Part shown: one piece after another, positions 1-44,050 of the stretch
Layout of the letters: every line of letters starts with the position of its first letter
Position numbering within the stretch: the stretch's first letter is position 1
Source of the DNA: a virus
Length of the DNA stretch: 44,050 nt
Reading direction: 5' to 3' (one strand)
Virus record (IMG/VR): IMGVR_UViG_3300009285_000021
Location: 1 to 44,050 of that record
Translations under genes and position numbers: made by a program
Notes under the pieces: generated by a model
Database searches by the model: none
Told to the model about the DNA's origin: nothing
The model's input: only the letters and a program-made list of their open reading frames with translations

Positions 1-77
1 GCTACTGCTGAAAATATGGCTGTGTTAATCGGTGATAGGGTATTTCTCGGAAGTATTCCTGCTATTGTTCTTGAGCC
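1..77. repeat. Terminal overlap. Bases 1-77 are identical to 43974-44050, indicating circular contig closure and a unit genome of 43,973 bp.
   Basis: Direct comparison of the window start (gctactgctgaaaatatggctgtg...ttcttgagcc) with the window end gives an exact 77-nt match. Confidence 0.95.
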
Positions 78-375
78 GTATGACAAGGAAATACAACAGG
101 GAATAACTTACGGAAAGAAGGATTATACTTTCAGAGTGAATATCTGGATTTATCATTCTACAAATGAAGAAGAACAATCTGTAAAATCTTTATCGGAAAC
201 ATCAGAGAGGGTTGAAGAACTTTTAATAGACAACGTAATGAATCCAACACAAGACGGGTCGAAATGGTATCAGTCGGAAATAGAAAAGGTAGAATACGGT
301 ATGGTTGCAAAAGCCAACGAAACGCTACGGACATGTAAACTTACATGCCAATTTAAAAAAAGATTAGTTAAATAA
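1..375 (+). CDS. 3' end of the junction-spanning ORF that starts at 42342. It encodes a C-terminal tail-completion / head-tail joining (DUF3168-like) domain.
   Basis: Position 1 is in frame with the ORF that is open from 42342 to 44050 (44049 corresponds to position 76, the same frame as the ATG at 16). There is no SD before the ATG at 16. The motif pattern LLxxLRxLL...A..G.RVF.G.IP...(hydrophobic)W.. resembles neck/tail-completion proteins, and the gene lies immediately upstream of the major tail gene. Confidence 0.6.
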   Translation, partial: ATAENMAVLIGDRVFLGSIPAIVLEPYDKEIQQGITYGKKDYTFRVNIWIYHSTNEEEQSVKSLSETSERVEELLIDNVMNPTQDGSKWYQSEIEKVEYGMVAKANETLRTCKLTCQFKKRLVK

Positions 376-388
376 ACAGGAGGACATT

Positions 389-1357
389 ATGAGTAATTAC
401 AGTCTAACAAAACTTAAGGGAATTGCAATCGGGCGTGAAACTTCGTACGGTGCAGGTGGTACGGTTTCGGAGTGGATCGGAGCGTCAGAGGAAAGTTTGC
501 AGTTAAGTATTCCTAACGAGAACGTCAACCAGATTGCACAAAGAAGGGAAGTAAAAAAGACTTACCAGAAGGCACGGTCGGTTGAAGGTGGGGTAAACTT
601 TGACGTTGATATAAACAACGGGCTTGGAGTTATCCTGCGGTCGTTCTTTGGTACAGTATCAGACGTTGCCGCTTCTGGAACTTTGGCGTATAAACATACT
701 TACGAATTCCGGCAGGGTGCAGAGGTTGATTCAGTCTGGATTTCTTCAAACAAACTCCCTGGCACAAACGTGGCAAAGAATTACGTTGGACTTGTACCGT
801 CAACAATCGGATTTGATTTTCCGGAAGATGATACGATTAAGGCAAATGTATCTTTCATCGGTCAGAATGAAGCAACTGGAACGGTGATGAACGGAACTTA
901 TGGAACTTTCCAGCCGTTTACTTCAATGGGGAATTTACAGGTATTGATTGACGGTGTTGTCAATGCGGATATTACTAACCTTAGCATTGAGCCGAACAAT
1001 AACGCAAAAAAGATAATGGGCGTGGGAACAAATAACACAATCAGTAAAATTGTATACGGCGAGGTTGCCTGTGAGGGTTCGTTTGATATAGTGTTTGCGG
1101 ATGAAACTGAAAGGAATAAGTTTATAAACAAGACGGCTTCTACTTTACAGGTCAAGTTGACAGGTGCTACTTTGGCGGGAACGGCGAGGGCAGAGTTAAA
1201 CTTTAAAATGCCTGCGGTGGAATACGTTGAAGCTCCGTTTGAAGATAAAGACGGCGTGATCGGTGCGACAATCGGATTCAAGGCAATCTACGGTGCAAAT
1301 GCGGTTGGTACTGGTGCATTGCTTGTGGAATTACAAAATAATAAATCGGCGTACTAA
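389..1357 (+). CDS. Major tail (tube) protein
   Basis: 322-aa ORF with an AGGAGG RBS. It sits between the neck gene and the chaperone/tape-measure genes. The call is by synteny only. Confidence 0.6.
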   Translation: MSNYSLTKLKGIAIGRETSYGAGGTVSEWIGASEESLQLSIPNENVNQIAQRREVKKTYQKARSVEGGVNFDVDINNGLGVILRSFFGTVSDVAASGTLAYKHTYEFRQGAEVDSVWISSNKLPGTNVAKNYVGLVPSTIGFDFPEDDTIKANVSFIGQNEATGTVMNGTYGTFQPFTSMGNLQVLIDGVVNADITNLSIEPNNNAKKIMGVGTNNTISKIVYGEVACEGSFDIVFADETERNKFINKTASTLQVKLTGATLAGTARAELNFKMPAVEYVEAPFEDKDGVIGATIGFKAIYGANAVGTGALLVELQNNKSAY

Positions 1358-1371
1358 CGGAGGAATACTCA

Positions 1372-1719
1372 ATGATAATAAATGACGAAGCGGTTGAATA
1401 TACGTTGAAGGCGGAGAAGGGAAATCCTAATGCTTCCGTATTTCTGCTAAAAGAAATTACTTGCGGAGTATCTTTCCGTGTACAGAACGAAGCAACGTAT
1501 ATTGATGACAAGGGAAAGTATCGGGTTAAACTTGGCGAAGCACAAAAGATACAGCTAACATCTTGCTTGGTCGGGTGGCGGAATGTTAAGAACAAAAAGG
1601 GTGAGGACTTAGCATTCACTACCGAAAACGTTTTGAAATTACCTGTACAGATACAAAATGAATTGAATAACGAAATAAACTTTATCTCAATGCCGAAGGA
1701 TGATGAAGTAAAAAACTGA
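1372..1719 (+). CDS. Tail assembly chaperone (gpG-like short product)
   Basis: 115-aa ORF directly upstream of the tape measure gene. It ends at a slippery heptamer. Confidence 0.7.
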   Translation: MIINDEAVEYTLKAEKGNPNASVFLLKEITCGVSFRVQNEATYIDDKGKYRVKLGEAQKIQLTSCLVGWRNVKNKKGEDLAFTTENVLKLPVQIQNELNNEINFISMPKDDEVKN

Positions 1720-1973
1720 TAGAGGCGGTCAGGTGTTTATTGACTGGTCGCCACGACAACAAGATTGAGCAGAAGTATTGGAATATAATCAAGATGTTCA
1801 ATCGGTGCGAACAGAATAAATGTTTACCAAAGTTAGGCGGATTAGAAAGTCAAAGTGAAAAGATGATGACTTGGTTCGACACAATAAGGCACGAGTACGA
1901 TAGTTATCGGAAAAAGGAAATGGAAAGGGAAGCAAGGGTAAGAGAAGTTAAAGGTAAGTTAAAAAGGCGGTAG
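1372..1973 (+). CDS. Tail assembly chaperone frameshift fusion (gpGT-like long product)
   Basis: ORF 1740-1973 lies in the -1 frame relative to 1372-1719, and that frame is open back to the slippery site. It ends 2 nt before the tape measure start. This is the conserved G/GT arrangement of long-tailed phages. Confidence 0.6.
1710..1716 (+). promoter_or_regulatory. -1 programmed ribosomal frameshift site A_AAA_AAC
   Basis: The zero frame reads gta aaa aac tga. The heptamer A AAA AAC sits directly at the stop codon. The -1 frame is open from 1716 to 1973. Confidence 0.65.
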
Positions 1974-1975
1974 TT

Positions 1976-3562
1976 ATGGCAACAAGTGAATTGAAAATAA
2001 TAATATCAGCAACAGACAAGGCAAGTCCAAGCGTTAAGAGTTTGGAATCATCTCTTGGCGGACTTGCAAAATCCGTTGTTAGTATTTACGCCTTAAAACA
2101 GGGGTTTGACTTTTTAGCGGATTCAGTTAAGAAGGCGGGAAAAGAAGAAGCAAATTTGCGGACATTACAAACAGTTATCGAAAACAACGGCCAGGCGTGG
2201 AGTGCGGTTGAAAAGAGTTTAACCTCATATATTGCTAAAGCCGAATACAATACAATGTTTACAGATGAACAGATTATACCCGCCTTAACTCAATTAGCTA
2301 CTTTCGGATTTAATGCCTCTCAATCTCAAAATGTTTTAAGCTCTGCAATGGACTTAGCAACTGCAAAGGGTTTAGATTTGCAAACATCAGTCACTTTACT
2401 TGGCAAGGCATATCAGGGAAATACTGAAACTTTGGCAAGGTATGGAATCAAGGCAAAGGACTTTAACGATCTGATGGGTCAGGTCAATTCAAAGTTTGGA
2501 GGTACGGCTCAACAGCAAATGTCTACTTACGAGGGGAATATTCATAGATTAGAAACTTCATTTGATAAACTACAAAAGACAATAGGAACTGCATTGGTGC
2601 CGTCAGTAAATAAATTTGTTTTAGCTATGGACACTTTACTCGGTGGAGGAAAAACACCAGAAGTAACGGGGGCATTAAAAACTCTTACTGAAATAAACGA
2701 AAAACATCAATTATATGTAGATATTCTTAAAGGTGAAAAAGTATTAAACAGGGAAATTATAGACGGTGAAAGTGTAAGAATAAACGGAGTAAAAGTTTTA
2801 ATCAAGGACATAAATGATAAGGCGTTTTTGCAAAAGGAAATAATACGACTTACTGATGAAGAAAAAAAAGCTGTTATTGCATTAGGGTTAGAGCAAAAGA
2901 AACAAGGAGATGAATCAAAATTATCAAAGCAACAAGAAGTTGAAGCAAATGATGACTATACTACGAGTTTATTAGACAGTGAAATATGGCTTAATTCTCA
3001 AATAGAACAGGCAGGGAAAACATTAAGGGCAAATGAACTAGAAGCGGAGAAAGTTAAAAATAACGAACTATTGCAATTAGCAGGTGCTTCATCTCAAGCC
3101 ATAACAGCTTTAGGCGTAGCAACAAACTCGGCAACGTTAAAGGGGATGGGTATTGTTATTTCAGGTGTGCAGAACGCAATCACGGCGGTTAATGCAATGA
3201 TGACTGCTTCGGGCCCTGTAGGTTTTATTCTTGGTTTACTAGGTTTTGTAACAAGTGCGGCGAATACTGTATCATCTCTTAATCAGTTAGCAGAATTAGA
3301 AAATCAAAATGCGGCGTTATTGGAAACTGGAAATACTGGTATTACGACAATAAGCAATCCTGAAACTCCCAGAACAACTACAAGTAGTAGCGGTGTATCA
3401 TCCGTAGAGAGAGCGTCAGCACCAACGTACTATACTTTCAATTCTACCTATAATATAAATGCAGGTGTAATGTTAGGGGATGAGTTTACAATATCCGAAA
3501 CATTTAAGAAGCTTATGGCGAATTTTGACCAGCAACAGAAACTAACAATGTCAGGAGCGTAA
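1976..3562 (+). CDS. Tail tape measure protein
   Basis: 528 aa, helical and Ala/Gln/Leu-rich, with a TP901-type core motif (TMFTDEQIIPALTQLATFGF...AMDLATAKGLDL). There is a hydrophobic Gly-rich segment near the C-terminus. The position after the chaperone pair fits. Confidence 0.85.
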   Translation: MATSELKIIISATDKASPSVKSLESSLGGLAKSVVSIYALKQGFDFLADSVKKAGKEEANLRTLQTVIENNGQAWSAVEKSLTSYIAKAEYNTMFTDEQIIPALTQLATFGFNASQSQNVLSSAMDLATAKGLDLQTSVTLLGKAYQGNTETLARYGIKAKDFNDLMGQVNSKFGGTAQQQMSTYEGNIHRLETSFDKLQKTIGTALVPSVNKFVLAMDTLLGGGKTPEVTGALKTLTEINEKHQLYVDILKGEKVLNREIIDGESVRINGVKVLIKDINDKAFLQKEIIRLTDEEKKAVIALGLEQKKQGDESKLSKQQEVEANDDYTTSLLDSEIWLNSQIEQAGKTLRANELEAEKVKNNELLQLAGASSQAITALGVATNSATLKGMGIVISGVQNAITAVNAMMTASGPVGFILGLLGFVTSAANTVSSLNQLAELENQNAALLETGNTGITTISNPETPRTTTSSSGVSSVERASAPTYYTFNSTYNINAGVMLGDEFTISETFKKLMANFDQQQKLTMSGA

Positions 3563-3563
3563 A

Positions 3564-3944
3564 ATGAATATGCAAATGGTATACACAAACAATGGTACGG
3601 TCGGCACATATTCCTTTGCGGAAAACCCGTCATTTTACTCACATGATGAAATCAATCTCGGTGATGAAAGCGGAGAGCGGAAACTCAACGCAAGTTTGTT
3701 GGCGTATAATCAGGGCATATACCATATATTTTCTATGACGTTTGACAATATCGGGACTGCACAATTTTCAACGTTTGGAACGATATTCAGGACAAGGGCA
3801 AACATTTCATTTTTTCCAATGGACGAAACAAGAGGGACTGCGGAGAGTTTTACTGTACGTTGGATGTCCCCTTACAAGCCGAAATTAACTAGCAACTTCT
3901 GGAATTCTGGTTACAGTTTTGATGTTTCCTTAGAGAGCGTGTAA
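3564..3944 (+). CDS. Distal tail protein candidate
   Basis: 126-aa ORF immediately after the tape measure gene. The call is by position only. Confidence 0.4.
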   Translation: MNMQMVYTNNGTVGTYSFAENPSFYSHDEINLGDESGERKLNASLLAYNQGIYHIFSMTFDNIGTAQFSTFGTIFRTRANISFFPMDETRGTAESFTVRWMSPYKPKLTSNFWNSGYSFDVSLESV

Positions 3945-3945
3945 A

Positions 3946-6900
3946 ATGGAAAACTTATTTTCAACGAGAGATACATATTCAGCGAACTTCGGAACGGAGT
4001 TAGCGAAGTCAGACGGTGGGTCAACGCCTGATTTTAAAGTATTTGTTGAGCCGAAGTCGTTTAGTGTTGATAGCTTGGTTGACTGGAACGTAGGAACATT
4101 TAACAATGTAGTAGCAGGAACAAACGGAACATTTGGAACTAACGGGAATATACAATTAGGTATTGGCACAATGTACGGCACATACACGAGTAAAATCTAC
4201 GATAGCGGATTTCATAGTAATTTTAAGCAGTTGAATATGACGGAGTTAAAGACAAATCCGAGTTGGACAAAAGAAACAAATATGGGAGTATTGCCAAGTG
4301 CTGATGGGTGGACATATAATGGCTCTGCACCCGAAGCGACATACGCCAGCGTAGCGGGTGGAATTTTAATAACGGATAGCAATACTATTGGTGGATTAAG
4401 TCAATCATCTTACTATATTGCACCAGCATTTAATAATGCAACGGGATGGACTGTTGAAGCGAAAATAAAAGTAATTTCTTATTCTGGCACACAATTTCAA
4501 CAACAATTAAGAATATCTATAAGGGATGGTGTTTGGTTGGAAAATCTTTTAATTTCTAATTTAGGAATAAAATTAAGTGTTTCTGGTGAAACTTATGCCT
4601 TTGATACAACAGACGCTTTTCATGTTTACAGAATAACAGGAATTGGAACTGTTGTAAAAGTTTATGTAGATGGAATTTTGCGATTGACTGGAACTTTAAG
4701 TTTTGCGTTGGCTTCTGATTATATGGATTTTGGGGATATATCTGCAATAAATGGCGAAAACTCCAAAGCAGAATGGAACTACATTAAATATTCAACCGCA
4801 GGTGCTTATGCTCCTGCTTTTGATAATGACAGTACTTACCCTTTTGAACCCACACAATACCAATTCCGTACAGGCACAGACGTAAGCAGTTGTGATGTGG
4901 CAACATGGAAAGCGGTTGTATCGGGAACAAGACCTGCAATAGATGACGGCGAGTTTTATCAATTCCGCATTGCATTGACAGGGGACGGCACAACATCACC
5001 CGTGGTTGACAAGGTTCAGGGAACGACACAATATAGTTTAGGTGAGCGGTTAATATCAGCACCGGAAGTCAGTCGTAGTTTAGAGAGATTATTTCAGGAA
5101 ACTCAAATCAGCTCAATCGGCATAAACCTTGACAATGCTGATGACTTCTTTAATCCTTTAGGTACAGGGTTGTATGCGGTATCTTCCGTGTATAACAAAA
5201 CAATAGAAATCTGGAAGGGTTTTAAATACGCATGGAACGGATCAACTTGGGGTACAGCCGAGTACATTCCTGCATTTACTGGCTACGTTGACAATATACA
5301 GATAGACGGTAACGGTCGGGCAGTGTTGAACGCAAGGGACAAGGGAAAGTTATTTCATATCCGAACTAGCGAAAAAGTAACAACAACTGGAACTGCGGGC
5401 GGGGCGTATTGGACAAATATTGAAATAGGATTAGCTGTTAGAAAAACGGTTGAACAAGGTGCTGGATTAGGAACTGCTGATTATTATATACAAAGTGGAA
5501 TAGTTAAAGACCATACTTTTGCACATCATTTAGATATAGATTATAGTTATGTGAATACAGGGACGACTGCTTCTATGGTAGTAAAAGACCAAAAGATTTA
5601 TTTTAGTATTGGTACGAATCTTTATGAATGGGATGATTATATTTCTGATAGTCCAAAACTAATATATCAGTTTAATTTACCGGCTCATTCCGCTTGTTCA
5701 GATGGGACATATTTGTATTATATGAAATCAAACGGAAAGAATCCTTGTTACCTTTCCCGATTTGATGGGACAACTGAAACGTTATTAGATACTTTTGGAG
5801 CAAACAGTGCAGGAACGGCGGCATTAAGAACTAATGTTGTCTTTGCGGGAACTGGAATTTATTATGCAATACAACAATTCGGGACTACATCAGGTACGGC
5901 TCATGGCATATTTTCTTATAATTCAATAACGCAAACTCACGAATGGATGTTTCATGTTAATAACGGAATTTATACTGGTGGAAGAGTTGTTGGTTCCGAT
6001 GGAAGATATTTACATGGTTTTGGAATAGGAACAAGCACATATAGACATGTTGTTTATGATACAACTATCGGAACGATAATAGGAACTTATCTTGAAACTG
6101 GAGTTGCTATAAATGAAACTGGGGCTGTATCTGGTGGGTGTAGCGTATCGGGAACAAATATTTATTCCTTTGCACCCGTTTTAAGAGATGTTGAATTTGA
6201 AAAAACAATAGAATTAAGAACATCTGCTGATTATGGGGGAACGGCGATAACTGTTTTTGAAAATGGTACGGTATCTGGCACGATAGATACAACTGGAACT
6301 TCATTTTCAAATACTATTCATGCTATATATGTCCCGCCTAACAATGTTTTAAATTTCAGATCGTCCCGATATTATGCAATACTTGGAACTTCTCAATATT
6401 CTATTGTAACTTATTCAGACGAATATCAAGGACATATTGGAACTTTTGAAACAGGTAATGCCGATTATGTCGCTGATGTTTTGCAAAATCTTGCAAAAGA
6501 TACAAATTATGTTCAGTTTATAGATGAAGCCGGTAAATTTAATTTCGTAAATCGAGATAGTGGAACTGTAATAAGACACTCATTTGATGCTGATGATATT
6601 ATAACTGTGGGATGTGTCAAGGGCGATAATGTTTCTTCTGCTGAAATAATAAATCACATAGTTTGGGGAACAGCAACAGGTACTGTGTCTTATGACGACC
6701 TTCCGTCACAAGGTACTTACGGCGTACAGTCGTTTCAATATCAAAGTAAATATGTATCAAATGGTACGTTAGCAAACGATATTATTTATGGAATGATAAG
6801 AGCCTTTGCTTATCCTAAAGCGGTTATATCGGCAAAGTTGAGATATTATCCTGTTGTTAAGCTTTTCGATGTATGCGGTTTGGATTACTCAAGATTAAAT

Positions 6901-6981
6901 TTATCTGGAACGAAACCGTGGCAGGTAATAGCCATTTCCGAATCATCTACTTCTACCACTTTGACGGTAAAAGAGGTATAA
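3946..6981 (+). CDS. Large tail-tip / baseplate protein with a LamG (concanavalin-like lectin) insert and a beta-propeller-like C-terminal half
   Basis: 1011 aa. The segment GWTVEAKIKVIS...FHVYRITGIGTVVKVYVDGILRLTG is typical of LamG/Laminin_G_3 domains. Repeated Y/G-rich blades occur at about residues 560-760. The position matches a Tal/RBP slot. Confidence 0.6.
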   Translation: MENLFSTRDTYSANFGTELAKSDGGSTPDFKVFVEPKSFSVDSLVDWNVGTFNNVVAGTNGTFGTNGNIQLGIGTMYGTYTSKIYDSGFHSNFKQLNMTELKTNPSWTKETNMGVLPSADGWTYNGSAPEATYASVAGGILITDSNTIGGLSQSSYYIAPAFNNATGWTVEAKIKVISYSGTQFQQQLRISIRDGVWLENLLISNLGIKLSVSGETYAFDTTDAFHVYRITGIGTVVKVYVDGILRLTGTLSFALASDYMDFGDISAINGENSKAEWNYIKYSTAGAYAPAFDNDSTYPFEPTQYQFRTGTDVSSCDVATWKAVVSGTRPAIDDGEFYQFRIALTGDGTTSPVVDKVQGTTQYSLGERLISAPEVSRSLERLFQETQISSIGINLDNADDFFNPLGTGLYAVSSVYNKTIEIWKGFKYAWNGSTWGTAEYIPAFTGYVDNIQIDGNGRAVLNARDKGKLFHIRTSEKVTTTGTAGGAYWTNIEIGLAVRKTVEQGAGLGTADYYIQSGIVKDHTFAHHLDIDYSYVNTGTTASMVVKDQKIYFSIGTNLYEWDDYISDSPKLIYQFNLPAHSACSDGTYLYYMKSNGKNPCYLSRFDGTTETLLDTFGANSAGTAALRTNVVFAGTGIYYAIQQFGTTSGTAHGIFSYNSITQTHEWMFHVNNGIYTGGRVVGSDGRYLHGFGIGTSTYRHVVYDTTIGTIIGTYLETGVAINETGAVSGGCSVSGTNIYSFAPVLRDVEFEKTIELRTSADYGGTAITVFENGTVSGTIDTTGTSFSNTIHAIYVPPNNVLNFRSSRYYAILGTSQYSIVTYSDEYQGHIGTFETGNADYVADVLQNLAKDTNYVQFIDEAGKFNFVNRDSGTVIRHSFDADDIITVGCVKGDNVSSAEIINHIVWGTATGTVSYDDLPSQGTYGVQSFQYQSKYVSNGTLANDIIYGMIRAFAYPKAVISAKLRYYPVVKLFDVCGLDYSRLNLSGTKPWQVIAISESSTSTTLTVKEV

Positions 6982-7013
6982 TGTATTATGAGAACATATA
7001 GAGGATATTAAAA

Positions 7014-7511
7014 ATGATAAAAACAAATCAAAAAGGATCTAATAATTACAATTGGAAGGGTGGGAAAGTAAGTAGGACATGCTTAACGTGTGGAAGTGTA
7101 TTTTATATTTATAAGTCAAGTCTTAATAAAATAAAAAAGGGAGTAAAGGGGAAATATTGTTCTCGTAAATGTTATGGAACTGCTTTATCTAAAAGACAAA
7201 CAGGGGATAAGCATTGGAATTGGAGAGGTGGACTTAGCAAAAATTACACTACAACTTTTGAGTGGAAACAAATAAGATTAAGTATAATAAAAAGAGATAA
7301 TAATAAATGTCGTATTTGCGAAAGTGAAGAAAGATTACAAGTCCATCATATAGTACCATATCGTATAACTCAAGATAACTCTGAGGGAAATTTAATAACA
7401 CTTTGTTTGTCCTGTCACAACAAAGAAGAATGGAGTTATTATAAGAGCAAAAAAGGGCAAATGACCTTTAGTTTTATTAAAGATTGGAGAAGGTTAAATG
7501 CAAAAATATAG
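7014..7511 (+). CDS. HNH homing endonuclease
   Basis: It carries NWKGG/NWRGG repeats and Zn-ribbon CxxC pairs. The HNH core reads CRIC...VHHIVPY...NLITLCLSCHNKEE. Confidence 0.85.
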   Translation: MIKTNQKGSNNYNWKGGKVSRTCLTCGSVFYIYKSSLNKIKKGVKGKYCSRKCYGTALSKRQTGDKHWNWRGGLSKNYTTTFEWKQIRLSIIKRDNNKCRICESEERLQVHHIVPYRITQDNSEGNLITLCLSCHNKEEWSYYKSKKGQMTFSFIKDWRRLNAKI

Positions 7512-7773
7512 GGGGATAGAAATAGAATCTATGACAATACAGCAGAAGCAAAGTATATCGAAGCTTGTAACGAATTTAATTGTTATCAGTATAGTAAGCA
7601 TTATTATCTGGCTTACGGGGTTGGCAATAAATAAAGGTGATACGGCAATAGCCAAAGCCAACGAGATTGAAAAGGTGCAAGTGGCTCAATCGGAATGTAA
7701 CAAATACATTGTTGAAACAATGAAAGAGATTAAAGATGACGTTAAAGAAATCAAAAGGGAAATGAAAAAATGA
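7498..7773 (+). CDS. Single-pass membrane protein (holin/antiholin candidate)
   Basis: 91 aa with one hydrophobic helix (LVTNLIVISIVSIIIWLTGLAI) and a charged coiled C-terminus. It lies at the head of the lysis cassette. Confidence 0.45.
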   Translation: MQKYRGIEIESMTIQQKQSISKLVTNLIVISIVSIIIWLTGLAINKGDTAIAKANEIEKVQVAQSECNKYIVETMKEIKDDVKEIKREMKK

Positions 7774-7970
7774 AAAAATTCTTTAATTCAAAGACAAACA
7801 ACGCCTGCTTCATTGTTTTCTGTGCTTCGTTCCCTATGGCGTATTTACTCAAGGGAACTTTTGCAGAATGGGTTAGTTTAATGATTACCTTACTGGGTGT
7901 TATCGGAGTAAAGAACTCGGTACAAAGTTATGTTGATACAAAAAAGAAACCGCCAGAGGTTAATATATGA
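7770..7970 (+). CDS. Two-TM holin candidate
   Basis: 66 aa with two hydrophobic segments and a basic C-terminus (KKKPPEVNI). The start overlaps the previous stop (ATGA). Confidence 0.5.
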   Translation: MKKFFNSKTNNACFIVFCASFPMAYLLKGTFAEWVSLMITLLGVIGVKNSVQSYVDTKKKPPEVNI

Positions 7971-8137
7971 AACAAAAGATGTGCAGTAATTGCGAAACAA
8001 GCGGATGTACTGTATCGGTGTATGTAGGTGAGCTAGTATGTTGTCCGAGAAAGACAACTTTTCGGGAACAGCGAAAACAAGAAAAATCGCTTGAAACGCC
8101 TGATATAGTAAAGTCGTTTAGAGGGCAAAAACAGTGA
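7967..8137 (+). CDS. Small Cys-rich protein (56 aa), too short to be listed in the ORF track
   Basis: Read by hand. The ATG overlaps the TGA of the previous gene, and the sequence is MKQKMCSNCETSGCTVSVYVGELVCCPRK... ending at the TGA at 8135-8137. Confidence 0.4.
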   Translation: MKQKMCSNCETSGCTVSVYVGELVCCPRKTTFREQRKQEKSLETPDIVKSFRGQKQ

Positions 8138-8193
8138 AACACGAAACCGCTCTAGGATTGATTTAAACGAGGGCTAGGGCAAAAGAGGTATAT

Positions 8194-8574
8194 ATGGCTA
8201 AAGAGGACGTAAATAGAGAGTTAACGGGGTTAAAACCAGAATTACAGGAATTGGTTAAAAAGATATATTCTAATATTATAGTTTACAATCGTTTACCTAT
8301 GGACATGTTCGAGGGAATTAGAAGCCAGGAACGTCAACAGTGGTTGTATGATAATAAATATTCGCAAACATTAAACTCAAATCATAAAGACGGGTCAGCC
8401 GTTGACTTTGTTTATTGCTTAGACAACAAATGGAGTTGGGACCCGTCAGTAATACATTACTTTGACTTTTTAGGCGAAAGAGTGTTAGAATTATATGGCG
8501 ATAAAATTGAGTGGGGTGGAAAATGTTTTGGTAGCTTTATCGACAAACCACATTTTCAATTGAAGAGGAAATAA
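8194..8574 (+). CDS. Endolysin, peptidase M15 (VanY / L-alanyl-D-glutamate peptidase-like), with no cell-wall-binding domain
   Basis: The SxHxxGxAxD motif is present (SNHKDGSAVD), and the C-terminal motif is DKPHFQ. The protein is 126 aa and the gene has an AAGAGG RBS. Confidence 0.75.
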   Translation: MAKEDVNRELTGLKPELQELVKKIYSNIIVYNRLPMDMFEGIRSQERQQWLYDNKYSQTLNSNHKDGSAVDFVYCLDNKWSWDPSVIHYFDFLGERVLELYGDKIEWGGKCFGSFIDKPHFQLKRK

Positions 8575-8672
8575 TGGAAACTTTAGAGATAATTTGGAAA
8601 ACAATTATAATATTTTTCGGTGCATTGATAGTCAGTATAGCTGACTGGTTTACACAGAACAGGAGAAAATAA
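8574..8672 (+). CDS. 32-aa single-TM peptide, too short to be listed in the ORF track
   Basis: Read by hand. It starts at a TAATG overlap and reads METLEIIWKTIIIFFGALIVSIADWFTQNRRK. Confidence 0.35.
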   Translation: METLEIIWKTIIIFFGALIVSIADWFTQNRRK

Positions 8673-8687
8673 CAATGGAGAAAAACA

Positions 8688-9362
8688 ATGAAAAAAATAT
8701 TAAGTATACTTTTAGTGACCTTCCTATGCTTGTTAAGTTTAGGGATGACAAAACAATATCAACCAGTAGACCTTGTGGAGTTGTGGAAGTCGGCAGTTAT
8801 GGAAAATCGGCAGTTGAAACAACAAAACTCGGATTTACGTCTACAGATAGCGGAATACCGGTTAGCAGATAAAAACGATAAGATTGCTTTATTCCCTATG
8901 AAATATTATAGAGAGCAGGGATATTTTAAAGCGGACAATCATTATGCAAGAGATCCTGAACACTTTAGAAAGGTTTGGAGTTATTGTCAGAAGTATCAAT
9001 ACTTATTAGGTCCGGAAGTAAGAGAAATATGCAAGAAACAAGATATAGACCCTGTTAAGTTTGCGTTCACGTGGAGCCACAAAGAATCTCACTACTCACC
9101 CTTAGTTGTCAATGTAAACAAAAACGGTACTAGGGACTGGGGAATGAATCAGATAAATGATTGCGTTTGGGATATTCTTTATGTTCAACTACCAGAGAAT
9201 CTAAAGAAGATTAAAAATCCTAAAACAGATACCGAAATTAGTGTTTGCATGTTGTACCTTTGGATGTCAGATAGAACAAAAAATAAAATGTCTTGGTGCT
9301 TTTTAAATGATGAGAGTTGGACGATTTACTGGTTTATCGGGGAGATTGAGAGAAATGGGTAA
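8688..9362 (+). CDS. Secreted or membrane-anchored lytic transglycosylase (SLT domain)
   Basis: The N-terminus is a hydrophobic signal (MKKILSILLVTFLCLLSLG). The SLT-type motifs ES(H)YSP...NGTRDWGMNQIN are present. Confidence 0.7.
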   Translation: MKKILSILLVTFLCLLSLGMTKQYQPVDLVELWKSAVMENRQLKQQNSDLRLQIAEYRLADKNDKIALFPMKYYREQGYFKADNHYARDPEHFRKVWSYCQKYQYLLGPEVREICKKQDIDPVKFAFTWSHKESHYSPLVVNVNKNGTRDWGMNQINDCVWDILYVQLPENLKKIKNPKTDTEISVCMLYLWMSDRTKNKMSWCFLNDESWTIYWFIGEIERNG

Positions 9363-9651
9363 GCGTTTAGAGTATACACCGAACTCAAAGATAAGAGCAA
9401 ACTTACGTCAATTGTTTTTACGTTCTCGTGAGCGTGGGAACGCAATTAAAAGGGATAAATACACCTGTCAATGTTGCGGAAGAAAACAATCAAAGGCAAT
9501 CGGTAAAGAATTTAAAGTACAGGTTCATCATAAGGAAGGCATACTCAACTGGGATAAACTTTTTCTAGCAGTCAGAGAGTATTTACTTTGCAATCCTGAT
9601 TTACTTGAAACACTATGTGAAGAGTGTCATGGCAAAAAGGGGAAACAATGA
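9355..9651 (+). CDS. Small HNH endonuclease
   Basis: Motifs CQCCG...VHHKEG...CEECHGKK. I chose the ATG at 9355 over the track start at 9307 because it minimises overlap with the SLT gene. Confidence 0.7.
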   Translation: MGKRLEYTPNSKIRANLRQLFLRSRERGNAIKRDKYTCQCCGRKQSKAIGKEFKVQVHHKEGILNWDKLFLAVREYLLCNPDLLETLCEECHGKKGKQ

Positions 9652-10130
9652 AAGATAAAATACTATATTCATGTTTAGGAATTGTAGCAGGTTTAATTGT
9701 CGGATATTTTGCACTTCCGAAAGTACCAGACGTTAAGATTATAACTGAAACAAAAGTCTTAACCAAAACGGTTATGGTAAATAAAGACCGTGTTATAGAC
9801 CGTGAAACAATAAAATATAAAGACGGTACAGTTAAGATAGTTGAGCATGAAGTTGTCAAAGATAAGATAATTGAGAAAGAAGTTATCAAAGACAAAATAG
9901 TTGAAACAATAAAATATGACAAGACAGCGTTCCTTTTTCTAAACGTAGGTTTCGGAGTAGGGGTAAGCCCGAATATCTTAGCCCCGTCAAAAGATATAAT
10001 TATAAATTACGAAAATTGCAGTGTTGGAATTGCCGTCAATTTACGTCCTTATATTATTTCGCTTGACTACCAACACGTCAATAATTATCCTGACATAGTC
10101 GGAATTAAAGTTAGCATACCGATACTCTAG
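9648..10130 (+). CDS. N-terminally anchored membrane protein with a charged repeat and a beta-rich C-terminal half (spanin-like or lysis accessory candidate)
   Basis: ATGA overlap at 9648. The TM helix is LYSCLGIVAGLIVGYFAL. There is a tandem E(H/K)EV(V/I)KDKI(I/V)E repeat. It is the last gene of the late strand block. Confidence 0.5.
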   Translation: MKDKILYSCLGIVAGLIVGYFALPKVPDVKIITETKVLTKTVMVNKDRVIDRETIKYKDGTVKIVEHEVVKDKIIEKEVIKDKIVETIKYDKTAFLFLNVGFGVGVSPNILAPSKDIIINYENCSVGIAVNLRPYIISLDYQHVNNYPDIVGIKVSIPIL

Positions 10131-10149
10131 GAATAAAACACCTTATTCC
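10130..10149 (+). terminator. Weak hairpin at the end of the lysis cassette
   Basis: The stem ggaataa / ttattcc has 7 bp and a 6-nt loop. There is no clear T-run, so terminator function is uncertain. Confidence 0.3.
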
Positions 10150-10236
10150 GCATTAAATAATTAAGCATAAAACCCTTTAAATATATAGCTTTTGTATTAT
10201 ATCTCGATATATTCACATTAAAATATAATATTCCAC

Positions 10237-10265
10237 TTGACAAATAAACCGACTTCGTGTATAAT
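10237..10265 (+). promoter_or_regulatory. Consensus sigma70/sigmaA-type early promoter (TTGACA-17-TATAAT)
   Basis: TTGACA lies at 10237-10242, followed by a 17-nt spacer ending in gtg and TATAAT at 10260-10265. It sits in a 125-nt AT-rich intergenic gap. Confidence 0.75.
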
Positions 10266-10271
10266 CCTAGT

Positions 10272-10595
10272 ATGAAAAGAATGTGTTCGTGGTGCAAAAA
10301 AGATTTAGGATTCAAGGAGCCGATGTCCGATAATAGCATTACTCATGGTATGTGTGATGACTGCCTAAAAAAATTCAAGGAGGGAAAAAAAGTGATAACT
10401 AATTCTTGCGTTGGGAATATAGTGCCAGATAGTTTAGTTAGGGATTACGAGCTGACACTTGAGGAAATGTCAGACAGGGAAGAACAAGATTGGATTGATA
10501 CTCACTGTGGGGACTGTGATACTGAATTGGATGAGGACGGTCAGTGTCCGAAGTGTCCGAAGTGTACGGAAAATTACAAATACGGAGGGATATAA
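10272..10595 (+). CDS. Double Zn-ribbon early protein, possibly translated from a leaderless mRNA
   Basis: The ATG lies 6 nt after the -10 hexamer. Cysteine pairs are CSWC...CDDC and CGDC...CPKCPKC. Confidence 0.55.
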   Translation: MKRMCSWCKKDLGFKEPMSDNSITHGMCDDCLKKFKEGKKVITNSCVGNIVPDSLVRDYELTLEEMSDREEQDWIDTHCGDCDTELDEDGQCPKCPKCTENYKYGGI

Positions 10596-10765
10596 TGGAC
10601 TTACAAAAGTTTATGAAAGTAAGTGAGCGGTATTTGAGCCACGATCCGCTGGCGGTTATTGCGGATAAGAACAAGCATTTCTTTTATTATATTCAGGATG
10701 TATTGAAACAAGATAGGACGGTTAAAATTCAGAAAGACCCGAAAGGGACAAGGAGGATTGCATGA
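10595..10765 (+). CDS. Hypothetical early protein (56 aa)
   Basis: TAATG overlap with a GGAGGG RBS 6 nt upstream. I preferred this start to the track start at 10544. Confidence 0.45.
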   Translation: MDLQKFMKVSERYLSHDPLAVIADKNKHFFYYIQDVLKQDRTVKIQKDPKGTRRIA

Positions 10766-11136
10766 AAAATGTACTGGTTGATAGTGTTGTGATTGAAGGT
10801 CGGGAATATGTGCCAAAGGATAGCGTAAAAAAAATGGCGATTGATTGTGAGGGGAAAAAGTATCAGATAGTCAGGGCGTATGGAGCGGGCGTATTTGCAG
10901 GATATGTCATTGAAAGAAAAGGGCAAGAAGTTGTAATGGTAAAAGCCAGACGTTTATACTATTGGGATGGAGCGTCAAGTTTATCTCAATTGGCAATGGA
11001 GGGAGTTAAAAAACCTCTGAACTGTAAATTTCCTTGCGAAGTTGAAAAAGTAGAATTACTACAGGTTATAGAAATTTTAGATTGTACAGAGGAGGCAAAG
11101 AAAAGTATTCAGGAGGTAAAAGTATGGGAACAGTAA
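10762..11136 (+). CDS. Hypothetical early protein (124 aa)
   Basis: ATGA-coupled ORF. The conserved-looking core is RAYGAGVFAGY...ARRLYYWDGASSLSQLA. I cannot assign a family with certainty. Confidence 0.6.
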   Translation: MKNVLVDSVVIEGREYVPKDSVKKMAIDCEGKKYQIVRAYGAGVFAGYVIERKGQEVVMVKARRLYYWDGASSLSQLAMEGVKKPLNCKFPCEVEKVELLQVIEILDCTEEAKKSIQEVKVWEQ

Positions 11137-11432
11137 AAGATAACGGCGACGGCTACGGCGACGGCTCCGGGAATGGCTCCGGCTACGGCGACGGCTCCGG
11201 GAATGGCTACGGCTCCGGCTACGGTTACGGCTACGGCTCCGGCTACGGCGACGGCTCCGGCTACGGCTACGGCTCCGGCGACGGCGACGGCTACGGCTAC
11301 GGCGACGGCTCCGGCTACGGCTACGGCTACGGCGACGGCTACGGCGACGGCGACGGCTCCGGCTACGGCGACGGCTCCGGCTACGGCGACGGCTACGGCG
11401 ACGGCTCCGGCTACGGCTCCGGGAATGGTTAA
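11124..11432 (+). CDS. Acidic (X-Gly)48 dipeptide-repeat protein, with X = Tyr, Asp, Ser or Asn
   Basis: AGGAGG lies at 11111-11116, 7 nt before the ATG at 11124. The product is MGTVKD followed by 48 perfect X-G dipeptides (19 Y, 13 D, 12 S, 4 N) with no basic residue in the repeat. Confidence 0.6.
   Translation: MGTVKDNGDGYGDGSGNGSGYGDGSGNGYGSGYGYGYGSGYGDGSGYGYGSGDGDGYGYGDGSGYGYGYGDGYGDGDGSGYGDGSGYGDGYGDGSGYGSGNG
11142..11429 (+). repeat. Hexanucleotide tandem array GGC-(TAC/GAC/TCC/AAT-like), visibly GC-rich
   Basis: About 288 nt built from ggctac / ggcgac / ggctcc units, with an occasional gggaat. The composition contrasts sharply with the AT-rich flanks. Confidence 0.95.
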
Positions 11433-11522
11433 AAACAAGGAAGCGATTAATTTCATTATCGCAAAATTACTGTCAGAAGGCAATGGGAGTAGAATAGATA
11501 CCTGCTCCCCAGAGGAGAAGCA

Positions 11523-11729
11523 ATGGCAAAGAAAAAAGAGTTGAGAGGTAGACCTAAGAAACAAAATAACTTAGTTTCGGTAACAAGCAATATAGCGGTA
11601 GAAGAAAGGGAAGGTGTGGCAAGAATATCGGCATTAAATCGTGCAAGTATGTCGGGAGTGATACGAGAGGCAATAGTGGCACATTTAATCAAATTCGGGA
11701 TGATGTATGACAATCGGGAGGGAAGATAA
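11523..11729 (+). CDS. Ribbon-helix-helix (CopG/Arc-like) DNA-binding protein
   Basis: 68 aa with a basic N-terminus (KKKELRGRPKK), then a beta-strand (VSVTSNIAV) and two helices (ARISALNRASMSGVIREAIVAHL). Confidence 0.6.
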   Translation: MAKKKELRGRPKKQNNLVSVTSNIAVEEREGVARISALNRASMSGVIREAIVAHLIKFGMMYDNREGR

Positions 11730-12847
11730 TGACAGATATAAACGCATTGGCAGTTGTAGACCAGCAACAGATAAATAATCTCACAATAAAGGAAGTTAAG
11801 GAGTTATGGTGTCCTTTAGTTTCAGACAAGGAATTCGGATTGTTTATAGGAATATGTAAATCTTTCGGGTTGAATCCATTTAAACGAGAGGTTTATATAA
11901 TAAAATATTCGGCAAGTTCTCCGGCTTCAATTGTTGTTGGGTATGAGGTATATCTCAAACGTGCAGATCGTACAGGAAAACTTGATGGGTGGAACGTTGT
12001 AATAGTAGATTCAGATACGGACAACGAAAGAGCTGTTATAACTATCTTTCGCAAGGATTTTAAAAATCCGTTTATCTGGGAGTGCTACAAAAAAGAAGTA
12101 GCGAAACAACAGGCAAACTGGAAATCAATGCCGATATTCATGCTTAAAAAGGTAGCAATCGGACAGGGTTTTCGTTTAGCGTTTCCTGATGAAATGGGTG
12201 GACTTCCGTATGTACAAGAGGAAATAGTACAAGAGGAACATACAGCGAAACCGTCTTTTACGCAACACAAAACAACGGCAACGGATATAACTCCAGAACC
12301 GAAACAAGAAGTCAAAGAAGATATCAACGCTCCTGTTTGCAATGATGAACAAATTGCCACTATCAACGCTCTTGTTGCTGTAAGTCCGAAATCAAAAGAA
12401 GTAGGTGACTGGATATGTTCGGCGTACAAGGTGGATTTTTTCGCCCAGTTGTCTTATGACAAAGCGGAAAAGATTATAGCTATTCTTGAGCAAAAACAAA
12501 AAGAATTGAAAGACAAGATGACTACCGAAGCAGAAGCAAAGAAAGAAGAACCTAAATCCGAAGAACCATCTGTAGACCCATCAGAGGATCAAGGACACAA
12601 GGAAAAACCTTCCACACCGAAAGGCGATAAAGTAATGTCTGATAAGCAAAAGTCAACAATAGAAAAAATGCTTAAGCATTACAAAGACAAGGCAGAAGGC
12701 AAAAAGGCATTGCTTGTTGTCGGCGAGGGTGGCAAGAGTTTTGAAACTTTGACAATAGGACAGGCGAGTAATATCATCAAGAAACTCGGTGAGCAAATTA
12801 AGAAGGATACGGAAGCGAGGAAACAAGATGACGCAAATAATCCTTAA
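11729..12847 (+). CDS. recT: RecT/Bet-family single-strand annealing protein with an acidic/lysine-rich C-terminal extension
   Basis: The N-terminal 170 aa carry GLNPFKREVYIIKY...VVGYEVYLKRADRTGKLDGW...MLKKVAIGQGFRLAFPDE, typical of RecT/Bet. An exonuclease gene follows. Confidence 0.75.
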   Translation: MTDINALAVVDQQQINNLTIKEVKELWCPLVSDKEFGLFIGICKSFGLNPFKREVYIIKYSASSPASIVVGYEVYLKRADRTGKLDGWNVVIVDSDTDNERAVITIFRKDFKNPFIWECYKKEVAKQQANWKSMPIFMLKKVAIGQGFRLAFPDEMGGLPYVQEEIVQEEHTAKPSFTQHKTTATDITPEPKQEVKEDINAPVCNDEQIATINALVAVSPKSKEVGDWICSAYKVDFFAQLSYDKAEKIIAILEQKQKELKDKMTTEAEAKKEEPKSEEPSVDPSEDQGHKEKPSTPKGDKVMSDKQKSTIEKMLKHYKDKAEGKKALLVVGEGGKSFETLTIGQASNIIKKLGEQIKKDTEARKQDDANNP

Positions 12848-13475
12848 TAAAGACAAGCACGAATACACAGTGGATAAGGTTGTATATCCCTCCGTAAGTC
12901 AGATACTTGCGGAGTTAGGATTTATCAATCTAAGGGCTGTACCAACTCATGCACTTGAAGAAGGTCGGGCAAGGGGTACTGAAGTCCATGCAATCTGTGA
13001 AAGTTTTGATCGGGGAATATTGGCAGTTGAAACAATAGATGAAAGGTTGGTAGGTTATTTTAAGTCATGGCTATTGTTTGTTAAAGAATATAAGCCAGAG
13101 TTTTTAGAGATTGAAAAAATGGTGTTTAGCAAAAGTTGGGGATATTGTGGGTGCATTGACAGGGTGGCTCGTATCAACGGAAAATTATACATAGTTGATA
13201 TTAAAACAAGCCAGTACAAATCCCCTTCTCACGAGATACAAACTGCTCTTTATAAAACCGCTTATGAAGAGTTTACCAAAAACAAGATAAACGGATTAAA
13301 GACCGGTCGTTGGATTATTGTATTATCTCCGGAAGGAAAAATGGCAAAGGTAGTTGAACACGATAAATTAACAGACTTCACAACAGCAATATCGGCGGTG
13401 ATAGTTTATAACTGGAAGAAACGGAATAAACTTACGGCAGATTTAGATTATAATGCGGAGTTATTCTCATTTTAG
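12828..13475 (+). CDS. PD-(D/E)XK recombination exonuclease (YqaJ/Cas4-like fold)
   Basis: It begins H.YTVDG-like and carries RGTEVH, then CIDRV...YIVDIKTS (the D..(D/E)xK motif). The ATG at 12828 has a GAGGAA RBS. Confidence 0.7.
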   Translation: MTQIILNKDKHEYTVDKVVYPSVSQILAELGFINLRAVPTHALEEGRARGTEVHAICESFDRGILAVETIDERLVGYFKSWLLFVKEYKPEFLEIEKMVFSKSWGYCGCIDRVARINGKLYIVDIKTSQYKSPSHEIQTALYKTAYEEFTKNKINGLKTGRWIIVLSPEGKMAKVVEHDKLTDFTTAISAVIVYNWKKRNKLTADLDYNAELFSF

Positions 13476-13484
13476 GAGGAAACA

Positions 13485-14165
13485 ATGTCAAATGAAACAG
13501 TAAGTGTAGCACCTATAGCAAGTAATGTAGCAGATGAAGCAACAAAGACAGCAGAAGTAGCATTGACACAGGCAAGGGGTATTGTCATAGCAAACGTAGA
13601 ACAATATACCAATGCCGGTACGGAGTTGCTAAAGGTTAAGAAGTTTTTAAAGGACTTAGAGGTCGAACGGAAAAAAATCACGGATCCGCTAACAAAGGCA
13701 AAAGAAGCTGTAATGGCGTTCTTCAATACTCCGAAAGACAACGCAACAAAGGCAATGAACATAATAGCCGGTGCAATGCAAACTTATGATGATAAGAAAG
13801 CGGAAGAAGCCCGAAAGGAAAATGCACGTCTATCGGAAATAGCAAGAAAAGAATCGGAGAAGTTATCGGAAAAAGCACGGAAAGCAGAAGAGTCTGGAAA
13901 TTTGGAAAAAGCGGAAGAACTTAAAAGACAGGCTTTAATGAAAGAAACAATAGTGCCTTCCGTATCTGCTGAACCTGTTAAGATTGCCGGATTAGCGTCC
14001 AGAGAAAATTGGACTTACGAAATTACGGATATTAACCTTGTCCCTCGTGAGTACCTTTGTGCTGATGAAAAAAAGATAGGTGCAGTAATCCGTGCTACAA
14101 AAGGTACTTTGTCTATACCTGGAATTAAGGCAATAAAAGAAACTAAAATAGGTGGAAGTCGGTAA
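13485..14165 (+). CDS. Coiled-coil recombination/replication-module protein of unknown function
   Basis: 226-aa ORF with a GGAGGA RBS. The centre is Lys/Glu-rich. Family not assigned. Confidence 0.5.
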   Translation: MSNETVSVAPIASNVADEATKTAEVALTQARGIVIANVEQYTNAGTELLKVKKFLKDLEVERKKITDPLTKAKEAVMAFFNTPKDNATKAMNIIAGAMQTYDDKKAEEARKENARLSEIARKESEKLSEKARKAEESGNLEKAEELKRQALMKETIVPSVSAEPVKIAGLASRENWTYEITDINLVPREYLCADEKKIGAVIRATKGTLSIPGIKAIKETKIGGSR

Positions 14166-14182
14166 ATAATTCTATTTTAGTA

Positions 14183-14211
14183 TTGACAATCTAGGAGTTA
14201 TCGTGTATACT
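14183..14211 (+). promoter_or_regulatory. Consensus-like promoter (TTGACA-17-TATACT) firing into the origin region
   Basis: TTGACA lies at 14183-14188, followed by a 17-nt spacer ending in gtg and TATACT at 14206-14211. Confidence 0.7.
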
Positions 14212-14259
14212 GTACATAACAACGGAGAACAACGAACATGCAAAAAATCTTAACAATAT

Positions 14260-14334
14260 ATAGCGCTGGTGGCTGTTTACAGCTGGGTCTTCATTTCCTT
14301 CCAGAAATGTTCGTTACCCTCCGGCCAGCGCTAT
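14260..14334 (+). other. Long-range perfect 10-bp inverted repeat (atagcgctgg ... ccagcgctat) enclosing 55 nt
   Basis: 14260-14269 is the exact reverse complement of 14325-14334. The element lies about 45 nt downstream of the predicted start site of the 14183 promoter. Confidence 0.6.
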
Positions 14335-14549
14335 TAAAAAATCCATATATAGTATATAAAAGTTATCCACAATGTGTTAATAACTCTTGTGGATATCCTG
14401 TGGATAACTATTACAGGGTAAGTTATCCACAGATACTAAGAGTTATCCACATCTGTTCTAAAGTTATCCACATACTTATAAACAGGGTTGTCCACATGAT
14501 AACGCCTTGCATTATAAACAATAGTGCCACTTATCCACAAAAAACAGCC

Positions 14550-14570
14550 CTACTACTACTACTACTACTA
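14550..14570. repeat. (CTA)7 trinucleotide array, equal to 3'-GAT-5' x7 on the complementary strand. It is a DnaA-trio candidate.
   Basis: Seven perfect CTA units begin 10 nt after the DnaA box at 14531-14539. They are preceded by the small GC patch cagccc and followed by an AT-rich tract. Confidence 0.6.
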
Positions 14571-14602
14571 TTTATATAAAGCTTTAGTAATTATAGTAAA
14601 AG
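14571..14602. other. AT-rich candidate DNA-unwinding element
   Basis: The sequence tttatataaagctttagtaattatagtaaaag lies between the trio array and the inverted DnaA box at 14613. Confidence 0.45.
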
Positions 14603-14638
14603 GGCATTAATCTGTGGATAATAAAAAAGGAATATAAA

Positions 14639-14749
14639 ATGTCAGATAAAAAAACAATAGCAGAAATGTTGGAAAGTATAATACGAAAGATAGATGCTAA
14701 ATTTCAAGAAGAAGAGAAACAAAAGCAACAACAAAAGGACAACCAATGA
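14639..14749 (+). CDS. 36-aa charged helical mini-protein, too short to be listed in the ORF track
   Basis: Read by hand: MSDKKTIAEMLESIIRKIDAKFQEEEKQKQQQKDNQ. It has an AAGGA RBS and ends in an ATGA overlap with the next ORF. Confidence 0.4.
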   Translation: MSDKKTIAEMLESIIRKIDAKFQEEEKQKQQQKDNQ

Positions 14750-14901
14750 AAATGAAATGTACTCTACCAGACAATGAGAAGGATAGCCTAAACTGTCCAA
14801 CGTGCGACCATAACAAGGAACACGATAAAAATCATAACTGTGAACACGCATGTTGCTTCCATAGAGGGTCTCAATGCTTAGAAGTAAAGGATGAAAAATG
14901 A
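14746..14901 (+). CDS. 51-aa Cys/His-rich mini-protein, too short to be listed in the ORF track
   Basis: Read by hand: MKMKCTLPDNEKDSLNCPTCDHNKEHDKNHNCEHACCFHRGSQCLEVKDEK. It is ATGA-coupled at both ends. Confidence 0.45.
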   Translation: MKMKCTLPDNEKDSLNCPTCDHNKEHDKNHNCEHACCFHRGSQCLEVKDEK

Positions 14902-15218
14902 ACAACTTAGAAAAGATAAATGTGTCTGCCGTAATAAGGGGTAGAAAGTCAAACAATCCTATTGTTGTAGAGAAGTTGTCAGCAATGACAGGGGTATCTG
15001 ACCGAGTATGCAAGAAATACGTTCAGGAACTACGTCAAGAAGGTTTGCCTATAGCCGGTGATGAAGACGGTTATTTCTGGGCGGAGAATCCGGCAGAGTT
15101 GGATCATGTGATAAACATAATAAAAGCCCATATCCACAGCAGACAGGAAACAATACGAAGTTTAGAGCGTACCAGGCTGGCAATGCTACATGATAAGCAG
15201 ATGTCAAGATTACTGTAA
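14898..15218 (+). CDS. Winged-helix DNA-binding protein (regulator or origin-associated)
   Basis: The HTH_11/DeoR-like segment is IVVEKLSAMTGVSDRVCKKYVQELRQEGLPI. It is the first substantial gene after the origin-like region. Confidence 0.55.
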   Translation: MNNLEKINVSAVIRGRKSNNPIVVEKLSAMTGVSDRVCKKYVQELRQEGLPIAGDEDGYFWAENPAELDHVINIIKAHIHSRQETIRSLERTRLAMLHDKQMSRLL

Positions 15219-15234
15219 AACAACCGGAGGTCAA

Positions 15235-15564
15235 ATGACAAAAGAAAACAGTATCAGGGCTGAAGTAAGGAAGCACGATGATGAAACAGAAGGAATTGTA
15301 AAAGGGCTATACTATGTTGAATTATTTTACAATGGGCATAGCATAGTAGATGATTGCATTTGTGGATTAGAAAAAAATAGAGCCGAACTCATTTGCTCAC
15401 GTATCAACAACGAGCCAGTGAAAAGGATAGAAAAGAAAATTGAAGAGATGATTAAGGAAGTAGAGTTTGCACAAAAGCAAGATTTTACATATCACGGAGA
15501 AAAATGTTATGCCGTAGACAAGCTTGAACAACTCAAATCCTACATTACAAAAGGAGAGGAATAA
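15235..15564 (+). CDS. Hypothetical protein (109 aa)
   Basis: The ATG at 15235 has a GGAGG RBS. I preferred it to the track start at 15190. Confidence 0.5.
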   Translation: MTKENSIRAEVRKHDDETEGIVKGLYYVELFYNGHSIVDDCICGLEKNRAELICSRINNEPVKRIEKKIEEMIKEVEFAQKQDFTYHGEKCYAVDKLEQLKSYITKGEE

Positions 15565-15713
15565 TGAAAACAAAGTATTGTGCAGATTGCGGAAGTCAAT
15601 GCGACTATGATTTTGCATATAAGGTAAAAGGAACTGAATGGGATTTTATTTGTTTGCAGTGCGTTAAGGACAAACCTGATATTAGAATAATTCACCCAGA
15701 AGAAGATAGATAA
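15564..15713 (+). CDS. 49-aa Zn-ribbon mini-protein, too short to be listed in the ORF track
   Basis: Read by hand: MKTKYCADCGSQC...FICLQCVKDK. It starts at a TAATG overlap. Confidence 0.4.
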   Translation: MKTKYCADCGSQCDYDFAYKVKGTEWDFICLQCVKDKPDIRIIHPEEDR

Positions 15714-15744
15714 AAACAATGCCTAAAACAACAGGAGAAAACAA

Positions 15745-16539
15745 ATGAGTGAAAAAAATTGTGAGAGTTGTGGTGAATTTGGGTATGAGGATTGTAAATG
15801 GTTTAATATTACAAGTGGAATAAGACATTGTTTTTTTACATTGGACAGCGGAAAAAGAAAGTATGAACCCAATCCCGAAGTAAAACAAGATATGCCTAAG
15901 ACAGTTCAAGAGTGTAAGGATTGCAAGGAAATACACATATGCCATTTGTATACGGATAAGGATTGTCACTGCAAAGATAAGGCAGAGCTACAAAAATACG
16001 GATTAGAAAAGCCAGAAGTAAAACAAGAGAAAGAGAGTAGTTATGAGGAGAAGAAGGACAAGTTAATTGAGAAGTTTATAAATCTTGAATATGATACAGA
16101 AGAACTTGTAAACGCAATAGAGCCAATTTGCGTAGAGGAAGGGAAAAGACGGGAACGAGAAACTAATAGAGATTTAATGAAGATAGGAAAAACTTATCAG
16201 GAGAAAGTAAAAGCTATTATGTTAAAGCAGATAGTCCAATTTGATGACGGAACTGCATACAAAAGACAAGGGATAGAGGATATTGAAATACTTGCTTTAA
16301 AAGAAGGGAAAAGAATAGCAATGGCGAAAAAAGGAATAGACTTTTTAGGAATTGATTTAGTTAAAGAATTAAAGGAAAAGATATTAGAAGAAGGCGAAAC
16401 AAGAGGAGTAGCAAAAGGATATAAGTTAGGGTTGGAGAAGGCAAAAGAGATAGCGAACAAATGCGACAAAGACTACGGTGAAGAAGGATTTTATAATTTT
16501 TTCGTAGCATTAGAAAAGTCAATAGAGGAGGAAAGATGA
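15745..16539 (+). CDS. Hypothetical protein with a Cys-rich N-terminus and a Lys/Glu coiled-coil C-terminus
   Basis: 264-aa ORF with a GGAGAA RBS. It contains several CxxC and CxC pairs. Confidence 0.6.
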   Translation: MSEKNCESCGEFGYEDCKWFNITSGIRHCFFTLDSGKRKYEPNPEVKQDMPKTVQECKDCKEIHICHLYTDKDCHCKDKAELQKYGLEKPEVKQEKESSYEEKKDKLIEKFINLEYDTEELVNAIEPICVEEGKRRERETNRDLMKIGKTYQEKVKAIMLKQIVQFDDGTAYKRQGIEDIEILALKEGKRIAMAKKGIDFLGIDLVKELKEKILEEGETRGVAKGYKLGLEKAKEIANKCDKDYGEEGFYNFFVALEKSIEEER

Positions 16540-16805
16540 AAAAGAAAATAACACCAGAGGAGTTCCACGAGTTAGTATGTAAAGAATATACTGTAGGGAA
16601 TATTACTGTTATGGGTATAGATGGTGTTCAAGTGTATAAGTTAAAAGATTTTCTTAAACAACCTATTGAGGGTATGCTCTATGACTTAAACAGGGGAGAA
16701 GAAGTAATATCCTGTTATAAAGATGACCCAAAATGGGTAAATGATTATGCTTGTACAAAAGTGATAAGAGAACTTAAAAAACAATTAGAGGAGAAAACAA
16801 AATGA
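16536..16805 (+). CDS. Hypothetical protein (89 aa)
   Basis: ATGA-coupled ORF. Confidence 0.55.
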   Translation: MKKKITPEEFHELVCKEYTVGNITVMGIDGVQVYKLKDFLKQPIEGMLYDLNRGEEVISCYKDDPKWVNDYACTKVIRELKKQLEEKTK

Positions 16806-16999
16806 GTTATAGCGGAACTTGCAAGAATTGTAAACACTTAAACTTTGATGGAGATACTGGATTTTGTTGTGATAAGCACGAAGTGGAGATAATATATTCA
16901 GCAACAAAAGAGTGGGATGACGACCACGGATATTTTGAACACAAAGAACTGATAACACCGGAAGAATGTAATGGTGATGATTATGAGGTGGAACAATGA
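16802..16999 (+). CDS. Cys-rich acidic mini-protein (65 aa)
   Basis: ATGA-coupled. Motif CKNCKH...FCCDKH. Confidence 0.5.
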   Translation: MSYSGTCKNCKHLNFDGDTGFCCDKHEVEIIYSATKEWDDDHGYFEHKELITPEECNGDDYEVEQ

Positions 17000-17109
17000 G
17001 CATATTCTTATCTGTAATCCTAACAATAGTTGGGTTTGTTGTAGGGCTGTGTTTAGGTTGGTCTATTGGTCTTAAAATGCTTTATGACTATCGGAGGAAG
17101 CACAAATGA
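16996..17109 (+). CDS. 37-aa single-TM peptide, too short to be listed in the ORF track
   Basis: Read by hand: MSIFLSVILTIVGFVVGLCLGWSIGLKMLYDYRRKHK. It is ATGA-coupled at both ends. Confidence 0.35.
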   Translation: MSIFLSVILTIVGFVVGLCLGWSIGLKMLYDYRRKHK

Positions 17110-17276
17110 CAAAGAATAAATGTAAATGCTGTGGTAAACAGTCGGTTAGGGAATATTGTGCAAGATGTAGAAATATTTGGAAGCGTTTAATCTTTACTCC
17201 GCACAAACATTTCTTACCGGAAGCGACACAGGTGCTTATGATTAGAAAAGCTATTAAGCAAGGCATGTCAGTATGA
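17106..17276 (+). CDS. 56-aa basic Zn-ribbon mini-protein, too short to be listed in the ORF track
   Basis: Read by hand: MTKNKCKCCGKQSVREYCARCRNIWKR... It is ATGA-coupled. Confidence 0.4.
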   Translation: MTKNKCKCCGKQSVREYCARCRNIWKRLIFTPHKHFLPEATQVLMIRKAIKQGMSV

Positions 17277-17605
17277 AATCTCTAATATCTAAGACGTGGA
17301 AGGAATTGGCGGAGTATCTGCACTCTTTGCCACAAAATAAAGGTCTGGAAATTTCGCATATAAATCATCGTGAATCTGTGTTTAAGGCGTGTAGACTTCT
17401 TATCATTATGCAAACAAAACAAGAACACGAGAAAGAACATAAAGACCATAAACTAAGGACTGCTAACATGGACTTAATCCGTGAGATAAATAAATATTAC
17501 GATAAGAGATTTGGCTGTAAGCACCTGCACGATATAAGATGTTTGAGATGTCCGTTGTTAAACGAAACATTAAAGCAGATAATGACAGAAAGGGGGGTAA
17601 TATGA
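17273..17605 (+). CDS. Hypothetical protein (110 aa)
   Basis: ATGA-coupled ORF. Confidence 0.5.
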   Translation: MKSLISKTWKELAEYLHSLPQNKGLEISHINHRESVFKACRLLIIMQTKQEHEKEHKDHKLRTANMDLIREINKYYDKRFGCKHLHDIRCLRCPLLNETLKQIMTERGVI

Positions 17606-17778
17606 AATACAAACATTGTTGGGTGGCAAGAGAAACAAAGCAAGGTTGGAAACTTGGGTTAGCGGTAGGAAACAAGAAAACATTTTGGATACCTTATGTA
17701 TATGCTAAAACCGTTAAAGATGTTGAAAGAATTGTAAAAAGTAATATTGTTTTTGTGCATTTGAGAGGTGCAAAATGA
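17602..17778 (+). CDS. Hypothetical protein (58 aa)
   Basis: The ATG at 17602 overlaps the previous stop, with a G-rich RBS (aagggggg) upstream. Confidence 0.45.
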   Translation: MKYKHCWVARETKQGWKLGLAVGNKKTFWIPYVYAKTVKDVERIVKSNIVFVHLRGAK

Positions 17779-18083
17779 AAATACTTAGAAATACTTACTA
17801 TGAGGAATTGTGTGCGTGTTGGTCAGTTGCAGTAAGAGTAAAAGAATGTTATAGGTGGTTTTCGGAATATGATTTTTTAGAACCAATGTGGGATTATATC
17901 TTTTCTAAAGAAGGAACTCCGTCAAGTATTAGCGAGGCAAGAACATTAGTTGAGAGAATGTGGTCAAAAGATAAAAATAATAAGTTAAGAGGGAAGTTGG
18001 GAGGTCTTACAACAAAAATATATCATTTAGAATTGCAAGTATATGATCTAAAAAAAGAACTAAAACAAAAGGCGAAACAATGA
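17775..18083 (+). CDS. Hypothetical protein (102 aa)
   Basis: ATGA-coupled ORF. Confidence 0.5.
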   Translation: MKILRNTYYEELCACWSVAVRVKECYRWFSEYDFLEPMWDYIFSKEGTPSSISEARTLVERMWSKDKNNKLRGKLGGLTTKIYHLELQVYDLKKELKQKAKQ

Positions 18084-18313
18084 AAACAACATTATCTTGG
18101 ATTTTAGCTTTTGTCAGTATCTTTGGTACAATACTGAATATGTATAAAATCAAGTGGAGTTTTGTTGTCTTTGGATTTACAAACGTATTCTGGGCTGTGT
18201 ATTTTGGGTATATTTCAGAGTGGGCACCCTGTTTTCTACAGTCAGTATTTTTTGTTATATCAGTTGCGGGGTATATTAAATGGCACAAGGAGAGCGTATG
18301 CAAAGAGAGATAA
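18080..18313 (+). CDS. 77-aa three-TM protein resembling one repeat of the PnuC nicotinamide-riboside transporter (a half-size PnuC)
   Basis: LSWILAFVSIFGTILNMYKIKWSFVVFGFTNVFWAVYFGY...FLQSVFFVISVAGYIKW aligns by eye with the PnuC N-terminal repeat. Shared elements are SWI, G..L...K(I), F.G..NV, Q.VFF and G..W. Confidence 0.5.
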   Translation: MKTTLSWILAFVSIFGTILNMYKIKWSFVVFGFTNVFWAVYFGYISEWAPCFLQSVFFVISVAGYIKWHKESVCKER

Positions 18314-18612
18314 AGTTTAGGGTGTGGGATAAGGTAAAAAAATATTGGTGTGCGTTTGATATTGGCGATATAACTGAAGGTGATATGAACGATATAAGAA
18401 ATGATGTAATTGTTTTGCAATACACGGGATTAAAAGACAAGAACGGAAAAGAAATATACGAATTTATGGAAATAAATAAAAAATACGAAGTTAATTATGT
18501 ACCCCCTAAATATGTCTTGACAAATATATCAAATGGGGATATAATGGATATATCGGAGGTGGAAAAAAATGAAAACGGAATTGAGGTTACTAAGGAATAC
18601 GCAAAAATATAG
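18298..18612 (+). CDS. YopX-family protein
   Basis: MQREIKFRVWDK...VLQYTGLKDKNGKEIYE is the hallmark YopX N-terminal pattern. There is an AAGGAG RBS before the ATG at 18298. Confidence 0.75.
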   Translation: MQREIKFRVWDKVKKYWCAFDIGDITEGDMNDIRNDVIVLQYTGLKDKNGKEIYEFMEINKKYEVNYVPPKYVLTNISNGDIMDISEVEKNENGIEVTKEYAKI

Positions 18613-19072
18613 GAAAACCCCCAAGGGAGTTTTAACTAATATTTATACTCATCAAAAATCAAGGATGTTGGTCTCTTATTCGAGAGAACAATTGCTAAAT
18701 AGATTCTTAACCGATTCAAGATTTATAAGGTTATTTTCTGAATGGGCAAAGAAAAATTACCACAAACAATATAAGCCCACTATTGACAGAATTGATTGTT
18801 TGAAGCACTATACTTTAGATAATATCCATTGTTTGACTTGGGCGGAAAATAGATATAAGCAACGCATGGAAACAAAAAGAATAAGAGCAAAGAAAGTATA
18901 TCAGATTATGGGGGATAAAATTATAAAAATATATGATTCACAATACAAAGCAGTTAGAGAAACAGATATTAGCCAAAGCAATATGTCTATGTGTCTTAAT
19001 GGTCACAGACAATACTGTGGGGGATATAAATGGAGCTACGAAAACCCAGAACTACTAACGGATGAAAAATGA
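18569..19072 (+). CDS. HNH_3-type homing endonuclease with a C-terminal DNA-binding module
   Basis: Motifs IDRIDCLKHYTLDNIHCLTWAEN and YKAVRETDISQSNMSMCLNG....GGYKWSY. The RBS is GGAGGTGG. Confidence 0.7.
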   Translation: MKTELRLLRNTQKYRKTPKGVLTNIYTHQKSRMLVSYSREQLLNRFLTDSRFIRLFSEWAKKNYHKQYKPTIDRIDCLKHYTLDNIHCLTWAENRYKQRMETKRIRAKKVYQIMGDKIIKIYDSQYKAVRETDISQSNMSMCLNGHRQYCGGYKWSYENPELLTDEK

Positions 19073-19100
19073 ATATTAAATGGCATAGAGAAGGTGTAAA

Positions 19101-19886
19101 TTGAAATTAGAAGAAATGATAAACAAAGTACATTGTGCGGAATGCTTGGAGTTTATGAAACAGATACCCGATAAGTCAATAGATATGGTCCTAACTTCTC
19201 CACCTTATGATAATTTAAGAGATTATAGTGGTTATACTTTTGATTTTGAAGGTATAGCAAAAGAATTATTTAGAATTATTAAAGAGGGTGGTGTTTGTGT
19301 TTGGATTGTAGGAGATGCAACAGTTGACGGAAGCGAAACGGGAACAAGTTTTAAACAAGCATTGTATTTTAAAGAGATAGGATTTAGATTACACGATACA
19401 ATGATATATCAAAAAAACAGTTATCCATTCCCTCCTACAAATAGATATTTTGGGGTGTTTGAATATATGTTTATTTTATCTAAAGGTTCTCCAAAAACAA
19501 CAAACATGATAAAAGTCAGAACTATAGGTGCAAAACACAAATCATCAACACAAAGACAATCAGACGGTTCTACAACTTCAATGAAATATGAAATGGGAAA
19601 AGATGAGAGGGTTAGGGATAATGTTTGGGTTTACGACGTTGGTTATGGGAAATCTTCAAATGATAAATCCGTTTTTTTTCACCCCGCAACATTTCCCGAA
19701 AAATTAGCGAAAGAGCATATAATATCTTGGTCCGATAAAGACGATTTAGTTTTAGATTGTTTTAATGGTAGTGGAACAACATCTTTATGCTGTAAAAATT
19801 TCGGTAGAAAGTTTATCGGGATTGAAATTAGTCCTGAATATTGCAAAATCGCAGAAGACCGTCTAAGGCAGGAGGTATTGTTTTGA
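19101..19886 (+). CDS. Orphan DNA methyltransferase (beta-class N4-cytosine/N6-adenine, SPPY type)
   Basis: Motif IV is DMVLTSPPY near the N-terminus, and motif I is DCFNGSGTT near the C-terminus. No partner restriction enzyme is visible. The start is either the TTG at 19101 or the ATG at 19116. Confidence 0.85.
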   Translation: MKLEEMINKVHCAECLEFMKQIPDKSIDMVLTSPPYDNLRDYSGYTFDFEGIAKELFRIIKEGGVCVWIVGDATVDGSETGTSFKQALYFKEIGFRLHDTMIYQKNSYPFPPTNRYFGVFEYMFILSKGSPKTTNMIKVRTIGAKHKSSTQRQSDGSTTSMKYEMGKDERVRDNVWVYDVGYGKSSNDKSVFFHPATFPEKLAKEHIISWSDKDDLVLDCFNGSGTTSLCCKNFGRKFIGIEISPEYCKIAEDRLRQEVLF

Positions 19887-20029
19887 ACATTTCGCAACAC
19901 AAAAAGCTACTTAAACTACTGGAAGAGTTACAAGCGGAAACAAAGGCAACGGATAAGGTTTTTAAGGCGTTTATGGAGAAAGTCTTAGAATTGTTTATTG
20001 ATGACGGAGGTGATTCTATGAAAAAGTAA
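19883..20029 (+). CDS. Hypothetical helical mini-protein (48 aa)
   Basis: The TTG at 19883 lies 7 nt after a GGAGG. The track start at 19841 would overlap the methyltransferase by 46 nt. Confidence 0.3.
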   Translation: MNISQHKKLLKLLEELQAETKATDKVFKAFMEKVLELFIDDGGDSMKK

Positions 20030-20101
20030 ATAGGGATAGCCAATTCAGAAGGCGGGGTGGGATAGCGTATATTCTGCCCCGATACAAAGGGAGGAAGCAA
20101 A

Positions 20102-20236
20102 ATGAAAGGAAAAATAGAATTAATAGAAGCTTTGGTAGAAGCAGAAGGGAAGTGTCAAAAATGGGAAAAATCAGAAATTATCATGTGTTTAATCGGAGCA
20201 ATGTGGATTGTTTTAATAATTGTTTATAATTTTTAA
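20102..20236 (+). CDS. 44-aa C-terminally anchored membrane mini-protein, too short to be listed in the ORF track
   Basis: Read by hand: MKGKIELIEALVEAEGKCQKWEKSEIIMCLIGAMWIVLIIVYNF. The RBS is GGGAGGAAG. Confidence 0.35.
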   Translation: MKGKIELIEALVEAEGKCQKWEKSEIIMCLIGAMWIVLIIVYNF

Positions 20237-20250
20237 TAACAAAAAAACTA

Positions 20251-20279
20251 TTGACAAAAAAGGAATAATTGTGTAAACT
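20251..20279 (+). promoter_or_regulatory. Promoter (TTGACA-17-TAAACT) for the accessory operon
   Basis: TTGACA lies at 20251-20256, followed by a 17-nt spacer ending in gtg and TAAACT at 20274-20279. The architecture matches the promoters at 10237 and 14183. Confidence 0.65.
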
Positions 20280-20296
20280 ATGGCTATGAAAAGAAC

Positions 20297-20390
20297 GGAT
20301 AACCAAAACAATCAAAAAGGGCAGGTGGCTACGAAAGTAGCAATGGTTTTAATTCCCATCGGGGTTATCCACCATTTTCACACCTGCCTT
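20297..20390 (+). ncRNA. Structured 5' leader: a three-way junction with a GNRA hairpin and a possible pseudoknot
   Basis: P1 pairs GGCAGGTG (20320-27) with CACCTGCC (20381-88) and is followed by TTTT. The hairpin is GCTAC-GAAA-GTAGC (20328-41). AATGG (20342-46) pairs with CCATT (20372-76). The upstream GGATAACC (20297-304) is complementary to GGTTATCC (20363-70). Confidence 0.4.
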
Positions 20391-20410
20391 TTAAATAAGG
20401 ACAAAAAGAT

Positions 20411-21094
20411 ATGATTAAAACCTGTCCAACATGTAAAAAAGAATTCCATTCTGTTTTTAAACATTGCTCTGTTAAATGTTCAAAAAGTATTATTCATCAA
20501 GCAACAAGACGAAAAATGAGTTTAGCAAAAAAAGGTAAAATGCCAAAATTCATACCCGATAATCACGGAAGACATCACTCTTTAGAAACAATAGAGAAAA
20601 TGAGAAAATCGAGCTACTGGAAAGGAAAACATCTTCCAAAAGAAATGGTACAGAGGATGAAAGGTAGAGTTGTAACAGATGAAACAAGAAGAAAAATAGG
20701 GTTATCTTCAAAGGGGAGAAGACACACAGAAGAGCAAAAAAGAAAAATAGGTTTAAAATCTATTGGTAACAAATATGGGTGGAAAGGCGGATTGACTCCC
20801 GTATACACACTGATTAGGTGTAGTTTGAAATATTCAGAATGGCGACAGAAGGTATTTACAAGGGATATGTTTACTTGCATGGATTGTGGAGATAAAACAG
20901 GTGGTAATTTAGAAGCACATCACGTAAAATCTTTTTCAGTTTTAGTAAAAGAGTCAGAAACTTATTTTCCATTATTAAACCTTTACGATTCATCTATGTT
21001 GTATAGCCCTCTTTGGGATATTGACAACGGTAAGACATTGTGCGAGAAATGTCATAGAAAATATTTTAAAAATACAAGTAAGGTGAGGCAATGA
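20411..21094 (+). CDS. HNH homing endonuclease with NUMOD3-like repeats
   Basis: Three repeats of the H(S/T)xExxxK(M/I) type are present. The HNH core reads CMDCG...EAHHVKSF...NGKTLCEKCH. It is a paralogue of 23355-24062. Confidence 0.85.
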   Translation: MIKTCPTCKKEFHSVFKHCSVKCSKSIIHQATRRKMSLAKKGKMPKFIPDNHGRHHSLETIEKMRKSSYWKGKHLPKEMVQRMKGRVVTDETRRKIGLSSKGRRHTEEQKRKIGLKSIGNKYGWKGGLTPVYTLIRCSLKYSEWRQKVFTRDMFTCMDCGDKTGGNLEAHHVKSFSVLVKESETYFPLLNLYDSSMLYSPLWDIDNGKTLCEKCHRKYFKNTSKVRQ

Positions 21095-22146
21095 AAAAAA
21101 TATTAACCACAAATACACACTGGATATATTGCACGATGCTTGCCAAGATACCTGAAATACAATTGTTTGTTATGTCAATGAGATTTCAAGGCAGGGATAA
21201 ACAAGAAAATTATAGACCAATGCCTAAAAACATTTCACATATTCCAATAGATAATCCAAATCTTTTGGCTTTATATTTACATCCGGATTTTTTAAAACAA
21301 ATAGACCATATAATTTTACATCAGTTTTCAGACCTTGATATTTTTTGCAATAATAAAGCGCCGTGGTATAAGTTTTTACAGCCAATACCAAAGACATTTT
21401 TACTGCACAATTCTTCTACAACCGAATTTGGTAATGCTCCTCAAGAAATTATCAATAATAAGATAAGAGGATTGAGTCAAATATTCCAAGAAAACAATAT
21501 AAGACCTTGCACTATTTCTCAGTTTAAAGCTGAAAGTTGGAAAATGCCTATGAGCGTAATATTGCCTGGCATAGACACAAGCGAATTCGTGAACAGTTGG
21601 ACTGGTCGGAACAACAAGATAGTATTTAAAGATACGTTTGATAATTTTGCATTGAGAGTGTGCAGTAACTTTGAACACAGGGATTTTATGAACGGGTACA
21701 AGATAGGCAATAATGTTTTAGGTCAATTGAGATACCCGAACGTTGTTTTAGGAGAAGGCAATAATCCTTCTCAAAGATTACCGAACACGGTATTTACAAT
21801 CTCAAACAATTTAGAGCATTACAAGGAATATTTAAGCATGGCTCGGTTTCTATTCAGTGCGAACGTTCCGCAGTTTGAGGACTGGTATAACTTATCATCT
21901 TTGGAAGCGGTGGCGGTCGGTACGCCTTTAATTATGACGCAACACGAAAGACAAAACAATATTCCTGAATTTACTAAATACTTTCCGATAGTATCTGATG
22001 ACTATAACCTGTTAATATCCGAGTGTAAGAAACTTTTTATGGACTGGGAATATGCTTCACATATTTCTAAATTGCAGAACGGATTTATAGATAAATATTT
22101 CAGCTTGTCTAAATTTGTAACTTCGTGGACGGAGATTCTGAAATGA
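21091..22146 (+). CDS. GT-B-fold (group 1-like) glycosyltransferase candidate
   Basis: The C-terminal segment FEDWYNLSSLEAVAVGTPLIMT resembles the E..(F/Y)G...LEA.A.G.P motif of GT4/GT1 enzymes. The rest of the protein is unassigned. Confidence 0.5.
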   Translation: MKKILTTNTHWIYCTMLAKIPEIQLFVMSMRFQGRDKQENYRPMPKNISHIPIDNPNLLALYLHPDFLKQIDHIILHQFSDLDIFCNNKAPWYKFLQPIPKTFLLHNSSTTEFGNAPQEIINNKIRGLSQIFQENNIRPCTISQFKAESWKMPMSVILPGIDTSEFVNSWTGRNNKIVFKDTFDNFALRVCSNFEHRDFMNGYKIGNNVLGQLRYPNVVLGEGNNPSQRLPNTVFTISNNLEHYKEYLSMARFLFSANVPQFEDWYNLSSLEAVAVGTPLIMTQHERQNNIPEFTKYFPIVSDDYNLLISECKKLFMDWEYASHISKLQNGFIDKYFSLSKFVTSWTEILK

Positions 22147-22403
22147 AAATAAATATAAATTTTGACTGGTATTTAAATGAATTCCTTACTTTTGAAGTTA
22201 AGGCACAAAATGGCTGTAATGCTTGTTGGAGTGAATGGGAAATTAATGTAAAAAGAAAATATGAGGGACAAGCAGAAGAAATGACAAGTAATGTAAGATT
22301 TGAACATAATCCCACTATCGATGATATAAAAAATTCCATCATTGGTTATTGTATTAGAAATAACATATTTTATCAAAACAAAGTAAAAGGCAAAACAAAA
22401 TGA
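22143..22403 (+). CDS. Hypothetical protein (86 aa)
   Basis: ATGA-coupled ATG at 22143. Confidence 0.45.
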   Translation: MKININFDWYLNEFLTFEVKAQNGCNACWSEWEINVKRKYEGQAEEMTSNVRFEHNPTIDDIKNSIIGYCIRNNIFYQNKVKGKTK

Positions 22404-22585
22404 GTTTAATGAATCCTGATAAGGTGGAGAGTTTTAAAATAACTCCTATTTCTATAACGGTAACATTTAAGGAAAAACTAGATAATGGCTGTACAGGGCA
22501 AGTTGTATACATGGAAACACAAAAGTTTATGAAATGTAAAACTTATGAAGAACTTTATAAACAATATCAAGGTGGTGCTTGGTGA
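22400..22585 (+). CDS. Hypothetical protein (61 aa)
   Basis: ATGA-coupled ORF. Confidence 0.45.
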   Translation: MSLMNPDKVESFKITPISITVTFKEKLDNGCTGQVVYMETQKFMKCKTYEELYKQYQGGAW

Positions 22586-23358
22586 GAATAATATCAATAC
22601 ACTTACTAAACGAAGAGGGTGGGTTAAAAATAGCATATGAGAAAGATAATCCGTTTGAGAAACCAACGAAACAAGAATTAAGCATACTGAAAGACGGGTT
22701 GAACAATATGCTACCTAATGAAGATGTTACTGCGGATTTTTACGACAAGGATTATTTTGAAGGCAATAGTGTTAAGTCAGGACTTTCGGACTTTGACAAT
22801 AGAAGCAAGGCATATGCGGAAGAACACGCAAGGGACAGAATACAAAAGATAATTGAAATGATGGAGAACCTGCCTGACTGTCAATCTGATTTTAAAATAC
22901 TTGAGATAGGCTGTGCCTTTGGTCATACAGTGGACGCTTTACGTTTAATGGGGTATAGTGCTTACGGAGTTGATATTTCGGAATATGCTATAAACAAATA
23001 CAAACAAGATTATAAGCACGTAGGGAACTTTAAGGATTTTAGATTAGAGAGTATTCCGGCACAAGGAATAAGTTTAGCTTGTTATGAAACATTTAATTTG
23101 ATTTATGGATTTAATTTAATGGAGCATATACCTGAATTAGATTTAAGAATGTTTATAGAAAACTTACGGACTAACCTTAATGGTAACGGATTAGCATTTT
23201 TTACGATTGATCCAGTATTCGGGGCTGACAATAGTCATTGTACTATTCACAGCCGGAAATGGTGGGACAAGCTGTTTGCAGAACACGGATTTTCGCCTCA
23301 CAAGGAAGGTACTGAAATGTTTGAGAAAATAAACGGTCATTGTTATAGGAAAATATGA
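22579..23358 (+). CDS. Class I SAM-dependent methyltransferase
   Basis: Motif I is ILEIGCAFGHT, followed by an acidic post-I residue (GVDIS). Non-ATG start (TTG or GTG at 22579/22582). Confidence 0.75.
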   Translation: MVRIISIHLLNEEGGLKIAYEKDNPFEKPTKQELSILKDGLNNMLPNEDVTADFYDKDYFEGNSVKSGLSDFDNRSKAYAEEHARDRIQKIIEMMENLPDCQSDFKILEIGCAFGHTVDALRLMGYSAYGVDISEYAINKYKQDYKHVGNFKDFRLESIPAQGISLACYETFNLIYGFNLMEHIPELDLRMFIENLRTNLNGNGLAFFTIDPVFGADNSHCTIHSRKWWDKLFAEHGFSPHKEGTEMFEKINGHCYRKI

Positions 23359-24062
23359 TAGAAAGAAAATGTTTAATATGTAATAAAGTATTTAAAGTAA
23401 AGCCATCCAGAATAAAAGATGGAGGTGGCAAATATTGCAGTAATACATGTAGATATAACGGGAAAAAGAAAGAACATCACTGGAATTGGACAGGAGGAAA
23501 ACATAATATAAGGTATTGTAAGGCGTGTGGGAAAAAAATATGTTTAACAAATAGTCAAATAAAAAAAGGTATGGGTAATTTTTGTTCTTATACGTGTTCG
23601 GCTTCTGATAGGACCGGAATAAAAAATCCTAATTGGCGTGGAGGTGGAACTCTAAAAACTTGTAAAAGTTGCGGAAAAGAGTTTATGGTTAGAAGAGGTA
23701 GCAATCATCAATGTTGCAGTAAAGAATGTATTAGTGGAAAATATCATCCAAACTGGAAAGGTGGAAATACACCAATAATTATTAAAATTAGAATGTCTAC
23801 AAAATATAAACACTGGCGACAACAAGTATTTATTCGTGATAACTTTACCTGTCAAGATTGCGGTCAAAGAGGTGGCTATTTAGAATCACATCATCATAAA
23901 AAGACTTTCACCGATATATTGGAAGAGGTAAAAAAGAATTTGCCTTTAATGGAATTGTATGATGGTGCAATGGTATACGAGCCATTATGGGATATTGATA
24001 ATGGTAAAACACTTTGTAATAAATGCCACAATAAAACGAAAAAAGGAAGAAAATGCGTATAG
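23355..24062 (+). CDS. HNH homing endonuclease
   Basis: It has repeated Zn-ribbons and NW(T/R/K)GG motifs. The HNH core reads CQDCG...ESHHHKK...NGKTLCNKCH. It sits between the methyltransferase and the radical SAM gene. Confidence 0.85.
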   Translation: MIERKCLICNKVFKVKPSRIKDGGGKYCSNTCRYNGKKKEHHWNWTGGKHNIRYCKACGKKICLTNSQIKKGMGNFCSYTCSASDRTGIKNPNWRGGGTLKTCKSCGKEFMVRRGSNHQCCSKECISGKYHPNWKGGNTPIIIKIRMSTKYKHWRQQVFIRDNFTCQDCGQRGGYLESHHHKKTFTDILEEVKKNLPLMELYDGAMVYEPLWDIDNGKTLCNKCHNKTKKGRKCV

Positions 24063-25306
24063 CTCTTGTTAATCCCCCTTGCTATGGAGAGAATTTTCAC
24101 ATTTCCGGAATTTCGGGCTGTCGTTGGAGTTCTTTAAGTCCAAACACAATAAACAAAGAACCGTTAAAAACCCAAAAGGATTATTATTATGCAATATTCC
24201 CATTTCCATTAGCTTTTGCTTCGACGATATTGAAAAGTCAGGGACATACAGCAAGAGTTTTTGATTTTCTAAATCTTAATATTTCCTATGGGGAAATGTA
24301 TGAAATTTTAAAAGAATTTAACCCAGATAAAATTTATCTTGAAAGTTGCAATGTTTCGTACAATCAAGATATTCAGATATTAGAGAACATAAAAGAGTTT
24401 ATGAATATTCCTGTATGTATGGTCGGAAGTGTGGTAAGACAAAAGAAAGGGGACATACCGAAAGGGATTGAGTACATTGAAGGCAATTACTTACAGACAT
24501 TAGGCGGTGAGAATTACGTTGATTTGTTGACAATGCCGGATCGTGATGATTCGGTACTACTTTACAATGACTATCATTCATTTGCACATATTATCAAAAA
24601 ACCTCAATTACAAGTATGGTCGAGTATAGGCTGTAAGTTTAATTGTAGCTTCTGCTCCTGGCGGTGGAACGTTTATGACGGGAAGGTGGCATACAGAAAG
24701 ATTGAACATATTCGGGACGAAATAAAGTATGCTGTTGAGAAGTGGGGTATTAAGTCTGTGTTACTAGATGATGATACGGTGAACATGAATGATGACAGAA
24801 CAAAAGAACTCGTTAAAATGATAAATAAGGATTTAAAAGGTTTACAATTTTCAGCAATGGTCAGAGCGGACTCGTGCAGTTTAGATACGTTTAAAGCAAT
24901 GAAGGACGCGGGGTTTGTTAGCTTAAAGGTCGGAGTTGAAACGTTCAGCCCGTCCGTACTCAAGAAAATAGGCAAGGGACTTGAATCGGCGGAGTTGCTT
25001 GAGCGGATATTGAAGTTATGGGATATGGGGTACTTCATGTATCTTTCTACCATGTCACACATTTTAGGCGAAACAGAACAAGAAAGAGAAGAAACGAATA
25101 TTATACTAAAGGAACTGGGAACGCTCGGAATAAAATATCAGCGTCCAATGGCGGTGCCTCTTCCCGGTACAAAAATGGGCAAGGAATTTCAGGAGTGGGA
25201 GTTGCGTAATTTTGGGGATGTTATACCTGACTTTGATTATGGCAAGTACGACGGGTCAGGGGAGTTAATGAAAAGGATAATGGCGTATTCAAAGGGGAAG
25301 CAATGA
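24053..25306 (+). CDS. B12-binding-domain radical SAM enzyme (class B)
   Basis: The N-terminus reads RIALVNPP, typical of the cobalamin-binding domain. The CX3CX2C motif is IGCKFNCSFCSW. An Elp3-like core follows (SLKVGVETFS). Confidence 0.8.
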   Translation: MRIALVNPPCYGENFHISGISGCRWSSLSPNTINKEPLKTQKDYYYAIFPFPLAFASTILKSQGHTARVFDFLNLNISYGEMYEILKEFNPDKIYLESCNVSYNQDIQILENIKEFMNIPVCMVGSVVRQKKGDIPKGIEYIEGNYLQTLGGENYVDLLTMPDRDDSVLLYNDYHSFAHIIKKPQLQVWSSIGCKFNCSFCSWRWNVYDGKVAYRKIEHIRDEIKYAVEKWGIKSVLLDDDTVNMNDDRTKELVKMINKDLKGLQFSAMVRADSCSLDTFKAMKDAGFVSLKVGVETFSPSVLKKIGKGLESAELLERILKLWDMGYFMYLSTMSHILGETEQEREETNIILKELGTLGIKYQRPMAVPLPGTKMGKEFQEWELRNFGDVIPDFDYGKYDGSGELMKRIMAYSKGKQ

Positions 25307-26031
25307 TAAAGTTTAATGGTGTAAAAATAAATGTTACTAAGTTTCCAGATAAAACATCACAAGTGTGGAAACTGACAAACCTTGTATCATCAGGCAATAA
25401 TGCTGTGGATTGGTATTTTGATTACGAGGGGGAAATAGTTTTGTTGGCTCAATTAAAATTTCTCTTGGATAGTATGAAAATAATACCAACACTTTACATC
25501 CATTACTTGCCTTATGGCAGACAAGATAAAGAAGTTTCAAATGATTCTACTTTTGCATTATTCCCTTTTGCTAAACTTCTCAATGTTCTGGAATTTAAAG
25601 CTATAAATATATTAGATCCGCATAGTTGGAAAGCAACAACACTTATAAATAATTCAAAGGCAATATACAAATACGAATATTTGCAAAGTGTAATAAAGGA
25701 TAGGAATATAGATGTTTTATGTTTTCCTGACAAGGGAGCATTTGAGAAATACAGTACGTTGCCTGTCTATTCGAGCTTACCATTTATTGTTGGTGAAAAA
25801 GTACGGGAGCAATCTACTGGGAATATAACTCATTATAATATATCTGGCAAAGTTAAAGATAAAAATGTTCTTATCGTTGATGACATTTGTGACGGTGGAG
25901 CAACGTTTATTATTATTGCGAAAAGTATTAAAGCTTTAGGGTCAAAAGAGATTGATTTGTTTGTAACTCACGGACTATTTACTAAAGGCAAAGACATATT
26001 ACTCAACGCAGGTATATCTAAAATATTTTAG
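25303..26031 (+). CDS. Ribose-phosphate pyrophosphokinase-like enzyme (Prs homologue; candidate ADPR-pyrophosphate synthetase Adps of NARP1)
   Basis: Motifs YLPYGRQD, ILDPHS and VLIVDDICDGGATF (the PRPP/ribose-phosphate binding loop). At 242 aa it is shorter than housekeeping Prs. Confidence 0.75.
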   Translation: MIKFNGVKINVTKFPDKTSQVWKLTNLVSSGNNAVDWYFDYEGEIVLLAQLKFLLDSMKIIPTLYIHYLPYGRQDKEVSNDSTFALFPFAKLLNVLEFKAINILDPHSWKATTLINNSKAIYKYEYLQSVIKDRNIDVLCFPDKGAFEKYSTLPVYSSLPFIVGEKVREQSTGNITHYNISGKVKDKNVLIVDDICDGGATFIIIAKSIKALGSKEIDLFVTHGLFTKGKDILLNAGISKIF

Positions 26032-26039
26032 GAGGGGAT

Positions 26040-27524
26040 GTGAAAAAACTTAATGCAATGCTGATGTGCGACTTCTATAAAATAGCTCATAGGACTATGT
26101 ATCCTGATAAAACAGAGTTGGTATATTCAACGTGGATTCCTAGAACATCGAGAATGAATTGTAATGAGGTTGTAGTGTTTGGTATTCAATCTTTTGTTAA
26201 GCTATATCTTATAGATTTCTTTAATGATAACTTTTTCAACAGGAATGAGGAAGAGATTGTAGAAGAGTATTCAAGGATAATAAAAAATACGCTCGGTGAG
26301 CAAACTCCCGATGTACAGCATATAAGAGATTTACATAAACTAGGATATTTGCCATTGAGAATGAGGGCGTTACCCGAAGGATCGGTTATTCCGTTAAGAG
26401 TACCAATGATGACAGTAGAGAATACTAATCCTAAGTTTTTTTGGTTGACAAACTTTATAGAATCTCTTGCTTCCTGTGAACTTTGGCAATCAGCAACATC
26501 CGCAACAATAGCAAGAGAATATAAAAAGATACTTGATTTCTGGGCTATTAAGACAGTCGGCAATACTGAATTTGTTAAGTTTCAAGGACACGATTTTTCA
26601 ATGAGGGGTATGAGTAGTTTGAATTCGGCAATATCTAGTGGGATGGGTCATTTAACTTCTTTTGTTGGTACTGACAATATTCCGGCAATACAGGGAGCAG
26701 AAGAGGTGTACGGTGCGGACGTAGAAAAGGAATTAGTCGGTACGTCTATACCGGCAACAGAACATTCAGTCCAGTGTGCGTATGAGGATGATTTAGAATA
26801 TTTAAGAAATATTATAACAAAAGTACATCCTAAAGGATTTGTTTCAATTGTTTCCGATGGTTATGACTTCTGGGATGTTATCGGTCGAGTTATACCATTA
26901 CTTAAAACAGAAATACTTAACCGCAAGGGCGGTACAATAGGTGACAGAGTGGTAATAAGACCTGATAGCGGTAATCCGGTAAAGATTGTATGCGGTGATT
27001 CAGAGGGTGAAACAGAAATTGAACGCAAGGGAGCAATAGAAGCGTTATGGGATATATTCGGTGGAACTGTATCGGAGAATGGGTATAAGGTGCTTGATTC
27101 ACATATAGGATTGATTTACGGTGACGCTATAACGCTTGAACGCTGTAATGAAATATGCAGACAATTGGAAGCGAAGGGATTTGCTTCAGTAAATTGTGTT
27201 TTCGGTATCGGTTCATATACTTATCAGTACAACACAAGAGATACTTTCGGATTTGCTTTAAAGAGTACTCTTTGCGTTATAGACGGTGTTGAGAAACAAA
27301 TATTTAAAACACCAAAAACGGACAATGGAGTTAAGAACAGCTTAAAGGGTAGGGTTATTGTTGTTGAAGAAAATGGCAAATACAAATATATTGACGGTAT
27401 TGGATTAAAAGAACATAGACCTGAAAACTGTTTGAAGGATGTATTTTCAAATGGTAAACTATGCAATGAACAAACGTTAAGTGAAATAAGAACAAGGATA
27501 ATTAAATACTCGGAGGGAAAATGA
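26040..27524 (+). CDS. Nicotinamide phosphoribosyltransferase-family enzyme (NadV/NAMPT or NARP1 Namat)
   Basis: 494 aa. The N-terminus reads MLMCDFYKIAHRTMYP (the DxYK.xH signature). Further motifs are FQGHDFSMRG, VIRPDSGNP and GLIYGDAIT. GTG start at 26040. Confidence 0.85.
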   Translation: MKKLNAMLMCDFYKIAHRTMYPDKTELVYSTWIPRTSRMNCNEVVVFGIQSFVKLYLIDFFNDNFFNRNEEEIVEEYSRIIKNTLGEQTPDVQHIRDLHKLGYLPLRMRALPEGSVIPLRVPMMTVENTNPKFFWLTNFIESLASCELWQSATSATIAREYKKILDFWAIKTVGNTEFVKFQGHDFSMRGMSSLNSAISSGMGHLTSFVGTDNIPAIQGAEEVYGADVEKELVGTSIPATEHSVQCAYEDDLEYLRNIITKVHPKGFVSIVSDGYDFWDVIGRVIPLLKTEILNRKGGTIGDRVVIRPDSGNPVKIVCGDSEGETEIERKGAIEALWDIFGGTVSENGYKVLDSHIGLIYGDAITLERCNEICRQLEAKGFASVNCVFGIGSYTYQYNTRDTFGFALKSTLCVIDGVEKQIFKTPKTDNGVKNSLKGRVIVVEENGKYKYIDGIGLKEHRPENCLKDVFSNGKLCNEQTLSEIRTRIIKYSEGK

Positions 27525-27754
27525 AGAAGAAACATTTAATAATAGGTGTAGGCGATCTTGTAGACAAGTTGTCAATAGCCAACGCAAAAATAGGACGGCT
27601 CGAAACAAAGGCAAGAAGTGAGAATATATCAAATGAGGAGAGAGGTAAGCTAACATTACAGATAAGACAGATAAATGATAATGACCGTGTTGTAGCCCGT
27701 AACGCCTTAAACATACTATTCGGGAAAGATTACTGGGAGGAAAAAGACAAGTGA
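27521..27754 (+). CDS. 77-aa helical protein of unknown function, coupled at both ends
   Basis: ATGA overlap with the NAMPT-like gene and GTGA overlap with the radical SAM gene. It contains no Cys. The sequence includes DLVDKLSIANAKIGRLE... Confidence 0.5.
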   Translation: MKKKHLIIGVGDLVDKLSIANAKIGRLETKARSENISNEERGKLTLQIRQINDNDRVVARNALNILFGKDYWEEKDK

Positions 27755-28794
27755 GCTATGCAAAATGGAAGAACTTTAAAATATTAAGCCACTATGATAG
27801 TGCTTTAAAAATAAAGGAAGGAAAAAGGGTTTTTCCCCGTATGGCGTTATTTTGCCCGTCATCAGCTTGTGATTTATCCTGTTATTATTGCGATTACCCC
27901 GAGGATAATGCGAAGGCAACAATAATGGCAGAGGATAAGGCATTAGATGTGATTAAGCAGTTAGCGGGTGCAGGTGTAAAGGGAATTGATTTCTGCGGGT
28001 TAGGTGAGCCATTACTTGTGCCTTACGCAAAGAAGTTATTGAACTTAATCAAAACAAAAGGCATGGAGTTTGGTATAATCAGCAATGGAACTCACTTTAA
28101 AGACGATCTAATGGAGTTTATAGTAAAGCACGGGCGGTATATCAGAATTAGTTTAGATTCAGCAATACCTGAACTTTATACTGAAATGAAAGGGGTTGAT
28201 AAATGCGAACTGGTAAAGGAAAACATTGTTAAGGCGATTGAATTTAAAAAGAAAAACAATTACAAATGCGAAATATCAGTTAGAATAGGTTTAACAAAGA
28301 AAAACTTTACAGCTATGAACTTGACTAAGACATTACAATTCTGTTATGAAAGTGGAGTTGATATAATAAACATCAGACCTATGCAACAAGTGGCAGATGA
28401 AATTGACGAAACAAAAGATAAAGAGTTAATCACGTCTTTAATGGAGTTTATAGGACAACGTGAGTATGCAGAGATTATGAAGGGCAAGGAAAGGCGGTTG
28501 ATAGTAAGTTTTAGTAAGTCAACAATAGAAACAAAATGCTGGTTGACGCCTTTACATACGGTTATTATGGCGGACGGTAATGTGTATCTGTGTTGCTACT
28601 TTCAGGATCGTAAGGACAAACATTGTATCGGCAACATACTTGAGAAGCCATTTAAAGAGATATGGGGAAGTAGAAGGCACAAAGAAGCAATAGCAAGTAT
28701 AGACCCAAAAGAGTGCAATCAGTTCAGTTGTAAGTTTCACGGATATAACCGAACCTTAGACGAGTTTATGACATCAGATCCGGAGCATTTATGA
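27751..28794 (+). CDS. Radical SAM enzyme with a C-terminal SPASM/twitch-like auxiliary Cys cluster
   Basis: The CX3CX2C motif is ACDLSCYYCDY, followed by GLGEPLL. The C-terminus reads CWLTP...IMADGNVYLCCYF...HCIGNILEKPFKEIWGS...C..FSC. GTG start. Confidence 0.8.
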   Translation: MSYAKWKNFKILSHYDSALKIKEGKRVFPRMALFCPSSACDLSCYYCDYPEDNAKATIMAEDKALDVIKQLAGAGVKGIDFCGLGEPLLVPYAKKLLNLIKTKGMEFGIISNGTHFKDDLMEFIVKHGRYIRISLDSAIPELYTEMKGVDKCELVKENIVKAIEFKKKNNYKCEISVRIGLTKKNFTAMNLTKTLQFCYESGVDIINIRPMQQVADEIDETKDKELITSLMEFIGQREYAEIMKGKERRLIVSFSKSTIETKCWLTPLHTVIMADGNVYLCCYFQDRKDKHCIGNILEKPFKEIWGSRRHKEAIASIDPKECNQFSCKFHGYNRTLDEFMTSDPEHL

Positions 28795-29669
28795 AAGTTG
28801 GGTTATACCTATCACATATGAACAGTTACACCCACACAAAAGGTGTTTTTGGTGAAGAAATTTTAGTTGATGCCTATATCAAAGGATTACGCAAGAACTA
28901 CCCTGAACATACATTTAACAAATACGGCGACAATATGGGATTTACTCCGATTGTTGACATAGCAATATATTTTAGTGGTAAGGCAAAGAACAAGGGGAAA
29001 CAAAAGAATATTTATATTCAGCAGAATTACAGATTAGAGAACGATTTACAAGCAAAGATAGTAAAACAATACAAAGATATAATACGGGATAGTAATACAA
29101 AGGTTGCGACAATAAGCGGAAAGTATGCAAAGGAACACGGATGGTACTTGCTTGAGCCGGCAGTTGATACAGATTTATTTTATCCGGTTAAGTTTAATCA
29201 ATTGTATAACTTTGATGTTAGCTACATAGGAAACAATATAAAGGACTTAGAGAAATCAAAACAATATCTCGGCATACAAGGTGCAAAGGTCGGAGTATTC
29301 GGACATGGATTTAACAATCCGATAAGTCATAAGGATTCATTGAACATCTATACATCAAGCTTTATAAACTTAAATTATGTTATCAGGCCTGAATTGGACG
29401 TATTGATATGCAGACCGTACCAGATCGCCGGGTGCAAGGGCTTTATAGTAAGTGAGTGGACTGAATCGCTTGAAAAGAACTTCGGGAAAACAATAGAGTA
29501 TGTAAGACCAGGGCAGAATCCGAGTTTAAGGATAAAGGAAGTGTTGGCACAAATAAAAGGCAATACATCAAAGGCAAAACAACAAAGGGAAGAAGCATAT
29601 AAGATTGTGCTTGATAAGTTTAACTGTGAGATACAAGCGGAAAAACTGTGGAGGTGGATAAATGAGTGA
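28791..29669 (+). CDS. CgeB-like (Glyco_trans_1_2-type) glycosyltransferase candidate
   Basis: The C-terminal half reads DVSYIGNN...INLNY...LICRPYQIAGCKGFIVSEW... and resembles 33580-34497 and the CgeB family. Confidence 0.5.
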   Translation: MKVGLYLSHMNSYTHTKGVFGEEILVDAYIKGLRKNYPEHTFNKYGDNMGFTPIVDIAIYFSGKAKNKGKQKNIYIQQNYRLENDLQAKIVKQYKDIIRDSNTKVATISGKYAKEHGWYLLEPAVDTDLFYPVKFNQLYNFDVSYIGNNIKDLEKSKQYLGIQGAKVGVFGHGFNNPISHKDSLNIYTSSFINLNYVIRPELDVLICRPYQIAGCKGFIVSEWTESLEKNFGKTIEYVRPGQNPSLRIKEVLAQIKGNTSKAKQQREEAYKIVLDKFNCEIQAEKLWRWINE

Positions 29670-30123
29670 ACTAAAACAATGGATAAAATGTTTGACAGAA
29701 CGTCACGAGTGGAAGGAAGAAGGTACAGGCAAAGACAACAAGATTGTTTGCTTCTGTAAGTATTGTGGCAAAGTAATAACAATAGAGAAAATAGTAAACG
29801 AAAGAGAACAAAGAGCAAAGGAAACAGATGGTAATCCTTACGGAGAAGCAGAGCATTGTTTTGGCTTATGGTCAGGACAAGTTAATTGGTTTGTGCCTTA
29901 TTATAAATTGGTAAGACAATACGCAGGGGAAACAATAGCCAACAACTACAAGACAGCTAAACAGATACAAGCTAACAACACAATGGAAGGACTGATTAAG
30001 AAGTATCAGCAAAACATGAAGTACGCTGAACAACAAGCAAAGAAACAAAAGAAAACAATAGCAACAAGAAGCTTTAGAATTATAGATGAACAAGGTAATG
30101 TACTACACAAGTGGACTGCTTAA
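29662..30123 (+). CDS. Hypothetical protein (153 aa), the last gene of the accessory operon
   Basis: Coupled ORF with an 8-nt overlap. It has a Zn-ribbon-like CFCKYCGK motif. Confidence 0.5.
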   Translation: MSELKQWIKCLTERHEWKEEGTGKDNKIVCFCKYCGKVITIEKIVNEREQRAKETDGNPYGEAEHCFGLWSGQVNWFVPYYKLVRQYAGETIANNYKTAKQIQANNTMEGLIKKYQQNMKYAEQQAKKQKKTIATRSFRIIDEQGNVLHKWTA

Positions 30124-30629
30124 ACAAAAGGATAAAACAATATGAGTACTGTATACATACACACACCTAGACTAACAGGGAAGTACTTACCAACCTTTAT
30201 TACATACGTTAGTATGAACTACTTATCCCTTATCTCATTATGCTCACTACACTCCATAACAAATACTAAATATACTTTACTACGTAAGAGCTTTTGTTGT
30301 GCATTGACAGTTAGAAAAGCCTTTATAATTCTAGTTATCATAATGCACCTTATAGGCGTTTGTATTGTAAGAATAGGCTATACAGGGTAATAGTTATTAC
30401 ATGGATTACGATACATACTGTGCAATACGTTCCATAGTTTCGTTCATAAAAGATTATATGCTGTAAAGAGTTCTATGTATCAAGTGGGGGTATCAATAAT
30501 ATCTACGTTTGGATTTTAAATGGTTTTTAGTCCCAATTCGTGCCGATAGCATTTTAGAAATCTAAAAGTGTTAGGACGGAGTGGAAAAGGTGAAATAAGT
30601 TTTAGTAATATATAAGGAGATTTAGAGAA

Positions 30630-30860
30630 ATGGAAAAAAAAGGGCAAAGTTGTAAGTGTAGGGATAGCAAGGGGAAAATGCTAATGGCTCGTAGGCGGAA
30701 CACTTTAGCGGAGTTGGACGAAAAGATAAAGGAAATGGCTGAGGAACTGTGGGAGCTGAGGGTATTCCGGGCGGAGATAAGGAAGGTGATAGATGGGGAG
30801 AAAACGAAGGCGGTTAAAGTGGGGAGAGGCAAGGGTAAGTACGACGGGAAAGATTTATAA
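30630..30860 (+). CDS. Hypothetical basic/coiled protein (76 aa)
   Basis: AAGGAG RBS at about 30614. It is the first ORF after the 500-nt non-coding gap. Confidence 0.4.
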   Translation: MEKKGQSCKCRDSKGKMLMARRRNTLAELDEKIKEMAEELWELRVFRAEIRKVIDGEKTKAVKVGRGKGKYDGKDL

Positions 30861-31062
30861 GCGGAAGAAGGGAAGTTATGGAGTTGGTGGAAAGGGTCGG
30901 TATGTGCGGAGTAAGAAAGATCGGGAGAGACAGGCGAAAGCAATGAGAGGAAAGATAAGCCGGATTTATCGGATGGGACGTAGTGACGAGTTTTTCCAAA
31001 AGATACAACGTGAAAGGATAGTGAGGTCGGTTTTGAAGGAGTTGGGACTTGGAAACAAATGA
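30793..31062 (+). CDS. Very basic 89-aa ORF overlapping the previous one in the +1 frame
   Basis: The ORF is open in a purine-rich stretch. The true start and the reality of the gene are uncertain. Confidence 0.35.
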   Translation: MGRKRRRLKWGEARVSTTGKIYKRKKGSYGVGGKGRYVRSKKDRERQAKAMRGKISRIYRMGRSDEFFQKIQRERIVRSVLKELGLGNK

Positions 31063-31498
31063 ACCATTACATAAGCAGTTAAAGGTAGTTAAAATACCTG
31101 AATTAAAACAGACGATAGCCGAGGCAACAAGTGGGGCGTTGTCAGAATTAAAGGATATGCAGAAAGAGGATATTATAAACAAACAGGAAGCCATTCGGGA
31201 TGTGTGTTTAAAGGTGGTTGATAGATTACAGGTGCTGTGGGATAAGATAGCGTTAAAGGAAACTGATGAAGCAACGTTAAGGAAGTATTCCGGGTGGTTT
31301 GTAGCACCGTTGGCAGAGATAATGGATTTGGCTCGTAAGGCAAATGTGGATGTTTACGAAATGAGGTATGGCAAGAAGTTACAGATAAACAAAATGGATA
31401 TGAAGTTTGAGGACTTTGTGAAGATGAAGAGAGCGGAGATTGAGAAGCGTCCTGAAAATCAAGTGATAGATGTGACCGAGGTTAAAGATGGCAAATGA
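31049..31498 (+). CDS. Small terminase subunit candidate
   Basis: 149-aa ORF overlapping the TerL start. The call is by position only. Confidence 0.4.
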   Translation: METNEPLHKQLKVVKIPELKQTIAEATSGALSELKDMQKEDIINKQEAIRDVCLKVVDRLQVLWDKIALKETDEATLRKYSGWFVAPLAEIMDLARKANVDVYEMRYGKKLQINKMDMKFEDFVKMKRAEIEKRPENQVIDVTEVKDGK

Positions 31499-32909
31499 AA
31501 TAAGCATAGCCGATAAAGATATACGTGCAAGGATAATTGATATGGCTATTGCCTGTGGAATTACAGACGATTATCAGCATGAAATGATATTTGATGAAAG
31601 TCGGGATATTGTTATAGACAAGGCAAGGGGTATAGGTATAACAACGGCGGTATCATTTCAGAAAATGATTAAGATTTTAATGCCTGAATTGTGGTCGTCC
31701 GCTCAAAGAGAAAATGTTATAGTTTCAGCCGGTGCAGAACAAGCTAGACACTTGATTGATTACGTTAAACACTTCTGGTCGGTGTTAGAAAGTCAGTTTT
31801 CGCAGAAGTTAAAGATAACGAAGGACAAGGCGGAAACTTCGGACGGTCGATGGATTATGTCTTTAGCTTGTGAGCCAGATAGTATTCGTACTTATCACGG
31901 GGACGTAGTGTTTGATGAGTTTGCATATTTTGAGAATGGGTTAGATCGTAAATTCTTTAAGGCGGTATCTGGTGTACAGACTTCCGGCGGTCAGACACAT
32001 TATATCTCTAATCCGAATGGTGAAGCAGGTACGTTCTTTGATATATGGCGTGACAAACAGGGAATTTACAAAAAGTATAGTTTACCTTATACGGTTTGTA
32101 AAAGGAAAATGTACCGTGATACTGTTCTTCGTGCAAAGAAGAAATTATTTGATTACGAGTTTGACGAAGAGTATTGTTGTCTGTTTAATCCCGCTTCACG
32201 TGGGGCTATACCTTATAAGTATATTGATAATGCGGTGAAACAATGGGCGGAGTTGGGGTTAAAGATTAACGAGTACCGTAAAACCGATTGTATGTTAGGA
32301 ACAGGAATTGACTTTGCTAAAATGGTTGACCAAACAATATTGGTAACGCTGGAAAAAAGGAATATGCTTAAAATACCGTATTGGTTGGAAGTTGTTCTCG
32401 GTGATTATGACGAACAATTAAATTACATAGACCGCTTGGACGGAGAGATTAACTCACAGCAAGTATTCTTTGACAAGACTGGTAATGTTAAGTTAGCAGA
32501 GGAAATTGAAAAGCGTTTTTCGCTAAAGTATGTCGGTAAACAATTTACTAATCCGTATAAAGAGAAGTTATTCCAGAAAATCAAGTATGCTTTAATGGAT
32601 CGTAAGTTGCCTTTACCAAATGACGAAGCTTTAATCCGACAACTGAAAGGGCTTAAACGCAAGGTATCCGCTTCGGGCAATGTTCAGTACGCAGGTAAGG
32701 AAGATGACTATGTTTGGGCTTTAGGATTGGCGTTGGACTGTATCGAAGAGGAGGGCGGGGATATTTCAATTGAGGAACGTACTACCGTTGAGAACACAAA
32801 ACACAAAGAAGCTAATCAAGTTATACGCCCGTCTGTATTAACGCAGACAGGTGACTTTGGACGTGGTGAAGTCCGTACAGGTGCAAACTGGGGAGGGATG
32901 TTTAAATGA
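31488..32909 (+). CDS. terL: Terminase large subunit
   Basis: The Walker A-like motif is DKARGIGITT and the Walker B motif is VVFDEFAYF. The C-terminal nuclease region contains GIDFA...D. Length 473 aa. Confidence 0.85.
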   Translation: MANEISIADKDIRARIIDMAIACGITDDYQHEMIFDESRDIVIDKARGIGITTAVSFQKMIKILMPELWSSAQRENVIVSAGAEQARHLIDYVKHFWSVLESQFSQKLKITKDKAETSDGRWIMSLACEPDSIRTYHGDVVFDEFAYFENGLDRKFFKAVSGVQTSGGQTHYISNPNGEAGTFFDIWRDKQGIYKKYSLPYTVCKRKMYRDTVLRAKKKLFDYEFDEEYCCLFNPASRGAIPYKYIDNAVKQWAELGLKINEYRKTDCMLGTGIDFAKMVDQTILVTLEKRNMLKIPYWLEVVLGDYDEQLNYIDRLDGEINSQQVFFDKTGNVKLAEEIEKRFSLKYVGKQFTNPYKEKLFQKIKYALMDRKLPLPNDEALIRQLKGLKRKVSASGNVQYAGKEDDYVWALGLALDCIEEEGGDISIEERTTVENTKHKEANQVIRPSVLTQTGDFGRGEVRTGANWGGMFK

Positions 32910-33400
32910 ATTATTACCCGTCAACAACAGATAAGATGTGGAATGAAGAAAACAAATACACAATCGGCTATTGTTATGGCTTAGGCTTAGATGTAGGTTG
33001 TGGCAATAGGACTTTGCAACCTAATATGATTACGGTAGACAACTGGGCGGACGGTGCTGATTACAAAATGGAAGCGGATAACTTACACGAGTTTAAAGAC
33101 AAGATGTTTGACTTTGTTTATGCTTCTCACGTCTTAGAACATTTGAAAAGTCCGTTAGAAGCAATTGAAGAGTGGTTGCGGGTAGTTAAGGTCGGCGGGT
33201 ATGTAATTATAATAACACCTGATATGCGGTTTGTGCCGACAAAGGGAATGGCAAACGGTGACCCTCAACACAAGTACGACTGGAAGCGTGAAGAGGTTAG
33301 AGAAATGGTCGAGATGTTATCGGGTTGCGAAATGGTTAATAAGAACGTATGGGCGTTGCCTAATTACTCAATGTTGTTTGTTTTGCGGAGGATTAAGTGA
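32906..33400 (+). CDS. Class I SAM-dependent methyltransferase (small, Methyltransf_11-like)
   Basis: Motif I is GLDVGCGN, followed by FDFVYASHVLEHL and VKVGGYVIIITP. Confidence 0.75.
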   Translation: MNYYPSTTDKMWNEENKYTIGYCYGLGLDVGCGNRTLQPNMITVDNWADGADYKMEADNLHEFKDKMFDFVYASHVLEHLKSPLEAIEEWLRVVKVGGYVIIITPDMRFVPTKGMANGDPQHKYDWKREEVREMVEMLSGCEMVNKNVWALPNYSMLFVLRRIK

Positions 33401-33579
33401 TAGAAAAACAAGAACGGTGGAAAGCAGGTTGTAATAAGTGCGGAAAGAAATTTGAAACAATGGGAAAGGAATACATAGCAAGTTATAAATGCTCATTGGA
33501 ATCGGATTTGAAAACAAACGGGTGGAAAATCAAGAATAATAATTGTTGGTGTCCTGAATGTAAAAAGGAGGTAAGATAA
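33397..33579 (+). CDS. 60-aa Zn-ribbon protein
   Basis: Motifs CNKCGKKF...CWCPECKK. GTGA-coupled start. Confidence 0.45.
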   Translation: MIEKQERWKAGCNKCGKKFETMGKEYIASYKCSLESDLKTNGWKIKNNNCWCPECKKEVR

Positions 33580-34497
33580 ATGGCTCGAATACTTATGTGC
33601 TACGCACGAGATGAATACACTACAGCAAGGCATTTTGAAAACGTAATACGGAAATCTAAAGACCATCAGTTTTTAGGTGTTGGATTCACAAAGCCGAATC
33701 TGGCTTCCGTTATGGGCGATCAAGCATGGATTCCAACAGCACAAGAAGTGGTGCTCCCTGATTTACTTTCTAAACTACCCGCTAAACCTGATATTGTTAT
33801 AGTCATGCAGGGATTTGCACCAATGAAGATATATGGAATTGAATCCATAGATATACCCTCGGTGTATTATGGGATAGATACTCATATGGTTCGGGACGTG
33901 ATATTTGAGGAAGCAAAGAATTATAAACATGTATTCTTTGCACAAAAAAAAGCAATTCCAGAGTTTAAAGAGTTTTGCGGTAAGGATAGTCATTGGTTGC
34001 CTTGTTGTGCCGAACCTTTAATCCATAAATCTATGAACTTCGAGCCGGAATATGATTTTGCCTTTGTTGGCGGTATAGATTTAAGCGAAGCCCACAAGCC
34101 CCGCCGGGACGCTATTAAAAAGCTAAAGGAAAAGTATAAGGTGTTTGTAGGAAATGCTTACGGGTACTTTATGACAATGCAATATAACAAAGCAAAGGTG
34201 GTATTTAATTACGCCGTTAATGATGACTTGAATATGAGGGTATTTGAAGCAATGGCTTGTAAAAGACCTCTTTTAACAAATAAATTAAGCGTTGAGAGCG
34301 GTTTAAACGAGTTATTTCAGGACGGGGTAAACCTTATGACCTTTGATGATAACAATTTAATGGAAAAGGCAGAATTGCTTATAAAGGATAAAGCATTACG
34401 AGATAAACTGGCTCAGTCGGGATATACCGAAGTAGTCAATAAACATACTTATCAGAAACGACTGGAGGCAATATGGCAGACAATAGCGAAGACTTAG
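33580..34497 (+). CDS. CgeB-like glycosyltransferase (Glyco_trans_1_2 / DUF3880-type)
   Basis: DFAFVGG...RRDAIKKL...YNKAKVVFNY...NMRVFEAMACKRPLLTN...GYTEVVNKHTYQKRL is typical of the CgeB spore-maturation glycosyltransferase family. Confidence 0.65.
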   Translation: MARILMCYARDEYTTARHFENVIRKSKDHQFLGVGFTKPNLASVMGDQAWIPTAQEVVLPDLLSKLPAKPDIVIVMQGFAPMKIYGIESIDIPSVYYGIDTHMVRDVIFEEAKNYKHVFFAQKKAIPEFKEFCGKDSHWLPCCAEPLIHKSMNFEPEYDFAFVGGIDLSEAHKPRRDAIKKLKEKYKVFVGNAYGYFMTMQYNKAKVVFNYAVNDDLNMRVFEAMACKRPLLTNKLSVESGLNELFQDGVNLMTFDDNNLMEKAELLIKDKALRDKLAQSGYTEVVNKHTYQKRLEAIWQTIAKT

Positions 34498-34658
34498 ATA
34501 CGGTAATAGTGGCTTTAAAATTGGCAAAGAAAGACCGATTATTCGGAGAGATAACTTTGAGTTTTCGGGACGGGCATATTCAATACGTGCGGAATAACAA
34601 AATCGAGAAAATCGAAGAGTTGCAATTAAGACATAAAGGGCTTGACAAAATAAAGTAA
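34473..34658 (+). CDS. 61-aa protein, possibly YezD/DUF2292-like
   Basis: FGEITLSFRDGHIQYVRNNKIEKI resembles the G.(V/I).(L/I)...DG.(I/V) pattern of small YezD-type proteins. The assignment is weak. Confidence 0.4.
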   Translation: MADNSEDLDTVIVALKLAKKDRLFGEITLSFRDGHIQYVRNNKIEKIEELQLRHKGLDKIK

Positions 34659-34676
34659 ATAGTATAAGATTACTAC

Positions 34677-34715
34677 AAATGAGGGACTACCTGTTTGTTG
34701 GGTCGTTCCTCATTT
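34677..34715 (+). terminator. Hairpin followed by a T-run upstream of the portal gene
   Basis: AAATGAGG (34677-84) pairs with CCTCATTT (34708-15) around a 23-nt loop, followed by ttgcgttt. A TTGACA at 34642 lies nearby, but its -10 element is poor. Confidence 0.4.
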
Positions 34716-34733
34716 TGCGTTTAAGGAGTTTTA

Positions 34734-36803
34734 ATGGCAAGACCAAAGGGAGTAAAGTTAGAAAAGAAAACAAAGGACGTACAACTCGGACAAAGTGTAA
34801 TTATTCCTATCCGTGAATATTCTCTTATGGCGGGAAATAAAATTGCCTACAATCCTGATACAATCTCACTTGAAACTTACAACGAGATGCGAAAGTTTCC
34901 TACCATTGCAGGTGCGTTAGATGTAATTAAACTTCCGATAATTTCTGTTGACTGGTATATTGAATCAAGCGACGAAAGAAAAAAGAAATTTGTAGACAAA
35001 GTGTTGCGTGATATATGGGCGGGGTTTATTCGGGATTTACTTACAGCTTATGATTTTGGATTTTCCGCATTTGAGAAAGTATTTGATATGAACGAAGACA
35101 CAAAAATAATAATTAAAAAACTATTCTCATTAAGTCCTTTTTATACAAAAATAAGACGGACTGATGATGTAAGTTTTGACGGTATATATTTTCAGCCTCA
35201 AGGTGCTTCGGGTGCAAGTGGAATAACTTTAAGTGCAGATAAGTCATTTATATTTACTTACAAAAAAGAGTTTGAGAATATGTACGGTGCTCCCAGAATC
35301 AGGGGTGCTTATACCGCTTGGTACATAGCCAGATATATTTTAGAGTTTACAAATATATTTTACGAAAGATATTCAAGCCCGCAATTAGTCGGGTACGCTC
35401 CGACTGCAAAGATAGATTATCAAGGAAAGAAAACGGAAGCGACAAAATACTTACTTGATGTAATGAAGTCAATGCAAAATGCGTCCTCGGTTGTTCTCCC
35501 GCATACGGGCGGAAAGAAAGATGAATTAAAATATCATATAGACATTTTAGAATCTGCTCGTACTGGTGGCGACTTCATTAACTATCTCAAGTACCTTGAC
35601 AATCAAATGTTTACGGGTTCAGGTATTCCGCCTTTAGCATATTCCGCAGGTGAGAAAGGGTCATATAGCTTATTTGAAACACAGCAGGCGTTATTCGCAC
35701 AAGGTGTTGACGGTGATTTGACTGTAATAAAACAACACATTGACACGTACATAATCAAGCCGTTAATAAAATATAACTTTCCTGATTCAGCGAATGACGA
35801 TACAAGATGGGTGTATCAATCACTTGCGAATAGAGATAAGGAGCTTACACGTCAGATTATGATTGCCTTAGTACAGCAAGGCAAGGTTGATGTGGCTGTA
35901 AAGTATTTAAGTGAAGCTTTAGGTATGCCTATGATTGAAACTGGAAAGATAATTGAGGAAGCAAAGCAGGTTGCTTCTCCGACAGAAGGCAAAGCAACAG
36001 GACAAGCGAATCAAGCGAAGTTGTCAAGGAATCCGAACGTAAAAAGATATGACGATAAAATAAATTACGAACGTATTGATAAACAATATGATGACAATGA
36101 GCAAATGATTATTGGGTCGTTAATGCCTGTACTTACGAAACAAAAAATTAAATTACTTGATAGCATACAGAAGTCAATAAAGAATCCTGCTCAAATATCG
36201 GGGATGGAATTATCATTTAAGTCAGAGTACGAAACAAAAGTTGTTGAAGCCGCAAAGAAAATATTTAATGACGGCGAAATGGATGTGAAGTCCGAAAACA
36301 AAGTCAGGGTTACCTTACCGAAAGAGGCAGGATCATGGGTGGTTGCTTCGTCAAAGAACATAGCAGACAAACACATGAACGATTTAAAATTCTCGGTTAT
36401 ATCCGCAACGCTGTTAGCAATATCAAAAGAGATGAGCGAAAAGGAAACGTTATTTAAAGCAAGTGAAGCATTTGATAAATACACGGATGTATCTTTGAGT
36501 GATAGTGCCGCTTTGATTTCGCAGAAGTATTACAGTGAGGGTCGGGAGTACGTGGCAGTTGAAGCGGGAATAAAGTACGCCCAGTGGTCGGCGGTTTTGG
36601 ACGGCAAGGAATGTGAGTTTTGTAACGGACGTGACGGCATGATTGTTGAGGTAGCTTCTCCTGACTTCTCGGAATACTCTCCAGGGAACGTTCACGAGAA
36701 TTGCCGTTGTATGTGGATTTATTTAGACACAGAAAATTTCCCAGAGGGAGCGACAGAGTGGCGTTCCCCTTCGAAACGTGACGTTAAGCAGTATTATCAA
36801 TAG
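34734..36803 (+). CDS. Portal protein fused to a MuF / SPP1-gp7-like head-morphogenesis domain
   Basis: 689 aa, in the position after TerL. The C-terminal 110 aa read AVLDGKECEFCNGRDGMIV...PGNVHENCRCMW, which is the Phage_Mu_F signature. Confidence 0.8.
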   Translation: MARPKGVKLEKKTKDVQLGQSVIIPIREYSLMAGNKIAYNPDTISLETYNEMRKFPTIAGALDVIKLPIISVDWYIESSDERKKKFVDKVLRDIWAGFIRDLLTAYDFGFSAFEKVFDMNEDTKIIIKKLFSLSPFYTKIRRTDDVSFDGIYFQPQGASGASGITLSADKSFIFTYKKEFENMYGAPRIRGAYTAWYIARYILEFTNIFYERYSSPQLVGYAPTAKIDYQGKKTEATKYLLDVMKSMQNASSVVLPHTGGKKDELKYHIDILESARTGGDFINYLKYLDNQMFTGSGIPPLAYSAGEKGSYSLFETQQALFAQGVDGDLTVIKQHIDTYIIKPLIKYNFPDSANDDTRWVYQSLANRDKELTRQIMIALVQQGKVDVAVKYLSEALGMPMIETGKIIEEAKQVASPTEGKATGQANQAKLSRNPNVKRYDDKINYERIDKQYDDNEQMIIGSLMPVLTKQKIKLLDSIQKSIKNPAQISGMELSFKSEYETKVVEAAKKIFNDGEMDVKSENKVRVTLPKEAGSWVVASSKNIADKHMNDLKFSVISATLLAISKEMSEKETLFKASEAFDKYTDVSLSDSAALISQKYYSEGREYVAVEAGIKYAQWSAVLDGKECEFCNGRDGMIVEVASPDFSEYSPGNVHENCRCMWIYLDTENFPEGATEWRSPSKRDVKQYYQ

Positions 36804-36812
36804 GAGGTTATT

Positions 36813-37916
36813 ATGGCGGATAAAAAAGCAAGAGAGATTAGTATAATACAATCACCAATATTATTCTCAATACCTGAGGGAAAAAAGTTTGTTAAGGAAG
36901 TTATAACCGAGGGTGAGTATTGTCATCCTCAAAACAAAAGTAAGCAGATGAATATGACGGTTGAGAGATTTCAGGAATGGGTAAACAACTTCAAAAAGAA
37001 ATTGGTTGATATTGTTTACGTACCGTTTAATCATTCGGATCATCCGTTAGACAATACAGGATTCATTGATGATTTGTATATCGGAGATTCCGAAACAAAG
37101 CCAGGAAAGAAAGCGTTATTTGCAAAGTTTAATATTGTACTTGATGAGGTTGCGTCAAAAATTGGAAAGACGATACTTGGTAATTCTATCGGGGTGGAGA
37201 GATTCTTTAGTCCCGAAACTGGGGAGGATATGGGCGAGGTTATGGGTCATATAGCTTTGACCAATGAGCCGTATATACCTCACTTGGGTGAATTCCGAGC
37301 GGTTGCATTTTCTAAAGACGCTAACGTCAATATTACTAACTACGTTATGGAGCGACAAGCTGATAACAATCATGCGGAGGATTCAAATATGACAAACGAA
37401 GAGATTTTAAAAATGCAGGAGAAGATGTTGGAACTGGAAAGGAAAGCGAAAGATGCGGAAGCAAGTGCAGAAATGTCCCGCAAAGAAAAAGAATTTGAAG
37501 CCGAAAAAGTGAAGAAAATGGAAGTAGTAGCTTTTGAGCGAGATGTGGATTCCGAGATGACTAAGCTAGTACTTTCAAAGAAATTGCTTCCGGCTGAAAA
37601 AGATTCAGAGGTAAAGTTTGCAATATCTCTTGGCAGGGAGAAAGCGTCCGAGTACATCAATAAACTTGCTAAGAAAGCGGATGTGGTAGAGTTTGGTAAC
37701 AAAGCTTCTGGGAGTGTAGACAATCAGGCCGGAAGTACGGAGAAGCCGAAAATGTCAGAACTGACATCAATATTCACGGGGTTCATTCTCAAGAAACATT
37801 CCAAAGAGCAGGCGTTTGAAATGTGCAAGGACTGGGAGAAAAGATATACCCTTGCGAAATCCCACGTTGATGACAGGGATGTATCGGTTAAATTTACTCG
37901 TAACAAAACTTGGTAG
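36813..37916 (+). CDS. Prohead protease / scaffold protein (Mu gpI/gpZ-like arrangement)
   Basis: It lies between the portal and capsid genes. The N-terminal globular half carries PFNHSDHP...HIALTNEPYIP. The C-terminal half is a Glu/Lys coiled coil. Confidence 0.6.
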   Translation: MADKKAREISIIQSPILFSIPEGKKFVKEVITEGEYCHPQNKSKQMNMTVERFQEWVNNFKKKLVDIVYVPFNHSDHPLDNTGFIDDLYIGDSETKPGKKALFAKFNIVLDEVASKIGKTILGNSIGVERFFSPETGEDMGEVMGHIALTNEPYIPHLGEFRAVAFSKDANVNITNYVMERQADNNHAEDSNMTNEEILKMQEKMLELERKAKDAEASAEMSRKEKEFEAEKVKKMEVVAFERDVDSEMTKLVLSKKLLPAEKDSEVKFAISLGREKASEYINKLAKKADVVEFGNKASGSVDNQAGSTEKPKMSELTSIFTGFILKKHSKEQAFEMCKDWEKRYTLAKSHVDDRDVSVKFTRNKTW

Positions 37917-37944
37917 TTAAAATTCAAAACAAAGGAGAACGACT

Positions 37945-38946
37945 ATGAGTACATGGGGAGAATTACCGTTAATAAGTATAGCAGAAAAGACCACGTTTAA
38001 TCCGCAGTTTTACATTGCGGAAGTAATACAGCAAGTGCAGGAAAGAGCAAAGATTTACCCTGTTGCGGGTATGCTTGAAAAGTTTGGAATGAAAGACCAT
38101 GTTGGACAGACCTTTCAGGGCAACATCACCGTCAATCTGGGTTCTACCGGTGGAACGTACTGGGATTTAAAAGCTGGTACGAAAGTCGCTCTTTCTGGTG
38201 TTGTTACAAAGTCCTATGTCGGGACTGTAAGCGAAATGGGCAACGGCGTTAAGATGGAGAAATTCCTTCTTAATGTTTCGCCTTCCGATATTGAAGGTCG
38301 TTCGGTTCGTTATGCTCTCTCACAGGACATAGCGGATATGCTTGACACCAAAATTCGTAATGCTATCTACACCGCAACTACGAACAAGATGAACGCAGGT
38401 ACTTACGCAACTGTTGGAGCGTTCATAACGATTGGTACTTATGCCAACATGAAAATGAGTTGGAATACAATCGTCAGGATGAACACACAGAAACAAATTC
38501 AGAACATTGATACGGATATGCCTTTCTATATAAATCCGTACCAGAACGAGGATTTGTTCCTTGATACGACTGCTTCCGCTTCTTTCACGGATATTTCCAA
38601 ATATACGGATAAAGGCGTGCAGAAAATCTACGATCTTGAAATAGGTAAAATCGGACAGTTCCGGTTAATACCTACCAACAGGGTTGTAGGAACAAAAGAA
38701 ATAAACGGAACTACGGGTACAGTACAGACCGCAGTTGCGTTCGCAGTTGTCCCTGAGCTTGCAGTTGCTATGGCTTGGGCGTTACCGACTGAATTCAGGT
38801 ATGAAGAGGACTATGATACTGACTTCGGTAGAACTTCTGCACTGGCTCACTATGGTCAGGGTGGAGCTTGCAAACTGGTTGATGAATACTCAATACTGGT
38901 TAAGTCAACAGTAAGAGCGGACATAACCGGCTACGCAATCGGCTGA
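37945..38946 (+). CDS. Major capsid protein
   Basis: 333 aa with an AAGGAG RBS. A strong terminator follows the gene. The position in the head module fits. Confidence 0.75.
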   Translation: MSTWGELPLISIAEKTTFNPQFYIAEVIQQVQERAKIYPVAGMLEKFGMKDHVGQTFQGNITVNLGSTGGTYWDLKAGTKVALSGVVTKSYVGTVSEMGNGVKMEKFLLNVSPSDIEGRSVRYALSQDIADMLDTKIRNAIYTATTNKMNAGTYATVGAFITIGTYANMKMSWNTIVRMNTQKQIQNIDTDMPFYINPYQNEDLFLDTTASASFTDISKYTDKGVQKIYDLEIGKIGQFRLIPTNRVVGTKEINGTTGTVQTAVAFAVVPELAVAMAWALPTEFRYEEDYDTDFGRTSALAHYGQGGACKLVDEYSILVKSTVRADITGYAIG

Positions 38947-38957
38947 TGTAAAAATTT

Positions 38958-38990
38958 ACGGGGCGGGTTTAACCGCCTGCCCCGTTTATT
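38958..38990 (+). terminator. Rho-independent terminator after the capsid gene
   Basis: The stem acggggcggg / ccgcctgccccgt has 10 bp including one G-U pair, with an 8-nt loop. It is followed by tttatt. Confidence 0.7.
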
Positions 38991-39001
38991 AAAGGAGGAT
39001 T

Positions 39002-40090
39002 ATGTTTCTAACTTCTGTAATCAGATTACCTGGCTTCGAAGTAGGTGGAGAGTTCCTTAACTTATACGGACTTGAGCCGTGTAAGACATCTTTGAATACA
39101 ATAAACTTTTTGGCAAAATCACCAATGGCAGAATATATTGCGATTGAGGAAGAGCCGGAAGCTTACAAGAAAAGATATTTTAAAGGTTGTCTTGCATTGA
39201 ATCCGAAATCAAATATCTTAGTAAGTAGATACGGTGGTCTGGGGGATATTCAATTTATACTTCCTGCAATTAAGGAAATCAAGAAACGTTATCCCGAAGT
39301 AAAAATAAGAATGGCAGTCATGGAAAAAGACCGTGAGATGATTCATAATTGTGATTTTATAGACAGTTTTTGTCAGACACATTTTCCGACAGTGAAGGAT
39401 TTAGAATGGTCGGATTATGTACTGGACTTTTTTGATACGGTTGAGGGAATCGGCGAGGACGAAGCGAAGTTAAGAAATCCGATAGATATATCGGCTGAAA
39501 TAGTTGGGTTGAAGTTATCGGACTATAAAGGATTTTGGAAAACAACGGTTGAGGAAAAGAAGTGGGCGGAGTCTATTTTTGCAGGTCGTAAGGGGTTAAA
39601 AATAGCTATGCCGTTATCTGCTTCGTCACCTCATAGGTCGTGGACGTTACAAGATGAACTTATACAAAAGTTAGTAGAGTGGAATAAGGATATTACAGTT
39701 GTTATATTCGGTGAGGGTCAAGGTCATGCGGAAGCGGTTTACAATCGGATTAAACGGTTAAATATTCCGAACGTGATTGATATGGTCGGGAAAACTACTA
39801 CAAGGCAGTATGTGAACTTGGCTTTAGAAGCGGATTGCATTTTCACAAATGATTCGGGAATTGTTAATCTTGGAGCAATCTTTGACAAAAAGATTTTAGC
39901 GATTTACTCAACTGTACCCGCTGAAACAAGAATTAACCATTACGAAACGGTGCAGGGGTTACAAGTTAAGAGCAGTTGTTCCCCTTGCTACAAATTATCG
40001 GCAGAGTGTTTGCATAAAGACAAATGCTTAAATACGGTTACGGTCAATGAAGTGTTTACCAAAATCGTTAGTATGCTGGAGGTCAAATGA
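39002..40090 (+). CDS. Glycosyltransferase family 9 (heptosyltransferase-like)
   Basis: Motifs ILVSRYGGLGDIQFILPAIKEIKKRYPE and VGKTTTRQYVNLALEADCIFTNDSGIVNLGAIFDKKILAIYS are classic GT9 motifs. AGGAGG RBS. Confidence 0.7.
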   Translation: MFLTSVIRLPGFEVGGEFLNLYGLEPCKTSLNTINFLAKSPMAEYIAIEEEPEAYKKRYFKGCLALNPKSNILVSRYGGLGDIQFILPAIKEIKKRYPEVKIRMAVMEKDREMIHNCDFIDSFCQTHFPTVKDLEWSDYVLDFFDTVEGIGEDEAKLRNPIDISAEIVGLKLSDYKGFWKTTVEEKKWAESIFAGRKGLKIAMPLSASSPHRSWTLQDELIQKLVEWNKDITVVIFGEGQGHAEAVYNRIKRLNIPNVIDMVGKTTTRQYVNLALEADCIFTNDSGIVNLGAIFDKKILAIYSTVPAETRINHYETVQGLQVKSSCSPCYKLSAECLHKDKCLNTVTVNEVFTKIVSMLEVK

Positions 40091-40851
40091 CTTACGAAGT
40101 TATCATTTTGAACTGGAACGCAGTATCAAAACTGGCGTATTGTTTGGAAGCATTAAAACAAAACTCTTTCTATACTTCAAAGATAACGGTTATTGACAAC
40201 GCTTCAACGGACGGAAGTATTGAGTTTTTAAAACTTAAAAAGGTCAATGCTATATTCAATACAGAAAACAAACTCTTCACAAAGGCGTATGCGGATTATT
40301 TAAAAGTAGGTGGTAAGGATAAATACTTTGTTGTTATGAATAACGATTGCGTAGTTGAAAAGAATTGGGATAAACCGTTAATTGAGTTTATGGAAAAGAA
40401 CGAACGGGTCGGATTGGTAGCACCTATGTTGGTTGATATAACAGGTCAGCAAGTACAGAATATGGGCGGACTGGCGGACTTCTGTTCTCACAAGGGCGGA
40501 GTACCACAGATGTGGAAACAACCGGAAGAGAACTTATGGACTACCGGGGCTTGTATTATGGTTCGGCGTTCTGCATTTGATGAAGTCGGCGGATTTGATG
40601 AACAGTTTGCGTTCTATTGCTCAGATAGTGATTTGTGTTTGAAATTGGGTTTTGCTGGTTACAAAGTATTCAACATACCCGAAAGCAAGGTCAGACATTT
40701 TCACATGCAGTCAACAAGAAAAGCACAAAGCGAAGGATTACCGATAATGCAGATAGGTCAGCAAGACCAGTTAAAATTTAACCGCAAATACGAGTTACAC
40801 GGTTTGCGGATAGGTCAAATGAGAGAGCCAGTATTGGAGGCAGTTGTATGA
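40087..40851 (+). CDS. Glycosyltransferase family 2
   Basis: Motifs VIILNWNA...TVIDNASTDGS...VMNNDC...GACIMVRRSAFDEVGGFDEQFAFYCSDSDLCLK. Confidence 0.8.
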   Translation: MTYEVIILNWNAVSKLAYCLEALKQNSFYTSKITVIDNASTDGSIEFLKLKKVNAIFNTENKLFTKAYADYLKVGGKDKYFVVMNNDCVVEKNWDKPLIEFMEKNERVGLVAPMLVDITGQQVQNMGGLADFCSHKGGVPQMWKQPEENLWTTGACIMVRRSAFDEVGGFDEQFAFYCSDSDLCLKLGFAGYKVFNIPESKVRHFHMQSTRKAQSEGLPIMQIGQQDQLKFNRKYELHGLRIGQMREPVLEAVV

Positions 40852-41597
40852 GTTATTCAGGCACAGGGGATATAATAAATCGGTGGAACGGCACACGTAG
40901 AATCACGGTGGGTGCTGGTACTTTTATGATTACGACTAATGTTATCGAAGCTATGATAATAAAAGCGGACGCAATCATTGACGTATACACAAGTAATATT
41001 TACGGGACAACTGGTTTCGGTACAAACGTATACGGAACAAAAAGCGTACCACCTATTATAAAATCAATCAGCGAGGATTTAGCGGCGGCGTATTGTATTG
41101 ATGGGTTGGTAATACCCGTGGAAGATGAACTACTTTCTTACGGAACAAGATTAGAAGAAAGAGCAATGGGATTACTAGAAAAAATATCCGCAGGGGAATT
41201 ACCTTTACTCGGATACAATCCAGAAGAAACTGCAATACCTCAAGGCGGAGATTATGACTTTACCGTGTATGATGAAGTTGTTTCATTAAGCGGTACGGAG
41301 TTGGTCAATCTTGCTTGGCGAAAGGTTGTACCTTATAGTGAAGATGTAAAGATAAATGTTTTAGACGGTACAACTGAATATGTTAGAGATACAGATTACA
41401 AAATGTATTACTTTAATGACAGGACTTCGGGAACTAACTTCGGAAAGATTAGACGGTTAGCGACTGGCTCGATAACAAACAATCAACAGGTTAAGATTTC
41501 TTACAACGTCTATAAAGAGCATGTTTTTGGAATAGTTGATCGGCAGGCAATGGGGCAAGTTGACAGTAATGTTGGAATAGGTCAGGTGCTTCCATGA
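40848..41597 (+). CDS. Head-tail connector/adaptor candidate
   Basis: ATGA-coupled 249-aa ORF in the connector slot. The N-terminal helices (IEAMIIKADAIIDVY) are gp6-like. Weak call. Confidence 0.45.
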   Translation: MSYSGTGDIINRWNGTRRITVGAGTFMITTNVIEAMIIKADAIIDVYTSNIYGTTGFGTNVYGTKSVPPIIKSISEDLAAAYCIDGLVIPVEDELLSYGTRLEERAMGLLEKISAGELPLLGYNPEETAIPQGGDYDFTVYDEVVSLSGTELVNLAWRKVVPYSEDVKINVLDGTTEYVRDTDYKMYYFNDRTSGTNFGKIRRLATGSITNNQQVKISYNVYKEHVFGIVDRQAMGQVDSNVGIGQVLP

Positions 41598-42061
41598 ACG
41601 TAGAAATTAAAGGTTTAGACGAGTTGAAACGGATAATGTCAGATATTCGTACTGACATACTTAACGATTCGTCAGAACTTCTAGATTACATAGCGGACAA
41701 GGTTGTTTTCCCGTCTATCATTCGAAACTTTAAAGAAGAGGGACGTCCGAAGTGGCAGGGGTTAGCACCTCGTACACAATTAGAAAGAGCAGGGGAAGGT
41801 TATCCGCCTTCTAATCCGATTCTGTTTCGGACCGGCGAACTGTTTAGAAACTCGACAACAAAAGACGGGGTTAATTACGACTTAGGAAAACATCAGTTGA
41901 CTATGGATTGCATGTTGCGGAAGGGTGAGTGGTTGCATTTTGGAGTTGGCAAGTTACCTGCAAGACCGTTCTTTTACTTACAGAAAGAAGATGAAGCGAA
42001 AGCGGATAGAGAAGTTGGGGTTTTTGTTTCTAAAAAATTACAAAGGATATTAAAGGCATGA
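41594..42061 (+). CDS. Virion morphogenesis / neck protein (Mu gpG or HK97 gp10-like)
   Basis: GRPKWQGLAP.T...PILFRTGELF.S...HFGVGKLPARPFFYL matches the conserved C-terminal (L)P.RPF motif of this family. Confidence 0.6.
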   Translation: MNVEIKGLDELKRIMSDIRTDILNDSSELLDYIADKVVFPSIIRNFKEEGRPKWQGLAPRTQLERAGEGYPPSNPILFRTGELFRNSTTKDGVNYDLGKHQLTMDCMLRKGEWLHFGVGKLPARPFFYLQKEDEAKADREVGVFVSKKLQRILKA

Positions 42062-42351
42062 AATATTATAAAATAAAAACTATTAAAATAAGTAACAATA
42101 CAAGTCAAGATCCTAGTTGGTTGGATGAAAAATATAATAATGGAACTATTAAACGGATTAGATGTTCATCTGATTTAAGTTATGTTTTAGTTGTTTCAAA
42201 AGAATTATTAAACATAAAAGATATATTGGAAATAACCGATATTGAAAAAGAACTTGATATTATATATAGTGAATATCCTTTTATTGATGAATATGGAGTA
42301 ACTATAAATAGACCGACATTAAAAGAAATAGTGGGGGATATATGGCTATAA
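42058..42351 (+). CDS. Hypothetical protein (97 aa), AT-rich
   Basis: ATGA-coupled ORF with noticeably lower GC than the upstream genes. Confidence 0.45.
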   Translation: MKYYKIKTIKISNNTSQDPSWLDEKYNNGTIKRIRCSSDLSYVLVVSKELLNIKDILEITDIEKELDIIYSEYPFIDEYGVTINRPTLKEIVGDIWL

Positions 42352-44050
42352 TCAATATATCTGGAACTATAGGAACTAATGGAACTTGGACTAACAATAA
42401 TGAATATCATTTTACAGCTAATTCTGAAATATCTAAAAATGTTAATATTAAAATAGAACCGAATACTCATGTGATGTATGATTCGGCAGTAACATTTAAT
42501 GTTAGGGGCGGACTAAATGCGATTGGTAATTTTGGTTCAAGAATATATTTTGAAAGTTCTTTAGCTGCTCCACGGACAAATTCTTTTACTTCAGCATTAT
42601 CTATGGGTACACATGATTTAATTAATTTGGACTATATAACTATTCGTAATTGTTCCAATGCTTTTAAATTTAATGGAAGTACTAATCTTGGTAATTTTCA
42701 AGGAAGCCATATCTTTACCGAGAATACAACAAATGTTAATAATATCGCTCCATCGGTAAATGATTATATAAAATATTCATATTCTATTTTTAATTATCCG
42801 AATAATTTATTTAACAATGCAAATAATTTTACATTATATCATGATACATGTGAAATTATGGCTAATGGTAATTTGACTACTGGTACGAACACAGTTAATA
42901 CATTATTTAAAGATGTTAAATTTACAGGCCATTCTGCAGTTGTTAGACTAAATTCTTTTCAAGGTACTGGGATGTATTTTAAAAAAGTAACAAATGTGGA
43001 TTGGTATGGAACTAACAATGTTTTAGAAAGCAGTATATTTGATATATTAGCTTTCAGTCGTTCTTTATTGGGTGCTGATATAAAAGCCAATAAATGCGAG
43101 TATGTTAGTTATCTTCCATCTGCTCAAATTACAGGTACAGTAATTACCGGAACGTTGATTGGTGCAGGACAGTTTAATAATTGTTATGTTGCAGGGTTAA
43201 ATTCTTATGTTAATACATATTGCGAAACCGGAACAGGTGGAAGTATTGACGGGACAGTTGCTGTAACAAGTGCAGGAACAATGTTATCTAATGTTAAATA
43301 TTACGCTTTAAGTGGAACATCAAGGCGATTTACTTTCCTTCCAACAAATATATCAGTTGGAACTGTAGGGACGAATCAAGCCGTTGTTAGTTGGAATACT
43401 GATTTTAGAACTGAACATTCTTTAGTAATAGGCACAATATCTGGCAATTATAATGGGACTATATCTCCGTTTTATTGTTGGACTGGATGTTATGGAAATG
43501 ATTTATATGGAACTACTGCTCAAGTAACTGCATGCTCTCTTCAGGCTGGAACATATTTTTATGTACCAAGATCATACGATTTATTAAAAGATGTTTGGGT
43601 GTCGGGAACAGAAGGAACTTTTGTAATAAGCACAATGTCCATAACGAATGTAACAATAGATAAAACATCAATGACTACTGCGGATAGTGTAACTGTAACT
43701 ATAACCACAGCAACAGGAACTCCGACTGTTGTAGGTGTAAGAATAAACGGAATAGATTTTGAAGCTAGTGGTTCTGCGGGAACGTATACTGTAACAATAA
43801 AAGGAATAAATATAGGAATCGGTTCTGCATTGTCAGTTGTTGCTTATGCGACAAACGATAGTAGTGGAGATGGCATGACTTGTGCAAATACATTAACTGT
43901 AACTCAATCGGTTTACAGTAATCAATACAATATACTGTTAGGTGACTTAAGAGATTTGCTCAATGCAGAGTTTGCTACTGCTGAAAATATGGCTGTGTTA
44001 ATCGGTGATAGGGTATTTCTCGGAAGTATTCCTGCTATTGTTCTTGAGCC
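42342..44050 (+). CDS. 5' part of a junction-spanning 668-aa ORF (it continues at 1-375). It encodes a right-handed beta-helix domain, FN3-like and Ig-like modules, and a neck-protein domain.
   Basis: I translated it by hand from the ATG at 42342 and found no stop before the window end. It is absent from the ORF track, presumably because it has no in-window stop. PbH1-like repeats are present (LDYITIRNCSNAFKFNG..., FTGHSAVVRLN). The FN3-like segment is ISVGTVGTNQAVVSWNT, and the Ig-like segment is ITNVTIDKTSMTTADSVTVTIT. Confidence 0.7.
   Translation, partial: MAIINISGTIGTNGTWTNNNEYHFTANSEISKNVNIKIEPNTHVMYDSAVTFNVRGGLNAIGNFGSRIYFESSLAAPRTNSFTSALSMGTHDLINLDYITIRNCSNAFKFNGSTNLGNFQGSHIFTENTTNVNNIAPSVNDYIKYSYSIFNYPNNLFNNANNFTLYHDTCEIMANGNLTTGTNTVNTLFKDVKFTGHSAVVRLNSFQGTGMYFKKVTNVDWYGTNNVLESSIFDILAFSRSLLGADIKANKCEYVSYLPSAQITGTVITGTLIGAGQFNNCYVAGLNSYVNTYCETGTGGSIDGTVAVTSAGTMLSNVKYYALSGTSRRFTFLPTNISVGTVGTNQAVVSWNTDFRTEHSLVIGTISGNYNGTISPFYCWTGCYGNDLYGTTAQVTACSLQAGTYFYVPRSYDLLKDVWVSGTEGTFVISTMSITNVTIDKTSMTTADSVTVTITTATGTPTVVGVRINGIDFEASGSAGTYTVTIKGINIGIGSALSVVAYATNDSSGDGMTCANTLTVTQSVYSNQYNILLGDLRDLLNAEFATAENMAVLIGDRVFLGSIPAIVLE
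43974..44050. repeat. Second copy of the 77-bp terminal overlap
   Basis: Identical to bases 1-77. Confidence 0.95.

Follow-up and report, generated by a model that had tools for sequence, protein, structure and literature searches.

A strictly alternating X-Gly repeat protein encoded just after a DUF6948 gene in a widespread phage cassette

A GC-rich hexanucleotide array lies within the AT-rich genome of a virus (IMG/VR record IMGVR_UViG_3300009285_000021), and the question is whether this array is a genuine protein-coding gene and, if so, what kind of protein it encodes. The window analyzed here is the whole stretch of 44,050 nucleotides, positions 1 to 44,050 of that record, and the promoter match, the two cassette genes and the array are on the plus strand. 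A sequence-only reading had proposed an early, acidic repeat protein in an anti-defence layout. The observation itself is confirmed, whereas its interpretation is only partly supported. The repeat gene is the second half of a conserved two-gene cassette, a point which that reading missed.

The repeat gene and its array

The open reading frame at 11124-11432 begins with an ATG at 11124-11126, ends with a TAA at 11430-11432, and encodes 102 amino acids (9.5 kDa, calculated pI about 4). After MGTVKD it consists of 48 uninterrupted X-Gly dipeptides, of which 19 are YG, 13 DG, 12 SG and 4 NG. The only basic residue is K5, and the net charge is -13. A Shine-Dalgarno sequence, AGGAGG, is present at 11111-11116, 7 nt before the ATG. 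The underlying array at 11142-11429 contains 48 hexanucleotide units of the form NNC-GGC: 18 TACGGC, 13 GACGGC, 9 TCCGGC, 3 TCCGGG, 2 AATGGC, and one each of AACGGC, TACGGT and AATGGT. Tandem repeat detection with TRF reports the array at 11143-11422. The GC content is 0.71 for the ORF and 0.74 for the array, against 0.37 for the window. The ORF uses GGC 43 times, TAC 19 times, GAC 13 times and TCC 12 times, whereas in 26 other long ORFs of the window these codons account for only 14%, 36%, 34% and 9% of their respective amino acids. The only other run of at least four X-Gly dipeptides in all six frames of the window is 8 residues long, at 37223, and chance is therefore excluded. An ENA assembly of the same groundwater run (SRR2177362) has identical DNA across the ORF, while a Logan contig ends inside the array. 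The exact 102-residue product is not on record, because the ENA gene caller chose another frame.

The gene was also described as the fourth after the strongest early promoter, which is plausible. The only perfect TTGACA-17-TATAAT match in positions 7500-13000 is at 10237-10265, and it is followed by ORFs at 10257, 10544/10577, 10762 and 11124. On the basis of this consensus match alone, it is the likely promoter of the operon containing the cassette. In contrast, the proposed RHH regulator encoded at 11523-11729 found no support. Searches of Pfam (up to E 0.5), PHROGs, NCBIfam and PDB sequences gave no hit and no recognizable RHH signature, although the sequence pattern is compatible with one. 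A megablast search of positions 9000-14000 against GenBank phages gave no match. Searches with the X-Gly protein in Pfam, PHROGs, NCBIfam and PADLOC returned only compositional hits below threshold, to a TrAA12 linker and a serine-rich protein.

A conserved two-gene cassette

The gene immediately upstream, at 10762-11136, encodes a 124-residue DUF6948 protein (Pfam PF22253; 99.7 bits against a gathering threshold of 27 bits, E 1e-28, covering profile positions 2-85 of 85). This family has 2435 representatives at 50% identity. The ATG of the X-Gly gene lies 13 nt inside the end of the DUF6948 gene, an overlap the sequence-only reading did not notice. In this overlap (11124-11136) the ATG is formed by the Val-Trp codons (GTA TGG) near the end of DUF6948, the X-Gly gene is in the -1 frame, and the Shine-Dalgarno sequence falls within the DUF6948 codons for Q-E-V. 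The identical -13 overlap is found in 68 of 86 viral junctions and in 53 of 75 junctions from genomes or MAGs, whereas an SD-like motif is present in only 29 of the 86. This layout suggests translational coupling. A programmed -1 frameshift producing a DUF6948-XG fusion was considered and rejected as the main route, since the 13-nt overlap has no slippery heptamer and an ATG is conserved at the junction, although it is not excluded as a minor product. An apparent N-terminal leader, M-[EGAD]-x-[VIL], is explained by the overlap with the W-x-x-stop codons of DUF6948 and is not an independent signal.

The same layout recurs widely. Of 80 IMG/VR loci found with DUF6948, 77 carry an X-Gly ORF directly after it. 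So do all 8 GenBank phage matches, with the hosts Iodobacter, Vibrio, Ralstonia and Chlorobiaceae plus uncultured phages, and about 75 of 75 assessable genome or MAG loci from many phyla. Cultivable carriers of the cassette are Ralstonia phage NK-7, Iodobacter phage PhiPLPE and Vibrio phage IKEMa6-1. In the reverse direction, of 97 viral loci found with a 24-nt unit of the repeat and having enough upstream sequence, 72 in one analysis and 80 in another have DUF6948 directly upstream. In total, positional homologues were found in more than 200 loci. We define a family of DUF6948-linked X-Gly repeat proteins, made almost entirely of in-register X-Gly dipeptides (X mostly S, Y or D) and starting at or near the stop codon of a DUF6948 gene. 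The window's ORF, with 48 of 48 dipeptides in register and its ATG at -13, belongs to it. The family median in-register Gly fraction is 0.94. Two loci, however, have a non-repeat protein at the same -13 position.

No third gene is conserved. BLAST clustering of genes directly downstream of the repeat ORF found no cluster larger than 2 loci. Among all flanking genes there were only loose associations with an AAA ATPase (11 loci, upstream in 10 of them), a methylase, VRR-NUC and exonucleases. Neighbors across the loci include DnaB, SSB, RecT, exonucleases, RusA, VRR-NUC, HTH regulators and Lar. An acr-aca operon requires a conserved downstream HTH or RHH regulator, which is absent here, and so the anti-defence layout proposed from the sequence alone fails.

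Comparison of the arrays shows that selection acts on the amino acid pattern and not on the DNA. Within an array, the dominant codon takes 0.98-1.0 of each amino acid. Across arrays, however, Gly is GGC in 69%, GGT in 18%, GGA in 7% and GGG in 6%, and Tyr and Asp are about 50/50 C- or T-ending. In the closest relative, whose DUF6948 neighbor is 89% identical, the same kind of peptide is written with entirely different codons, GGC/TAC/TCC/GAC becoming GGG/TAT/TCT/GAT. Conservation of the frame in relatives had been set beforehand as a test of the coding hypothesis, and the frame is conserved. Each array appears to descend from one founder hexamer, and length varies between near-identical relatives. 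The proposal that the array arose by expansion and varies in length is thus supported.

The predicted barrel and a possible partnership

An AF2 model of DUF6948 (pLDDT 88.5) shows an Sm/LSm-like SH3-type barrel with five core strands, a helix inserted between strands 3 and 4, and a C-terminal helix. The top 50 Foldseek hits in the PDB are almost all Sm/LSm proteins, but with weak E-values of 0.02-0.09, target-normalized TM scores of 0.5-0.68 and query-normalized TM scores of 0.35-0.47. Sequence comparison does not support the assignment. Alignment of the DUF6948 profile with Archaeoglobus fulgidus Sm1 by hhalign gave a probability of 0.3% and E 0.23, there was no Pfam LSM or Hfq hit, and no Sm, LSm or Hfq chain was among the PDB sequence-profile hits, all of which were insignificant (best E 0.018). 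The residues R38, R63, R64, W68 and K89 are invariant or nearly so and could form a binding surface.

The existence of the cassette, the position of the second gene within the end of the first, the nature of its product as an acidic (Y/D/S, with minor N/F/H)-Gly polypeptide almost free of Lys and Arg, and selection on the amino acid pattern with change in array length are established by this comparative sequence analysis. What the proteins do is inferred, as are their translation, their binding to each other and any binding of nucleic acid by DUF6948. Our best guess, which is tentative and unproven, is that the two proteins are made together by translational coupling and work as one unit. The X-Gly chain would be an intrinsically disordered, multivalent, acidic-aromatic tail or ligand of the barrel protein, encoded as a separate polypeptide. 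It would bind the conserved Arg/Trp/Lys surface through Asp-Arg and Tyr-Arg/Trp contacts. In doing so it would either compete with single-stranded nucleic acid on that surface, as the acidic C-terminal domain of Hfq does on its Sm ring, or tether or bridge barrel oligomers. In the variant found in gut phages it would link an extra effector domain to the barrel. In this view, the cassette acts early, within the replication/recombination gene block.

Several lines of evidence are consistent with this proposal beyond the linkage itself. Rare in-frame DUF6948-XG fusions exist (two were found), and three other DUF6948 proteins carry fused acidic Gly/Ser/Asp-rich tails. In the AF2 model of a gut-phage partner protein, the X-Gly segment has a pLDDT below 50 between confidently folded parts, and in that family the repeat varies from 6 to about 45 dipeptides next to a conserved domain. 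This C-terminal domain gave no functional clue, as it has no Pfam, PHROG or PDB sequence hit and no fold match (best Foldseek E 0.5). Other considerations weigh against the proposal. The evidence for an interaction is indirect. DUF6948 is nearly neutral (median pI 7.6, net charge +1) and not strongly basic like an obvious partner for a polyanion, which led us to reject an electrostatic coacervate. X-Gly arrays also occur fused to unrelated small domains, including DUF7666 and a "GAC"-motif domain, so the repeat has some function that does not require being the product of the gene after DUF6948.

The closest precedent is Hfq, the bacterial Sm protein. Its acidic C-terminal domain mimics nucleic acid on the Sm core (PMC5606850), and Acinetobacter baumannii Hfq has a functional Gly/aromatic tail of GGFGGQ repeats plus an acidic tip (PMC11617691). 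In both Hfq and the cassette as modeled, a small Sm-type barrel is combined with a Gly-rich, aromatic-containing, acidic, disordered repeat chain of variable length; in Hfq that chain binds back onto the basic or aromatic core, and the rare fusions have the same architecture as Hfq. In the phage cassette, however, the tail is normally a separate polypeptide, inferred to be translationally coupled, with a strict period of 2, and it is far longer relative to the core. DUF6948 shows no sequence similarity to Hfq or Sm, lacks the N-terminal helix, has extra helices, and is phage-borne. Like the cassette as modeled, eukaryotic SmB, SmD1, SmD3 and LSm4 associate an Sm core with an X-Gly dipeptide repeat, their C-terminal Arg-Gly/Gly-Arg tails serving as multivalent ligands for small barrel (Tudor) domains. 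Those tails are of opposite charge (Arg versus Asp/Tyr/Ser), fused, methylation-dependent and part of the eukaryotic snRNP.

A broader and more speculative version, which is possible but unlikely, is that X-Gly arrays are a modular peptide tag and DUF6948 is its dedicated small-barrel reader. Together they would form a phage-specific protein-recruitment or nucleic-acid-mimicry system, conserved across phages of most bacterial phyla, which organizes early replication/recombination proteins or strips host proteins from single-stranded nucleic acid. It would be the first natural, selected dipeptide-repeat protein family described in prokaryotic viruses, and would evolve in an unusual way, the array being repeatedly rebuilt from one hexamer while only its composition is kept.

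Alternative explanations and significance

DNA mimicry, condensate formation and Tyr cross-linking, all raised by the sequence-only reading, remain possible, but nothing specific supports them. Among the alternatives, the one that survives best, although it is unlikely, is a self-assembling low-complexity scaffold. The chain would act mainly through homotypic interactions, either FUS-like [G/S]Y[G/S] stickers driving a condensate or silk-like beta-sheets or fibrils with all X side chains on one face. The assembly would concentrate X-Gly-tagged phage proteins and DUF6948 at a replication or recombination site, with DUF6948 as a client, nucleator or chaperone. The strict period of 2 with about 19-25% aromatic X is in its favor, as are the freely varying repeat number and the tandem second copies of X-Gly ORFs in some loci (three were recorded). 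The same kind of array is attached to at least four unrelated small phage domains at the N- or C-terminus, as expected for a shared targeting or association tag. Aromatic residues are slightly more evenly spaced than in shuffles (mean z -0.4; 80% of arrays below 0), but this signal is weak and confounded by the tandem-duplication history. About a quarter of X positions are Asp (family median net charge -9), which opposes homotypic association unless cations or basic partners neutralize it. The scaffold also does not by itself explain the near-obligate, overlapping linkage to DUF6948, and it has no biophysical support.

Comparison with known low-complexity proteins is mixed. As in FUS-type prion-like domains and high-glycine-tyrosine keratin-associated proteins, the composition is dominated by Gly, Ser and Tyr, with GYG and SYG motifs, roughly even spacing of Tyr and conservation of composition rather than sequence. 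All 19 Tyr residues of the window's protein are flanked by Gly. Those eukaryotic proteins, however, are not strict period-2 repeats, contain Gln/Asn/Pro (or Cys) and have few acidic residues, whereas the window's protein has 14 Asp in 102 residues and no Gln. Silk fibroin shares the strict Gly-X alternation, with Ser and Tyr among the X residues, and evolution by repeat expansion. Silk X is mostly Ala/Ser and uncharged in very large secreted proteins, while here X is 27% Asp and 40% Tyr, and Ala is about 1% across the family. GenBank names the Ralstonia phage NK-7 homologue "fibroin heavy chain-like protein", but this reflects a compositional match only and there is no homology. The C9orf72 dipeptide-repeat proteins (poly-GA, -GR, -GP) also arise from a length-unstable hexanucleotide array with all frames open. 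They are pathological products of non-AUG translation of one unit type, whereas here the gene is a selected, AUG-initiated phage gene with mixed X residues.

An anti-defence or anti-nuclease decoy is less likely. In this view the chain mimics DNA or ssDNA, with Asp carboxylates about 7 A apart on an extended chain and Tyr in place of bases, and blocks a host nuclease (RecBCD/AddAB or a restriction enzyme) or another defence protein, as Gam, Ocr and ArdA do. The protein is small, acidic and likely expressed early. In the window it is encoded just upstream of RecT and two exonuclease-like genes, the position that Gam holds relative to bet and exo in lambda. One relative has a Lar restriction-alleviation gene nearby, and rapid turnover of the array is compatible with an arms race. 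However, there was no hit in PADLOC and no similarity to any known mimic in the family searches. Known DNA mimics are folded proteins with fixed charge patterns, whereas here only composition is conserved and the repeat segment is modeled as disordered. Adjacency to RecT or an exonuclease is seen in only a minority of loci, and occurrence in phages of very many phyla argues against a target specific to one defence system.

A toxin-antitoxin-like or self-regulating pair, in which an SH3-type barrel (as in the Kid/CcdB/MazF folds) modulates growth and a protease-labile X-Gly protein neutralizes it, is very unlikely. Two small overlapping genes, one for a predicted barrel and one for an acidic chain predicted to be disordered, would fit, and the pair occurs in prophages within bacterial chromosomes. 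Nevertheless, no toxin or antitoxin model was hit in Pfam or PADLOC, the fold hits are to Sm/LSm rather than CcdB or MazF, there is no DNA-binding domain for autoregulation, in-frame fusions of the two parts exist, and the gut-phage variant adds a large conserved domain to the putative antitoxin.

The least likely view, raised in part from the sequence alone, is that the array works as nucleic acid (a G-rich structure, recombination hotspot or slippage-based switch) or is untranslated; although all six frames are open, GG recurs every 6 nt as a continuous G2-tract motif and one automatic annotation called a different frame, it is largely refuted because relatives keep X-Gly while third positions of both codons vary (other frames would read Ala-Thr, Val-x, Asp/Glu-x or Gly-x in different phages), a start codon sits at -13 in 121 of 161 junctions, the ORF ends within a few codons of the array's end in most loci, in-frame fusions to folded domains exist, G3 tracts occur only in arrays using GGG codons so that G-quadruplex potential differs between arrays, and Rfam gave no match with E up to 1 in positions 10000-12500 on either strand.

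Literature searches on DUF6948, on the repeat peptides, on fibroin heavy chain-like phage proteins and on glycine-tyrosine repeats in phages found no relevant publication, and the repeat family is apparently undescribed. This is despite its scale. In addition to the DUF6948 representatives, the related gut-phage partner family has more than 5,000 clusters at 90% identity, and the cassette spans phages and prophages of Proteobacteria, Firmicutes, Bacteroidota, Acidobacteria, Chlorobi, Planctomycetes, CPR bacteria and others, yet it has no name and no known function. The repeat gene is often unannotated, called in the wrong frame or lost at contig breaks, and these arrays break metagenomic assemblies and mislead gene callers. 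The family is a clean natural example of selection on composition and periodicity alone, with concerted evolution of the underlying DNA. If the two proteins act together as proposed, this would be a new way for phages to use an intrinsically disordered dipeptide-repeat chain, which would act as a nucleic-acid mimic, a multivalent ligand or a condensate scaffold together with a predicted Sm-like barrel.

The repeat ORF and its surroundings

The ORF is exactly as the sequence-only reading described it. It starts at the ATG at 11124, stops at the TAA at 11430-11432 and encodes 102 aa, consisting of MGTVKD followed by 48 uninterrupted X-Gly dipeptides (19 YG, 13 DG, 12 SG and 4 NG). An AGGAGG motif lies at 11111-11116, 7 nt upstream of the ATG. 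The array uses GGC 43 times, TAC 19 times, GAC 13 times and TCC 12 times, whereas in 26 other long ORFs of the window these codons make up only 14%, 36%, 34% and 9% of their amino acids. The GC content is 0.71-0.74, against 0.37 for the window. The only other run of at least four X-Gly dipeptides in the six frames of the window is 8 residues long, so chance is excluded. The window comes from a groundwater metagenome (SRR2177362), and an ENA assembly of the same run (contig L178) has identical DNA across the ORF, while a Logan contig (L179) stops inside the array. The ENA gene call for this phage (window 11173-11544, + strand; L178 3155-3526) picks the +2 frame across the array, giving a 123-aa product (MAPATATAPGM...) instead of the X-Gly frame, and the exact 102-aa product is therefore not on record. 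All six frames are open over the array, including a 151-aa ORF on the minus strand (11109-11564).

The only perfect sigma-70 consensus in 7.5-13 kb is at 10237-10265, three ORFs upstream. The first ORF after this consensus promoter (10257-10595) is Cys-rich, with CxxC pairs resembling a zinc ribbon, and has no family hit. Further upstream, a 30-nt tandem repeat (2.4 copies, 9833-9904) encodes KDKIIEKEVI-type repeats in an ORF (9624-10130) that begins with a hydrophobic segment. Downstream of the array, the ORF at 11523-11729 had been labelled a ribbon-helix-helix (RHH) regulator. This 68-aa basic protein looks like an RHH protein by eye (…SMSGVIREAIVAHL…), but the label could not be confirmed by any family or PDB-sequence search, and the ORF is not conserved next to the cassette in relatives. 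Elsewhere, the window has three separate HNH-type endonuclease genes (7014-7511, 9307-9651 and 20411-21094), one of them with NUMOD3 motifs, a DNA methylase gene at 19101-19886 and a Peptidase_M15_4 endolysin-like gene at 8194-8574.

A two-gene cassette with DUF6948

The sequence-only reading missed that the ATG lies 13 nt inside the end of ORF 10762-11136, in the -1 frame relative to it. That ORF is a clear DUF6948 protein (PF22253, E 1e-28). We searched for DUF6948 elsewhere and examined the gene that follows it. All 8 GenBank phage matches (Iodobacter PhiPLPE, Vibrio IKEMa6-1, Ralstonia NK-7, Chlorobiaceae CV-1-33 and four uncultured phages) have an X-Gly ORF directly after DUF6948. In PhiPLPE (EU876853), a cultured and published phage, this ORF (1173-1409 of the extracted locus, after gp84) is not annotated at all, and in NK-7 (1781-2194 of the extracted locus) it is named 'fibroin heavy chain-like protein'. 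Among the 80 best of 556 IMG/VR loci, 76 have a separate X-Gly ORF, 1 has an in-frame fusion, 2 have a different protein at the same position and 1 is truncated. The different protein, at loci L067 (2851-3204) and L075 (2851-3192), is a Cys-rich non-repeat protein of 113-117 aa at the same -13 overlap, and it retains a vestigial HGYGYD. Of 80 genome or MAG loci from many phyla, some inside 4-Mb chromosomes (prophages), about 75 of 75 assessable loci carry the X-Gly ORF. In the reverse direction, a 24-nt unit of the repeat found at least 120 viral contigs, and of the 97 with enough upstream sequence, 72 (strict) to 80 (including weak hits) have DUF6948 directly upstream.

No other neighbor is conserved. 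The surrounding genes are the usual early/replication-recombination set, namely DnaB, SSB, RecT, exonucleases, RusA, VRR-NUC, HTH regulators and Lar. In one prophage-like relative (L172/L174, about 6550-6600), a GC-rich hairpin followed by a T-run lies directly after the X-Gly stop codon, and the cassette lies just after a divergent gene boundary. This arrangement is compatible with an immediate-early operon that ends at the cassette. Some loci carry a second, tandem X-Gly ORF with the same short leader (L016, 2827 and 3150-3446; L072, 2848 and 3110-3301; L001, 2770-3066 and 2789-3307), for example MASINNG... twice in L016, which indicates duplication of the whole repeat gene.

The X-Gly start is an ATG exactly 13 nt before the end of the DUF6948 stop codon in 68 of 86 viral junctions and in 53 of 75 genomic junctions. 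It is created by the codons for [Val/Ile]-Trp (GTA/ATA TGG). An SD-like motif is present in only about one third of the junctions, although the window has a strong one. This geometry is typical of translational coupling. Residues 2-4 of the repeat protein (M-[EGAD]-x-[VIL]) are dictated by the overlap, so the protein has no real leader and is essentially pure repeat. Loci without the -13 overlap often lack the Trp as well, which suggests that the end of DUF6948 and the start of its partner constrain each other.

Conserved reading frame and changing DNA

Within an array, one codon takes 98-100% of each amino acid, but the choice of codon differs between arrays. Across 84 arrays, Gly is encoded by GGC (69%), GGT (18%), GGA (7%) and GGG (6%), Tyr by TAC (50%) and TAT (50%), Asp by GAC (51%) and GAT (49%), and Ser by TCY (89%) and AGY (3%). 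In the other frames these arrays would encode different peptides in different phages, and only X-Gly is common to all of them. The closest relative of the window, with a DUF6948 that is 89% identical, encodes MGTVENSGDGAGYGSGSG... with GGG/TAT/TCT/GAT where the window uses GGC/TAC/TCC/GAC. In 51 of 54 arrays the Tyr, Asp and Ser codons share the same third base. The X repertoire (Y, then S, D, F, N, H and C) is exactly Tyr plus its one-step codon neighbors. Each array therefore appears to descend from one founder hexamer (TAY-GGN) by duplication and point mutation, and arrays are replaced wholesale over short evolutionary distances. Four of these residues (Y, D, N and H) are the amino acids read by queuosine-modified tRNAs, although this may be a coincidence.

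The length of the array is unstable. Pure repeat proteins range from 29 to 149 aa, with a median of 84. Two gut-phage proteins with 104/108 identical flanks differ by a 58-residue indel inside the repeat, and two samples of one phage differ by a single Tyr-to-Ser change. Metagenomic contigs of close relatives end 60-130 nt into the array (L088, L089, L090, L091 and L179) or carry a run of N there (L173/L093). These arrays break assemblies, so copy numbers in short-read assemblies should be treated with caution. The findings confirm the earlier suggestion that the array expanded by slippage, and they argue against the alternative that the nucleic acid itself is functional. A search of Rfam also found nothing. 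Across the family the composition is Gly 43%, Ser 18%, Tyr 11% and Asp 11%, with Lys and Arg at about 1% each. The median net charge is -9 and the pI is about 4, while the window protein has a net charge of -13 and a mass of 9.5 kDa. There is a weak directional preference of S to Y to D to S, that is, for SGYGDG units, and aromatic residues are slightly more evenly spaced than in shuffles.

The partner protein and a possible mechanism

The AF2 model of DUF6948 is confident (pLDDT 88.5) and shows five strands forming a small barrel, a helix inserted after strand 3 and a C-terminal helix. A Foldseek search of the PDB returned almost only Sm/LSm proteins in the top 50, but with weak E-values (0.02-0.09) and a target-normalized TM of 0.5-0.68. 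Against viral models it found other DUF6948 proteins and some 'Sm-like' phage proteins. A profile-sequence comparison with an archaeal Sm protein was not significant. We therefore call the protein Sm-like in predicted fold only. Invariant or near-invariant residues include R38, R63, R64, W68 and K89, and the protein is near neutral. The family has 2,435 representatives at 50% identity with E of 1e-3 or better.

Fusions provide evidence that the two parts belong together physically. A complete DUF6948 is fused in frame with an X-Gly tail in locus L053 and protein P0387, and other DUF6948 proteins (P0376, P0463 and P0508) carry fused acidic Gly/Ser/Asp-rich tails. In gut Clostridia-type phages the partner gene sits at the same -13 position and encodes a short N-terminal helix (MEKIKEFL), an X-Gly repeat of 6 to about 45 dipeptides and a conserved domain of about 155 aa (motifs FAHGETL, WHHRLTGSC.MGR and YGG). 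This variant is found at L002 (2770-3291), L003 (2267-2836), L132, L142, L147, L158, L159, L162, L163, L165, L168 and L170 and in proteins P0241-P0360, and it forms more than 5,380 clusters at 90% identity. In its confident AF2 model, the repeat is the only segment with pLDDT below 50. The conserved domain has no family, PDB-sequence or PDB fold match, so it may be a new fold. The same kind of X-Gly array is also fused at the N- or C-terminus to at least four other small uncharacterized phage or bacterial domains, including DUF7666 (P0126, P0133, P0136 and P0143), a 'GAC'-motif domain (P0121, P0124, P0148, P0151, P0229, L219 and L271) and a C-terminal Trp-rich domain (P0131, L180 and L270), with further cases at L251 and L260. 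The repeat behaves as a mobile module.

The comparative data establish a conserved, overlapping gene pair, selection on a strictly alternating acidic/aromatic/Ser-Gly chain, concerted evolution and length instability of the array, recurrent fusion of the two parts, and an early/replication-recombination genomic context. That the two products are made together and act as a unit, that the repeat chain is disordered and multivalent, and that it binds the Arg/Trp surface of the barrel are inferences. The best-documented analogue is Hfq, whose acidic disordered C-terminal domain binds the basic Sm core and mimics nucleic acid (PMC5606850). In Acinetobacter baumannii that domain contains functional GGFGGQ repeats (PMC11617691). 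By this analogy, which serves as a working model only, the X-Gly protein would be a detached tail or ligand of an Sm-like barrel. We hold this view tentatively, as somewhat less likely than not, although it is favored over each alternative. A homotypic scaffold or condensate is possible but unlikely, and an anti-defense DNA mimic is less likely still. A toxin-antitoxin-like pair is very doubtful, and a nucleic-acid element is the least likely of all. A remainder of the probability is assigned to none of these readings. The interpretation offered from sequence alone is supported only in part.

No paper mentioning DUF6948 or these peptides was found in the literature searched, which was incomplete, so this absence is not proof that none exists. 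Judged against the criteria for Sm/Hfq proteins (at the sequence level), acr-aca operons, DNA mimics, silk and FUS-like domains, the gene qualifies as a member of none of them. We therefore regard the cassette, whatever its function may be, as lying outside described systems.

Follow-up and report, generated by a model that had tools for sequence, protein, structure and literature searches.

The locus and its parts

The window considered here covers positions 1-44,050 of IMGVR_UViG_3300009285_000021, a 44,050-nt stretch from a tailed phage of groundwater. A 77-nt terminal repeat at the genome ends gives the 43,973-bp circle that had been claimed for it, and the replicon encodes terminase, portal, capsid, tail and lysis genes. 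The largest non-coding gap of the genome is the site of an element, at 14.36-14.62 kb, that combines DnaA boxes with DnaA-trio repeats. Directly upstream lies a recombination module (11729..14165, + strand) comprising a RecT-like annealase (11729-12847; PHROGs and Pfam RecT), a PD-(D/E)XK exonuclease (12789-13475; PHROGs and Pfam PDDEXK_1) and a 226-aa companion protein (13485-14165; PHROGs). The first small gene 3' of the element (14639-14749, + strand) is called in L019 and L020, has AAAGGAA ahead of it and encodes 36 aa with no match in PHROGs or Pfam.

A sigma-70-type promoter, TTGACA-17-TATACT (14183-14211, + strand), agrees with the consensus at 11 of 12 positions, is the best within 13000-16000 and reads into both the element and the downstream operon. 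The first-pass annotation was right to call it near-consensus. L023, a relative that lacks the element, has TTGACA-17-TATAAT in the corresponding place downstream of the homologous gene, and for this reason we regard promoter 14183 as probably an ordinary operon promoter. It is followed by a G+C-richer structured leader (14260-14334, + strand) with a stem, ATAGCGCTGG/CCAGCGCTAT, and inner hairpins (inverted repeats I13 and I3). Folding of 14217-14350 as RNA gives -32.1 kcal/mol (z = -3.0), and a search of the leader against Rfam returned no family, only sub-threshold matches of hairpin type.

Nine DnaA boxes, seven perfect and two with one mismatch, lie within 259 bp, on the strands and at the coordinates first assigned to them. 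Scored against the bacterial consensus TTATCCACA, from which the host DnaA may differ in its own preference, the window contains seven perfect copies, all of them in the element, as against 0.59 expected from base composition. The motif observation is correct and far above chance. The upstream cluster (14363-14496, both strands) holds seven of the boxes, with the flank (A/G)AGTTATCCACA; those at 14363 (+), 14399 (-), 14423 (+), 14443 (+) and 14464 (+) are perfect, and those at 14388 (-; ATATCCACA) and 14488 (+; TTGTCCACA) carry the mismatches. Four head-to-tail boxes of the cluster, spaced by 20, 21 and 24 nt, are directed toward the unwinding module, and spacings across the element as a whole are 11, 20, 21, 24 and 43 nt.

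The unwinding module begins with a perfect anchor box (14531-14539, + strand) and a 10-nt spacer, AAAAACAGCC (14540-14549, + strand), whose GCC end is the small GC patch noted earlier. A second, degenerate box was sought in this spacer, and since the best alignment has five mismatches, over the published limit of four, the left module is of the single-box type. Next comes, as first reported, (CTA)7 at exactly 14550-14570, which on the - strand forms a left DnaA-trio array of seven 3'-GAT-5' units; TRF detects no other trinucleotide repeat in the window, and the chance expectation of this one is ~1e-7. On the + strand the same array consists of overlapping 5'-TnnT-3' motifs, the (CTA)7 amounting to six overlapping TACT units. 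The 32 nt beyond it (14571-14602), previously described as an A+T tract, are indeed A+T-rich (84%, 27/32) but not pure A+T, and the greater part of them is better read otherwise. Only the first 14 bp, TTTATATAAAGCTT (14571-14584, assigned to no strand), which include the palindrome TTTATATAAA, form an A+T core between two trio arrays. The remainder (14585-14602), CTT TTA CTA TAA TTA CTA on the - strand, places a right, trio-like array on the + strand, 3'-GAA AAT GAT ATT AAT GAT-5'. By nearest-neighbour energy, 14551-14600 falls within the least stable 0.08% of the 50-bp windows of the genome.

The last inverted box (14613-14621, - strand), perfect in sequence, had been taken for a lone site. 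It has a 10-nt spacer of its own, GATTAATGCC (14603-14612, - strand), with the length and GCC end of the left one, and a trio-like array on the opposite strand; a 37-nt imperfect inverted repeat pairs 14531-14567 with 14585-14621, and the two anchor boxes span 91 nt. By this layout, the inverted box anchors another half-module, which converges on the first and faces it across the 14-bp core. Five of the six units of the right array have a central T as read, that is, a central A on the trio strand, three of them consecutively. Of all 42-nt windows in the genome, 0.06% reach its trio score, as do 2% of dinucleotide shuffles, so that the significance of this imperfect array against shuffled sequence (p ~0.02) is modest.

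An ORF of 113 codons (14238-14579) runs through much of this region, and 10 nt ahead of it is a GGAG that could be a ribosome-binding site. Homologues of it with coding-type conservation, which the first-pass annotation had held would tell against its reading, were not found, as the ORF has no homologue of any kind among 5.8 billion proteins and was left uncalled by the gene callers of the source pipelines; on these grounds we ruled out a coding sequence. An open frame across the element is in any case expected, because the + boxes hold no stop in any + frame.

Replication genes, relatives and genome context

No initiator, helicase, loader, primase or polymerase is recognised among the sizeable ORFs with PHROGs and Pfam, in agreement with the initial impression, with the qualification that an initiator or loader might be concealed among more than 30 small ORFs without assigned function. 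No hidden replication protein emerged when the unknown ORFs were compared with PHROGs, Pfam and PDB sequences. The phage genome contains no DnaA motif, neither dnaA nor dnaN is near the element, and a tRNA scan of the genome for clues to the host gave none. Cumulative GC skew on the circle, a check that had been proposed for finding the origin, climbs steadily with no turning point, and AT skew is likewise monotonic; because all genes sit on one strand, the skew gives no support to an origin and does not show where one would be. The very A+T-rich stretch at 42.3-44 kb, considered as an alternative origin, was ruled out, being a 678-codon ORF across the circle junction.

Relatives of the 226-aa protein keep synteny up to 14165. 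The box cluster occurs in none of those examined, close relatives lacking the element altogether; in the closest relative its place is occupied by two genes. A more distant relative has a gene of the PHROG category 'replication initiation protein' ~750 bp downstream of the same neighbour. The position of the element, in the largest gap, beside the recombination module and in place of two genes, fits a slot for an origin, as judged from gene order. In L023, a 159-aa protein gave the impression of a replisome-organiser N-domain, for which HMM searches returned no support.

Correspondence with the bacterial unwinding module and recurrence in phages

The unwinding module of bacterial oriC (BUS) is said to have been described by Richardson (2016, 2019) and Pelliciari (2021, 2023). 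As a search rule, BUS requires a box with at most two mismatches, a spacer of 0-16 nt and at least three trios with a central A, 3'-GAT-5' being preferred (PMC8287927). Both anchor boxes, 14531-14539 (+) and 14613-14621 (-), are perfect where two mismatches to TTATCCACA are allowed; both 10-nt spacers lie in the permitted range and have the usual short G+C patch; consecutive 3'-NAN-5' units number seven on the left, all perfect 3'-GAT-5', and three on the right; the strand relation of box to trio is that of chromosomal origins; and unstable, A+T-rich DNA (14551-14600) lies past the trios. As far as its letters go, then, the element fits every published sequence criterion of a BUS. It is not a member of oriC proper, which is chromosomal, typically lies beside dnaA or dnaN and is needed for replication of the chromosome.

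The same oriented pattern was searched for in a bacterial set, where 55 of the 120 matches lie between dnaA and dnaN, with dnaA upstream and on the strand of the match. In 54 of the 120 the match is 190-600 bp downstream of a DnaA domain-IV motif, in one more it is ~1,040 bp downstream, and for two further matches the dnaA motif is placed differently, being downstream or on the opposite strand. The seven-unit trio array of the phage outlasts those of all 120 bacterial and all 16 viral matches, neither of which exceed six units. Alignment of the element to bacterial origins in the sampled set finds only boxes and trios in common and no extended homology. Because nothing but these motifs aligns, the idea that a host oriC was captured is unsupported within that set. 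Of the original view of the element as an oriC mimic, the definition and orientation of the module therefore stand, and a copy of the host origin does not.

The architecture is not confined to this phage. The scan of phage sequences that had been recommended for box plus trio yielded, in IMG/VR viral contigs, 16 loci with a single module (15 distinct), 14 of them with at least four boxes, whereas three wrong-arrangement controls returned 1, 5 (2 distinct) and 1 loci, all single-box. The contigs with a single module code for phage families such as RecT and large terminase; they contain no DnaA motif and have no protein in common with this window. The twin form was found as 35 distinct cores among metagenome elements, many on phage contigs (for example Ga0222685_1001124, Ga0208905_1005169 and SMTZ1_10019626), with phage markers on at least 13 of the contigs. 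Past the inverted box, 24 of the 35 have at least two, and 14 at least three, consecutive (C/T)TA units. The box-to-box length of these cores is fixed at 91, 88 or 80 nt, the 91-nt length being common to 12 other distinct twin elements. In one lineage of 11 members the boxes, spacer and trios are invariant as the centre drifts, and L194, L203, L204 and L184 have the same order of inverted boxes, direct boxes and module. Judged by architecture, then, the element is a member of a recurrent class in uncultured phages and is not unique. When the element was compared by BLAST with 50,697 phage records, no match appeared at E = 1e-5, and those at E = 10 were motif-level only; matches to the unwinding half were dismissed as chance, lying in coding DNA of Bacillus phages. 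Full-text literature searches found no description of a DnaA-trio in a phage, in keeping with the novelty first suspected.

Candidate roles of the element

We consider it probable that the element is a theta-type replication origin of the phage that is run by host DnaA. Because the phage carries a full DnaA origin-opening module, it probably borrows the initiator of its host. DnaA-ATP would occupy the high-affinity boxes, and DnaA oligomers would extend inward from the anchor boxes at 14531 (+) and 14613 (-), each taking its own trio array, the seven 3'-GAT-5' units on the - strand or the 3'-(G/A)AT-5'-like repeats on the + strand, so as to stretch and melt the very unstable core of ~50 bp. 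Transcription from promoter 14183 may aid opening. The host helicase would be put on by whichever loader the host has, and the host replisome would then copy the genome. An origin under the control of host DnaA seems ill suited to a burst of phage replication if no second mode follows, and the adjacent RecT/exonuclease module probably shifts later rounds to recombination-driven concatemer synthesis. The seven perfect boxes in each new copy would also pull DnaA off the host origin as a side effect. We infer all of these events at the element, from DnaA binding, unwinding and helicase loading to the recombination-driven switch and the titration.

A more specific proposal, which we advance tentatively and at somewhat less than even chance, is that the element belongs to a new 'twin BUS' class of phage origins. 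Mirror-image box, spacer and trio modules at a fixed distance of 91, 88 or 80 bp would allow filaments of host DnaA to take hold of the two strands within a single small bubble, giving symmetric, DnaA-only opening and two-sided helicase loading without a phage initiator.

A cluster of boxes could, instead of serving as an origin, act as a sink that soaks up or inactivates host DnaA and so blocks new rounds at the host origin. Free DnaA is lowered by datA in E. coli, and in B. subtilis by clusters of DnaA boxes. Nothing in the sequence of the box cluster conflicts with such a take-over, and the seven perfect boxes equal or exceed the number in ~87% of the origin regions beside dnaA that were compared; DnaA-box clusters outside oriC also have a known influence on initiation (PMC3245932). 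For a sink, however, boxes alone would suffice, whereas trios, equal GCC-ended spacers, an unstable core and the fixed 91, 88 or 80 nt are kept across unrelated phage contigs. Such traits speak for single-strand engagement and unwinding, and we regard the sink as unlikely in its own right, with titration more probably a by-product than the chief function. The boxes also sit between promoter 14183 and the gene that follows the element (14639-14749), and because they lie in the 5' leader of the operon, with the structured part of that leader directly 5' of them, a regulatory role is possible: bound DnaA might block or tune the next operon and thus tie phage expression to the replication state of the host. 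DnaA is known to act as a transcription factor at box clusters (PMC8203912; PMC3245932). We hold an operator of this kind to be decidedly improbable, as other contigs of the twin class lack the 5'-leader placement (in L198 the element is in a 2-kb gap between converging genes), as trios, unstable core and mirror symmetry have no evident role in a roadblock, and as L023, which has no boxes, keeps a promoter of consensus type in the corresponding place.

T5-like phages have conserved DnaA boxes at their injection-stop signal, which were argued to be non-origin and led to the idea of a tether (bioRxiv 10.1101/866236), by which the element would hold the incoming or replicating genome to membrane-bound DnaA. 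The T5 sets are pairs 3 bp apart, within inverted repeats of the terminal repeat and with no trios, whereas the boxes here are 20-24 nt apart, mid-genome, and end in a trio/AT module, which leaves a non-replicative tether very improbable. That the whole arrangement is due to chance, to coding sequence or to a chimeric assembly containing part of a bacterial origin is scarcely credible, even though the sequence is a metagenome assembly and the 113-codon ORF with its GGAG spans the region. That ORF is accounted for by the stop-free + boxes, the ENA, Logan and JGI assemblies of the phage have identical element junctions, extended oriC homology is absent within the sampled set, and the architecture is repeated in dozens of other phage contigs.

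To our knowledge, phages of ~44 kb are generally thought to carry an initiator or helicase loader of their own. If the host-DnaA origin is real, a 44-kb tailed phage starts replication with the host chromosomal initiator alone; infection would be tied to the DnaA-ATP state of the host, and both competition with the host origin and a simple determinant of host range and resistance are predicted. Should the twin form operate as proposed, a sizeable group of uncultured phages would rely wholly on the host initiator and would offer a natural substrate, minimal and symmetric, on which to ask how bacterial origins load their second helicase. The perfect (CTA)7 and the mirror module could likewise serve as natural 'idealised' substrates for DnaA opening and helicase access to both strands. 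The box-spacer-trio geometry, chiefly in its convergent, fixed-spacing form, may be used to flag origins in uncultured phages without recognisable replication genes.

Comparison with known systems

Like datA and the oriC-distal clusters of B. subtilis, the element has dense high-affinity boxes outside a chromosomal origin, but those clusters are defined by their boxes (plus IHF at datA), with no adjoining trio array or unwinding core. The origins of P1 (oriR), pSC101, F and RK2 recruit host DnaA via consensus boxes beside an A+T-rich region, and they need an element-encoded Rep protein and iterons. The phage element resembles such plasmid and plasmid-prophage origins as a mobile replicon with consensus boxes beside A+T-rich DNA; unlike them, it has no recognised Rep-like gene, neighbouring and sizeable ORFs matching no initiator family of PHROGs or Pfam, and the only repeat family in 14100-14700 is that of the DnaA boxes. 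With T5-type sets it has in common conserved, ordered DnaA boxes in non-coding phage DNA, without the close pairs in a terminal repeat that define those sets. Head-to-tail arrays of DnaA boxes in non-coding DNA also occur in Lactococcus phage 949 and its relatives and in Microviridae from pig faeces; a literature search found no paper on them. These arrays have the same (A/G)AGTTATCCACA flank, a phasing of 20-22 nt and A+T-rich DNA after them, but no clear (CTA)n trio array past the last box.

The closest parallels are found at bacterial origins. Repeated 5'-TnnT-3' on the strand opposite the trios defines the DnaD recognition element (DRE) of B. subtilis oriC (PMC10201434). The (CTA)7 strand, with its six TACT units, is like a DRE; the difference is that the phage could rely on its mirror-image DnaA module for the second strand instead of on DnaD. 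With bacterial BUS the element has in common the consensus box, the short G+C-patched spacer, the 3'-GAT-5' trios, the A+T stretch and the extra upstream boxes, and its orientation is identical to that of dnaA-oriC-dnaN loci. Two dnaA-adjacent metagenome origins with an inverted box that were examined (L171 and L195) are without a second trio array. Unlike bacterial BUS, the element sits in the genome of a tailed phage, away from any dnaA or dnaN, and combines a perfect seven-unit array with a second, convergent half-module of box, spacer and trios.

Boxes, spacers and facing trio arrays

The element (~14363-14621) lies in a 473-nt gap left without gene calls by the source pipelines, between the gene at 13485-14165 and a small gene at 14639. 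With the uncalled ORF 14238-14579 set aside, this gap is the genome's largest non-coding stretch. All nine DnaA-box sites of the first-pass annotation were recovered at its positions, and the window's seven perfect boxes (0.59 expected) all fall in the element. Also present, as described, are the (CTA)7 array at 14550-14570, the only trinucleotide repeat of the window, and the spacer AAAAACAGCC that separates it from the left anchor box (14531-14539, + strand). The adjoining 32 nt, described as an A+T tract, are A+T-rich but not pure A+T (84%), and half of the tract is better read as a trio-like array.

This array forms part of a mirror-image second half-module, a repeat finder having linked 14531-14567 with 14585-14621 as a 37-nt imperfect inverted repeat. 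On the - strand, the inverted box (14621-14613) is followed by a 10-nt spacer, GATTAATGCC, with GCC at its end as in the left spacer, and next to it by the units CTT TTA CTA TAA TTA CTA (14602-14585). Five of these six carry the central base of a trio and four read (C/T)TA, a score equalled or exceeded in 0.06% of the genome's 42-nt windows, and in 0.4% of mononucleotide and 2% of dinucleotide shuffles. The two facing arrays are separated by TTTATATAAAGCTT (14571-14584), the twin unit measures 91 nt from box to box, and 14551-14600 ranks among the least stable 0.08% of the genome's 50-bp windows.

Published search rules for the basal unwinding system (BUS) of bacterial origins tolerate up to two mismatches in the box and 0-16 bp of spacer (13 bp being commonest), which can include a weak second box and ~4 bp of G+C. 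They ask for three or more trios with adenine in the middle, most often 3'-GAT-5'; strand separation in vitro needs the upstream box alone (PMC8287927). In the phage element all three components are present, with one box, 10 bp of spacer and seven perfect trios. For the strand relation, TTATCCACA-N4-20-(CTA)4 was scanned in one genome per bacterial species, with at least 120 matches. Among the 120 listed, 55 have an upstream DnaA gene on the same strand; the distance between its domain-IV motif and the box is 190-600 bp in 54 and ~1,040 bp in one. The arrangement is the classic dnaA-origin-dnaN layout. The idea of a copied host oriC gained no support within the sampled set: no homology to the phage element beyond the motifs was found among these 120 matches, so none of the sampled origins was recently copied into the phage. 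Its seven perfect boxes equal or exceed the count in ~87% of the dnaA-adjacent regions in the comparison set listed, and its seven CTA units exceed those of all 136 comparison loci listed, bacterial and viral (maximum six).

Genome and locus context

The window represents a whole phage genome that assembled as a circle. It comes from a groundwater metagenome and is present in ENA, Logan and JGI assemblies, and its 77-nt terminal repeat bears out the 43,973-bp circle given earlier. Cumulative GC skew, put forward as a check, was computed and is uninformative as to origin. The + strand carries all genes, among them the large terminase, portal, protease, major head and tail genes, an M15-type endolysin for lysis, a RecT-like annealase and a PD-(D/E)XK exonuclease for recombination, DNA methyltransferases, and at least five HNH-type endonuclease genes scattered over the 44 kb (7014-7511, 9307-9651, 18569-19072, 20411-21094 and 23355-24062). 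An auxiliary block at 24053-29669 encodes two radical-SAM proteins, a NAD salvage pair (PRPP synthase and nicotinamide phosphoribosyltransferase) and a glycosyltransferase-like protein; HNH endonucleases and methyltransferases lie on its flanks. A 678-codon ORF (42312-44050, running on to ~372) crosses the assembly junction and is therefore absent from ORF lists of the linear window. The genome's most A+T-rich part (27% G+C around 42-43 kb) falls within this ORF, which rules it out as intergenic. The searches made gave no assignment for many small ORFs, a tRNA scan of the window found none, and no prophage relative was identified.

Within 11082-11432, ~23 copies of the 12-nt unit ACGGCTACGGCT (11143-11422) are open in three frames, one of which would encode a Gly/Tyr/Asp/Ser-rich low-complexity protein (GDGSGYGYGYG...). 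The repeat lies directly upstream of the RecT gene and the gene of a 68-aa protein, ribbon-helix-helix-like by eye and without a PHROG or Pfam match.

The closest relative found (contigs L022/L023; neighbouring protein 64% identical) is collinear with the window from ~6.9 kb up to 14,165. After the neighbour gene it has a consensus-type promoter, positioned as in the window, then genes of 159 and 120 aa, then a gene whose product is weakly homologous to the 106-aa winged-helix protein of the window (14898-15218). Where the relative has the 159- and 120-aa genes, the window carries the DnaA element and two tiny ORFs. In a more distant relative (L027), a PHROG 'replication initiation protein' match (E = 4e-13) lies ~750 bp downstream of the same neighbour, and no DnaA-box cluster was found in the relatives examined. 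The location beside the recombination genes fits an origin slot, and so does the exchange with other genes, in one case an initiator among them. The promoter noted at 14183-14211 does match 11 of 12 consensus positions, and because of its locus position and the gene swap seen in relatives, it is probably an ordinary operon promoter, not one purpose-built for the element.

Between promoter and first box, 14260-14334 is a G+C-richer, strongly structured segment (RNA fold z = -3.0), with no T-run after it and no Rfam family matched. The 159-aa protein that takes the element's place in L023 (1094-1573) has an N-terminus resembling phage replisome-organiser N-domains by eye, without a match in PHROGs and Pfam.

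Recurrence in viral and metagenomic contigs

The suggested scan of phage databases returned 16 IMG/VR contigs (15 distinct) for the oriented single-module pattern, as against 1, 5 (2 distinct) and 1 for three other box/repeat orientations, whose matches have a single box each and no cluster. At least four boxes lie within 400 bp in 14 of the 16. The oriented matches encode RecT-like proteins, large terminase and other phage families; no DnaA motif was seen in them, and no protein common to them and the window was found.

When metagenomes were scanned for the convergent form (box, (CTA)4, 15-45 nt, inverted box), 42 contigs matched, representing 35 distinct cores, among them that of the window phage. 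Within 16 nt after the inverted box, at least two consecutive (C/T)TA units occur in 24 of the 35 and at least three in 14; in two cores the symmetry is complete. Measured box to box, 13 cores are 91 nt long, nine 80 nt and five 88 nt. Eleven 91-nt cores form a lineage whose members differ in the centre but have the two boxes, the A-rich spacer and (CTA)5 unchanged. At least 13 of the twin-module contigs carry phage markers, with PHROGs matches to endolysin, holin, tail collar fibre and virion structural protein, and an upstream order of inverted boxes, direct boxes and twin module is common to the window phage and other twin elements. Two of the cores are true dnaA-origin-dnaN loci, where the inverted box is present and right-arm trios are absent. 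Counts of related elements, whose contigs are partly related to one another, are lower bounds, because the exact-pattern scans pass over any element with a mismatch in the box or fewer than four perfect CTA units.

Many twin-module contigs (L165-L206) encode a ~190-aa unannotated protein starting MAKV(K/D/T)GPLFSL (e.g. L198 1131-1712, L203 446-1024), which adjoins lysis and tail genes. PHROGs gave no match to this protein, a possible marker of a phage group not yet described. An extreme box array is found in L173 (Ga0193950_1000054, 5700-6400), where 27 DnaA boxes, including at least 11 tandem copies of the 12-nt unit TGTGGATAAGTC, surround a box-(CTA)5-inverted-box core on a 38.9-kb contig of bacterial-looking ORFs (histidine-biosynthesis- and monooxygenase-like by eye only). 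Trio-like units after an inverted box, facing the main box-(CTA)4 module, occur in two Ktedonobacteraceae MAGs (L080 and L089, the clearest) and, shorter, in two Chloroflexia MAGs (L103 and L107). No dnaA motif was seen in the examined stretches of these four, and the twin form may thus also reside on some chromosomes or prophages.

Candidate function and known systems

The best-supported reading, and on the sequence a probable one, is a host-DnaA-dependent origin. DnaA would open a small bubble from both sides, the host would supply helicase loading and elongation, and the adjacent RecT/exonuclease genes would probably take over for concatemer synthesis; staphylococcal phages are documented to need a recombinase for replication (PMC5499656). 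The element would likely also titrate DnaA as a side effect; titration as the primary role is doubtful, because a sink needs neither trios, equal spacers nor a fixed box-to-box distance. That the element serves purely as a regulatory operator is unlikely, since other carriers have it between converging genes, not in a leader. A tether of the T5 type is very improbable, the T5 box sets having a different geometry and no trios. Coding sequence, chance or an assembly chimera can be dismissed for practical purposes.

Head-to-tail perfect DnaA boxes occur in non-coding DNA of Lactococcus phage 949 (NC_015263.1, ~19140-19520) and its whole group, and of a pig-faeces Microviridae (MG945529.1, 972-1053). 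Arrays of the cultured 949 group and the Microviridae have 20-22 nt phasing and share the (A/G)AGTTATCCACA flank with the phage element. They lead into A+T-rich sequence; the phage 949 array also has a long stretch of ~50-nt repeats after it. We found no paper on these arrays. In Bacillus subtilis, DnaD recognises 5'-TnnT-3' motifs on the strand opposite the trios (PMC10201434). The (CTA)7 strand of the phage element has such motifs, which would be relevant only if the host uses DnaD. In agreement with the first-pass annotation, no description of a DnaA-trio or BUS in a phage was found in the full text searched, outside which most subscription journals lie. The unwinding module itself is already known in bacteria; new are the module as a presumptive origin of tailed phages, its idealised array of trios and, at a fixed spacing, the convergent twin form.

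Follow-up and report, generated by a model that had tools for sequence, protein, structure and literature searches.

Known pathways for the hypermodification of phage DNA include radical SAM enzymes and glycosyltransferases. The phage counter-defence module NARP1 consists of the genes for Adps and Namat, and experiments have shown that these two genes suffice (bioRxiv 10.1101/2024.02.11.579819). Phage glycosyltransferases altering the host serotype are well known, and virus-encoded glycosyltransferases hypermodifying DNA are cited in the same source (PMC12619734).

The window, i.e., the whole 44,050-nt stretch of viral DNA which was analyzed (IMG/VR record IMGVR_UViG_3300009285_000021), contains a Prs-like/NAMPT-like gene pair within a chain of ORFs, named g1 to g13, that also encodes two radical SAM enzymes (rSAM1 and rSAM2), a methyltransferase and glycosyltransferases (Table 1). 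A first-pass annotation had taken this NAD pair, coupled on both sides to radical SAM genes, as part of one functional unit. The genome appears complete, as it has a 77-bp terminal repeat, and the cassette sits between the DNA-metabolism and packaging modules, outside the head module.

The gene chain is a mosaic

All thirteen plus-strand ORFs of the first-pass annotation were found at their coordinates (13/13, span 20411-30123) and all junctions were exact. Stop/start overlaps of the ATGA type are located at 21091, 22143, 22400, 23355, 25303, 27521, and 28791, a GTGA overlap at 27751, and overlaps of 7, 10, and 8 nt at 22579, 24053, and 29662, respectively, which leaves an 8-nt gap before 26040 as the one non-overlapping junction. 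No plus-strand terminator-like site was found within 20411-30123, and g13, the last gene, is followed by some 500 bp (30124-30629) to which no gene was assigned. The chain is packed more tightly than the genome average, with 11 of 12 junctions overlapping versus 19 of 48 from a crude ORF call in the rest of the genome (Fisher p = 0.0025). Overlaps of 4 nt are frequent outside the chain too (12/48), and the ATGA coupling also ties both mobile HNH genes to their neighbours. Since these HNH genes are absent from the relatives, the coupling reflects compact insertion at gene boundaries and not a shared function.

Table 1. Position, assignment, and support of the features in the chain and in the head module.
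Feature	Position	Strand	Assignment	Support
Promoter	20251..20279	+	sigma-70-type cassette promoter, TTGACA-17-TAAACT	10/12 consensus matches
g2 remnant	20280..20303	+	ancestral g2 5′ end (MAMKRTDN)	DNA alignment with L003
5′ element	20311..20393	+	structured RNA/terminator-like element, long stem GGGCAGGUG...CACCUGCC then UUUU	fold
g1	20411..21094	+	free-standing HNH/NUMOD3 homing endonuclease, passenger	Pfam NUMOD3 4.9e-8
g2	21091..22146	+	clade-specific 351-aa protein, probably GT-B-fold glycosyltransferase, core	weak fold/profile support
g3	22143..22403	+	86-aa ORF, variable accessory	no family match
g4	22400..22585	+	61-aa ORF, variable accessory	no family match
g5	22579..23358	+	class I SAM methyltransferase, near-core	Methyltransf_23 3.3e-14; phrog_27380 1.8e-20
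g6	23355..24062	+	free-standing HNH homing endonuclease, passenger	phrog_1271 6e-17
g7 (rSAM1)	24053..25306	+	radical SAM with N-terminal Rossmann-like domain, AprD4-like, core	PF04055 1.3e-17
g8 (Adps)	25303..26031	+	Prs-like ADPR-pyrophosphate synthetase of NARP1, passenger	phrog_619 1.2e-59
g9 (Namat)	26040..27524	+	NAMPT-like nicotinamide ADPR-transferase of NARP1, passenger	phrog_448 4e-192
g10	27521..27754	+	77-aa DUF4254-family helical protein, core	family matches PF14063
g11 (rSAM2)	27751..28794	+	radical SAM with SPASM/twitch-type C-terminal domain, core	PF04055 4.4e-16; PF13186 1.1e-10
g12	28791..29669	+	Glyco_trans_1_2 (CgeB-family) glycosyltransferase, core	PF13524 6.8e-8
g13	29662..30123	+	153-aa Cys-containing protein, semi-conserved	homologues L003 (65%), L034 (46%)
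Methyltransferase 2	32906..33400	+	second class I methyltransferase, coupled to terminase gene	Methyltransf_11 8.9e-12
Glycosyltransferase 2	33580..34497	+	second Glyco_trans_1_2 glycosyltransferase, between terminase and portal	PF13524 3.2e-21
Major head protein	37945..38946	+	candidate glycan acceptor	phrog_1357 2.7e-14
GT9	39002..40090	+	GT9-family glycosyltransferase, directly downstream of major head gene	PF01075 2.5e-8
GT2	40087..40851	+	GT2-family glycosyltransferase, ATGA-coupled to GT9 gene	PF00535 6.8e-15

The consensus-like promoter at 20251, as noted in the first pass, is present. In the closest relative, L003, a 66-nt stretch around this promoter is 91% identical, and consensus promoters immediately precede the g2 homologue in L034, L035, and L036. 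These conserved promoters point to a conserved transcription unit. Collinearity with the L003 DNA breaks about 24 nt past the ancestral g2 ATG and resumes at 21091; the g2 remnant now starts a 44-codon ORF (20280-20414), which reads into the inserted element. The element described earlier as a structured leader does fold (-37.8 kcal/mol, z = -3.96), but it belongs to the first HNH insertion, is missing from L003 at the corresponding position and was rejected as an operon leader. It is present as a single copy in the window and matched no Rfam family, the only hit being a weak one to CRISPR-DR60 (E 0.49).

Both HNH genes are insertions. No homologue of g1, which matches several PHROG HNH families and shares 59% identity with g6 in the HNH domain, was found at this position in L003, L034, L035, L036, and L150, and g6 was not found at its position in any relative compared. 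The first endonuclease gene, together with the structured element, was inserted 24 nt into the old g2 start and the second one between g5 and g7.

Rather than one pathway, the 10-kb chain is a mosaic, and its conserved core, which is preceded by a conserved consensus promoter, consists of g2, g5, g7, g10, g11, and g12. The cassette occurs without the Prs and NAMPT genes in five relatives (L034, L035, L036-38, and L150/L151; more distantly L136 and L153). By tblastn synteny, L034, L035, L036-38, and L150/L151 retain g2, the methyltransferase and rSAM1, and lack Prs, NAMPT, and HNH genes. Longer contigs also retain rSAM2 and g10 or a DUF4254-like ORF, and the glycosyltransferase (g12) is retained where the contigs extend that far. 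Identity between L150 and the window is 90.6% for rSAM1, 91.9% for the methyltransferase, and 93.3% for rSAM2, and the divergence of L150 begins exactly at the rSAM1 stop codon. The slot just after g7 is variable, with different ORFs in each relative.

The pair itself can be assigned from its sequence to a genuine, already known NARP1 module. Besides the match in Table 1, g8 also matches Pfam Pribosyltran and Pribosyl_synth. g9 is much closer to the Namat structures of SPbetaL1 (9W5X/9W5W, E 2.9e-195) than to canonical Nampt (about 1e-56), with R40, R306, and Y396 conserved and F392 replaced by Y. Like the two HNH units, the module is self-contained and mobile. It was inserted in the variable slot 3′ of g7, and by itself rebuilds NAD+ from ADPR and nicotinamide without feeding into the cassette. 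The survey of neighbourhoods comprised 226 loci (about 3.2 Mb), fetched via rSAM1, rSAM2, and g2; besides the window, the NAD genes were found on one contig, L003, in the same slot after rSAM1 and in an arrangement kept at 90-95% identity. Of the cultured-phage records, 1,538 contain a Prs-like homologue, and none of these has rSAM1 or g2. Thus, there is no conserved linkage between the pair and the cassette, an outcome which the first-pass annotation itself had named as speaking against its functional unit. However, as L003 keeps NARP1 in the same slot, there may be a lineage-specific benefit of co-expressing it with the cassette.

Radical SAM enzymes and further cassette genes

The first-pass domain calls for the two HNH endonucleases, the class I methyltransferase, the two radical SAM enzymes (one with SPASM), the Prs-like and NAMPT-like enzymes, and Glyco_trans_1_2 (CgeB family) agree with the profile matches. 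The 417-aa rSAM1 carries an invariant C194-x3-C198-x2-C201 motif. It had been called B12-binding; the radical SAM part holds, whereas PF02310 was not detected in the protein and is present in distant homologues only. Its nearest solved relative by profile comparison with the PDB is AprD4 (6fd2, 3e-26), an aminoglycoside sugar-deoxygenating enzyme, followed by RimO, OxsB, and TokK. Just 13 homologues were found in 5.8e9 proteins, and the nearest cellular one is located in a polysaccharide cluster with Wzx, GT4, sulfotransferase, and epimerase genes.

The invariant residues of rSAM2 are C40-x3-C44-x2-C47, C263...G276...C281, C322, and C327. Its AF2 model (pLDDT 88.5) has the Foldseek neighbours SuiB, DesII, anSME, SkfB, BlsE, and viperin at TM 0.6-0.68, with CteB also among the top ones. 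SuiB, anSME, and SkfB modify peptides or proteins, whereas DesII, BlsE, and viperin are sugar-nucleotide enzymes, so that these neighbours do not fix the substrate class. Relatives of rSAM2 adjoin genes for NDP-sugar epimerases, GT11, GT2, and methyltransferases, and g12 is its conserved partner. A homologue of rSAM2 adjoins a glycosyltransferase gene in L003, L034, L136, L153, and the podovirus MW202801, and a Glyco_trans_1_2 gene in the Desulfarculaceae MAG L147. In the Wolbachia phage WO, one protein has a GT1 domain fused to the radical SAM domain.

Homologues of g2 are present in all relatives and number just 10 in 5.8e9 proteins; no Pfam or PHROG match was found. The AF2 model shows a confident Rossmann fold in the N-terminal half (mean pLDDT 58), its best Foldseek matches are GT4/GT1 enzymes (TM about 0.3), and hhalign relates it to the glycosyltransferase at 33580 (E 0.003 over the SLEAVAVGTP region). 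The earlier label "GT-B-like" therefore finds weak fold and profile support, and g2 is probably such a glycosyltransferase. The methyltransferase g5 is present in L034, L035, L036, and L150 at varying positions and gave no match in the L003 sequence that was fetched. Homologues of g3 and g4 were found in L035 (64%) and, at another position after Namat, in L003 only, respectively. No family match above threshold was obtained for g13. The g10 family is small (15 relatives in 1.84e9 representative proteins), and 11 of its 16 members match PF14063 (best 1.7e-9).

Head-module enzymes and homologue contexts

Four further enzymes are encoded in the head module. The second methyltransferase is conserved after TerL in L034 (93%) and L036 (56%), and homologues of the glycosyltransferase at 33580 are located in L034 and L036 as well as beside rSAM1 in L136 and L153. 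The GT2 gene is followed by a gene for a Mu gp36-like head protein. Membrane segments were found in none of the nine enzymes, GT9 and GT2 included, and no flippase, polymerase, or Gtr-like gene was found in the genome.

In other phages, distant versions of the cassette are located next to genes for the major capsid, portal, or tail proteins. The order in L136 is major head protein, GT2, GT1_2, methyltransferase, rSAM1-like, B12-type rSAM, rSAM2-like, glycosyltransferase, and head-tail adaptor. In MW202801, the capsid gene is followed by one hypothetical gene, rSAM2-like, glycosyltransferase, PhyH, methyltransferase, NodB-like, and glycosyltransferase genes, and in L148 methyltransferase, rSAM2-like, and GT2 genes lie beside the portal gene. 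Among the cellular relatives, L147 is located within a Maf-type flagellin-glycosylation island and L149 adjoins FliW, its flagellin assignment being weak (Flagellin_IN 24 bits, no PDB flagellin match).

Proposed role and competing explanations

Based on the kinship of rSAM1 with AprD4, the location of rSAM2 beside or fused to a glycosyltransferase, and the sugar-gene contexts, a role in glycan tailoring is proposed. The GT9 and GT2 genes immediately after the head gene, the methyltransferase and glycosyltransferase genes after TerL, the contexts in L136, MW202801, and L148, the flagellin-related contexts of L147 and L149, and the lack of a membrane segment or flippase suggest a structural protein as the target. 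With moderate confidence, we favour a mosaic chain carrying a cytoplasmic glycan-tailoring cassette which probably decorates virion proteins; a decorated virion glycan was already among the products listed in the first pass. The sequences show the mosaic structure, the conservation, the domain identities, and the gene contexts, whereas the sugar chemistry and the acceptor we infer. The cassette would act in the cytoplasm with the four soluble head-module enzymes (methyltransferase and glycosyltransferase after the terminase gene, GT9 and GT2 following the major head gene). Nucleotide-sugars of the host would be the donors for the glycosyltransferases, the methyltransferases would methylate the added sugars, and the two radical SAM enzymes would perform radical sugar chemistry (deoxygenation/dehydration, epimerisation/oxidation, or C-methylation). 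The acceptor would most likely be a capsid or tail protein, so that the particle would carry a glycan coat. Speaking against this reading, the cassette itself is located outside the head module, no enzymes for nucleotide-sugar synthesis are encoded in the genome, and the capsid and tail-tube proteins have no obvious acceptor tail rich in Ser/Thr.

The target of the cassette might instead be a glycan of the host envelope (LPS core, teichoic acid, or capsule), modified during infection in a way that blocks superinfection or aids release, like in seroconverting phages. The heptosyltransferases of LPS core synthesis belong to GT9, the cluster around the nearest cellular rSAM1 homologue includes a flippase, and serotype-altering glycosyltransferases offer a precedent. 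This reading seems unlikely, as the soluble enzymes and the lack of a Gtr-like, flippase, or polymerase gene speak against it, no integrase or repressor was found among the ORFs scanned, and related cassettes are embedded beside capsid, portal, and adaptor genes.

Hypermodification of the phage DNA by glycosylated or otherwise decorated bases, evading restriction, is still less probable. The cassette is located just downstream of a DNA N6/N4 methylase gene and recombination genes, and the precedents named at the outset include viral glycosyltransferases. However, no dNMP hydroxymethylase, thymidylate-synthase-like enzyme, 5-hmdU kinase, or phage DNA polymerase was found among the ORFs scanned (small ORFs partly), and the homologues are located in flagellin-glycosylation and polysaccharide clusters and in virion modules rather than among genes of nucleotide metabolism.

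Maturation of a RiPP or glycocin-like peptide, with g10, g3, or g4 as the precursor and glycosyltransferases decorating it, appears highly improbable. SPASM enzymes are typically peptide maturases, the top structural neighbours of rSAM2 include SuiB, SkfB, and CteB, and a small ORF is translationally coupled upstream of it. However, rSAM2 has no N-terminal RRE domain, its core beginning near residue 30, and its 347 aa compare with 410-450 aa for these three. Several points speak against g10 as the precursor: it is conserved over its full length, its identity in L036 is 73% against just 40-45% for the radical SAM enzymes, and it precedes rSAM1 there, not rSAM2; in addition, a DUF4254 relative is encoded directly after a sugar O-methyltransferase of the CmcI type. 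Neither a protease nor an exporter is encoded, and g3 and g4 are not conserved.

Least credible is a single pathway in which Adps and Namat supply or recycle an ADPR/NAD-type nucleotide that the radical SAM enzymes and transferases then modify: ATGA overlaps couple the pair to rSAM1 on the upstream side and to g10/rSAM2 on the downstream side, an arrangement kept in L003, but the pair is missing from five relatives, including L150 with 91-93% identical radical SAM genes and a breakpoint at a gene boundary, is linked on one other contig among the 226 loci and in none of the 1,538 cultured-phage records with Prs-like genes, is sufficient as two genes, and shares its type of coupling with clearly unrelated HNH genes.

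Of the unit proposed in the first pass, the radical SAM, methyltransferase, and glycosyltransferase genes hold together by conservation and sugar-tailoring affinities, the NAD pair is not part of it, and the suggested NAD/ADPR-type product is unsupported. The locus is best read as a conserved, previously undescribed phage sugar-tailoring cassette, in which the NARP1 pair and the two homing endonucleases are passengers.

Architecture of the phage genome and of the accessory block

The window represents a phage genome of ~43,973 bp (~44 kb) that was assembled as a circle and appears to be complete. It carries nearly all of its genes on the + strand and ends in an exact direct terminal repeat. 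Mu-like portal, protease and gp36 head genes were identified. A tRNA scan found no tRNA gene. TerL is less than 25% identical to that of every cultured phage, and a megablast search of the 9.9-kb accessory region against cultured phages gave no match.

The thirteen ORFs of the accessory block (g1 to g13) were all found as described in the first-pass annotation, and its list of junctions agrees with the sequence, comprising seven ATGA and one GTGA overlap as well as three overlaps of 7, 10, and 8 nt. The sole gap has a length of 8 nt and is located 5′ of g9, which encodes a NAMPT-like protein. Overlapping junctions account for 11 of 12 in the block and for 19 of 48 elsewhere in the genome (Fisher p = 0.0025), based on a crude ORF call which misses genes shorter than 55 aa. 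The block is unusually compact, yet overlaps of 4 nt are common throughout the genome. The promoter proposed upstream of the block is present, and a consensus sigma-70 promoter was found directly 5′ of g2, encoding a 351-aa protein, in all relatives. No terminator-like site was found on the + strand of the block. With one promoter, no internal terminator and stop/start overlaps, the thirteen genes are predicted to be co-transcribed as a single operon.

Upstream of the block, a perfect sigma-70 promoter precedes a further HNH/NUMOD-like endonuclease gene, which is followed by a DNA N6/N4 methylase gene. Downstream, between the cassette and the packaging genes, lies a stretch without an assigned gene, which contains only a hydrophobic ORF and could be a pac/cos or regulatory region. 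The only hint at the host comes from the strong GGAGG-type ribosome-binding sites together with the closeness of g9 to the Namat protein of SPbetaL1, taken here to be a Bacillus phage; it points to a Firmicutes-like host.

Coordinates of the features in the window and in related loci (names beginning with L denote fetched loci with homologues of cassette genes)
Feature	Sequence	Position	Remarks
Direct terminal repeat	window	1-77 and 43974-44050	exact, 77 bp
Sigma-70 promoter	window	18517-18545	TTGACA-17-TATAAT, 12/12 consensus
HNH/NUMOD-like endonuclease gene	window	18569-19072	
DNA N6/N4 methylase gene	window	19101-19886	
Promoter of the block	window	20251	TTGACA-17-TAAACT
First eight codons of ancestral g2	window	20280	MAMKRTDN
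HNH insertion	window	20280-21094	g2 remnant, structured element and g1
CRISPR-DR60 match	window	20346-20381	19.3 bits, E 0.49
Accessory block, g1-g13	window	20411-30123	+ strand
Stretch without assigned gene	window	30124-30629	~500 bp
Hydrophobic ORF	window	30142-30390	82 codons
Methyltransferase and Glyco_trans_1_2 glycosyltransferase genes	window	32906-34497	after TerL gene
Glycosyltransferase gene	window	33580	Glyco_trans_1_2
GT9 and GT2 genes	window	39002-40851	
Acb2/Tad1-hairpin-family gene	L150	6772-7131	
Acb2/Tad1-hairpin-family gene	L151	301-660	
ORF labelled NMN_transporter	L034	10970-11182	
ORF labelled NMN_transporter	L150	5147-5371	
Glycosyltransferase-radical SAM fusion gene	L049, Wolbachia phage WO (MN180251.1)	3645-5981	778 aa
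Flagellin-type island	L147, Desulfarculaceae MAG	655-15397	
Cassette-like block	L153, distant IMG/VR phage	5360-11015	
Cassette-like block	L136, distant IMG/VR phage	6059-11819	

HNH insertions and the NAD+ reconstitution pair

The two HNH endonucleases proposed for the block, g1 and g6, were recovered by Pfam and PHROG. They are 59% identical over the nuclease domain and are missing from every relative examined. Both carry HNH/NUMOD domains and show presence/absence polymorphism between otherwise collinear genomes, as is characteristic of homing endonucleases, and no intron or intein signature is present. Like free-standing HNH homing endonucleases of phages, they sit at or just inside gene boundaries, and they are ordinary members of this known kind. 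Unlike typical free-standing HNH genes, g1 has a structured element of ~85 nt at its 5′ side, and the gene into which it inserted has had its start codon displaced.

This is seen in an alignment with L003, an IMG/VR contig that also carries the NAD pair. Both the promoter and codons 1-8 of the ancestral g2 persist, and ~790 nt comprising the structured element and g1 are inserted 24 nt into the g2 coding sequence. The remnant now opens a 44-codon ORF, whereas g2 has acquired a fresh start, with a new Shine-Dalgarno sequence and an ATG that overlaps the g1 stop codon. The structured leader of the first-pass annotation indeed folds well (z = -3.96), but according to this alignment it is part of the HNH insertion. 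No Rfam family reached threshold anywhere in the window. With a U-tract at its end, the element resembles a terminator or attenuator of the mobile unit. A group I intron, with a structure and an HNH gene inside g2, was rejected, as there is no intron model match and no sequence between the HNH stop codon and g2, which has its own Shine-Dalgarno sequence and ATG.

In a permissive Rfam scan, the structured element also gave a weak match to CRISPR-DR60, present as a single copy in the genome. The resemblance is probably due to chance, although a lone RNA of this repeat-like kind could serve a phage as an anti-CRISPR decoy. In addition, an HNH gene was observed inside the block of L153, a distant phage, among its glycosyltransferase and radical SAM genes, which shows repeated endonuclease invasion of the same cassette.

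The gene pair g8-g9 corresponds to NARP1 (pathway 1 of NAD+ reconstitution), made up of the two genes for Adps and Namat. In experiments, these two are enough to restore NAD+ using ADPR and nicotinamide (bioRxiv 10.1101/2024.02.11.579819). For g9, the match to the SPbetaL1 Namat crystal structures (9W5X/9W5W) has E 2.9e-195 and 652 bits over residues 6-487, whereas canonical Nampt structures reach only ~1e-56. Among the residues defined for SPbetaL1 Namat (PMC12774641), the catalytic R306 and R40 and Y396 of the selectivity clamp are identical in the alignment, and F392 of the clamp is replaced by tyrosine and thus still aromatic. g8 encodes a short Prs-like protein of 242 aa (phrog_619, 1.2e-59) and is located 8 nt 5′ of g9 in the same orientation. 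On these sequence grounds the pair is assigned to NARP1, as it shares the two-gene order and the families with phages such as Bas63 and SPbetaL1. It is an ordinary member of this kind without a distinguishable functional difference; it stands out solely by where it is found, squeezed in among the two radical SAM genes of a cassette to which it is unrelated.

It was proposed in the first-pass annotation that the NAD pair forms one functional unit with these radical SAM genes and the glycosyltransferase and methyltransferase genes. Among 5.8 billion proteins, 13 homologues were found for rSAM1 (the first radical SAM enzyme, g7), 16 for rSAM2 (the second one, g11) and 10 for g2, and because of this extreme rarity essentially every relative could be inspected, using gene tables and tblastn synteny.

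Gene content of relatives of the cassette (identities to the proteins of the window phage; MT, methyltransferase; GT, glycosyltransferase)
Locus	Identity	Cassette	Slot 3′ of rSAM1
L003	rSAM1 87%	g2 - rSAM1 - Prs - NAMPT - small ORFs - g10 - rSAM2 - GT	Prs - NAMPT
L150/L151	rSAM1 90.6%, MT 91.9%, rSAM2 93.3%	g2 - MT - rSAM1 - divergent 89-aa DUF4254-like ORF - rSAM2	NAD genes absent
L034	rSAM1 80%	core retained	other small ORFs
L035	rSAM1 75%	core retained	other ORFs including MT
L036-38	rSAM1 45%	core retained	other ORFs

The DNA of the window, L003 and L150 is collinear up to the rSAM1 stop codon and diverges exactly there. The fetched set consists of 80 metagenomic and 74 viral loci collected with the rSAM1 profile, 15 viral loci collected with the rSAM2 profile and further loci, 226 loci with 3.19 Mb in total; matches to Prs or NAMPT were found in the single L003 contig only. 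In the other direction, 1,538 cultured-phage records contain Prs-like genes, whereas none contains rSAM1 or g2. Neither the fetched loci nor the cultured phages show a conserved linkage, the very outcome that had been named in advance as contradicting a single unit. Judged by gene order, NARP1 occupies a variable slot, where it was gained as a unit or is readily lost as one, and its coupling to the radical SAM genes is explained by insertion at gene boundaries. In compact phage genomes, stop/start coupling is no indicator of shared function, since counter-defence modules and homing endonucleases enter at gene boundaries and inherit the coupling. A link to NAD would have implied new nucleotide chemistry, but this link is absent.

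Immediately 5′ of the g2 promoter, L150 and L151 carry a gene of the Acb2/Tad1-hairpin family, a family of anti-CBASS or anti-Thoeris sponges, and the surroundings of the cassette look like a counter-defence hot spot. Two ORFs of 70-74 aa in the NARP1-less relatives L034 and L150 have the precomputed Pfam label 'NMN_transporter' (PnuC); they are far too short to be transporters. The one of L034 is unrelated to the small membrane ORF downstream of the block in the window.

Core enzymes and their gene contexts

Without the passengers, the cassette has a core of g2, a methyltransferase, rSAM1, a small DUF4254-family protein, rSAM2 and a CgeB-family glycosyltransferase. The methyltransferase is present in four of five lineages at varying positions, and g13 is semi-conserved. 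The calls of a class I methyltransferase, two radical SAM enzymes (one with SPASM), the Prs-like and NAMPT-like proteins and the Glyco_trans_1_2 (CgeB-family) protein were borne out by Pfam and PHROG. Single-sequence PDB searches are weak for both radical SAM enzymes, and profiles were needed.

The rSAM1 enzyme has an invariant CX3CX2C motif in its family (C194, C198, C201). It had been described as B12-binding, and whereas its radical SAM nature holds, the B12-binding domain is softer than claimed: PF02310 has no match in the 417-aa protein itself at E <= 0.01 and is present in homologues at 22-29% identity. In the PDB profile search, the best match is AprD4 (6FD2, E 3e-26, radical SAM core), followed by RimO, OxsB, and TokK, and the profile matches reach the N-terminal domains of OxsB, TokK, and CysS. 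AprD4 is a radical SAM dehydratase in the C3′-deoxygenation of apramycin, acting on an aminoglycoside sugar, and its equivalent N-terminal domain is not known to bind cobalamin. As the best solved relative it likewise has an N-terminal Rossmann-like domain followed by the core, but the match of rSAM1 is limited to core residues 180-379. No gene for an AprD3-like reductase partner of rSAM1 was seen.

The rSAM2 enzyme contains a CX3CX2C motif and matches PF13186 (SPASM, 1.1e-10). Its invariant C263-x12-G276-x4-C281 fits CX9-15GX4C; the full seven-cysteine SPASM motif including CX2CX5CX3C was not found, and further downstream there is only C322-x4-C327. This pattern is compatible with one auxiliary cluster, i.e., with a twitch-like or reduced SPASM domain. 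In the AF2 model (pLDDT 88.5), the radical SAM core begins near residue 30, and an RRE (PqqD-like) domain is absent. The model resembles SuiB, DesII, anSME, SkfB, BlsE, and viperins about equally (TM 0.6-0.68). These neighbours mix peptide-, protein-, sugar-, and nucleotide-acting enzymes, so that the structure alone does not reveal the substrate.

The 77-aa protein g10 belongs to Pfam DUF4254, as 11 of 16 relatives match PF14063 (best E 1.7e-9). In L036 it is 73% identical, compared with 40-45% for the radical SAM enzymes, and is located before rSAM1 instead of rSAM2. No PDB relative of g10 and almost no literature on DUF4254 were found. For g2, the assignment as GT-B-like is softer than claimed. 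No Pfam or PHROG family matches it, the confidence of its AF2 model is confined to the N-terminal Rossmann half, and the best Foldseek matches are GT4/GT1 enzymes at a low TM of ~0.3. A weak alignment links its conserved SLEAVAVGTP segment to the region that binds the nucleotide sugar in the other CgeB-family glycosyltransferase of the window (hhalign E 0.003, probability 10%). The proteins CgeB and YkvP, which glycosylate the spore surface, belong to the same Pfam family (Glyco_trans_1_2) as g12 and the glycosyltransferase downstream of TerL, and this family acts on a proteinaceous surface layer. The similarity is at the family level only (g12, E 6.8e-8), and the setting here is a phage.

The homologues are located in sugar-related neighbourhoods. 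For rSAM1, the nearest cellular homologue belongs to a cluster that also encodes a Wzx flippase, GT4, Glyco_trans_1_2, sulfotransferases, and an NDP-sugar epimerase. Relatives of rSAM2 adjoin NDP-sugar epimerases or dehydratases, GT11, GT2, methyltransferases, NUDIX, and HAD genes, and a DUF4254 relative is placed after a CmcI-type sugar O-methyltransferase. The adjacency of rSAM2 and a glycosyltransferase gene was found in the window, L003, L034, L136, L153, the podovirus MW202801, and the Desulfarculaceae MAG L147. In Wolbachia phage WO, according to the annotation, a single protein fuses a group 1 glycosyltransferase with a MoaA/NifB/PqqE-family radical SAM domain, and its gene adjoins GlmU-like and epimerase genes. 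This fusion provides a Rosetta-stone link for the rSAM2-glycosyltransferase pair.

In L147, the rSAM2 homologue (29% identity, E 5e-58) lies beside a Glyco_trans_1_2 glycosyltransferase in a putative flagellin-glycosylation island, which encodes a UDP-GlcNAc 2-epimerase, a cytidylyltransferase (CMP-sugar synthetase-like), a Maf-like flagellin glycosyltransferase, a DegT aminotransferase, an amine oxidase, and three paralogous rSAM-SPASM proteins, i.e., the rSAM2 homologue and two more. A Zixibacteria homologue (L149) adjoins FliW; a flagellin call at this locus was unconfirmed, with no flagellin match in the PDB search. No report of radical SAM enzymes in flagellin-glycosylation islands was found in the literature.

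In phages, the homologues are associated with virion genes. The window phage carries GT9 and GT2 genes directly after the major head protein gene and before the Mu gp36-like gene, as well as a methyltransferase and a Glyco_trans_1_2 gene after TerL. L136 has a 9-kb block of GT2, GT1_2, methyltransferase, rSAM1-like, B12-type rSAM, rSAM2-like, and glycosyltransferase genes between the major head protein and the head-tail adaptor, and shares GT1_2, rSAM1-like, the extra B12-type rSAM, rSAM2-like, and glycosyltransferase genes with L153. The equivalent block of podovirus MW202801 begins one gene after the capsid gene. In L148, methyltransferase, rSAM2, and GT2 genes adjoin the portal gene, and in L039 the block follows the tail fibre. 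None of the nine enzymes of the window phage has a membrane segment, and no flippase or Gtr-type gene was found in the window genome. This layout, with soluble glycosyltransferases and methyltransferases associated with structural genes, is the one expected for virion glycosylation. No obvious glycosylation tail is seen in the capsid protein, whose gene spans 37945-38946, or in the tail-tube protein, whose gene spans 389-1357.

Possible function of the cassette

The sugar clusters, the rSAM2-glycosyltransferase pair, the virion modules, and the flagellin island, together with the solubility of the enzymes, point to a cytoplasmic pathway which would build and tailor a glycan. Its most plausible acceptor would be a self-assembling structural protein of the virion. 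We infer both chemistry and acceptor from gene content and context. A modification of a host envelope glycan is possible but disfavoured; the GT9 family in the window and the rSAM1 homologue in a polysaccharide cluster argue for it, but a membrane component is missing and relatives of the cassette lie in virion-module contexts. Hypermodification of the phage DNA is disfavoured, because no hydroxymethylase or other base-activating enzyme was found among the ORFs scanned (the small ones in part) and the contexts of the homologues point elsewhere. Maturation of a RiPP is also disfavoured, since rSAM2 has no RRE domain, no protease or exporter was seen, and the small protein g10 upstream of rSAM2 is a conserved DUF4254 member and not a precursor with a variable core. 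An NAD-linked radical SAM pathway is essentially excluded by its unconserved linkage.

Glycosylation of virions has reportedly been described by Freeman and colleagues in 2023 for mycobacteriophages of the Che8, Corndog and Myrna type. Like the glycosylation proposed here, it involves phage-encoded soluble glycosyltransferases and methyltransferases, but the window phage is of an unrelated lineage and its acceptor is deduced from genes alone. Maf-type flagellin islands and the phage cassette would both glycosylate a self-assembling structural protein in the cytoplasm; unlike these islands, the phage has no Maf gene and no genes for nonulosonic-acid synthesis. To our knowledge, no radical SAM enzyme and no DUF4254 protein is part of mycobacteriophage virion glycosylation, and neither this system nor the flagellin islands have been described with this radical SAM pair or DUF4254. 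Literature searches for the pair or DUF4254 in such systems found nothing. Conceptually, the cassette is closest to the flagellin islands and to mycobacteriophage virion glycosylation (as cited in PMC12619734). In the mycobacteriophage system, glycans are reported on capsid and tail-tube subunits (PMC12619734).

As a tentative proposal, which we consider rather less probable than its opposite, diverse uncultivated phages may carry a radical-SAM-dependent glycosylation system with a conserved centre made up of a SPASM/twitch radical SAM enzyme and a CgeB-type glycosyltransferase, encoded as a pair or as one fused protein and often accompanied by an AprD4-like radical SAM enzyme and DUF4254. Through this system, capsid or tail proteins would receive an unusual glycan of a deoxy-, C-modified or methylated kind. 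The glycosylation of bacterial flagellin would make use of this enzyme pair too, forming a shared, so far undescribed branch of structural-protein glycosylation chemistry.

What takes the place of the refuted link between NAD and radical SAM genes is a phage glycosylation cassette that is rare, conserved and testable. As new leads, it offers the uncharacterised DUF4254 family its first functional context, and likewise the gene pair of rSAM-SPASM and CgeB-type glycosyltransferase, which is also found in flagellin-glycosylation islands. This very rare cassette, with only 10-16 homologues of each core protein, would bring radical SAM sugar chemistry into the glycosylation encoded by phages. Should the virion be the acceptor, phage particles coated with glycans would occur far outside the mycobacteriophages, which has implications for receptor masking, the stability of the particles, and immune recognition.

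Follow-up and report, generated by a model that had tools for sequence, protein, structure and literature searches.

In a complete circular phage genome (~43,973 bp, corresponding to the whole 44,050-nt stretch analysed here, called the window), two coupled genes encoding a GT9-fold and a GT2 glycosyltransferase separate the major capsid gene from the genes of the head-tail connector. Together with further glycan genes of the genome they are under purifying selection and are conserved on a par with the capsid and portal genes. We tentatively propose, with somewhat less than even confidence, that these late-expressed genes serve to glycosylate a phage protein, most probably a component of the virion.

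Organisation of the region downstream of the capsid gene

The major capsid protein gene (37945..38946, + strand) lies directly upstream of the glycosyltransferase pair and its product matches the phrog_1357 major head protein (E 2.7e-14); the end at 38946 agrees with that given in a preliminary description of the DNA. The capsid protein belongs to a rare family of 12 members, one of which was named N4-gp56-family MCP by JGI. Its stop codon is followed by a GC-rich hairpin (38958..38985, + strand) with an 11-bp stem, formed by pairing of 38958-38968 with 38975-38985, and a 6-nt loop (dG -23.3 kcal/mol in a 66-nt context), and then by TTTATT. Positions 38958-38990 had been taken for a strong terminator; the GC-rich hairpin is indeed present, but the U-tract is weak, the z value is only -2.4 and a scan for consensus intrinsic terminators did not call this hairpin. 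It is possibly a partial terminator or a stabiliser of the mRNA 3' end. A GC-rich hairpin of unrelated sequence was found at the equivalent position in all eight relatives examined, including one that carries no glycosyltransferase in this slot, so that the structure goes with the capsid gene and not with the glycosyltransferase genes. Since it occurs with or without such genes downstream, the idea that it imposes a low, catalytic-level expression on them receives no specific support.

A Shine-Dalgarno sequence, AAGGAGG (38992..38998, + strand), was read from the sequence 3 nt 5' of the GT9 start codon, and in all relatives the equivalent gene has an AAGGAG-type site ahead of it. The GT9 gene (39002..40090, + strand) and the GT2 gene (40087..40851, + strand) share a 4-nt ATGA overlap at 40087-40090. 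The same overlap joins GT2 to the gene of a Mu gp36-like head-tail adaptor (40848..41597, + strand; weak PF07030 match, phrog_195) at 40848-40851 and the adaptor gene to that of a tail-completion/Neck1 protein (41594..42061, + strand; phrog_26, E 1.2e-9) at 41594-41597, and it is found again at 42058-42061. The coupling of the two glycosyltransferase genes and the resumption of connector genes after them are thus as first described.

The GT9 enzyme

The GT9 gene encodes a 362-aa GT-B glycosyltransferase whose PF01075 (Glyco_transf_9) match, at 34 bits for a cut-off of 22, covers residues 180-331 only; in alignments with WaaC and 3TOV, the A1 profile of the protein spans the full core. When its AlphaFold2 model (pLDDT 85.5) was submitted to Foldseek, the best 28 PDB matches were all GT9-fold proteins (3TOV, 1PSW, 6DFE/2H1H/2GT1 and 4RAP/4RB4), the closest being 3TOV, WaaF, WaaC and TibC. 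It should be noted that LPS heptosyltransferases come first among both its structural and its sequence matches, an observation that speaks against a virion target. The protein has the catalytic Asp of the N-terminal G-D motif and the donor-binding K/R-W and D-[TS]-G motifs: D82, R212 and D284 align with WaaC D13, K192 and D261, R212-x-W214 aligns with K192-H-W of WaaC, and D82, R212-W214 and D284 are invariant or nearly so in the A1 and A4 alignments. By analogy with the family, ADP-heptose would be the donor. The complete genome contains no heptose-nucleotide synthesis genes, so that this donor would have to be host-derived.

It is only in the donor-binding C-domain that the protein resembles cellular enzymes. 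All 46 cellular relatives come from Campylobacterota and all share with it the same CxPC..C..C motif, which in the window protein is a C-terminal Cys4 motif of four invariant cysteines, C326, C329, C336 and C342 (C-x2-C-x6-C-x5-C). Because it is common to all 46 of these LOS-locus relatives, the motif is no marker of protein substrates. The GT9 scores lie below the NCBIfam equivalog cut-offs (46.9 versus 134.6 for TIGR02195, 28.7 versus 185.3 for TIGR02193 and 18.2 versus 170.2 for TIGR02201), while the WaaC gene of L041, taken as a control, scores 288. The N-terminal, acceptor-side half has a pI, used here as a sequence-level proxy, of 5.3-5.9 in three phage GT9 proteins compared to 9.4-9.7 in Campylobacterota WaaC and LOS-locus GT9. 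In these two cellular comparators the half is thus basic, a property that would serve to bind the anionic lipid A-Kdo at the membrane. The core is preceded by a clade-specific, beta-rich and confidently modelled extension of ~65 aa (residues 1-65). A search with residues 1-70 against 1.84 billion representatives returned only the clade itself, which leaves a reusable virion-targeting domain unsupported.

The GT2 enzyme

The second gene encodes a soluble GT2 (GT-A) glycosyltransferase of 254 aa that matches PF00535 (Glycos_transf_2; 55.8 bits for a cut-off of 23.3) and, weakly, PF02709. It carries a nucleotide-binding D..D motif and a DXD-like motif, and residues D37, N38, S40, D42, D87 and H204 are invariant among 39 homologues; H204 presumably stands where the metal-binding His is expected in polypeptide GalNAc-transferases. 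The model (pLDDT 94.5) adopts a GT-A fold, and among solved structures its 42 closest matches are all polypeptide Ser/Thr O-GalNAc-transferases (E 2.5e-14 to 8e-12, TM 0.61-0.74), a number that is inflated by PDB redundancy and mirrors the known GT2/GT27 kinship. At the sequence level, bacterial homologues are annotated as rhamnosyltransferase or generic GT2, and the best NCBIfam similarity is to the mycofactocin glycosyltransferase MftF, far under the family cut-off. The donor would be a UDP- or dTDP-sugar. The preliminary description had assigned the two enzymes to GT9 and GT2 and had named degenerate catalytic residues among the conditions that would together refute their role; the Pfam matches agree with both assignments and the residues are intact in both proteins.

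Further glycan genes of the genome

A class I SAM methyltransferase gene (32906..33400, + strand; PF08241, E 8.9e-12) lies between the terminase and portal genes, and a gene for a GT-B glycosyltransferase (33580..34497, + strand; PF13524 Glyco_trans_1_2, E 3.2e-21) is located directly 5' of the portal gene. We propose that both belong to the same glycan gene set as the GT9-GT2 pair. This set probably also includes a radical SAM/SPASM enzyme (27751..28794, + strand; PF04055 and PF13186), whose best PDB match is the peptide maturase SkfB (E 1.6e-5), and a second PF13524 GT-B-like protein (28791..29669, + strand; E 6.8e-8) encoded by a gene coupled to the radical SAM gene. The first reading of this DNA had rightly recognised the pair but had missed its link to these two modules. 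Pfam backs four glycosyltransferase-like proteins in the genome (28791-29669, 33580-34497, GT9 and GT2) and not the five announced there, a fifth being reached only by counting the two phosphoribosyltransferase-family proteins encoded at 25303-27524.

The genome carries two radical SAM enzymes, of which the B12-type one resembles the sugar-modifying AprD4, two small-molecule-type methyltransferases and one DNA methylase. The four head-operon glycan genes occupy ~4 kb of the 44 kb, a share that rises to ~8 kb (18%) once the two radical-SAM genes are counted along with the second PF13524 and methyltransferase genes. None of the glycan enzymes has a transmembrane segment (maximal Kyte-Doolittle 19-residue mean 1.26), and no multi-pass membrane protein is encoded by the complete genome, hence neither a flippase nor Gtr-type partners.

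Conservation in related phages

The order capsid, GT9, GT2, adaptor was also found in L001, L002, L006, L070 and L073, down to 32-47% protein identity. Capsid-GT9 adjacency also occurs in L019/L020, L021, L072 and L074, and GT2-adaptor adjacency also in L012. The adaptor gene follows GT2 directly or within at most ~10 nt in the window, L001, L002, L006, L012, L070 and L073. The methyltransferase and the PF13524 glycosyltransferase (33580..34497) occupy the equivalent position in L002 and L006; compared with these two genomes, identity reaches 54-56% for the methyltransferase, 57% for GT2, 46-47% for GT9 and 42-46% for the PF13524 protein, versus 32-36% for the capsid protein, 43-45% for the portal and 38-41% for the terminase. 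The dN/dS values calculated against L001 are 0.050-0.054 across the four glycan genes (0.051 for GT9, 0.050 for GT2 and 0.051 for the methyltransferase) and 0.058 for the capsid gene.

Capsid-gene adjacency is neither universal nor required, since in L017, whose capsid protein is 64% identical, a 189-aa protein that is no glycosyltransferase is encoded between capsid and adaptor, and in L069 the GT9 gene is away from any capsid gene. In the latter genome, a homologue of the second PF13524 protein (39% identity) is encoded directly 5' of GT9 and a SPASM homologue (57% identity) two genes 5' of it, the genes overlapping. This coupling of GT9 to a SPASM radical-SAM gene and the resemblance of the window SPASM enzyme to SkfB both fit the glycosylation of a phage protein. 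Some relatives also encode a Gly/Thr-rich protein of 150-185 aa between GT9 and GT2; neither the window nor L001 encodes it, which rules it out as the only acceptor.

No cultured relative of the phage was found. The GenBank phage collection contained no match to the region or to GT9 at either the DNA or the protein level; against the same phages the best identity was ~30% for the portal and ~25% for GT2, whose top actinophage match was Gordonia phage JonJames (25%), and GT9 had no actinophage match. In IMG/VR, queries with GT9, with the capsid protein and with a capsid alignment retrieved nothing but a 94%-identical relative and fragments, and a metagenome scan added three short contigs. The host is probably a Gram-negative Campylobacterota bacterium. 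No RNA family was found in the window with Rfam, none of the PADLOC defence-system models matched the glycosyltransferases, and neither an integrase nor a repressor was identified among the genome ORFs.

Possible targets of the glycosyltransferases

In the reading that we favour, GT9 and GT2 would be active, soluble, cytoplasmic enzymes of a late head-assembly operon. With the SAM methyltransferase and the PF13524 glycosyltransferase as partners, and probably also the SPASM radical-SAM enzyme and the second PF13524 protein, they would draw nucleotide sugars from the host pool and, during virion assembly, furnish a phage-made protein with a short glycan that may be methylated, yielding a glycosylated virion. 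The acceptor would thus be a protein, candidates being the capsid, the tail tube, the Gly/Thr-rich protein of the relatives and a neck-associated fibre-like protein, and the glycan would presumably be of biological benefit. Ser/Thr-rich C-terminal tails were found on neither the capsid nor the tail-tube proteins of the window and its relatives, so that a glycan on these proteins would have to sit at other sites.

The preliminary description had placed virion glycosylation beside modification of the host envelope. The former fits better because the genes have a conserved, coupled place in the head operon together with core-level conservation, because the enzymes are soluble, export machinery is absent and the N-terminal half of GT9 is acidic, and because the GT2 model is nearest to protein O-GalNAc transferases. 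Modification of LPS or LOS retains some likelihood, as the nearest cellular GT9 enzymes lie in Campylobacterota LOS-core loci. GT9 and GT2 would then add sugars to the LOS/LPS core at the cytoplasmic face, to be carried outwards by the host export route, and the altered receptor would exclude other phages or spare the progeny from being trapped on debris. We regard this as unlikely, yet as a serious contender: besides the Campylobacterota origin of every cellular relative, all of them with the cysteine motif, GT9 shares its catalytic residues with WaaC and WaaF, WaaC-type enzymes require no flippase of their own, and the cellular genes lie in the orders WaaC, LpxL, unknown, GT9, RmlA, RmlC, RmlD (L041) and GT9, SDR epimerase, GT2 (L029), the L002 epimerase being 28-32% identical to genes adjoining cellular GT9 genes. 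Identities of only 22-32% are too low for GT9, epimerase and GT2 to have been taken recently from such a host LOS locus; an ancient origin from such a locus is plausible. The scores of GT9 are, however, far under the cut-offs for heptosyltransferases I, II and III, its acceptor half is acidic instead of basic and bears the clade-specific extension, and coupling to late virion genes would be poor timing, given that pre-existing LOS would persist. Moreover, with no integrase or repressor identified, nothing hints at the lysogenic expression typical of serotype-converting genes, and conservation at the level of core virion genes is unusual for host-derived accessory 'moron' genes.

The SPASM enzyme, the methyltransferases and the glycosyltransferases could also form one pathway to a small molecule or to an unpackaged peptide or protein, their genes being scattered in the late region by chance. 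The coupling of GT9 with SPASM and PF13524 genes in L069, the proximity of GT2 to MftF, and the similarity of the SPASM enzyme to peptide maturases and of the B12-type radical SAM enzyme to AprD4 agree with such a product; we nevertheless judge it quite improbable, as all these similarities are far under family cut-offs, no precursor-peptide gene was identified, and four glycan genes interleaved and coupled with head genes in relatives less than 50% identical would be left unexplained. Very improbable, finally, is a decoration of the phage DNA, in which a modified base would receive sugars, once the DNA is replicated or while it is packaged, for protection against host nucleases. Some glycosyltransferases of phages, kin to enzymes of LPS and teichoic-acid synthesis, do put hexose, HexNAc and heptose on 5hmC, from clusters that can adjoin terminase or structural genes (bioRxiv 10.1101/2023.12.21.572611), and the radical SAM enzymes, methyltransferases and DNA methylase of the genome would suit this pathway. 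By contrast, Pfam, PHROGs and NCBIfam searches of all ORFs of at least 150 aa (two ORFs, of 351 and 264 aa, having no annotation and leaving the search a small gap) revealed no thymidylate-synthase/dCMP-hydroxymethylase homologue, TET/JBP dioxygenase or C5-cytosine methyltransferase; the only DNA methylase is of the N6/N4 type (PF01555), and the described enzymes that transfer heptose to DNA are T4 beta-GT-like and not GT9 (bioRxiv 10.1101/2023.12.21.572611).

Returning to virion glycosylation, a more specific version of it, which we consider rather unlikely as a whole, is that the phage GT9 would be a protein heptosyltransferase independent of TibC/Aah, derived from a Cys4-finger Campylobacterota LOS-locus GT9 by a swap of the acceptor half and the gain of an N-terminal domain. 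With GT2, PF13524, the methyltransferase and the SPASM enzyme, it would use host ADP-heptose to build a heptose-containing, methylated coat on virion proteins in a phage of a Gram-negative host.

Significance

To our knowledge, mycobacteriophages are so far the only phages whose own enzymes have been shown to glycosylate the virion, and Freeman et al. in 2023 reportedly found little evidence of it in other phages. The lineage of the window is a testable candidate for such a modification by another enzyme family, in phages whose host would be Gram-negative. If borne out, it would place virion glycosylation outside actinobacteriophages for the first time, and an LPS heptosyltransferase would have given rise a second time, independently, to an enzyme that modifies proteins. 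It would also widen the known range of particle modification, with consequences for particle stability, for the shielding of receptors and from antibodies and for therapeutic phage design. Should the target be the host LOS or another product, the fixation of envelope-glycan genes as core late phage genes would still be unusual.

Comparison with known systems

In Gtr-type serotype conversion, GtrB is anchored in the membrane of lysogens, where a flippase and a membrane glycosyltransferase act alongside it. The window resembles GtrA/B/C systems in its phage GT2-family enzyme and probably Gram-negative host, and differs in that its enzymes are soluble and lack Gtr partners. With WaaC/WaaF and the Campylobacterota LOS-core GT9, the window GT9 shares its fold (1e-12 for 3TOV, 4e-12 for WaaF, the latter also at 1.7e-14 by profile), the catalytic Asp, the [ST]x3[KR]W and N-D-[ST]-G motifs and, with 46 of 46 Campylobacterota relatives, CSPCYK..C..C. 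It departs from the LPS/LOS-locus enzymes by an identity of only 23-31%, chiefly in the C-domain, by scores below all equivalog cut-offs, by the acidic N-terminal half and the extra extension, and by its place in a phage head operon. For GT2, the nearest solved structures belong to GT27 (such as human GalNAc-T2 and T. gondii GalNAc-T3), with which it shares PF00535 and weak PF02709 matches; it has no lectin domain, however, and with 16-21% identity it is the GT-A fold that accounts for the likeness.

The BAHT enzymes TibC/Aah (PDB 4RAP, 4RB4) have a GT9-like GT-B core similar to that of the window protein (Foldseek E ~1e-8, TM 0.56). Like it, TibC is soluble, has a beta-rich N-terminal domain before the core and a Cys4 metal-finger-like motif near the C-terminus, and its acceptor is a protein (PMC4358343), a parallel in architecture that agrees with a protein target of the window GT9. 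The TibC cysteines are, however, C339, C342, C358 and C370, and its N-terminal domain is a 97-aa beta-barrel compared to the ~65-aa extension of the window GT9 (PMC4358343). The window Cys4 motif is inherited from the LOS-locus GT9 subfamily. The A1 profile searched against the PDB at E up to 1 did not return TibC, and the genome contains no autotransporter substrate gene of the kind that adjoins those of the BAHT enzymes, which form dodecameric rings. The phage DNA sugar-hypermodification clusters (Pyle et al., bioRxiv 10.1101/2023.12.21.572611) likewise employ glycosyltransferases derived from envelope-glycan enzymes, transfer heptose and are sometimes located near terminase or structural genes, but their enzymes are JGT/TarP-like GT-A and T4 beta-GT-like GT-B proteins, and no enzyme making 5hmC or 5hmU was found in the complete genome.

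The closest parallel in function would be the O-glycosylation of mycobacteriophage virions, described for Che8, Corndog and Myrna according to the articles through which that work is cited here (Freeman et al. 2023, Cell Host Microbe, via PMC12619734, PMC11600133 and PMC11256854). The preliminary description had invoked this precedent, which holds for virion glycosylation but not for the placement of the genes next to the capsid gene: in cluster F1 they lie near the genome 3' end and do not adjoin the capsid gene (PMC11256854), and in cluster O three tandem glycosyltransferase genes are located 3' of an O-methyltransferase gene (PMC11600133). The window glycan genes are interleaved with head genes, whereas those of mycobacteriophages are in tandem or at the genome end. 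There is no detectable orthology between the two, the window has a GT9-fold enzyme and a host that is probably Gram-negative, and the Ser/Thr-rich C-terminal tails of mycobacteriophage capsid and tube proteins are absent from the window proteins. Common to both are phage-encoded, lineage-conserved glycosyltransferases and virion-protein targets, which for the window are proposed. In cluster O, the O-methyltransferase and three glycosyltransferases modify the capsid and the tail tube (PMC11600133), a make-up that corresponds to the methyltransferase, PF13524, GT9 and GT2 of the window.

Gene order around the GT9 and GT2 genes

The two 77-nt ends of the window (1-77 and 43974-44050) are identical, so the window represents a circularly assembled complete genome of ~43,973 bp. 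Every gene is carried by the + strand, and neither tRNA genes nor Rfam matches were detected in the window. The late region opens with the terminase gene (31488-32909), followed by genes for a class I SAM methyltransferase (32906-33400) and a PF13524 GT-B glycosyltransferase (33580-34497), and continues with the Mu-type portal, protease/scaffold, capsid, GT9, GT2, adaptor and neck genes, the tail tube gene (389-1357) lying past the assembly junction. The 333-aa major capsid protein (37945-38946) matches phrog_1357 with an E-value of 2.7e-14. GT9 (39002-40090) overlaps GT2 (40087-40851) by an ATGA, and the same overlap joins GT2 to the Mu gp36-like head-tail adaptor gene directly 3' of it, which is followed by the Neck1/tail-completion gene. 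The arrangement given in the preliminary description, with GT9 and GT2 after the capsid gene, is borne out by the ORF table and the sequence.

A hairpin with an 11-bp GC-rich stem (38958-38968 with 38975-38985, -23.3 kcal/mol) lies 3' of the capsid stop codon; it is followed by TTTATT and then by a strong Shine-Dalgarno sequence, AAGGAGG, at 38992-38998, before GT9. It had been described as a strong terminator: the hairpin is present, but it was not called by the consensus terminator scan and its U-tract is weak. GC-rich hairpins of -16 to -26 kcal/mol occur directly 3' of the capsid stop codon in the window (38953-38990) and in the phage relatives L001 (94% identical to the window), L002, L006, L017, L019, L020 and L021. 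From one relative to the next the stems are unrelated in sequence, and most U-tracts are weak; the position is conserved, which suggests a role in attenuation or mRNA stabilisation.

GT9 and GT2 are glycosyltransferases by fold and family

The 362-aa GT9 protein matches Pfam Glyco_transf_9 at 34 bits (cut-off 22). Its AlphaFold2 model is confident (pLDDT 85.5) and the best 28 matches among solved structures are all GT9-fold proteins, namely the Veillonella GT9 protein 3TOV (1e-12), WaaF, WaaC and TibC, a heptosyltransferase acting on protein (~1e-8). In a family profile alignment, D82 corresponds to the catalytic D13 of WaaC, R212-x-W214 to K192-H-W and D284 to D261, and these residues are invariant across the family. 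Scores against the NCBIfam models for heptosyltransferases I, II and III fell far under the cut-offs. The protein carries a beta-rich, clade-specific N-terminal extension of ~65 aa, for which no homologue beyond its own clade was found among 1.84 billion representatives, and an invariant C-terminal Cys4 motif (C326, C329, C336 and C342).

The 254-aa GT2 protein matches Glycos_transf_2 at 55.8 bits (cut-off 23.3), yields a very confident model (pLDDT 94.5) and retains the invariant residues D37, N38, S40, D42, D87 and H204. The closest solved structures to this model are polypeptide O-GalNAc-transferases (E ~1e-14 to 1e-12); redundancy in the PDB inflates this ranking, which mirrors the kinship of GT2 and GT27. 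Both genes thus encode GT9 and GT2 members in the fold and family sense. Five glycosyltransferase-like proteins had been counted in the genome; Pfam supports four. Transmembrane segments are absent from every glycan enzyme, as are multi-pass membrane proteins from the genome.

The glycan genes are conserved in a rare phage lineage

Among 5.8 billion proteins, about eight close homologues of GT9 and 12 of the capsid protein were found; the phage lineage is rare, and no isolated phage relative was found. Its contigs come from sediment and groundwater samples. Wherever the sequence of a relative was long enough for gene order to be judged, this order was conserved: the capsid gene is followed by GT9 in L001, L002, L006, L019/L020, L021, L070, L072, L073 and L074, and GT2 by the adaptor gene in L001, L002, L006, L012, L070 and L073. 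The order terminase, methyltransferase, PF13524 and portal is found in L002 and L006, L002 adding an epimerase to the methyltransferase.

Most relatives encode between GT9 and GT2 a Gly/Thr-rich protein of 150-185 aa without a family match (L002 9642-10199, L006 9009-9506, L070 1375-1830, L072 1614-1952 and L073 1489-1944); it is a candidate decoration protein or acceptor. In L002, an insertion encoding an HNH endonuclease separates GT9 from the 185-aa protein, and L006 encodes between GT9 and GT2 a 480-aa protein (9521-10963) with GGT-[IV] repeats, the unit being roughly 15 residues as estimated by eye. The window and L001 have none of these three insertions. The C-terminal domain of the 480-aa protein is homologous to a 189-aa protein of L017 (2145-2714). 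L017 is an exception to the pattern: its capsid protein is 64% identical to that of the window, and its capsid-adaptor slot holds only the 189-aa protein, without any glycosyltransferase. In the other exception, L069 (3-3003), a radical-SAM/SPASM gene, a PF13524 gene and GT9 form one string of overlapping genes, the products being respectively 57%, 39% and 49% identical to their counterparts in the window. In the window, the radical-SAM/SPASM gene (27751-28794) is coupled to the gene for a second PF13524 protein (28791-29669); the L069 string therefore ties GT9 functionally to this 27.7-29.7 kb module.

Identities between the window and L002/L006 were 54-56% for the methyltransferase, 57% for GT2, 46-47% for GT9 and 42-46% for the PF13524 protein, compared to 32-36% for the capsid protein, 43-45% for the portal and 38-41% for the terminase. 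In the comparison with L001, the four glycan genes had dN/dS values of 0.050-0.054, against 0.058 in the capsid gene, and the GC content of the glycan genes is like that of their neighbours. These genes behave as long-resident core genes and not as recent accessory acquisitions.

Other features of the genome

Near the radical-SAM/SPASM module lie genes for a B12-type radical SAM enzyme (24053-25306) and a further class I methyltransferase (22579-23358). The closest solved structure to the former is AprD4, an aminoglycoside sugar diol-dehydratase (E 2e-7), and the two enzymes may modify a sugar for the same glycan. Pfam matches identify a PRPP-synthetase-like protein (25303-26031) followed by a NAMPT/NAPRTase-family protein (26040-27524), a predicted pair resembling Adps and Namat of the phage NARP1 NAD+ reconstitution pathway, which counters NAD-depleting defences (bioRxiv 10.1101/2024.02.11.579819). 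Five HNH/NUMOD-type homing-endonuclease-like ORFs are scattered over the genome (7014-7511, 9307-9651, 18569-19072, 20411-21094 and 23355-24062). A protein of ~670 aa spans the assembly junction (42342-44050 into 1-375). The C-terminal part of it, 147 aa long, is conserved and exists as a gene of its own in L070, L006 and L017. The N-terminal ~450 aa come from a stretch of 27% GC and bear no relation to their beta-helix (PF13229-like) counterpart in L001. The whole looks like a neck or tail-terminator protein on which a fibre- or depolymerase-like module has been swapped.

Origin of GT9 and probable host

The sole cellular relatives found for the phage GT9 belong to a subfamily of GT9 proteins that bear the Cys4 motif. 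Scanning of genomes recovered this subfamily from 46 contigs, all of Campylobacterota (Sulfuricurvum, Sulfurimonas, Arcobacter/Aliarcobacter and Sulfurovum); this restriction describes the Cys4 subfamily and is not an unbiased survey, because the scan pattern was derived from an alignment including one protein of that subfamily. The CxPC..C..C motif is present in all of the cellular relatives (46/46). These are encoded in LOS/LPS-core loci, in the order WaaC, LpxL, unknown, GT9, RmlA, RmlC, RmlD in locus L041 and GT9, epimerase, GT2 in locus L029. Phage and cellular GT9 proteins are 23-31% identical, for the window protein over the donor-binding C-domain only, and the N-terminal half is acidic in the phage proteins (pI 5.3-5.9) whereas it is basic in the cellular ones (9.4-9.7).

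Strong Shine-Dalgarno sites and a GC content of 37% are further clues to a Campylobacterota host. The lysis genes (8194-8574, 8688-9362 and 9648-10130) encode a small single-domain Peptidase_M15_4 endolysin and then ORFs with N-terminal hydrophobic segments. This is a lysis cassette of the Gram-negative type, in keeping with a host among the Campylobacterota; a Gram-negative bacterium of this phylum is the probable host.

Possible roles of the glycan genes

The GT9/GT2 feature itself is real and well observed, and a plausible interpretation can be offered. The observations fit best with sugars being added, late and in the cytoplasm, to a protein that the phage makes, the simplest case being a virion component; we give this reading somewhat less than an even chance. 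It is favoured because the genes are coupled to head genes and conserved like core genes, and because the enzymes are soluble, have no export partners and, in GT9, have a changed acceptor half. Further support comes from likeness to protein O-glycosyltransferases, GT9 having a TibC-like architecture and GT2 a fold like that of polypeptide GalNAc-transferases, and from the cluster O mycobacteriophage precedent (PMC11600133). Our estimate is held there because no acceptor was identified, because Ser/Thr-rich C-terminal tails are absent from the capsid and tube proteins, because the L017 slot is devoid of glycosyltransferases and because LPS enzymes are the top matches of GT9.

Remodelling of the host LOS is the main rival, since the cellular GT9 relatives are encoded in LOS/LPS-core loci; we consider it rather doubtful. 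The radical-SAM link makes a peptide or small-molecule product outside the virion conceivable, although unlikely. Glycosylation of DNA, as in Pyle et al. (bioRxiv 10.1101/2023.12.21.572611), is very improbable, as the precursor pathway is missing: searches of the genome turned up neither a thymidylate-synthase-like hydroxymethylase nor a TET/JBP dioxygenase nor a C5-cytosine methyltransferase, and its sole DNA methylase is of the N6/N4 type.

Comparison with known systems

Cluster O mycobacteriophages encode a methyltransferase and three glycosyltransferases (PMC11600133). The set in the window is like this virion glycosylation system in make-up; the two have no orthologous enzymes in common and the known acceptor feature of the mycobacteriophage system is absent here. 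By the NCBIfam cut-offs GT9 is not an equivalog of WaaC, WaaF or WaaQ, nor is it a member of the BAHT family by sequence. Other uncultured phages also have GT9-fold proteins, as do Vibrio phage SBP1 and the Synechococcus phages S-SRM01 and S-T4, so that a GT9 gene in a phage is no novelty by itself. The new element is the conserved glycan set, embedded in the head operon, that is built around such a gene.

What the first reader, a model, noticed from the sequence alone, without database searches (positions are those of the whole stretch)
42342..44050. Junction-spanning fusion of a beta-helix/FN3/Ig fibre-like module to a neck (tail-completion-like) domain
Seen in sequence:
- Hand translation from the ATG at 42342 runs without a stop to the window end.
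- Through the 77-bp overlap it continues in frame into ORF 16-375, giving 668 aa in total.
- Residues 1 to about 530 are AT-rich at the DNA level (about 32 percent GC in sampled 60-mers, against about 37-48 percent just upstream).
- That region carries parallel beta-helix-type repeats plus FN3-like and Ig-like segments.
- The last approximately 135 aa (YNILLGDLRDLL...GDRVFLGSIP...) look like a DUF3168-type tail-completion or head-tail joining protein.
- The gene sits exactly in that slot, just before the major tail gene. There is no SD before the internal ATG at 16.

Established knowledge: beta-helix domains are typical phage depolymerases or receptor-binding appendages. Neck appendages and collar or whisker structures are known as separate proteins in phi29-like and lactococcal phages.

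Inference: this is a covalent neck-fibre, which would place 6-12 depolymerase-like appendages at the head-tail junction. The composition break suggests a recent module fusion.
Basis: partly seen in the sequence, partly recalled or inferred. Interest (0 to 1): 0.65.

Follow-up and report, generated by a model that had tools for sequence, protein, structure and literature searches.

The report
Tail terminator carrying a swappable beta-helix appendage
In this uncultured 44-kb phage, the small protein that caps the top of the tail tube is fused to a 520-residue, sugar-binding-type appendage that related phages lack or have replaced, so the virus probably carries six exchangeable "whiskers" built into its neck.

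Summary
The window is a circular contig with a 77-bp end overlap, and the ATG at 42342 opens a 668-aa ORF ending at 375.

The fusion does not depend on the junction. The Ig-to-neck-domain boundary lies at about 43905, 70 nt before the overlap.

The last ~145 aa have a tail-terminator fold (lambda gpU, T5 p142, R4C). They are the genome's only terminator copy and sit directly before the tube gene.

Residues 1-520 model confidently as beta-helix, FN3 and Ig-like domains.

Thirteen relatives encode this terminator as a free 143-149-aa protein in the same slot. Genomes about 89% identical have an "empty" site. An 86%-identical genome carries a different beta-helix fused through a related Ig domain. 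Three further lineages also carry fusions.

The locus is therefore an insertion and replacement cassette (about 42062-43950) and the lowest-GC stretch of the genome.

New point: the upstream 97-aa ORF (42058-42351) is the detached N-terminal domain of the same module. It is fused in a relative's 800-aa protein and split here at a G5 run.

Best reading: six covalent neck appendages for glycan binding or cleavage. Enzymatic activity and virion display are untested. I found no published terminator-appendage fusion.

The parts
41594..42061 (+). Neck1 / tail-completion-like gene (155 aa). It is the left flank of the cassette, and its stop overlaps the next start (ATGA).
   Evidence: phrog_26 E 1.2e-9. 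Collinear at 78-89% nt with relatives up to 42061-42083.
42058..42351 (+). 97-aa ORF: the detached N-terminal domain ('MKYY...(T)DEPxWL' type) of the beta-helix protein family. It uses the start position of the ancestral terminator gene. GC is 23.5%.
   Evidence: BLASTP to P0001 residues 1-76, E 1e-6. An HMM of the N-domains of 16 family members, built without this ORF, hits it at E 1e-9. GC.
42333..42337 (+). G5 run where the reading frame changes between the 97-aa and 668-aa ORFs. One extra G would fuse them (…KEIVGGYMAIINISG…, collinear with …KEIELKSKRINYSG… of P0001). The run also serves as the only SD-like element, 4 nt before ATG 42342.
   Evidence: Sequence and alignment A5. No stimulatory RNA structure downstream (z = -0.24).
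42342..43331 (+). Right-handed beta-helix-type domain (residues 1-330 of the 668-aa ORF).
   Evidence: AF2 gives short beta-strands only, with pLDDT mostly 75-96. Homologue P0017 passes the Pfam Beta_helix PF13229 threshold, and distant cellular homologues carry Beta_helix/NosD.
43344..43631 (+). FN3-like domain (residues 335-430).
   Evidence: AF2 pLDDT 78-97. Foldseek hits to FN3 tandems. Pur_ac_phosph_N (an FN3-type domain) passes threshold in P0017 and is weak in P0001.
43641..43901 (+). Ig-like connector domain (residues 434-520). It contains GVRINGIDFEASGSAGTYTVTIKG, which is under strong purifying selection.
   Evidence: AF2. The 24 aa are identical to P0001 despite 13 synonymous differences in 72 nt. 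A related motif is present in the L012 and L013 fusions.
43911..44050 (+). Tail terminator domain, first part (residues ~524-570). The fusion point lies 70 nt before the terminal overlap.
   Evidence: Alignment with free terminators starting MITYTNT…. Foldseek to R4C, lambda gpU, T5 p142 and others at E 4e-7 to 1e-5.
78..375 (+). Tail terminator domain, second part (residues 571-668 plus the stop). Bases 1-77 repeat 43974-44050.
   Evidence: single terminator copy in the genome.
42062..43952 (+). Variable cassette. It is absent from empty-site relatives (L005, L006, L007, L014, L016) and replaced by an unrelated beta-helix cassette in L013. It is the lowest-GC stretch of the genome.
   Evidence: blastn break points at 42061-42083 and 43919-43953. 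GC.
389..1357 (+). Tail tube (major tail) gene, the right flank.
   Evidence: Pfam Phage_tube_2 E 9e-32.

Best explanation
**What it is.** The gene encodes the phage's only tail terminator protein. This is the ring that caps the head-proximal end of the tail tube and docks it to the neck. Here it carries a 520-residue N-terminal extension.

**Domain order.** A glycan-recognising right-handed beta-helix is followed by an FN3 spacer, a conserved Ig-like connector, a flexible linker of about 20 residues, and then the terminator domain.

**Expected structure.** Terminators form hexameric rings, so six appendages should radiate from the neck as a covalent collar or whisker set. The most likely job is reversible binding to, or cleavage of, a host surface polysaccharide. 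That would be auxiliary adsorption, like lactococcal neck-passage structures or phi29 gp12.

**Origin.** The extension is an exchangeable cassette inserted exactly at the 5' end of an otherwise free-standing terminator gene. It arrived together with a small N-terminal domain, which in this genome is split off as a separate 97-aa ORF.

**Shown versus inferred.**
- Shown: ORF continuity, domain folds, terminator identity by fold and synteny, single copy, cassette insertion and replacement, recurrence in other lineages.
- Inferred: hexameric display on the virion, outward-facing N-terminus, glycan binding or cleavage.
For: **ORF and folds**
- The ORF is 668 aa.
- The C-terminal domain model has pLDDT 79.5. 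Its top 50 PDB matches are terminators or collar proteins of long-tailed phages and tailocins, at E 4e-7 to 5e-4 and TM up to 0.69. In the full-length search, gpU reaches TM 0.75.
- Weak hits go to three PHROG 'tail terminator' families, and phrog_8346 matches 11 of 15 members.

**Synteny and copy number**
- The gene sits between the Neck1 gene and the Phage_tube_2 tube gene.
- It is the only terminator-domain copy in the genome.
- Thirteen free-standing homologues of 143-149 aa occupy the identical slot.

**Cassette behaviour**
- Empty-site alleles occur in genomes 78-89% nt identical, with break points at 42061-42083 and 43919-43953.
- L013 is 86% identical in the flanks but carries a different beta-helix plus Ig fused to a terminator that is 77% identical over the last 206 aa.
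- Other fusions are P0001 (800 aa, mid-contig in 3 samples), P0017 (787 aa) and L012 (427 aa).
- The cassette is the genome's GC minimum.

**Appendage nature**
- Full-length AF2 pLDDT is 84, with a low-confidence linker at 505-527.
- Beta_helix and FN3 Pfam hits are found in homologues.
- The Ig connector is under purifying selection.

**Literature**
- Neck-passage structures with beta-helix or CBM tips bind host cells in lactococcal phages (PMC6669499).
- Terminators with additional domains are known (PMC11784142).
Against: - There are no virion data. The host is unknown, and there is no relative among cultured phages or GTDB genomes.
- The window protein has no significant Pfam or PDB sequence hit.
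- Beta-helix structures were not among the top 50 Foldseek hits of the full-length model.
- No conserved catalytic acid pair was seen in the helix.
- In T5 p142 the N-terminus takes part in the subunit interface, and an N-terminal His-tag kept the protein monomeric (PMC11784142). A bulky N-terminal extension is therefore not trivially compatible with ring assembly.
- An in-frame ATG with a GGAG site (Met512, 43875) could yield a free 157-aa terminator.
Confidence: 0.7

Rival explanations
1. Assembly or circularisation artefact: the long ORF exists only because two unrelated pieces were joined at the 77-bp overlap or by a chimeric path.
For: - The ORF crosses the contig ends.
- P0002, a free terminator, is 100% identical to the window protein from ...DLLNAEF through ...LIDNV and differs only upstream.
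Against: - The Ig-to-terminator boundary (~43905) lies in contiguous sequence, and the first 23 terminator residues are encoded before the overlap.
- Homologous full-length fusions lie mid-contig in three independent samples, in IMG/VR L013 and in JGI L012.
- Divergence around the break points is gradual rather than a sharp chimera edge.
Confidence: 0.02
2. Two products: most terminator subunits are made as a short ~157-aa protein from the internal Met512 (GGAG-N5-ATG at 43875) or by proteolysis in the linker. The ring would then carry few or no appendages, and the long form would be minor, or would act as a free enzyme or chaperone.
For: - There is an SD-like GGAG 5 nt upstream of the in-frame ATG 43875.
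- The linker at 505-527 is predicted flexible.
- A T5 terminator with an N-terminal tag stayed monomeric (PMC11784142).
Against: - No equivalent internal start with an SD exists in L001. Met512 is not conserved in the aligned fusion proteins P0001 and P0017, or in the related P0015.
- The fusion is kept in frame in at least 5 lineages, and the Ig connector is under purifying selection. Neither would be needed if the parts acted separately.
Confidence: 0.15
3. The true gene is a ~765-aa protein (97-aa ORF plus 668-aa ORF), made by -1 ribosomal frameshifting at the G5 run or at UUA-AAA-G, or hidden by a one-base homopolymer error (G6 read as G5).
For: - The 97-aa ORF is homologous to the N-terminus of P0001 and family, where it is fused.
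- The two ORFs overlap by 10 nt, and a -1 shift gives a junction collinear with the homologues.
Against: - There is no canonical X XXY YYZ heptamer and no downstream RNA structure (z = -0.24).
- ATG 42342 has its own G-rich SD-like element.
- L013 also has a separate small ORF (90 aa) before its fusion gene.
- G5 errors are uncommon in short-read assemblies.
Confidence: 0.12
4. The extension is a non-enzymatic decoration, such as Ig/FN3-type weak adhesion to mucus or debris or neck stabilisation, rather than a host-specific receptor-binding or depolymerase module.
For: - Ig and FN3 domains are common 'sticky' phage decorations.
- There is no conserved catalytic signature and no Pfam enzyme family.
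Against: - Replacement of the distal beta-helix by an unrelated one between 86%-identical genomes is the pattern expected of host-specificity modules.
- The family has many beta-helix relatives in other phages and in cell-surface proteins.
Confidence: 0.2

Closest known systems
Tail terminator proteins (lambda gpU, SPP1 gp17 / Pfam PF11367, T5 p142, R4C terminator)
   Same: - The last 145 aa share the alpha/beta fold (Foldseek E about 1e-6, TM 0.6-0.75).
- The gene position directly upstream of the tube gene is the same.
- Free-standing relatives have the same ~145-aa size.
   Different: - This protein carries a 520-aa N-terminal beta-helix/FN3/Ig extension.
- It has no sequence-level membership in any Pfam terminator family.
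- The known 'large' terminators add domains for sheath termination or by duplication (PMC11784142), not as an outward appendage.
Lactococcal neck passage structure (NPS, collar/whiskers; TP901-1, 936 group)
   Same: - It is an optional, highly variable appendage at the head-tail junction.
- Some NPS classes end in beta-helix or CBM domains and bind host cells (PMC6669499).
- Presence, absence and type vary between close relatives.
   Different: - NPS is a separate protein, anchored by a BppU-like N-terminal ring domain and a trimeric coiled coil, with 18 copies.
- Here the anchor is the terminator itself at the C-terminus, there is no coiled coil, and six copies are expected.
phi29 gp12 neck appendages
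   Same: It is a beta-helix appendage at the neck used for primary adsorption or cleavage of a wall polymer.
   Different: - gp12 is a separate trimeric protein of a podophage, bound to the collar, with a cleaved C-terminal chaperone.
- No homology was detected here.
'Evolved' Dit, Tal and major-tail-protein (TpeX) extensions carrying CBMs in Gram-positive siphophages
   Same: The principle is the same: a core structural ring protein of the tail is used as a covalent carrier for exchangeable carbohydrate-binding modules.
   Different: - Those carriers sit at the tail tip or along the tube.
- I did not find the terminator described as a carrier.
Oshimavirus P74-26 collar protein gp112 (two Ig domains around the neck)
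   Same: Ig-type domains form lobes around a siphophage neck next to a gpU-like terminator (PMC12407722).
   Different: gp112 is a separate protein present in 12 lobes and has no beta-helix.

Membership tests
Tail terminator protein (gpU / gp17 / p142 fold class) | Alpha/beta terminator fold | tested here: met
   - The AF2 domain model has pLDDT 79.5.
- Foldseek PDB hits include R4C 8gtf_k at E 4e-7, lambda gpU, T5 p142, the P74-26 terminator and pyocin/monocin caps.
- gpU reaches TMt 0.75 in the full-length search.
Tail terminator protein (gpU / gp17 / p142 fold class) | Gene lies between the neck/tail-completion genes and the major tail (tube) gene, as a single copy | tested here: met
   - The order is Neck1 (phrog_26), then this gene, then Phage_tube_2.
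- The same order holds in 10 related loci.
- There is one terminator-domain hit in the six-frame translation.
Tail terminator protein (gpU / gp17 / p142 fold class) | Sequence membership in a curated terminator family (Pfam PF11367/DUF3168, PF06141, Phage_tail_terminator_n; PHROG terminator families) | tested here: not met
   - No Pfam hit reaches threshold; the best is PF20765 at E 0.06 in one homologue.
- PHROG terminator families hit only at E 2e-3 to 0.04.
- PF11367 scores E 9e-4, below threshold, and only in the distant L012 fusion.
Tail terminator protein (gpU / gp17 / p142 fold class) | Forms a hexameric ring capping the tube and binding the head-side stopper | not testable with these tools
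   No multimer modelling or virion data were available.
Right-handed parallel beta-helix (Pfam Beta_helix PF13229 / pectin-lyase fold) | Profile match above the curated threshold | tested here: inconclusive
   - The window protein has no hit.
- Homologue P0017 scores 28.8 bits against a cut-off of 25.9, and cellular homologues score up to 122 bits.
- The unrelated L013 cassette scores 22.6 bits.
Right-handed parallel beta-helix (Pfam Beta_helix PF13229 / pectin-lyase fold) | Solenoid of short beta-strands in the 3-D model | tested here: inconclusive
   - AF2 gives only short strands over residues 1-330 at high pLDDT.
- Model coordinates could not be inspected.
- No beta-helix structure was in the top 50 Foldseek hits.
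Phage depolymerase / tailspike | Conserved catalytic acidic residues in the helix groove, and trimeric assembly | tested here: not met
   - Only N147 and D253 are near-invariant in the helix of 15 homologues, so no catalytic pair was identified.
- No coiled coil or trimerisation module was seen in the model.
- Activity was not testable.
Lactococcal NPS (collar-whisker) proteins | BppU-like N-terminal ring domain plus a trimeric coiled coil, encoded as a separate gene | tested here: not met
   - No helical region lies before residue 528.
- There is no PHROG or Pfam match.
- The anchor here is a C-terminal terminator domain.

The most novel reading that the evidence does not exclude
The tail terminator gene of a widespread, uncultured siphophage clade may be a dedicated docking site for exchangeable host-recognition cassettes. 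A conserved Ig-like connector would couple unrelated beta-helix modules covalently to the terminator ring, giving phages a second specificity organ at the head-proximal end of the tail. A very distant virus, possibly archaeal (L012), has the same Ig-terminator design. That would make this an old and general solution that has not been described.
Probability: 0.4. Interest if true: 0.7.

Novelty: new variant of a known kind. Interest (0 to 1): 0.6.

Why it matters
**Where specificity is sought.** Host-range determinants of siphophages are looked for at the tail tip. A covalent, swappable appendage on the terminator ring would add a new and easily missed location for receptor-binding or depolymerase modules.

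**Annotation.** Such genes are currently left unannotated. None of the fusion proteins has a name or a Pfam domain in the databases searched.

**Assembly and engineering.**
- It would show that the terminator tolerates a 4-fold size increase at its N-terminus, which is relevant to assembly models.
- It suggests the terminator as a display scaffold for phage engineering.
- The empty, cassette-A and cassette-B alleles in 86-89% identical genomes form a natural experiment on module exchange.

Tried and rejected
1. **Junction artefact:** rejected. The fusion point lies upstream of the overlap, and there are independent mid-contig homologues.
2. **Programmed -1 frameshift joining the 97-aa and 668-aa ORFs:** no heptamer and no downstream structure. 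Kept only as a low-probability rival.
3. **Conserved internal start for a free terminator:** Met512 has a GGAG site, but L001 has no equivalent SD-preceded start and Met512 is not conserved in the aligned homologues P0001, P0015 and P0017.
4. **Recent transfer of the Ig domain between the window and the P0001 lineage:** rejected. 13 of 72 nt differ synonymously, which indicates purifying selection instead.
5. **Relatives among cultured phages:** none for the fusion. The terminase reaches only ~24% identity (Mu/B3-like), and the tube protein gives one weak hit to an unannotated faecal-metagenome phage record.
6. **Host via prophages in GTDB genomes:** two scans found nothing. No tRNAs were found.
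7. **Sequence-level matches to PDB:** none for either module.
8. **IMG/VR scans with the fusion alignment, P0015 and P0017:** nothing. An alignment of 15 family members was too divergent for pattern search.
9. **L011 (context of the free beta-helix homologue P0021):** a different phage type, uninformative about neck location.
10. **Homology between the small ORFs of cassette A (97 aa) and cassette B (90 aa):** not detected.
Full report
**1. The observation**

The first 77 bases of the window repeat its last 77, so the contig is a circle of 43,973 bp. Translation from ATG 42342 continues through the overlap to the stop at 373-375, giving 668 aa.

Genes in this genome have strong GGAGG ribosome-binding sites. 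ATG 42342 is preceded by a G5 run with a 4-nt spacer. The ATG at 16 has nothing.

The composition break is real. The stretch absent from relatives (42071-43937) is 31.3% GC, against 37.2 +/- 2.9% for equal-sized windows. It ranks in the lowest 0.3% of windows. The genome-wide 1-kb GC minimum (26.7%) begins at 42051, inside the upstream 97-aa ORF (23.5% GC).

**2. The C-terminal domain is the tail terminator**

- PHROG gives only weak hits: phrog_8346 and 'tail terminator' phrog_20428. Pfam gives none.
- A profile search found 13 free-standing homologues of 143-149 aa, 26-92% identical. Each is encoded between a Neck1-like gene and a Phage_tube_2 tube gene in syntenic ~42-kb phage contigs.
- An AF2 model built on 15 sequences (pLDDT 79.5) matches only terminator or cap proteins in the PDB. 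These include R4C 8gtf_k at E 4e-7, lambda gpU, T5 p142, the P74-26 terminator and pyocin/monocin/diffocin collars.
- The domain occurs once in the genome.

It is therefore a terminator by fold and synteny, but not a member of any curated sequence family.

**3. The N-terminal 520 residues**

The full-length AF2 model (32-sequence alignment, pLDDT 84.2) has four parts:

| Residues | Predicted element |
|---|---|
| 1-330 | short-strand all-beta region |
| 335-430 | FN3 domain |
| 434-520 | Ig-like domain |
| 505-527 | low-confidence linker, leading into the terminator's N-terminal helix |

Foldseek recovers FN3 tandems and terminators.

An exhaustive HMMER search with the N-terminal module found 188 proteins. 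The closest form a phage family with this layout:
- a shared ~100-aa N-domain (MKYY…NDIIK…TDEPxWL);
- the beta-helix;
- the FN3 domain;
- variable C-termini.

One family member, P0017, passes the Pfam thresholds for Beta_helix and for an FN3-type domain. Remote cellular homologues carry Beta_helix/NosD.

No conserved catalytic pair is evident. 'Depolymerase' therefore remains a possibility, not a finding.

**4. The fusion is genuine, recurrent and cassette-like**

The free terminators begin MITYTNT(Y/F)N…. This aligns with …QSVYSNQYN… of the window protein, placing the fusion point at about 43905, 70 nt before the overlap.

At the DNA level the window is collinear with its relatives on both sides of the cassette:

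| Relatives | nt identity | Collinear up to | Resumes at | State of the site |
|---|---|---|---|---|
| L005, L006, L007, L014, L016 | 71-90% | 42061-42070 | 43938-43953 | empty |
| L013 (IMG/VR, 42.9 kb) | 86% left flank, 80% right flank | 42083 | 43919 | different cassette |

In the empty-site relatives only the first ~25 bases of the free terminator gene lie between the two break points.

L013 carries a 90-aa ORF plus a 558-aa protein. That protein consists of an unrelated 'TIQAALD'-type beta-helix, an Ig domain and a terminator that is 77% identical over the last 206 aa.

Further fusions:
- P0001, 800 aa and 32% identical over the full length, lying mid-contig in three separate samples.
- P0017, 787 aa.
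- A 427-aa protein in the very distant contig L012. Its Ig motif VGVRINGKDF and terminator-like C-terminus (PF11367, E 9e-4) resemble the same design.

The Ig stretch GVRINGIDFEASGSAGTYTVTIKG is identical between the window and P0001 despite 13 synonymous changes in 72 nt. This indicates selection on the connector rather than recent transfer.

**5. The upstream 97-aa ORF belongs to the module**

- ORF 42058-42351 starts on the ATGA overlap with the Neck1 gene. This is where the free terminator gene starts in empty-site relatives.
- It is homologous to the N-domain that is fused to the beta-helix in P0001 and the wider family.
- Its C-terminus (…LKEIVGDIWL*) and the start of the 668-aa ORF (MAIINISG…) are collinear with …EKEIELKSKRINYSG… of P0001 if one G is added to the G5 run at 42333-42337.
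- No frameshift heptamer or stimulatory structure is present.

The simplest reading is a one-base indel that split an ancestral ~765-aa gene, with both parts still expressed. Frameshifting or a homopolymer error cannot be excluded without reads.

**6. Mechanism**

Shown:
- There is a single terminator gene whose product carries an exchangeable beta-helix/FN3/Ig extension on a flexible tether.

Inferred from established knowledge of terminators:
- Terminators form hexameric rings (lambda gpU: PMC10721106; crystallised terminators: PMC11784142). By analogy, six appendages should emanate from the ring at the head-tail junction.
- By analogy with the tube-like fold, where the tube protein gpV has its helix on the outer ring surface (PMC10721106), the terminator's N-terminal helix would face outward.

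By analogy with lactococcal NPS collars (PMC6669499) and phi29 gp12, they would mediate auxiliary, host-specific attachment to a surface glycan, or its cleavage.

A caution comes from T5 p142. Its N-terminus contributes to the subunit interface, and an N-terminal tag blocked oligomerisation (PMC11784142). Ring assembly with a large extension therefore needs direct testing.

**7. Comparison and novelty**

- Extra domains on terminators are known for sheath termination and in PVC16 (PMC11784142).
- Neck collars are known as separate proteins: NPS (PMC6669499) and P74-26 gp112 (PMC12407722).
- CBM-bearing 'evolved' Dit and MTP proteins show the same carrier principle at other positions.
- In five literature searches I found no description of a terminator used as a covalent carrier of an outward appendage.

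I rate it a new variant of a known kind. The clade has no cultured relative and no identified host.

**8. Verdict**

- Corrections: six copies rather than 6-12; the carrier is the tail terminator; the module begins at 42058; DUF3168 similarity holds at fold level only; enzymatic activity is unproven.

Noticed in passing
window 33580-34497, 39002-40090, 40087-40851 and 32906-33400; same positions in L001, L004, L006, L008, L013: Three glycosyltransferases sit inside the head and neck gene block: GT1-like before the portal, GT9 right after the major capsid gene, and GT2 before the adaptor. A SAM methyltransferase is also present. The arrangement is conserved across the clade and suggests glycosylation of virion proteins. 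The appendage itself is rich in N-x-S/T and Thr.
   Followed up: partly
window 34734-36803: The portal is a 689-aa protein combining Portal_Mu with a C-terminal Mu F-like domain. The protease and terminase are also Mu/B3-like (~24% identity), although the tail is a non-contractile Phage_tube_2 type.
   Followed up: partly
window 40848-41597: The head-tail adaptor (Mu gp36-like, residues 25-136) has a ~110-aa C-terminal extension. The extension is weakly similar to Ig-domain major tail proteins (phrog_807, E 3e-3), so it may be a second neck decoration. In L016 the same region is called as two ORFs (121 + 110 aa).
   Followed up: no
L012 9-2222 and 2227-3510 (JGI Ga0272442_10007328): This is a very distant virus contig. 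A sequon-rich (N-x-T/S) LamG/ConA-like protein of at least 737 aa lies directly upstream of a 427-aa Ig-terminator fusion. A GT2-like gene follows the putative tube gene. The contig is possibly an archaeal tailed virus.
   Followed up: partly
P0015 residues ~650-694 and P0021 residues ~700-744: Two free beta-helix/FN3/Ig homologues end in a shared ~30-aa peptide, RGKSWxFxLxNCGxxRxIxFxGE..SDK, instead of a terminator domain. It may be a different virion-anchoring tag.
   Followed up: no
window 7014-7511; L001 6852-7397: HNH endonuclease genes sit at different places in the structural modules: after the 1011-aa tail protein in the window, and between GT9 and GT2 in L001. This is consistent with mobile homing elements.
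   Followed up: no
window 1372-1719 and 1740-1973: Two small ORFs lie between the tube gene and the 528-aa putative tape-measure gene, in the usual position of the tail assembly chaperone pair (G/GT-type frameshift). No slippery site was looked for.
   Followed up: no
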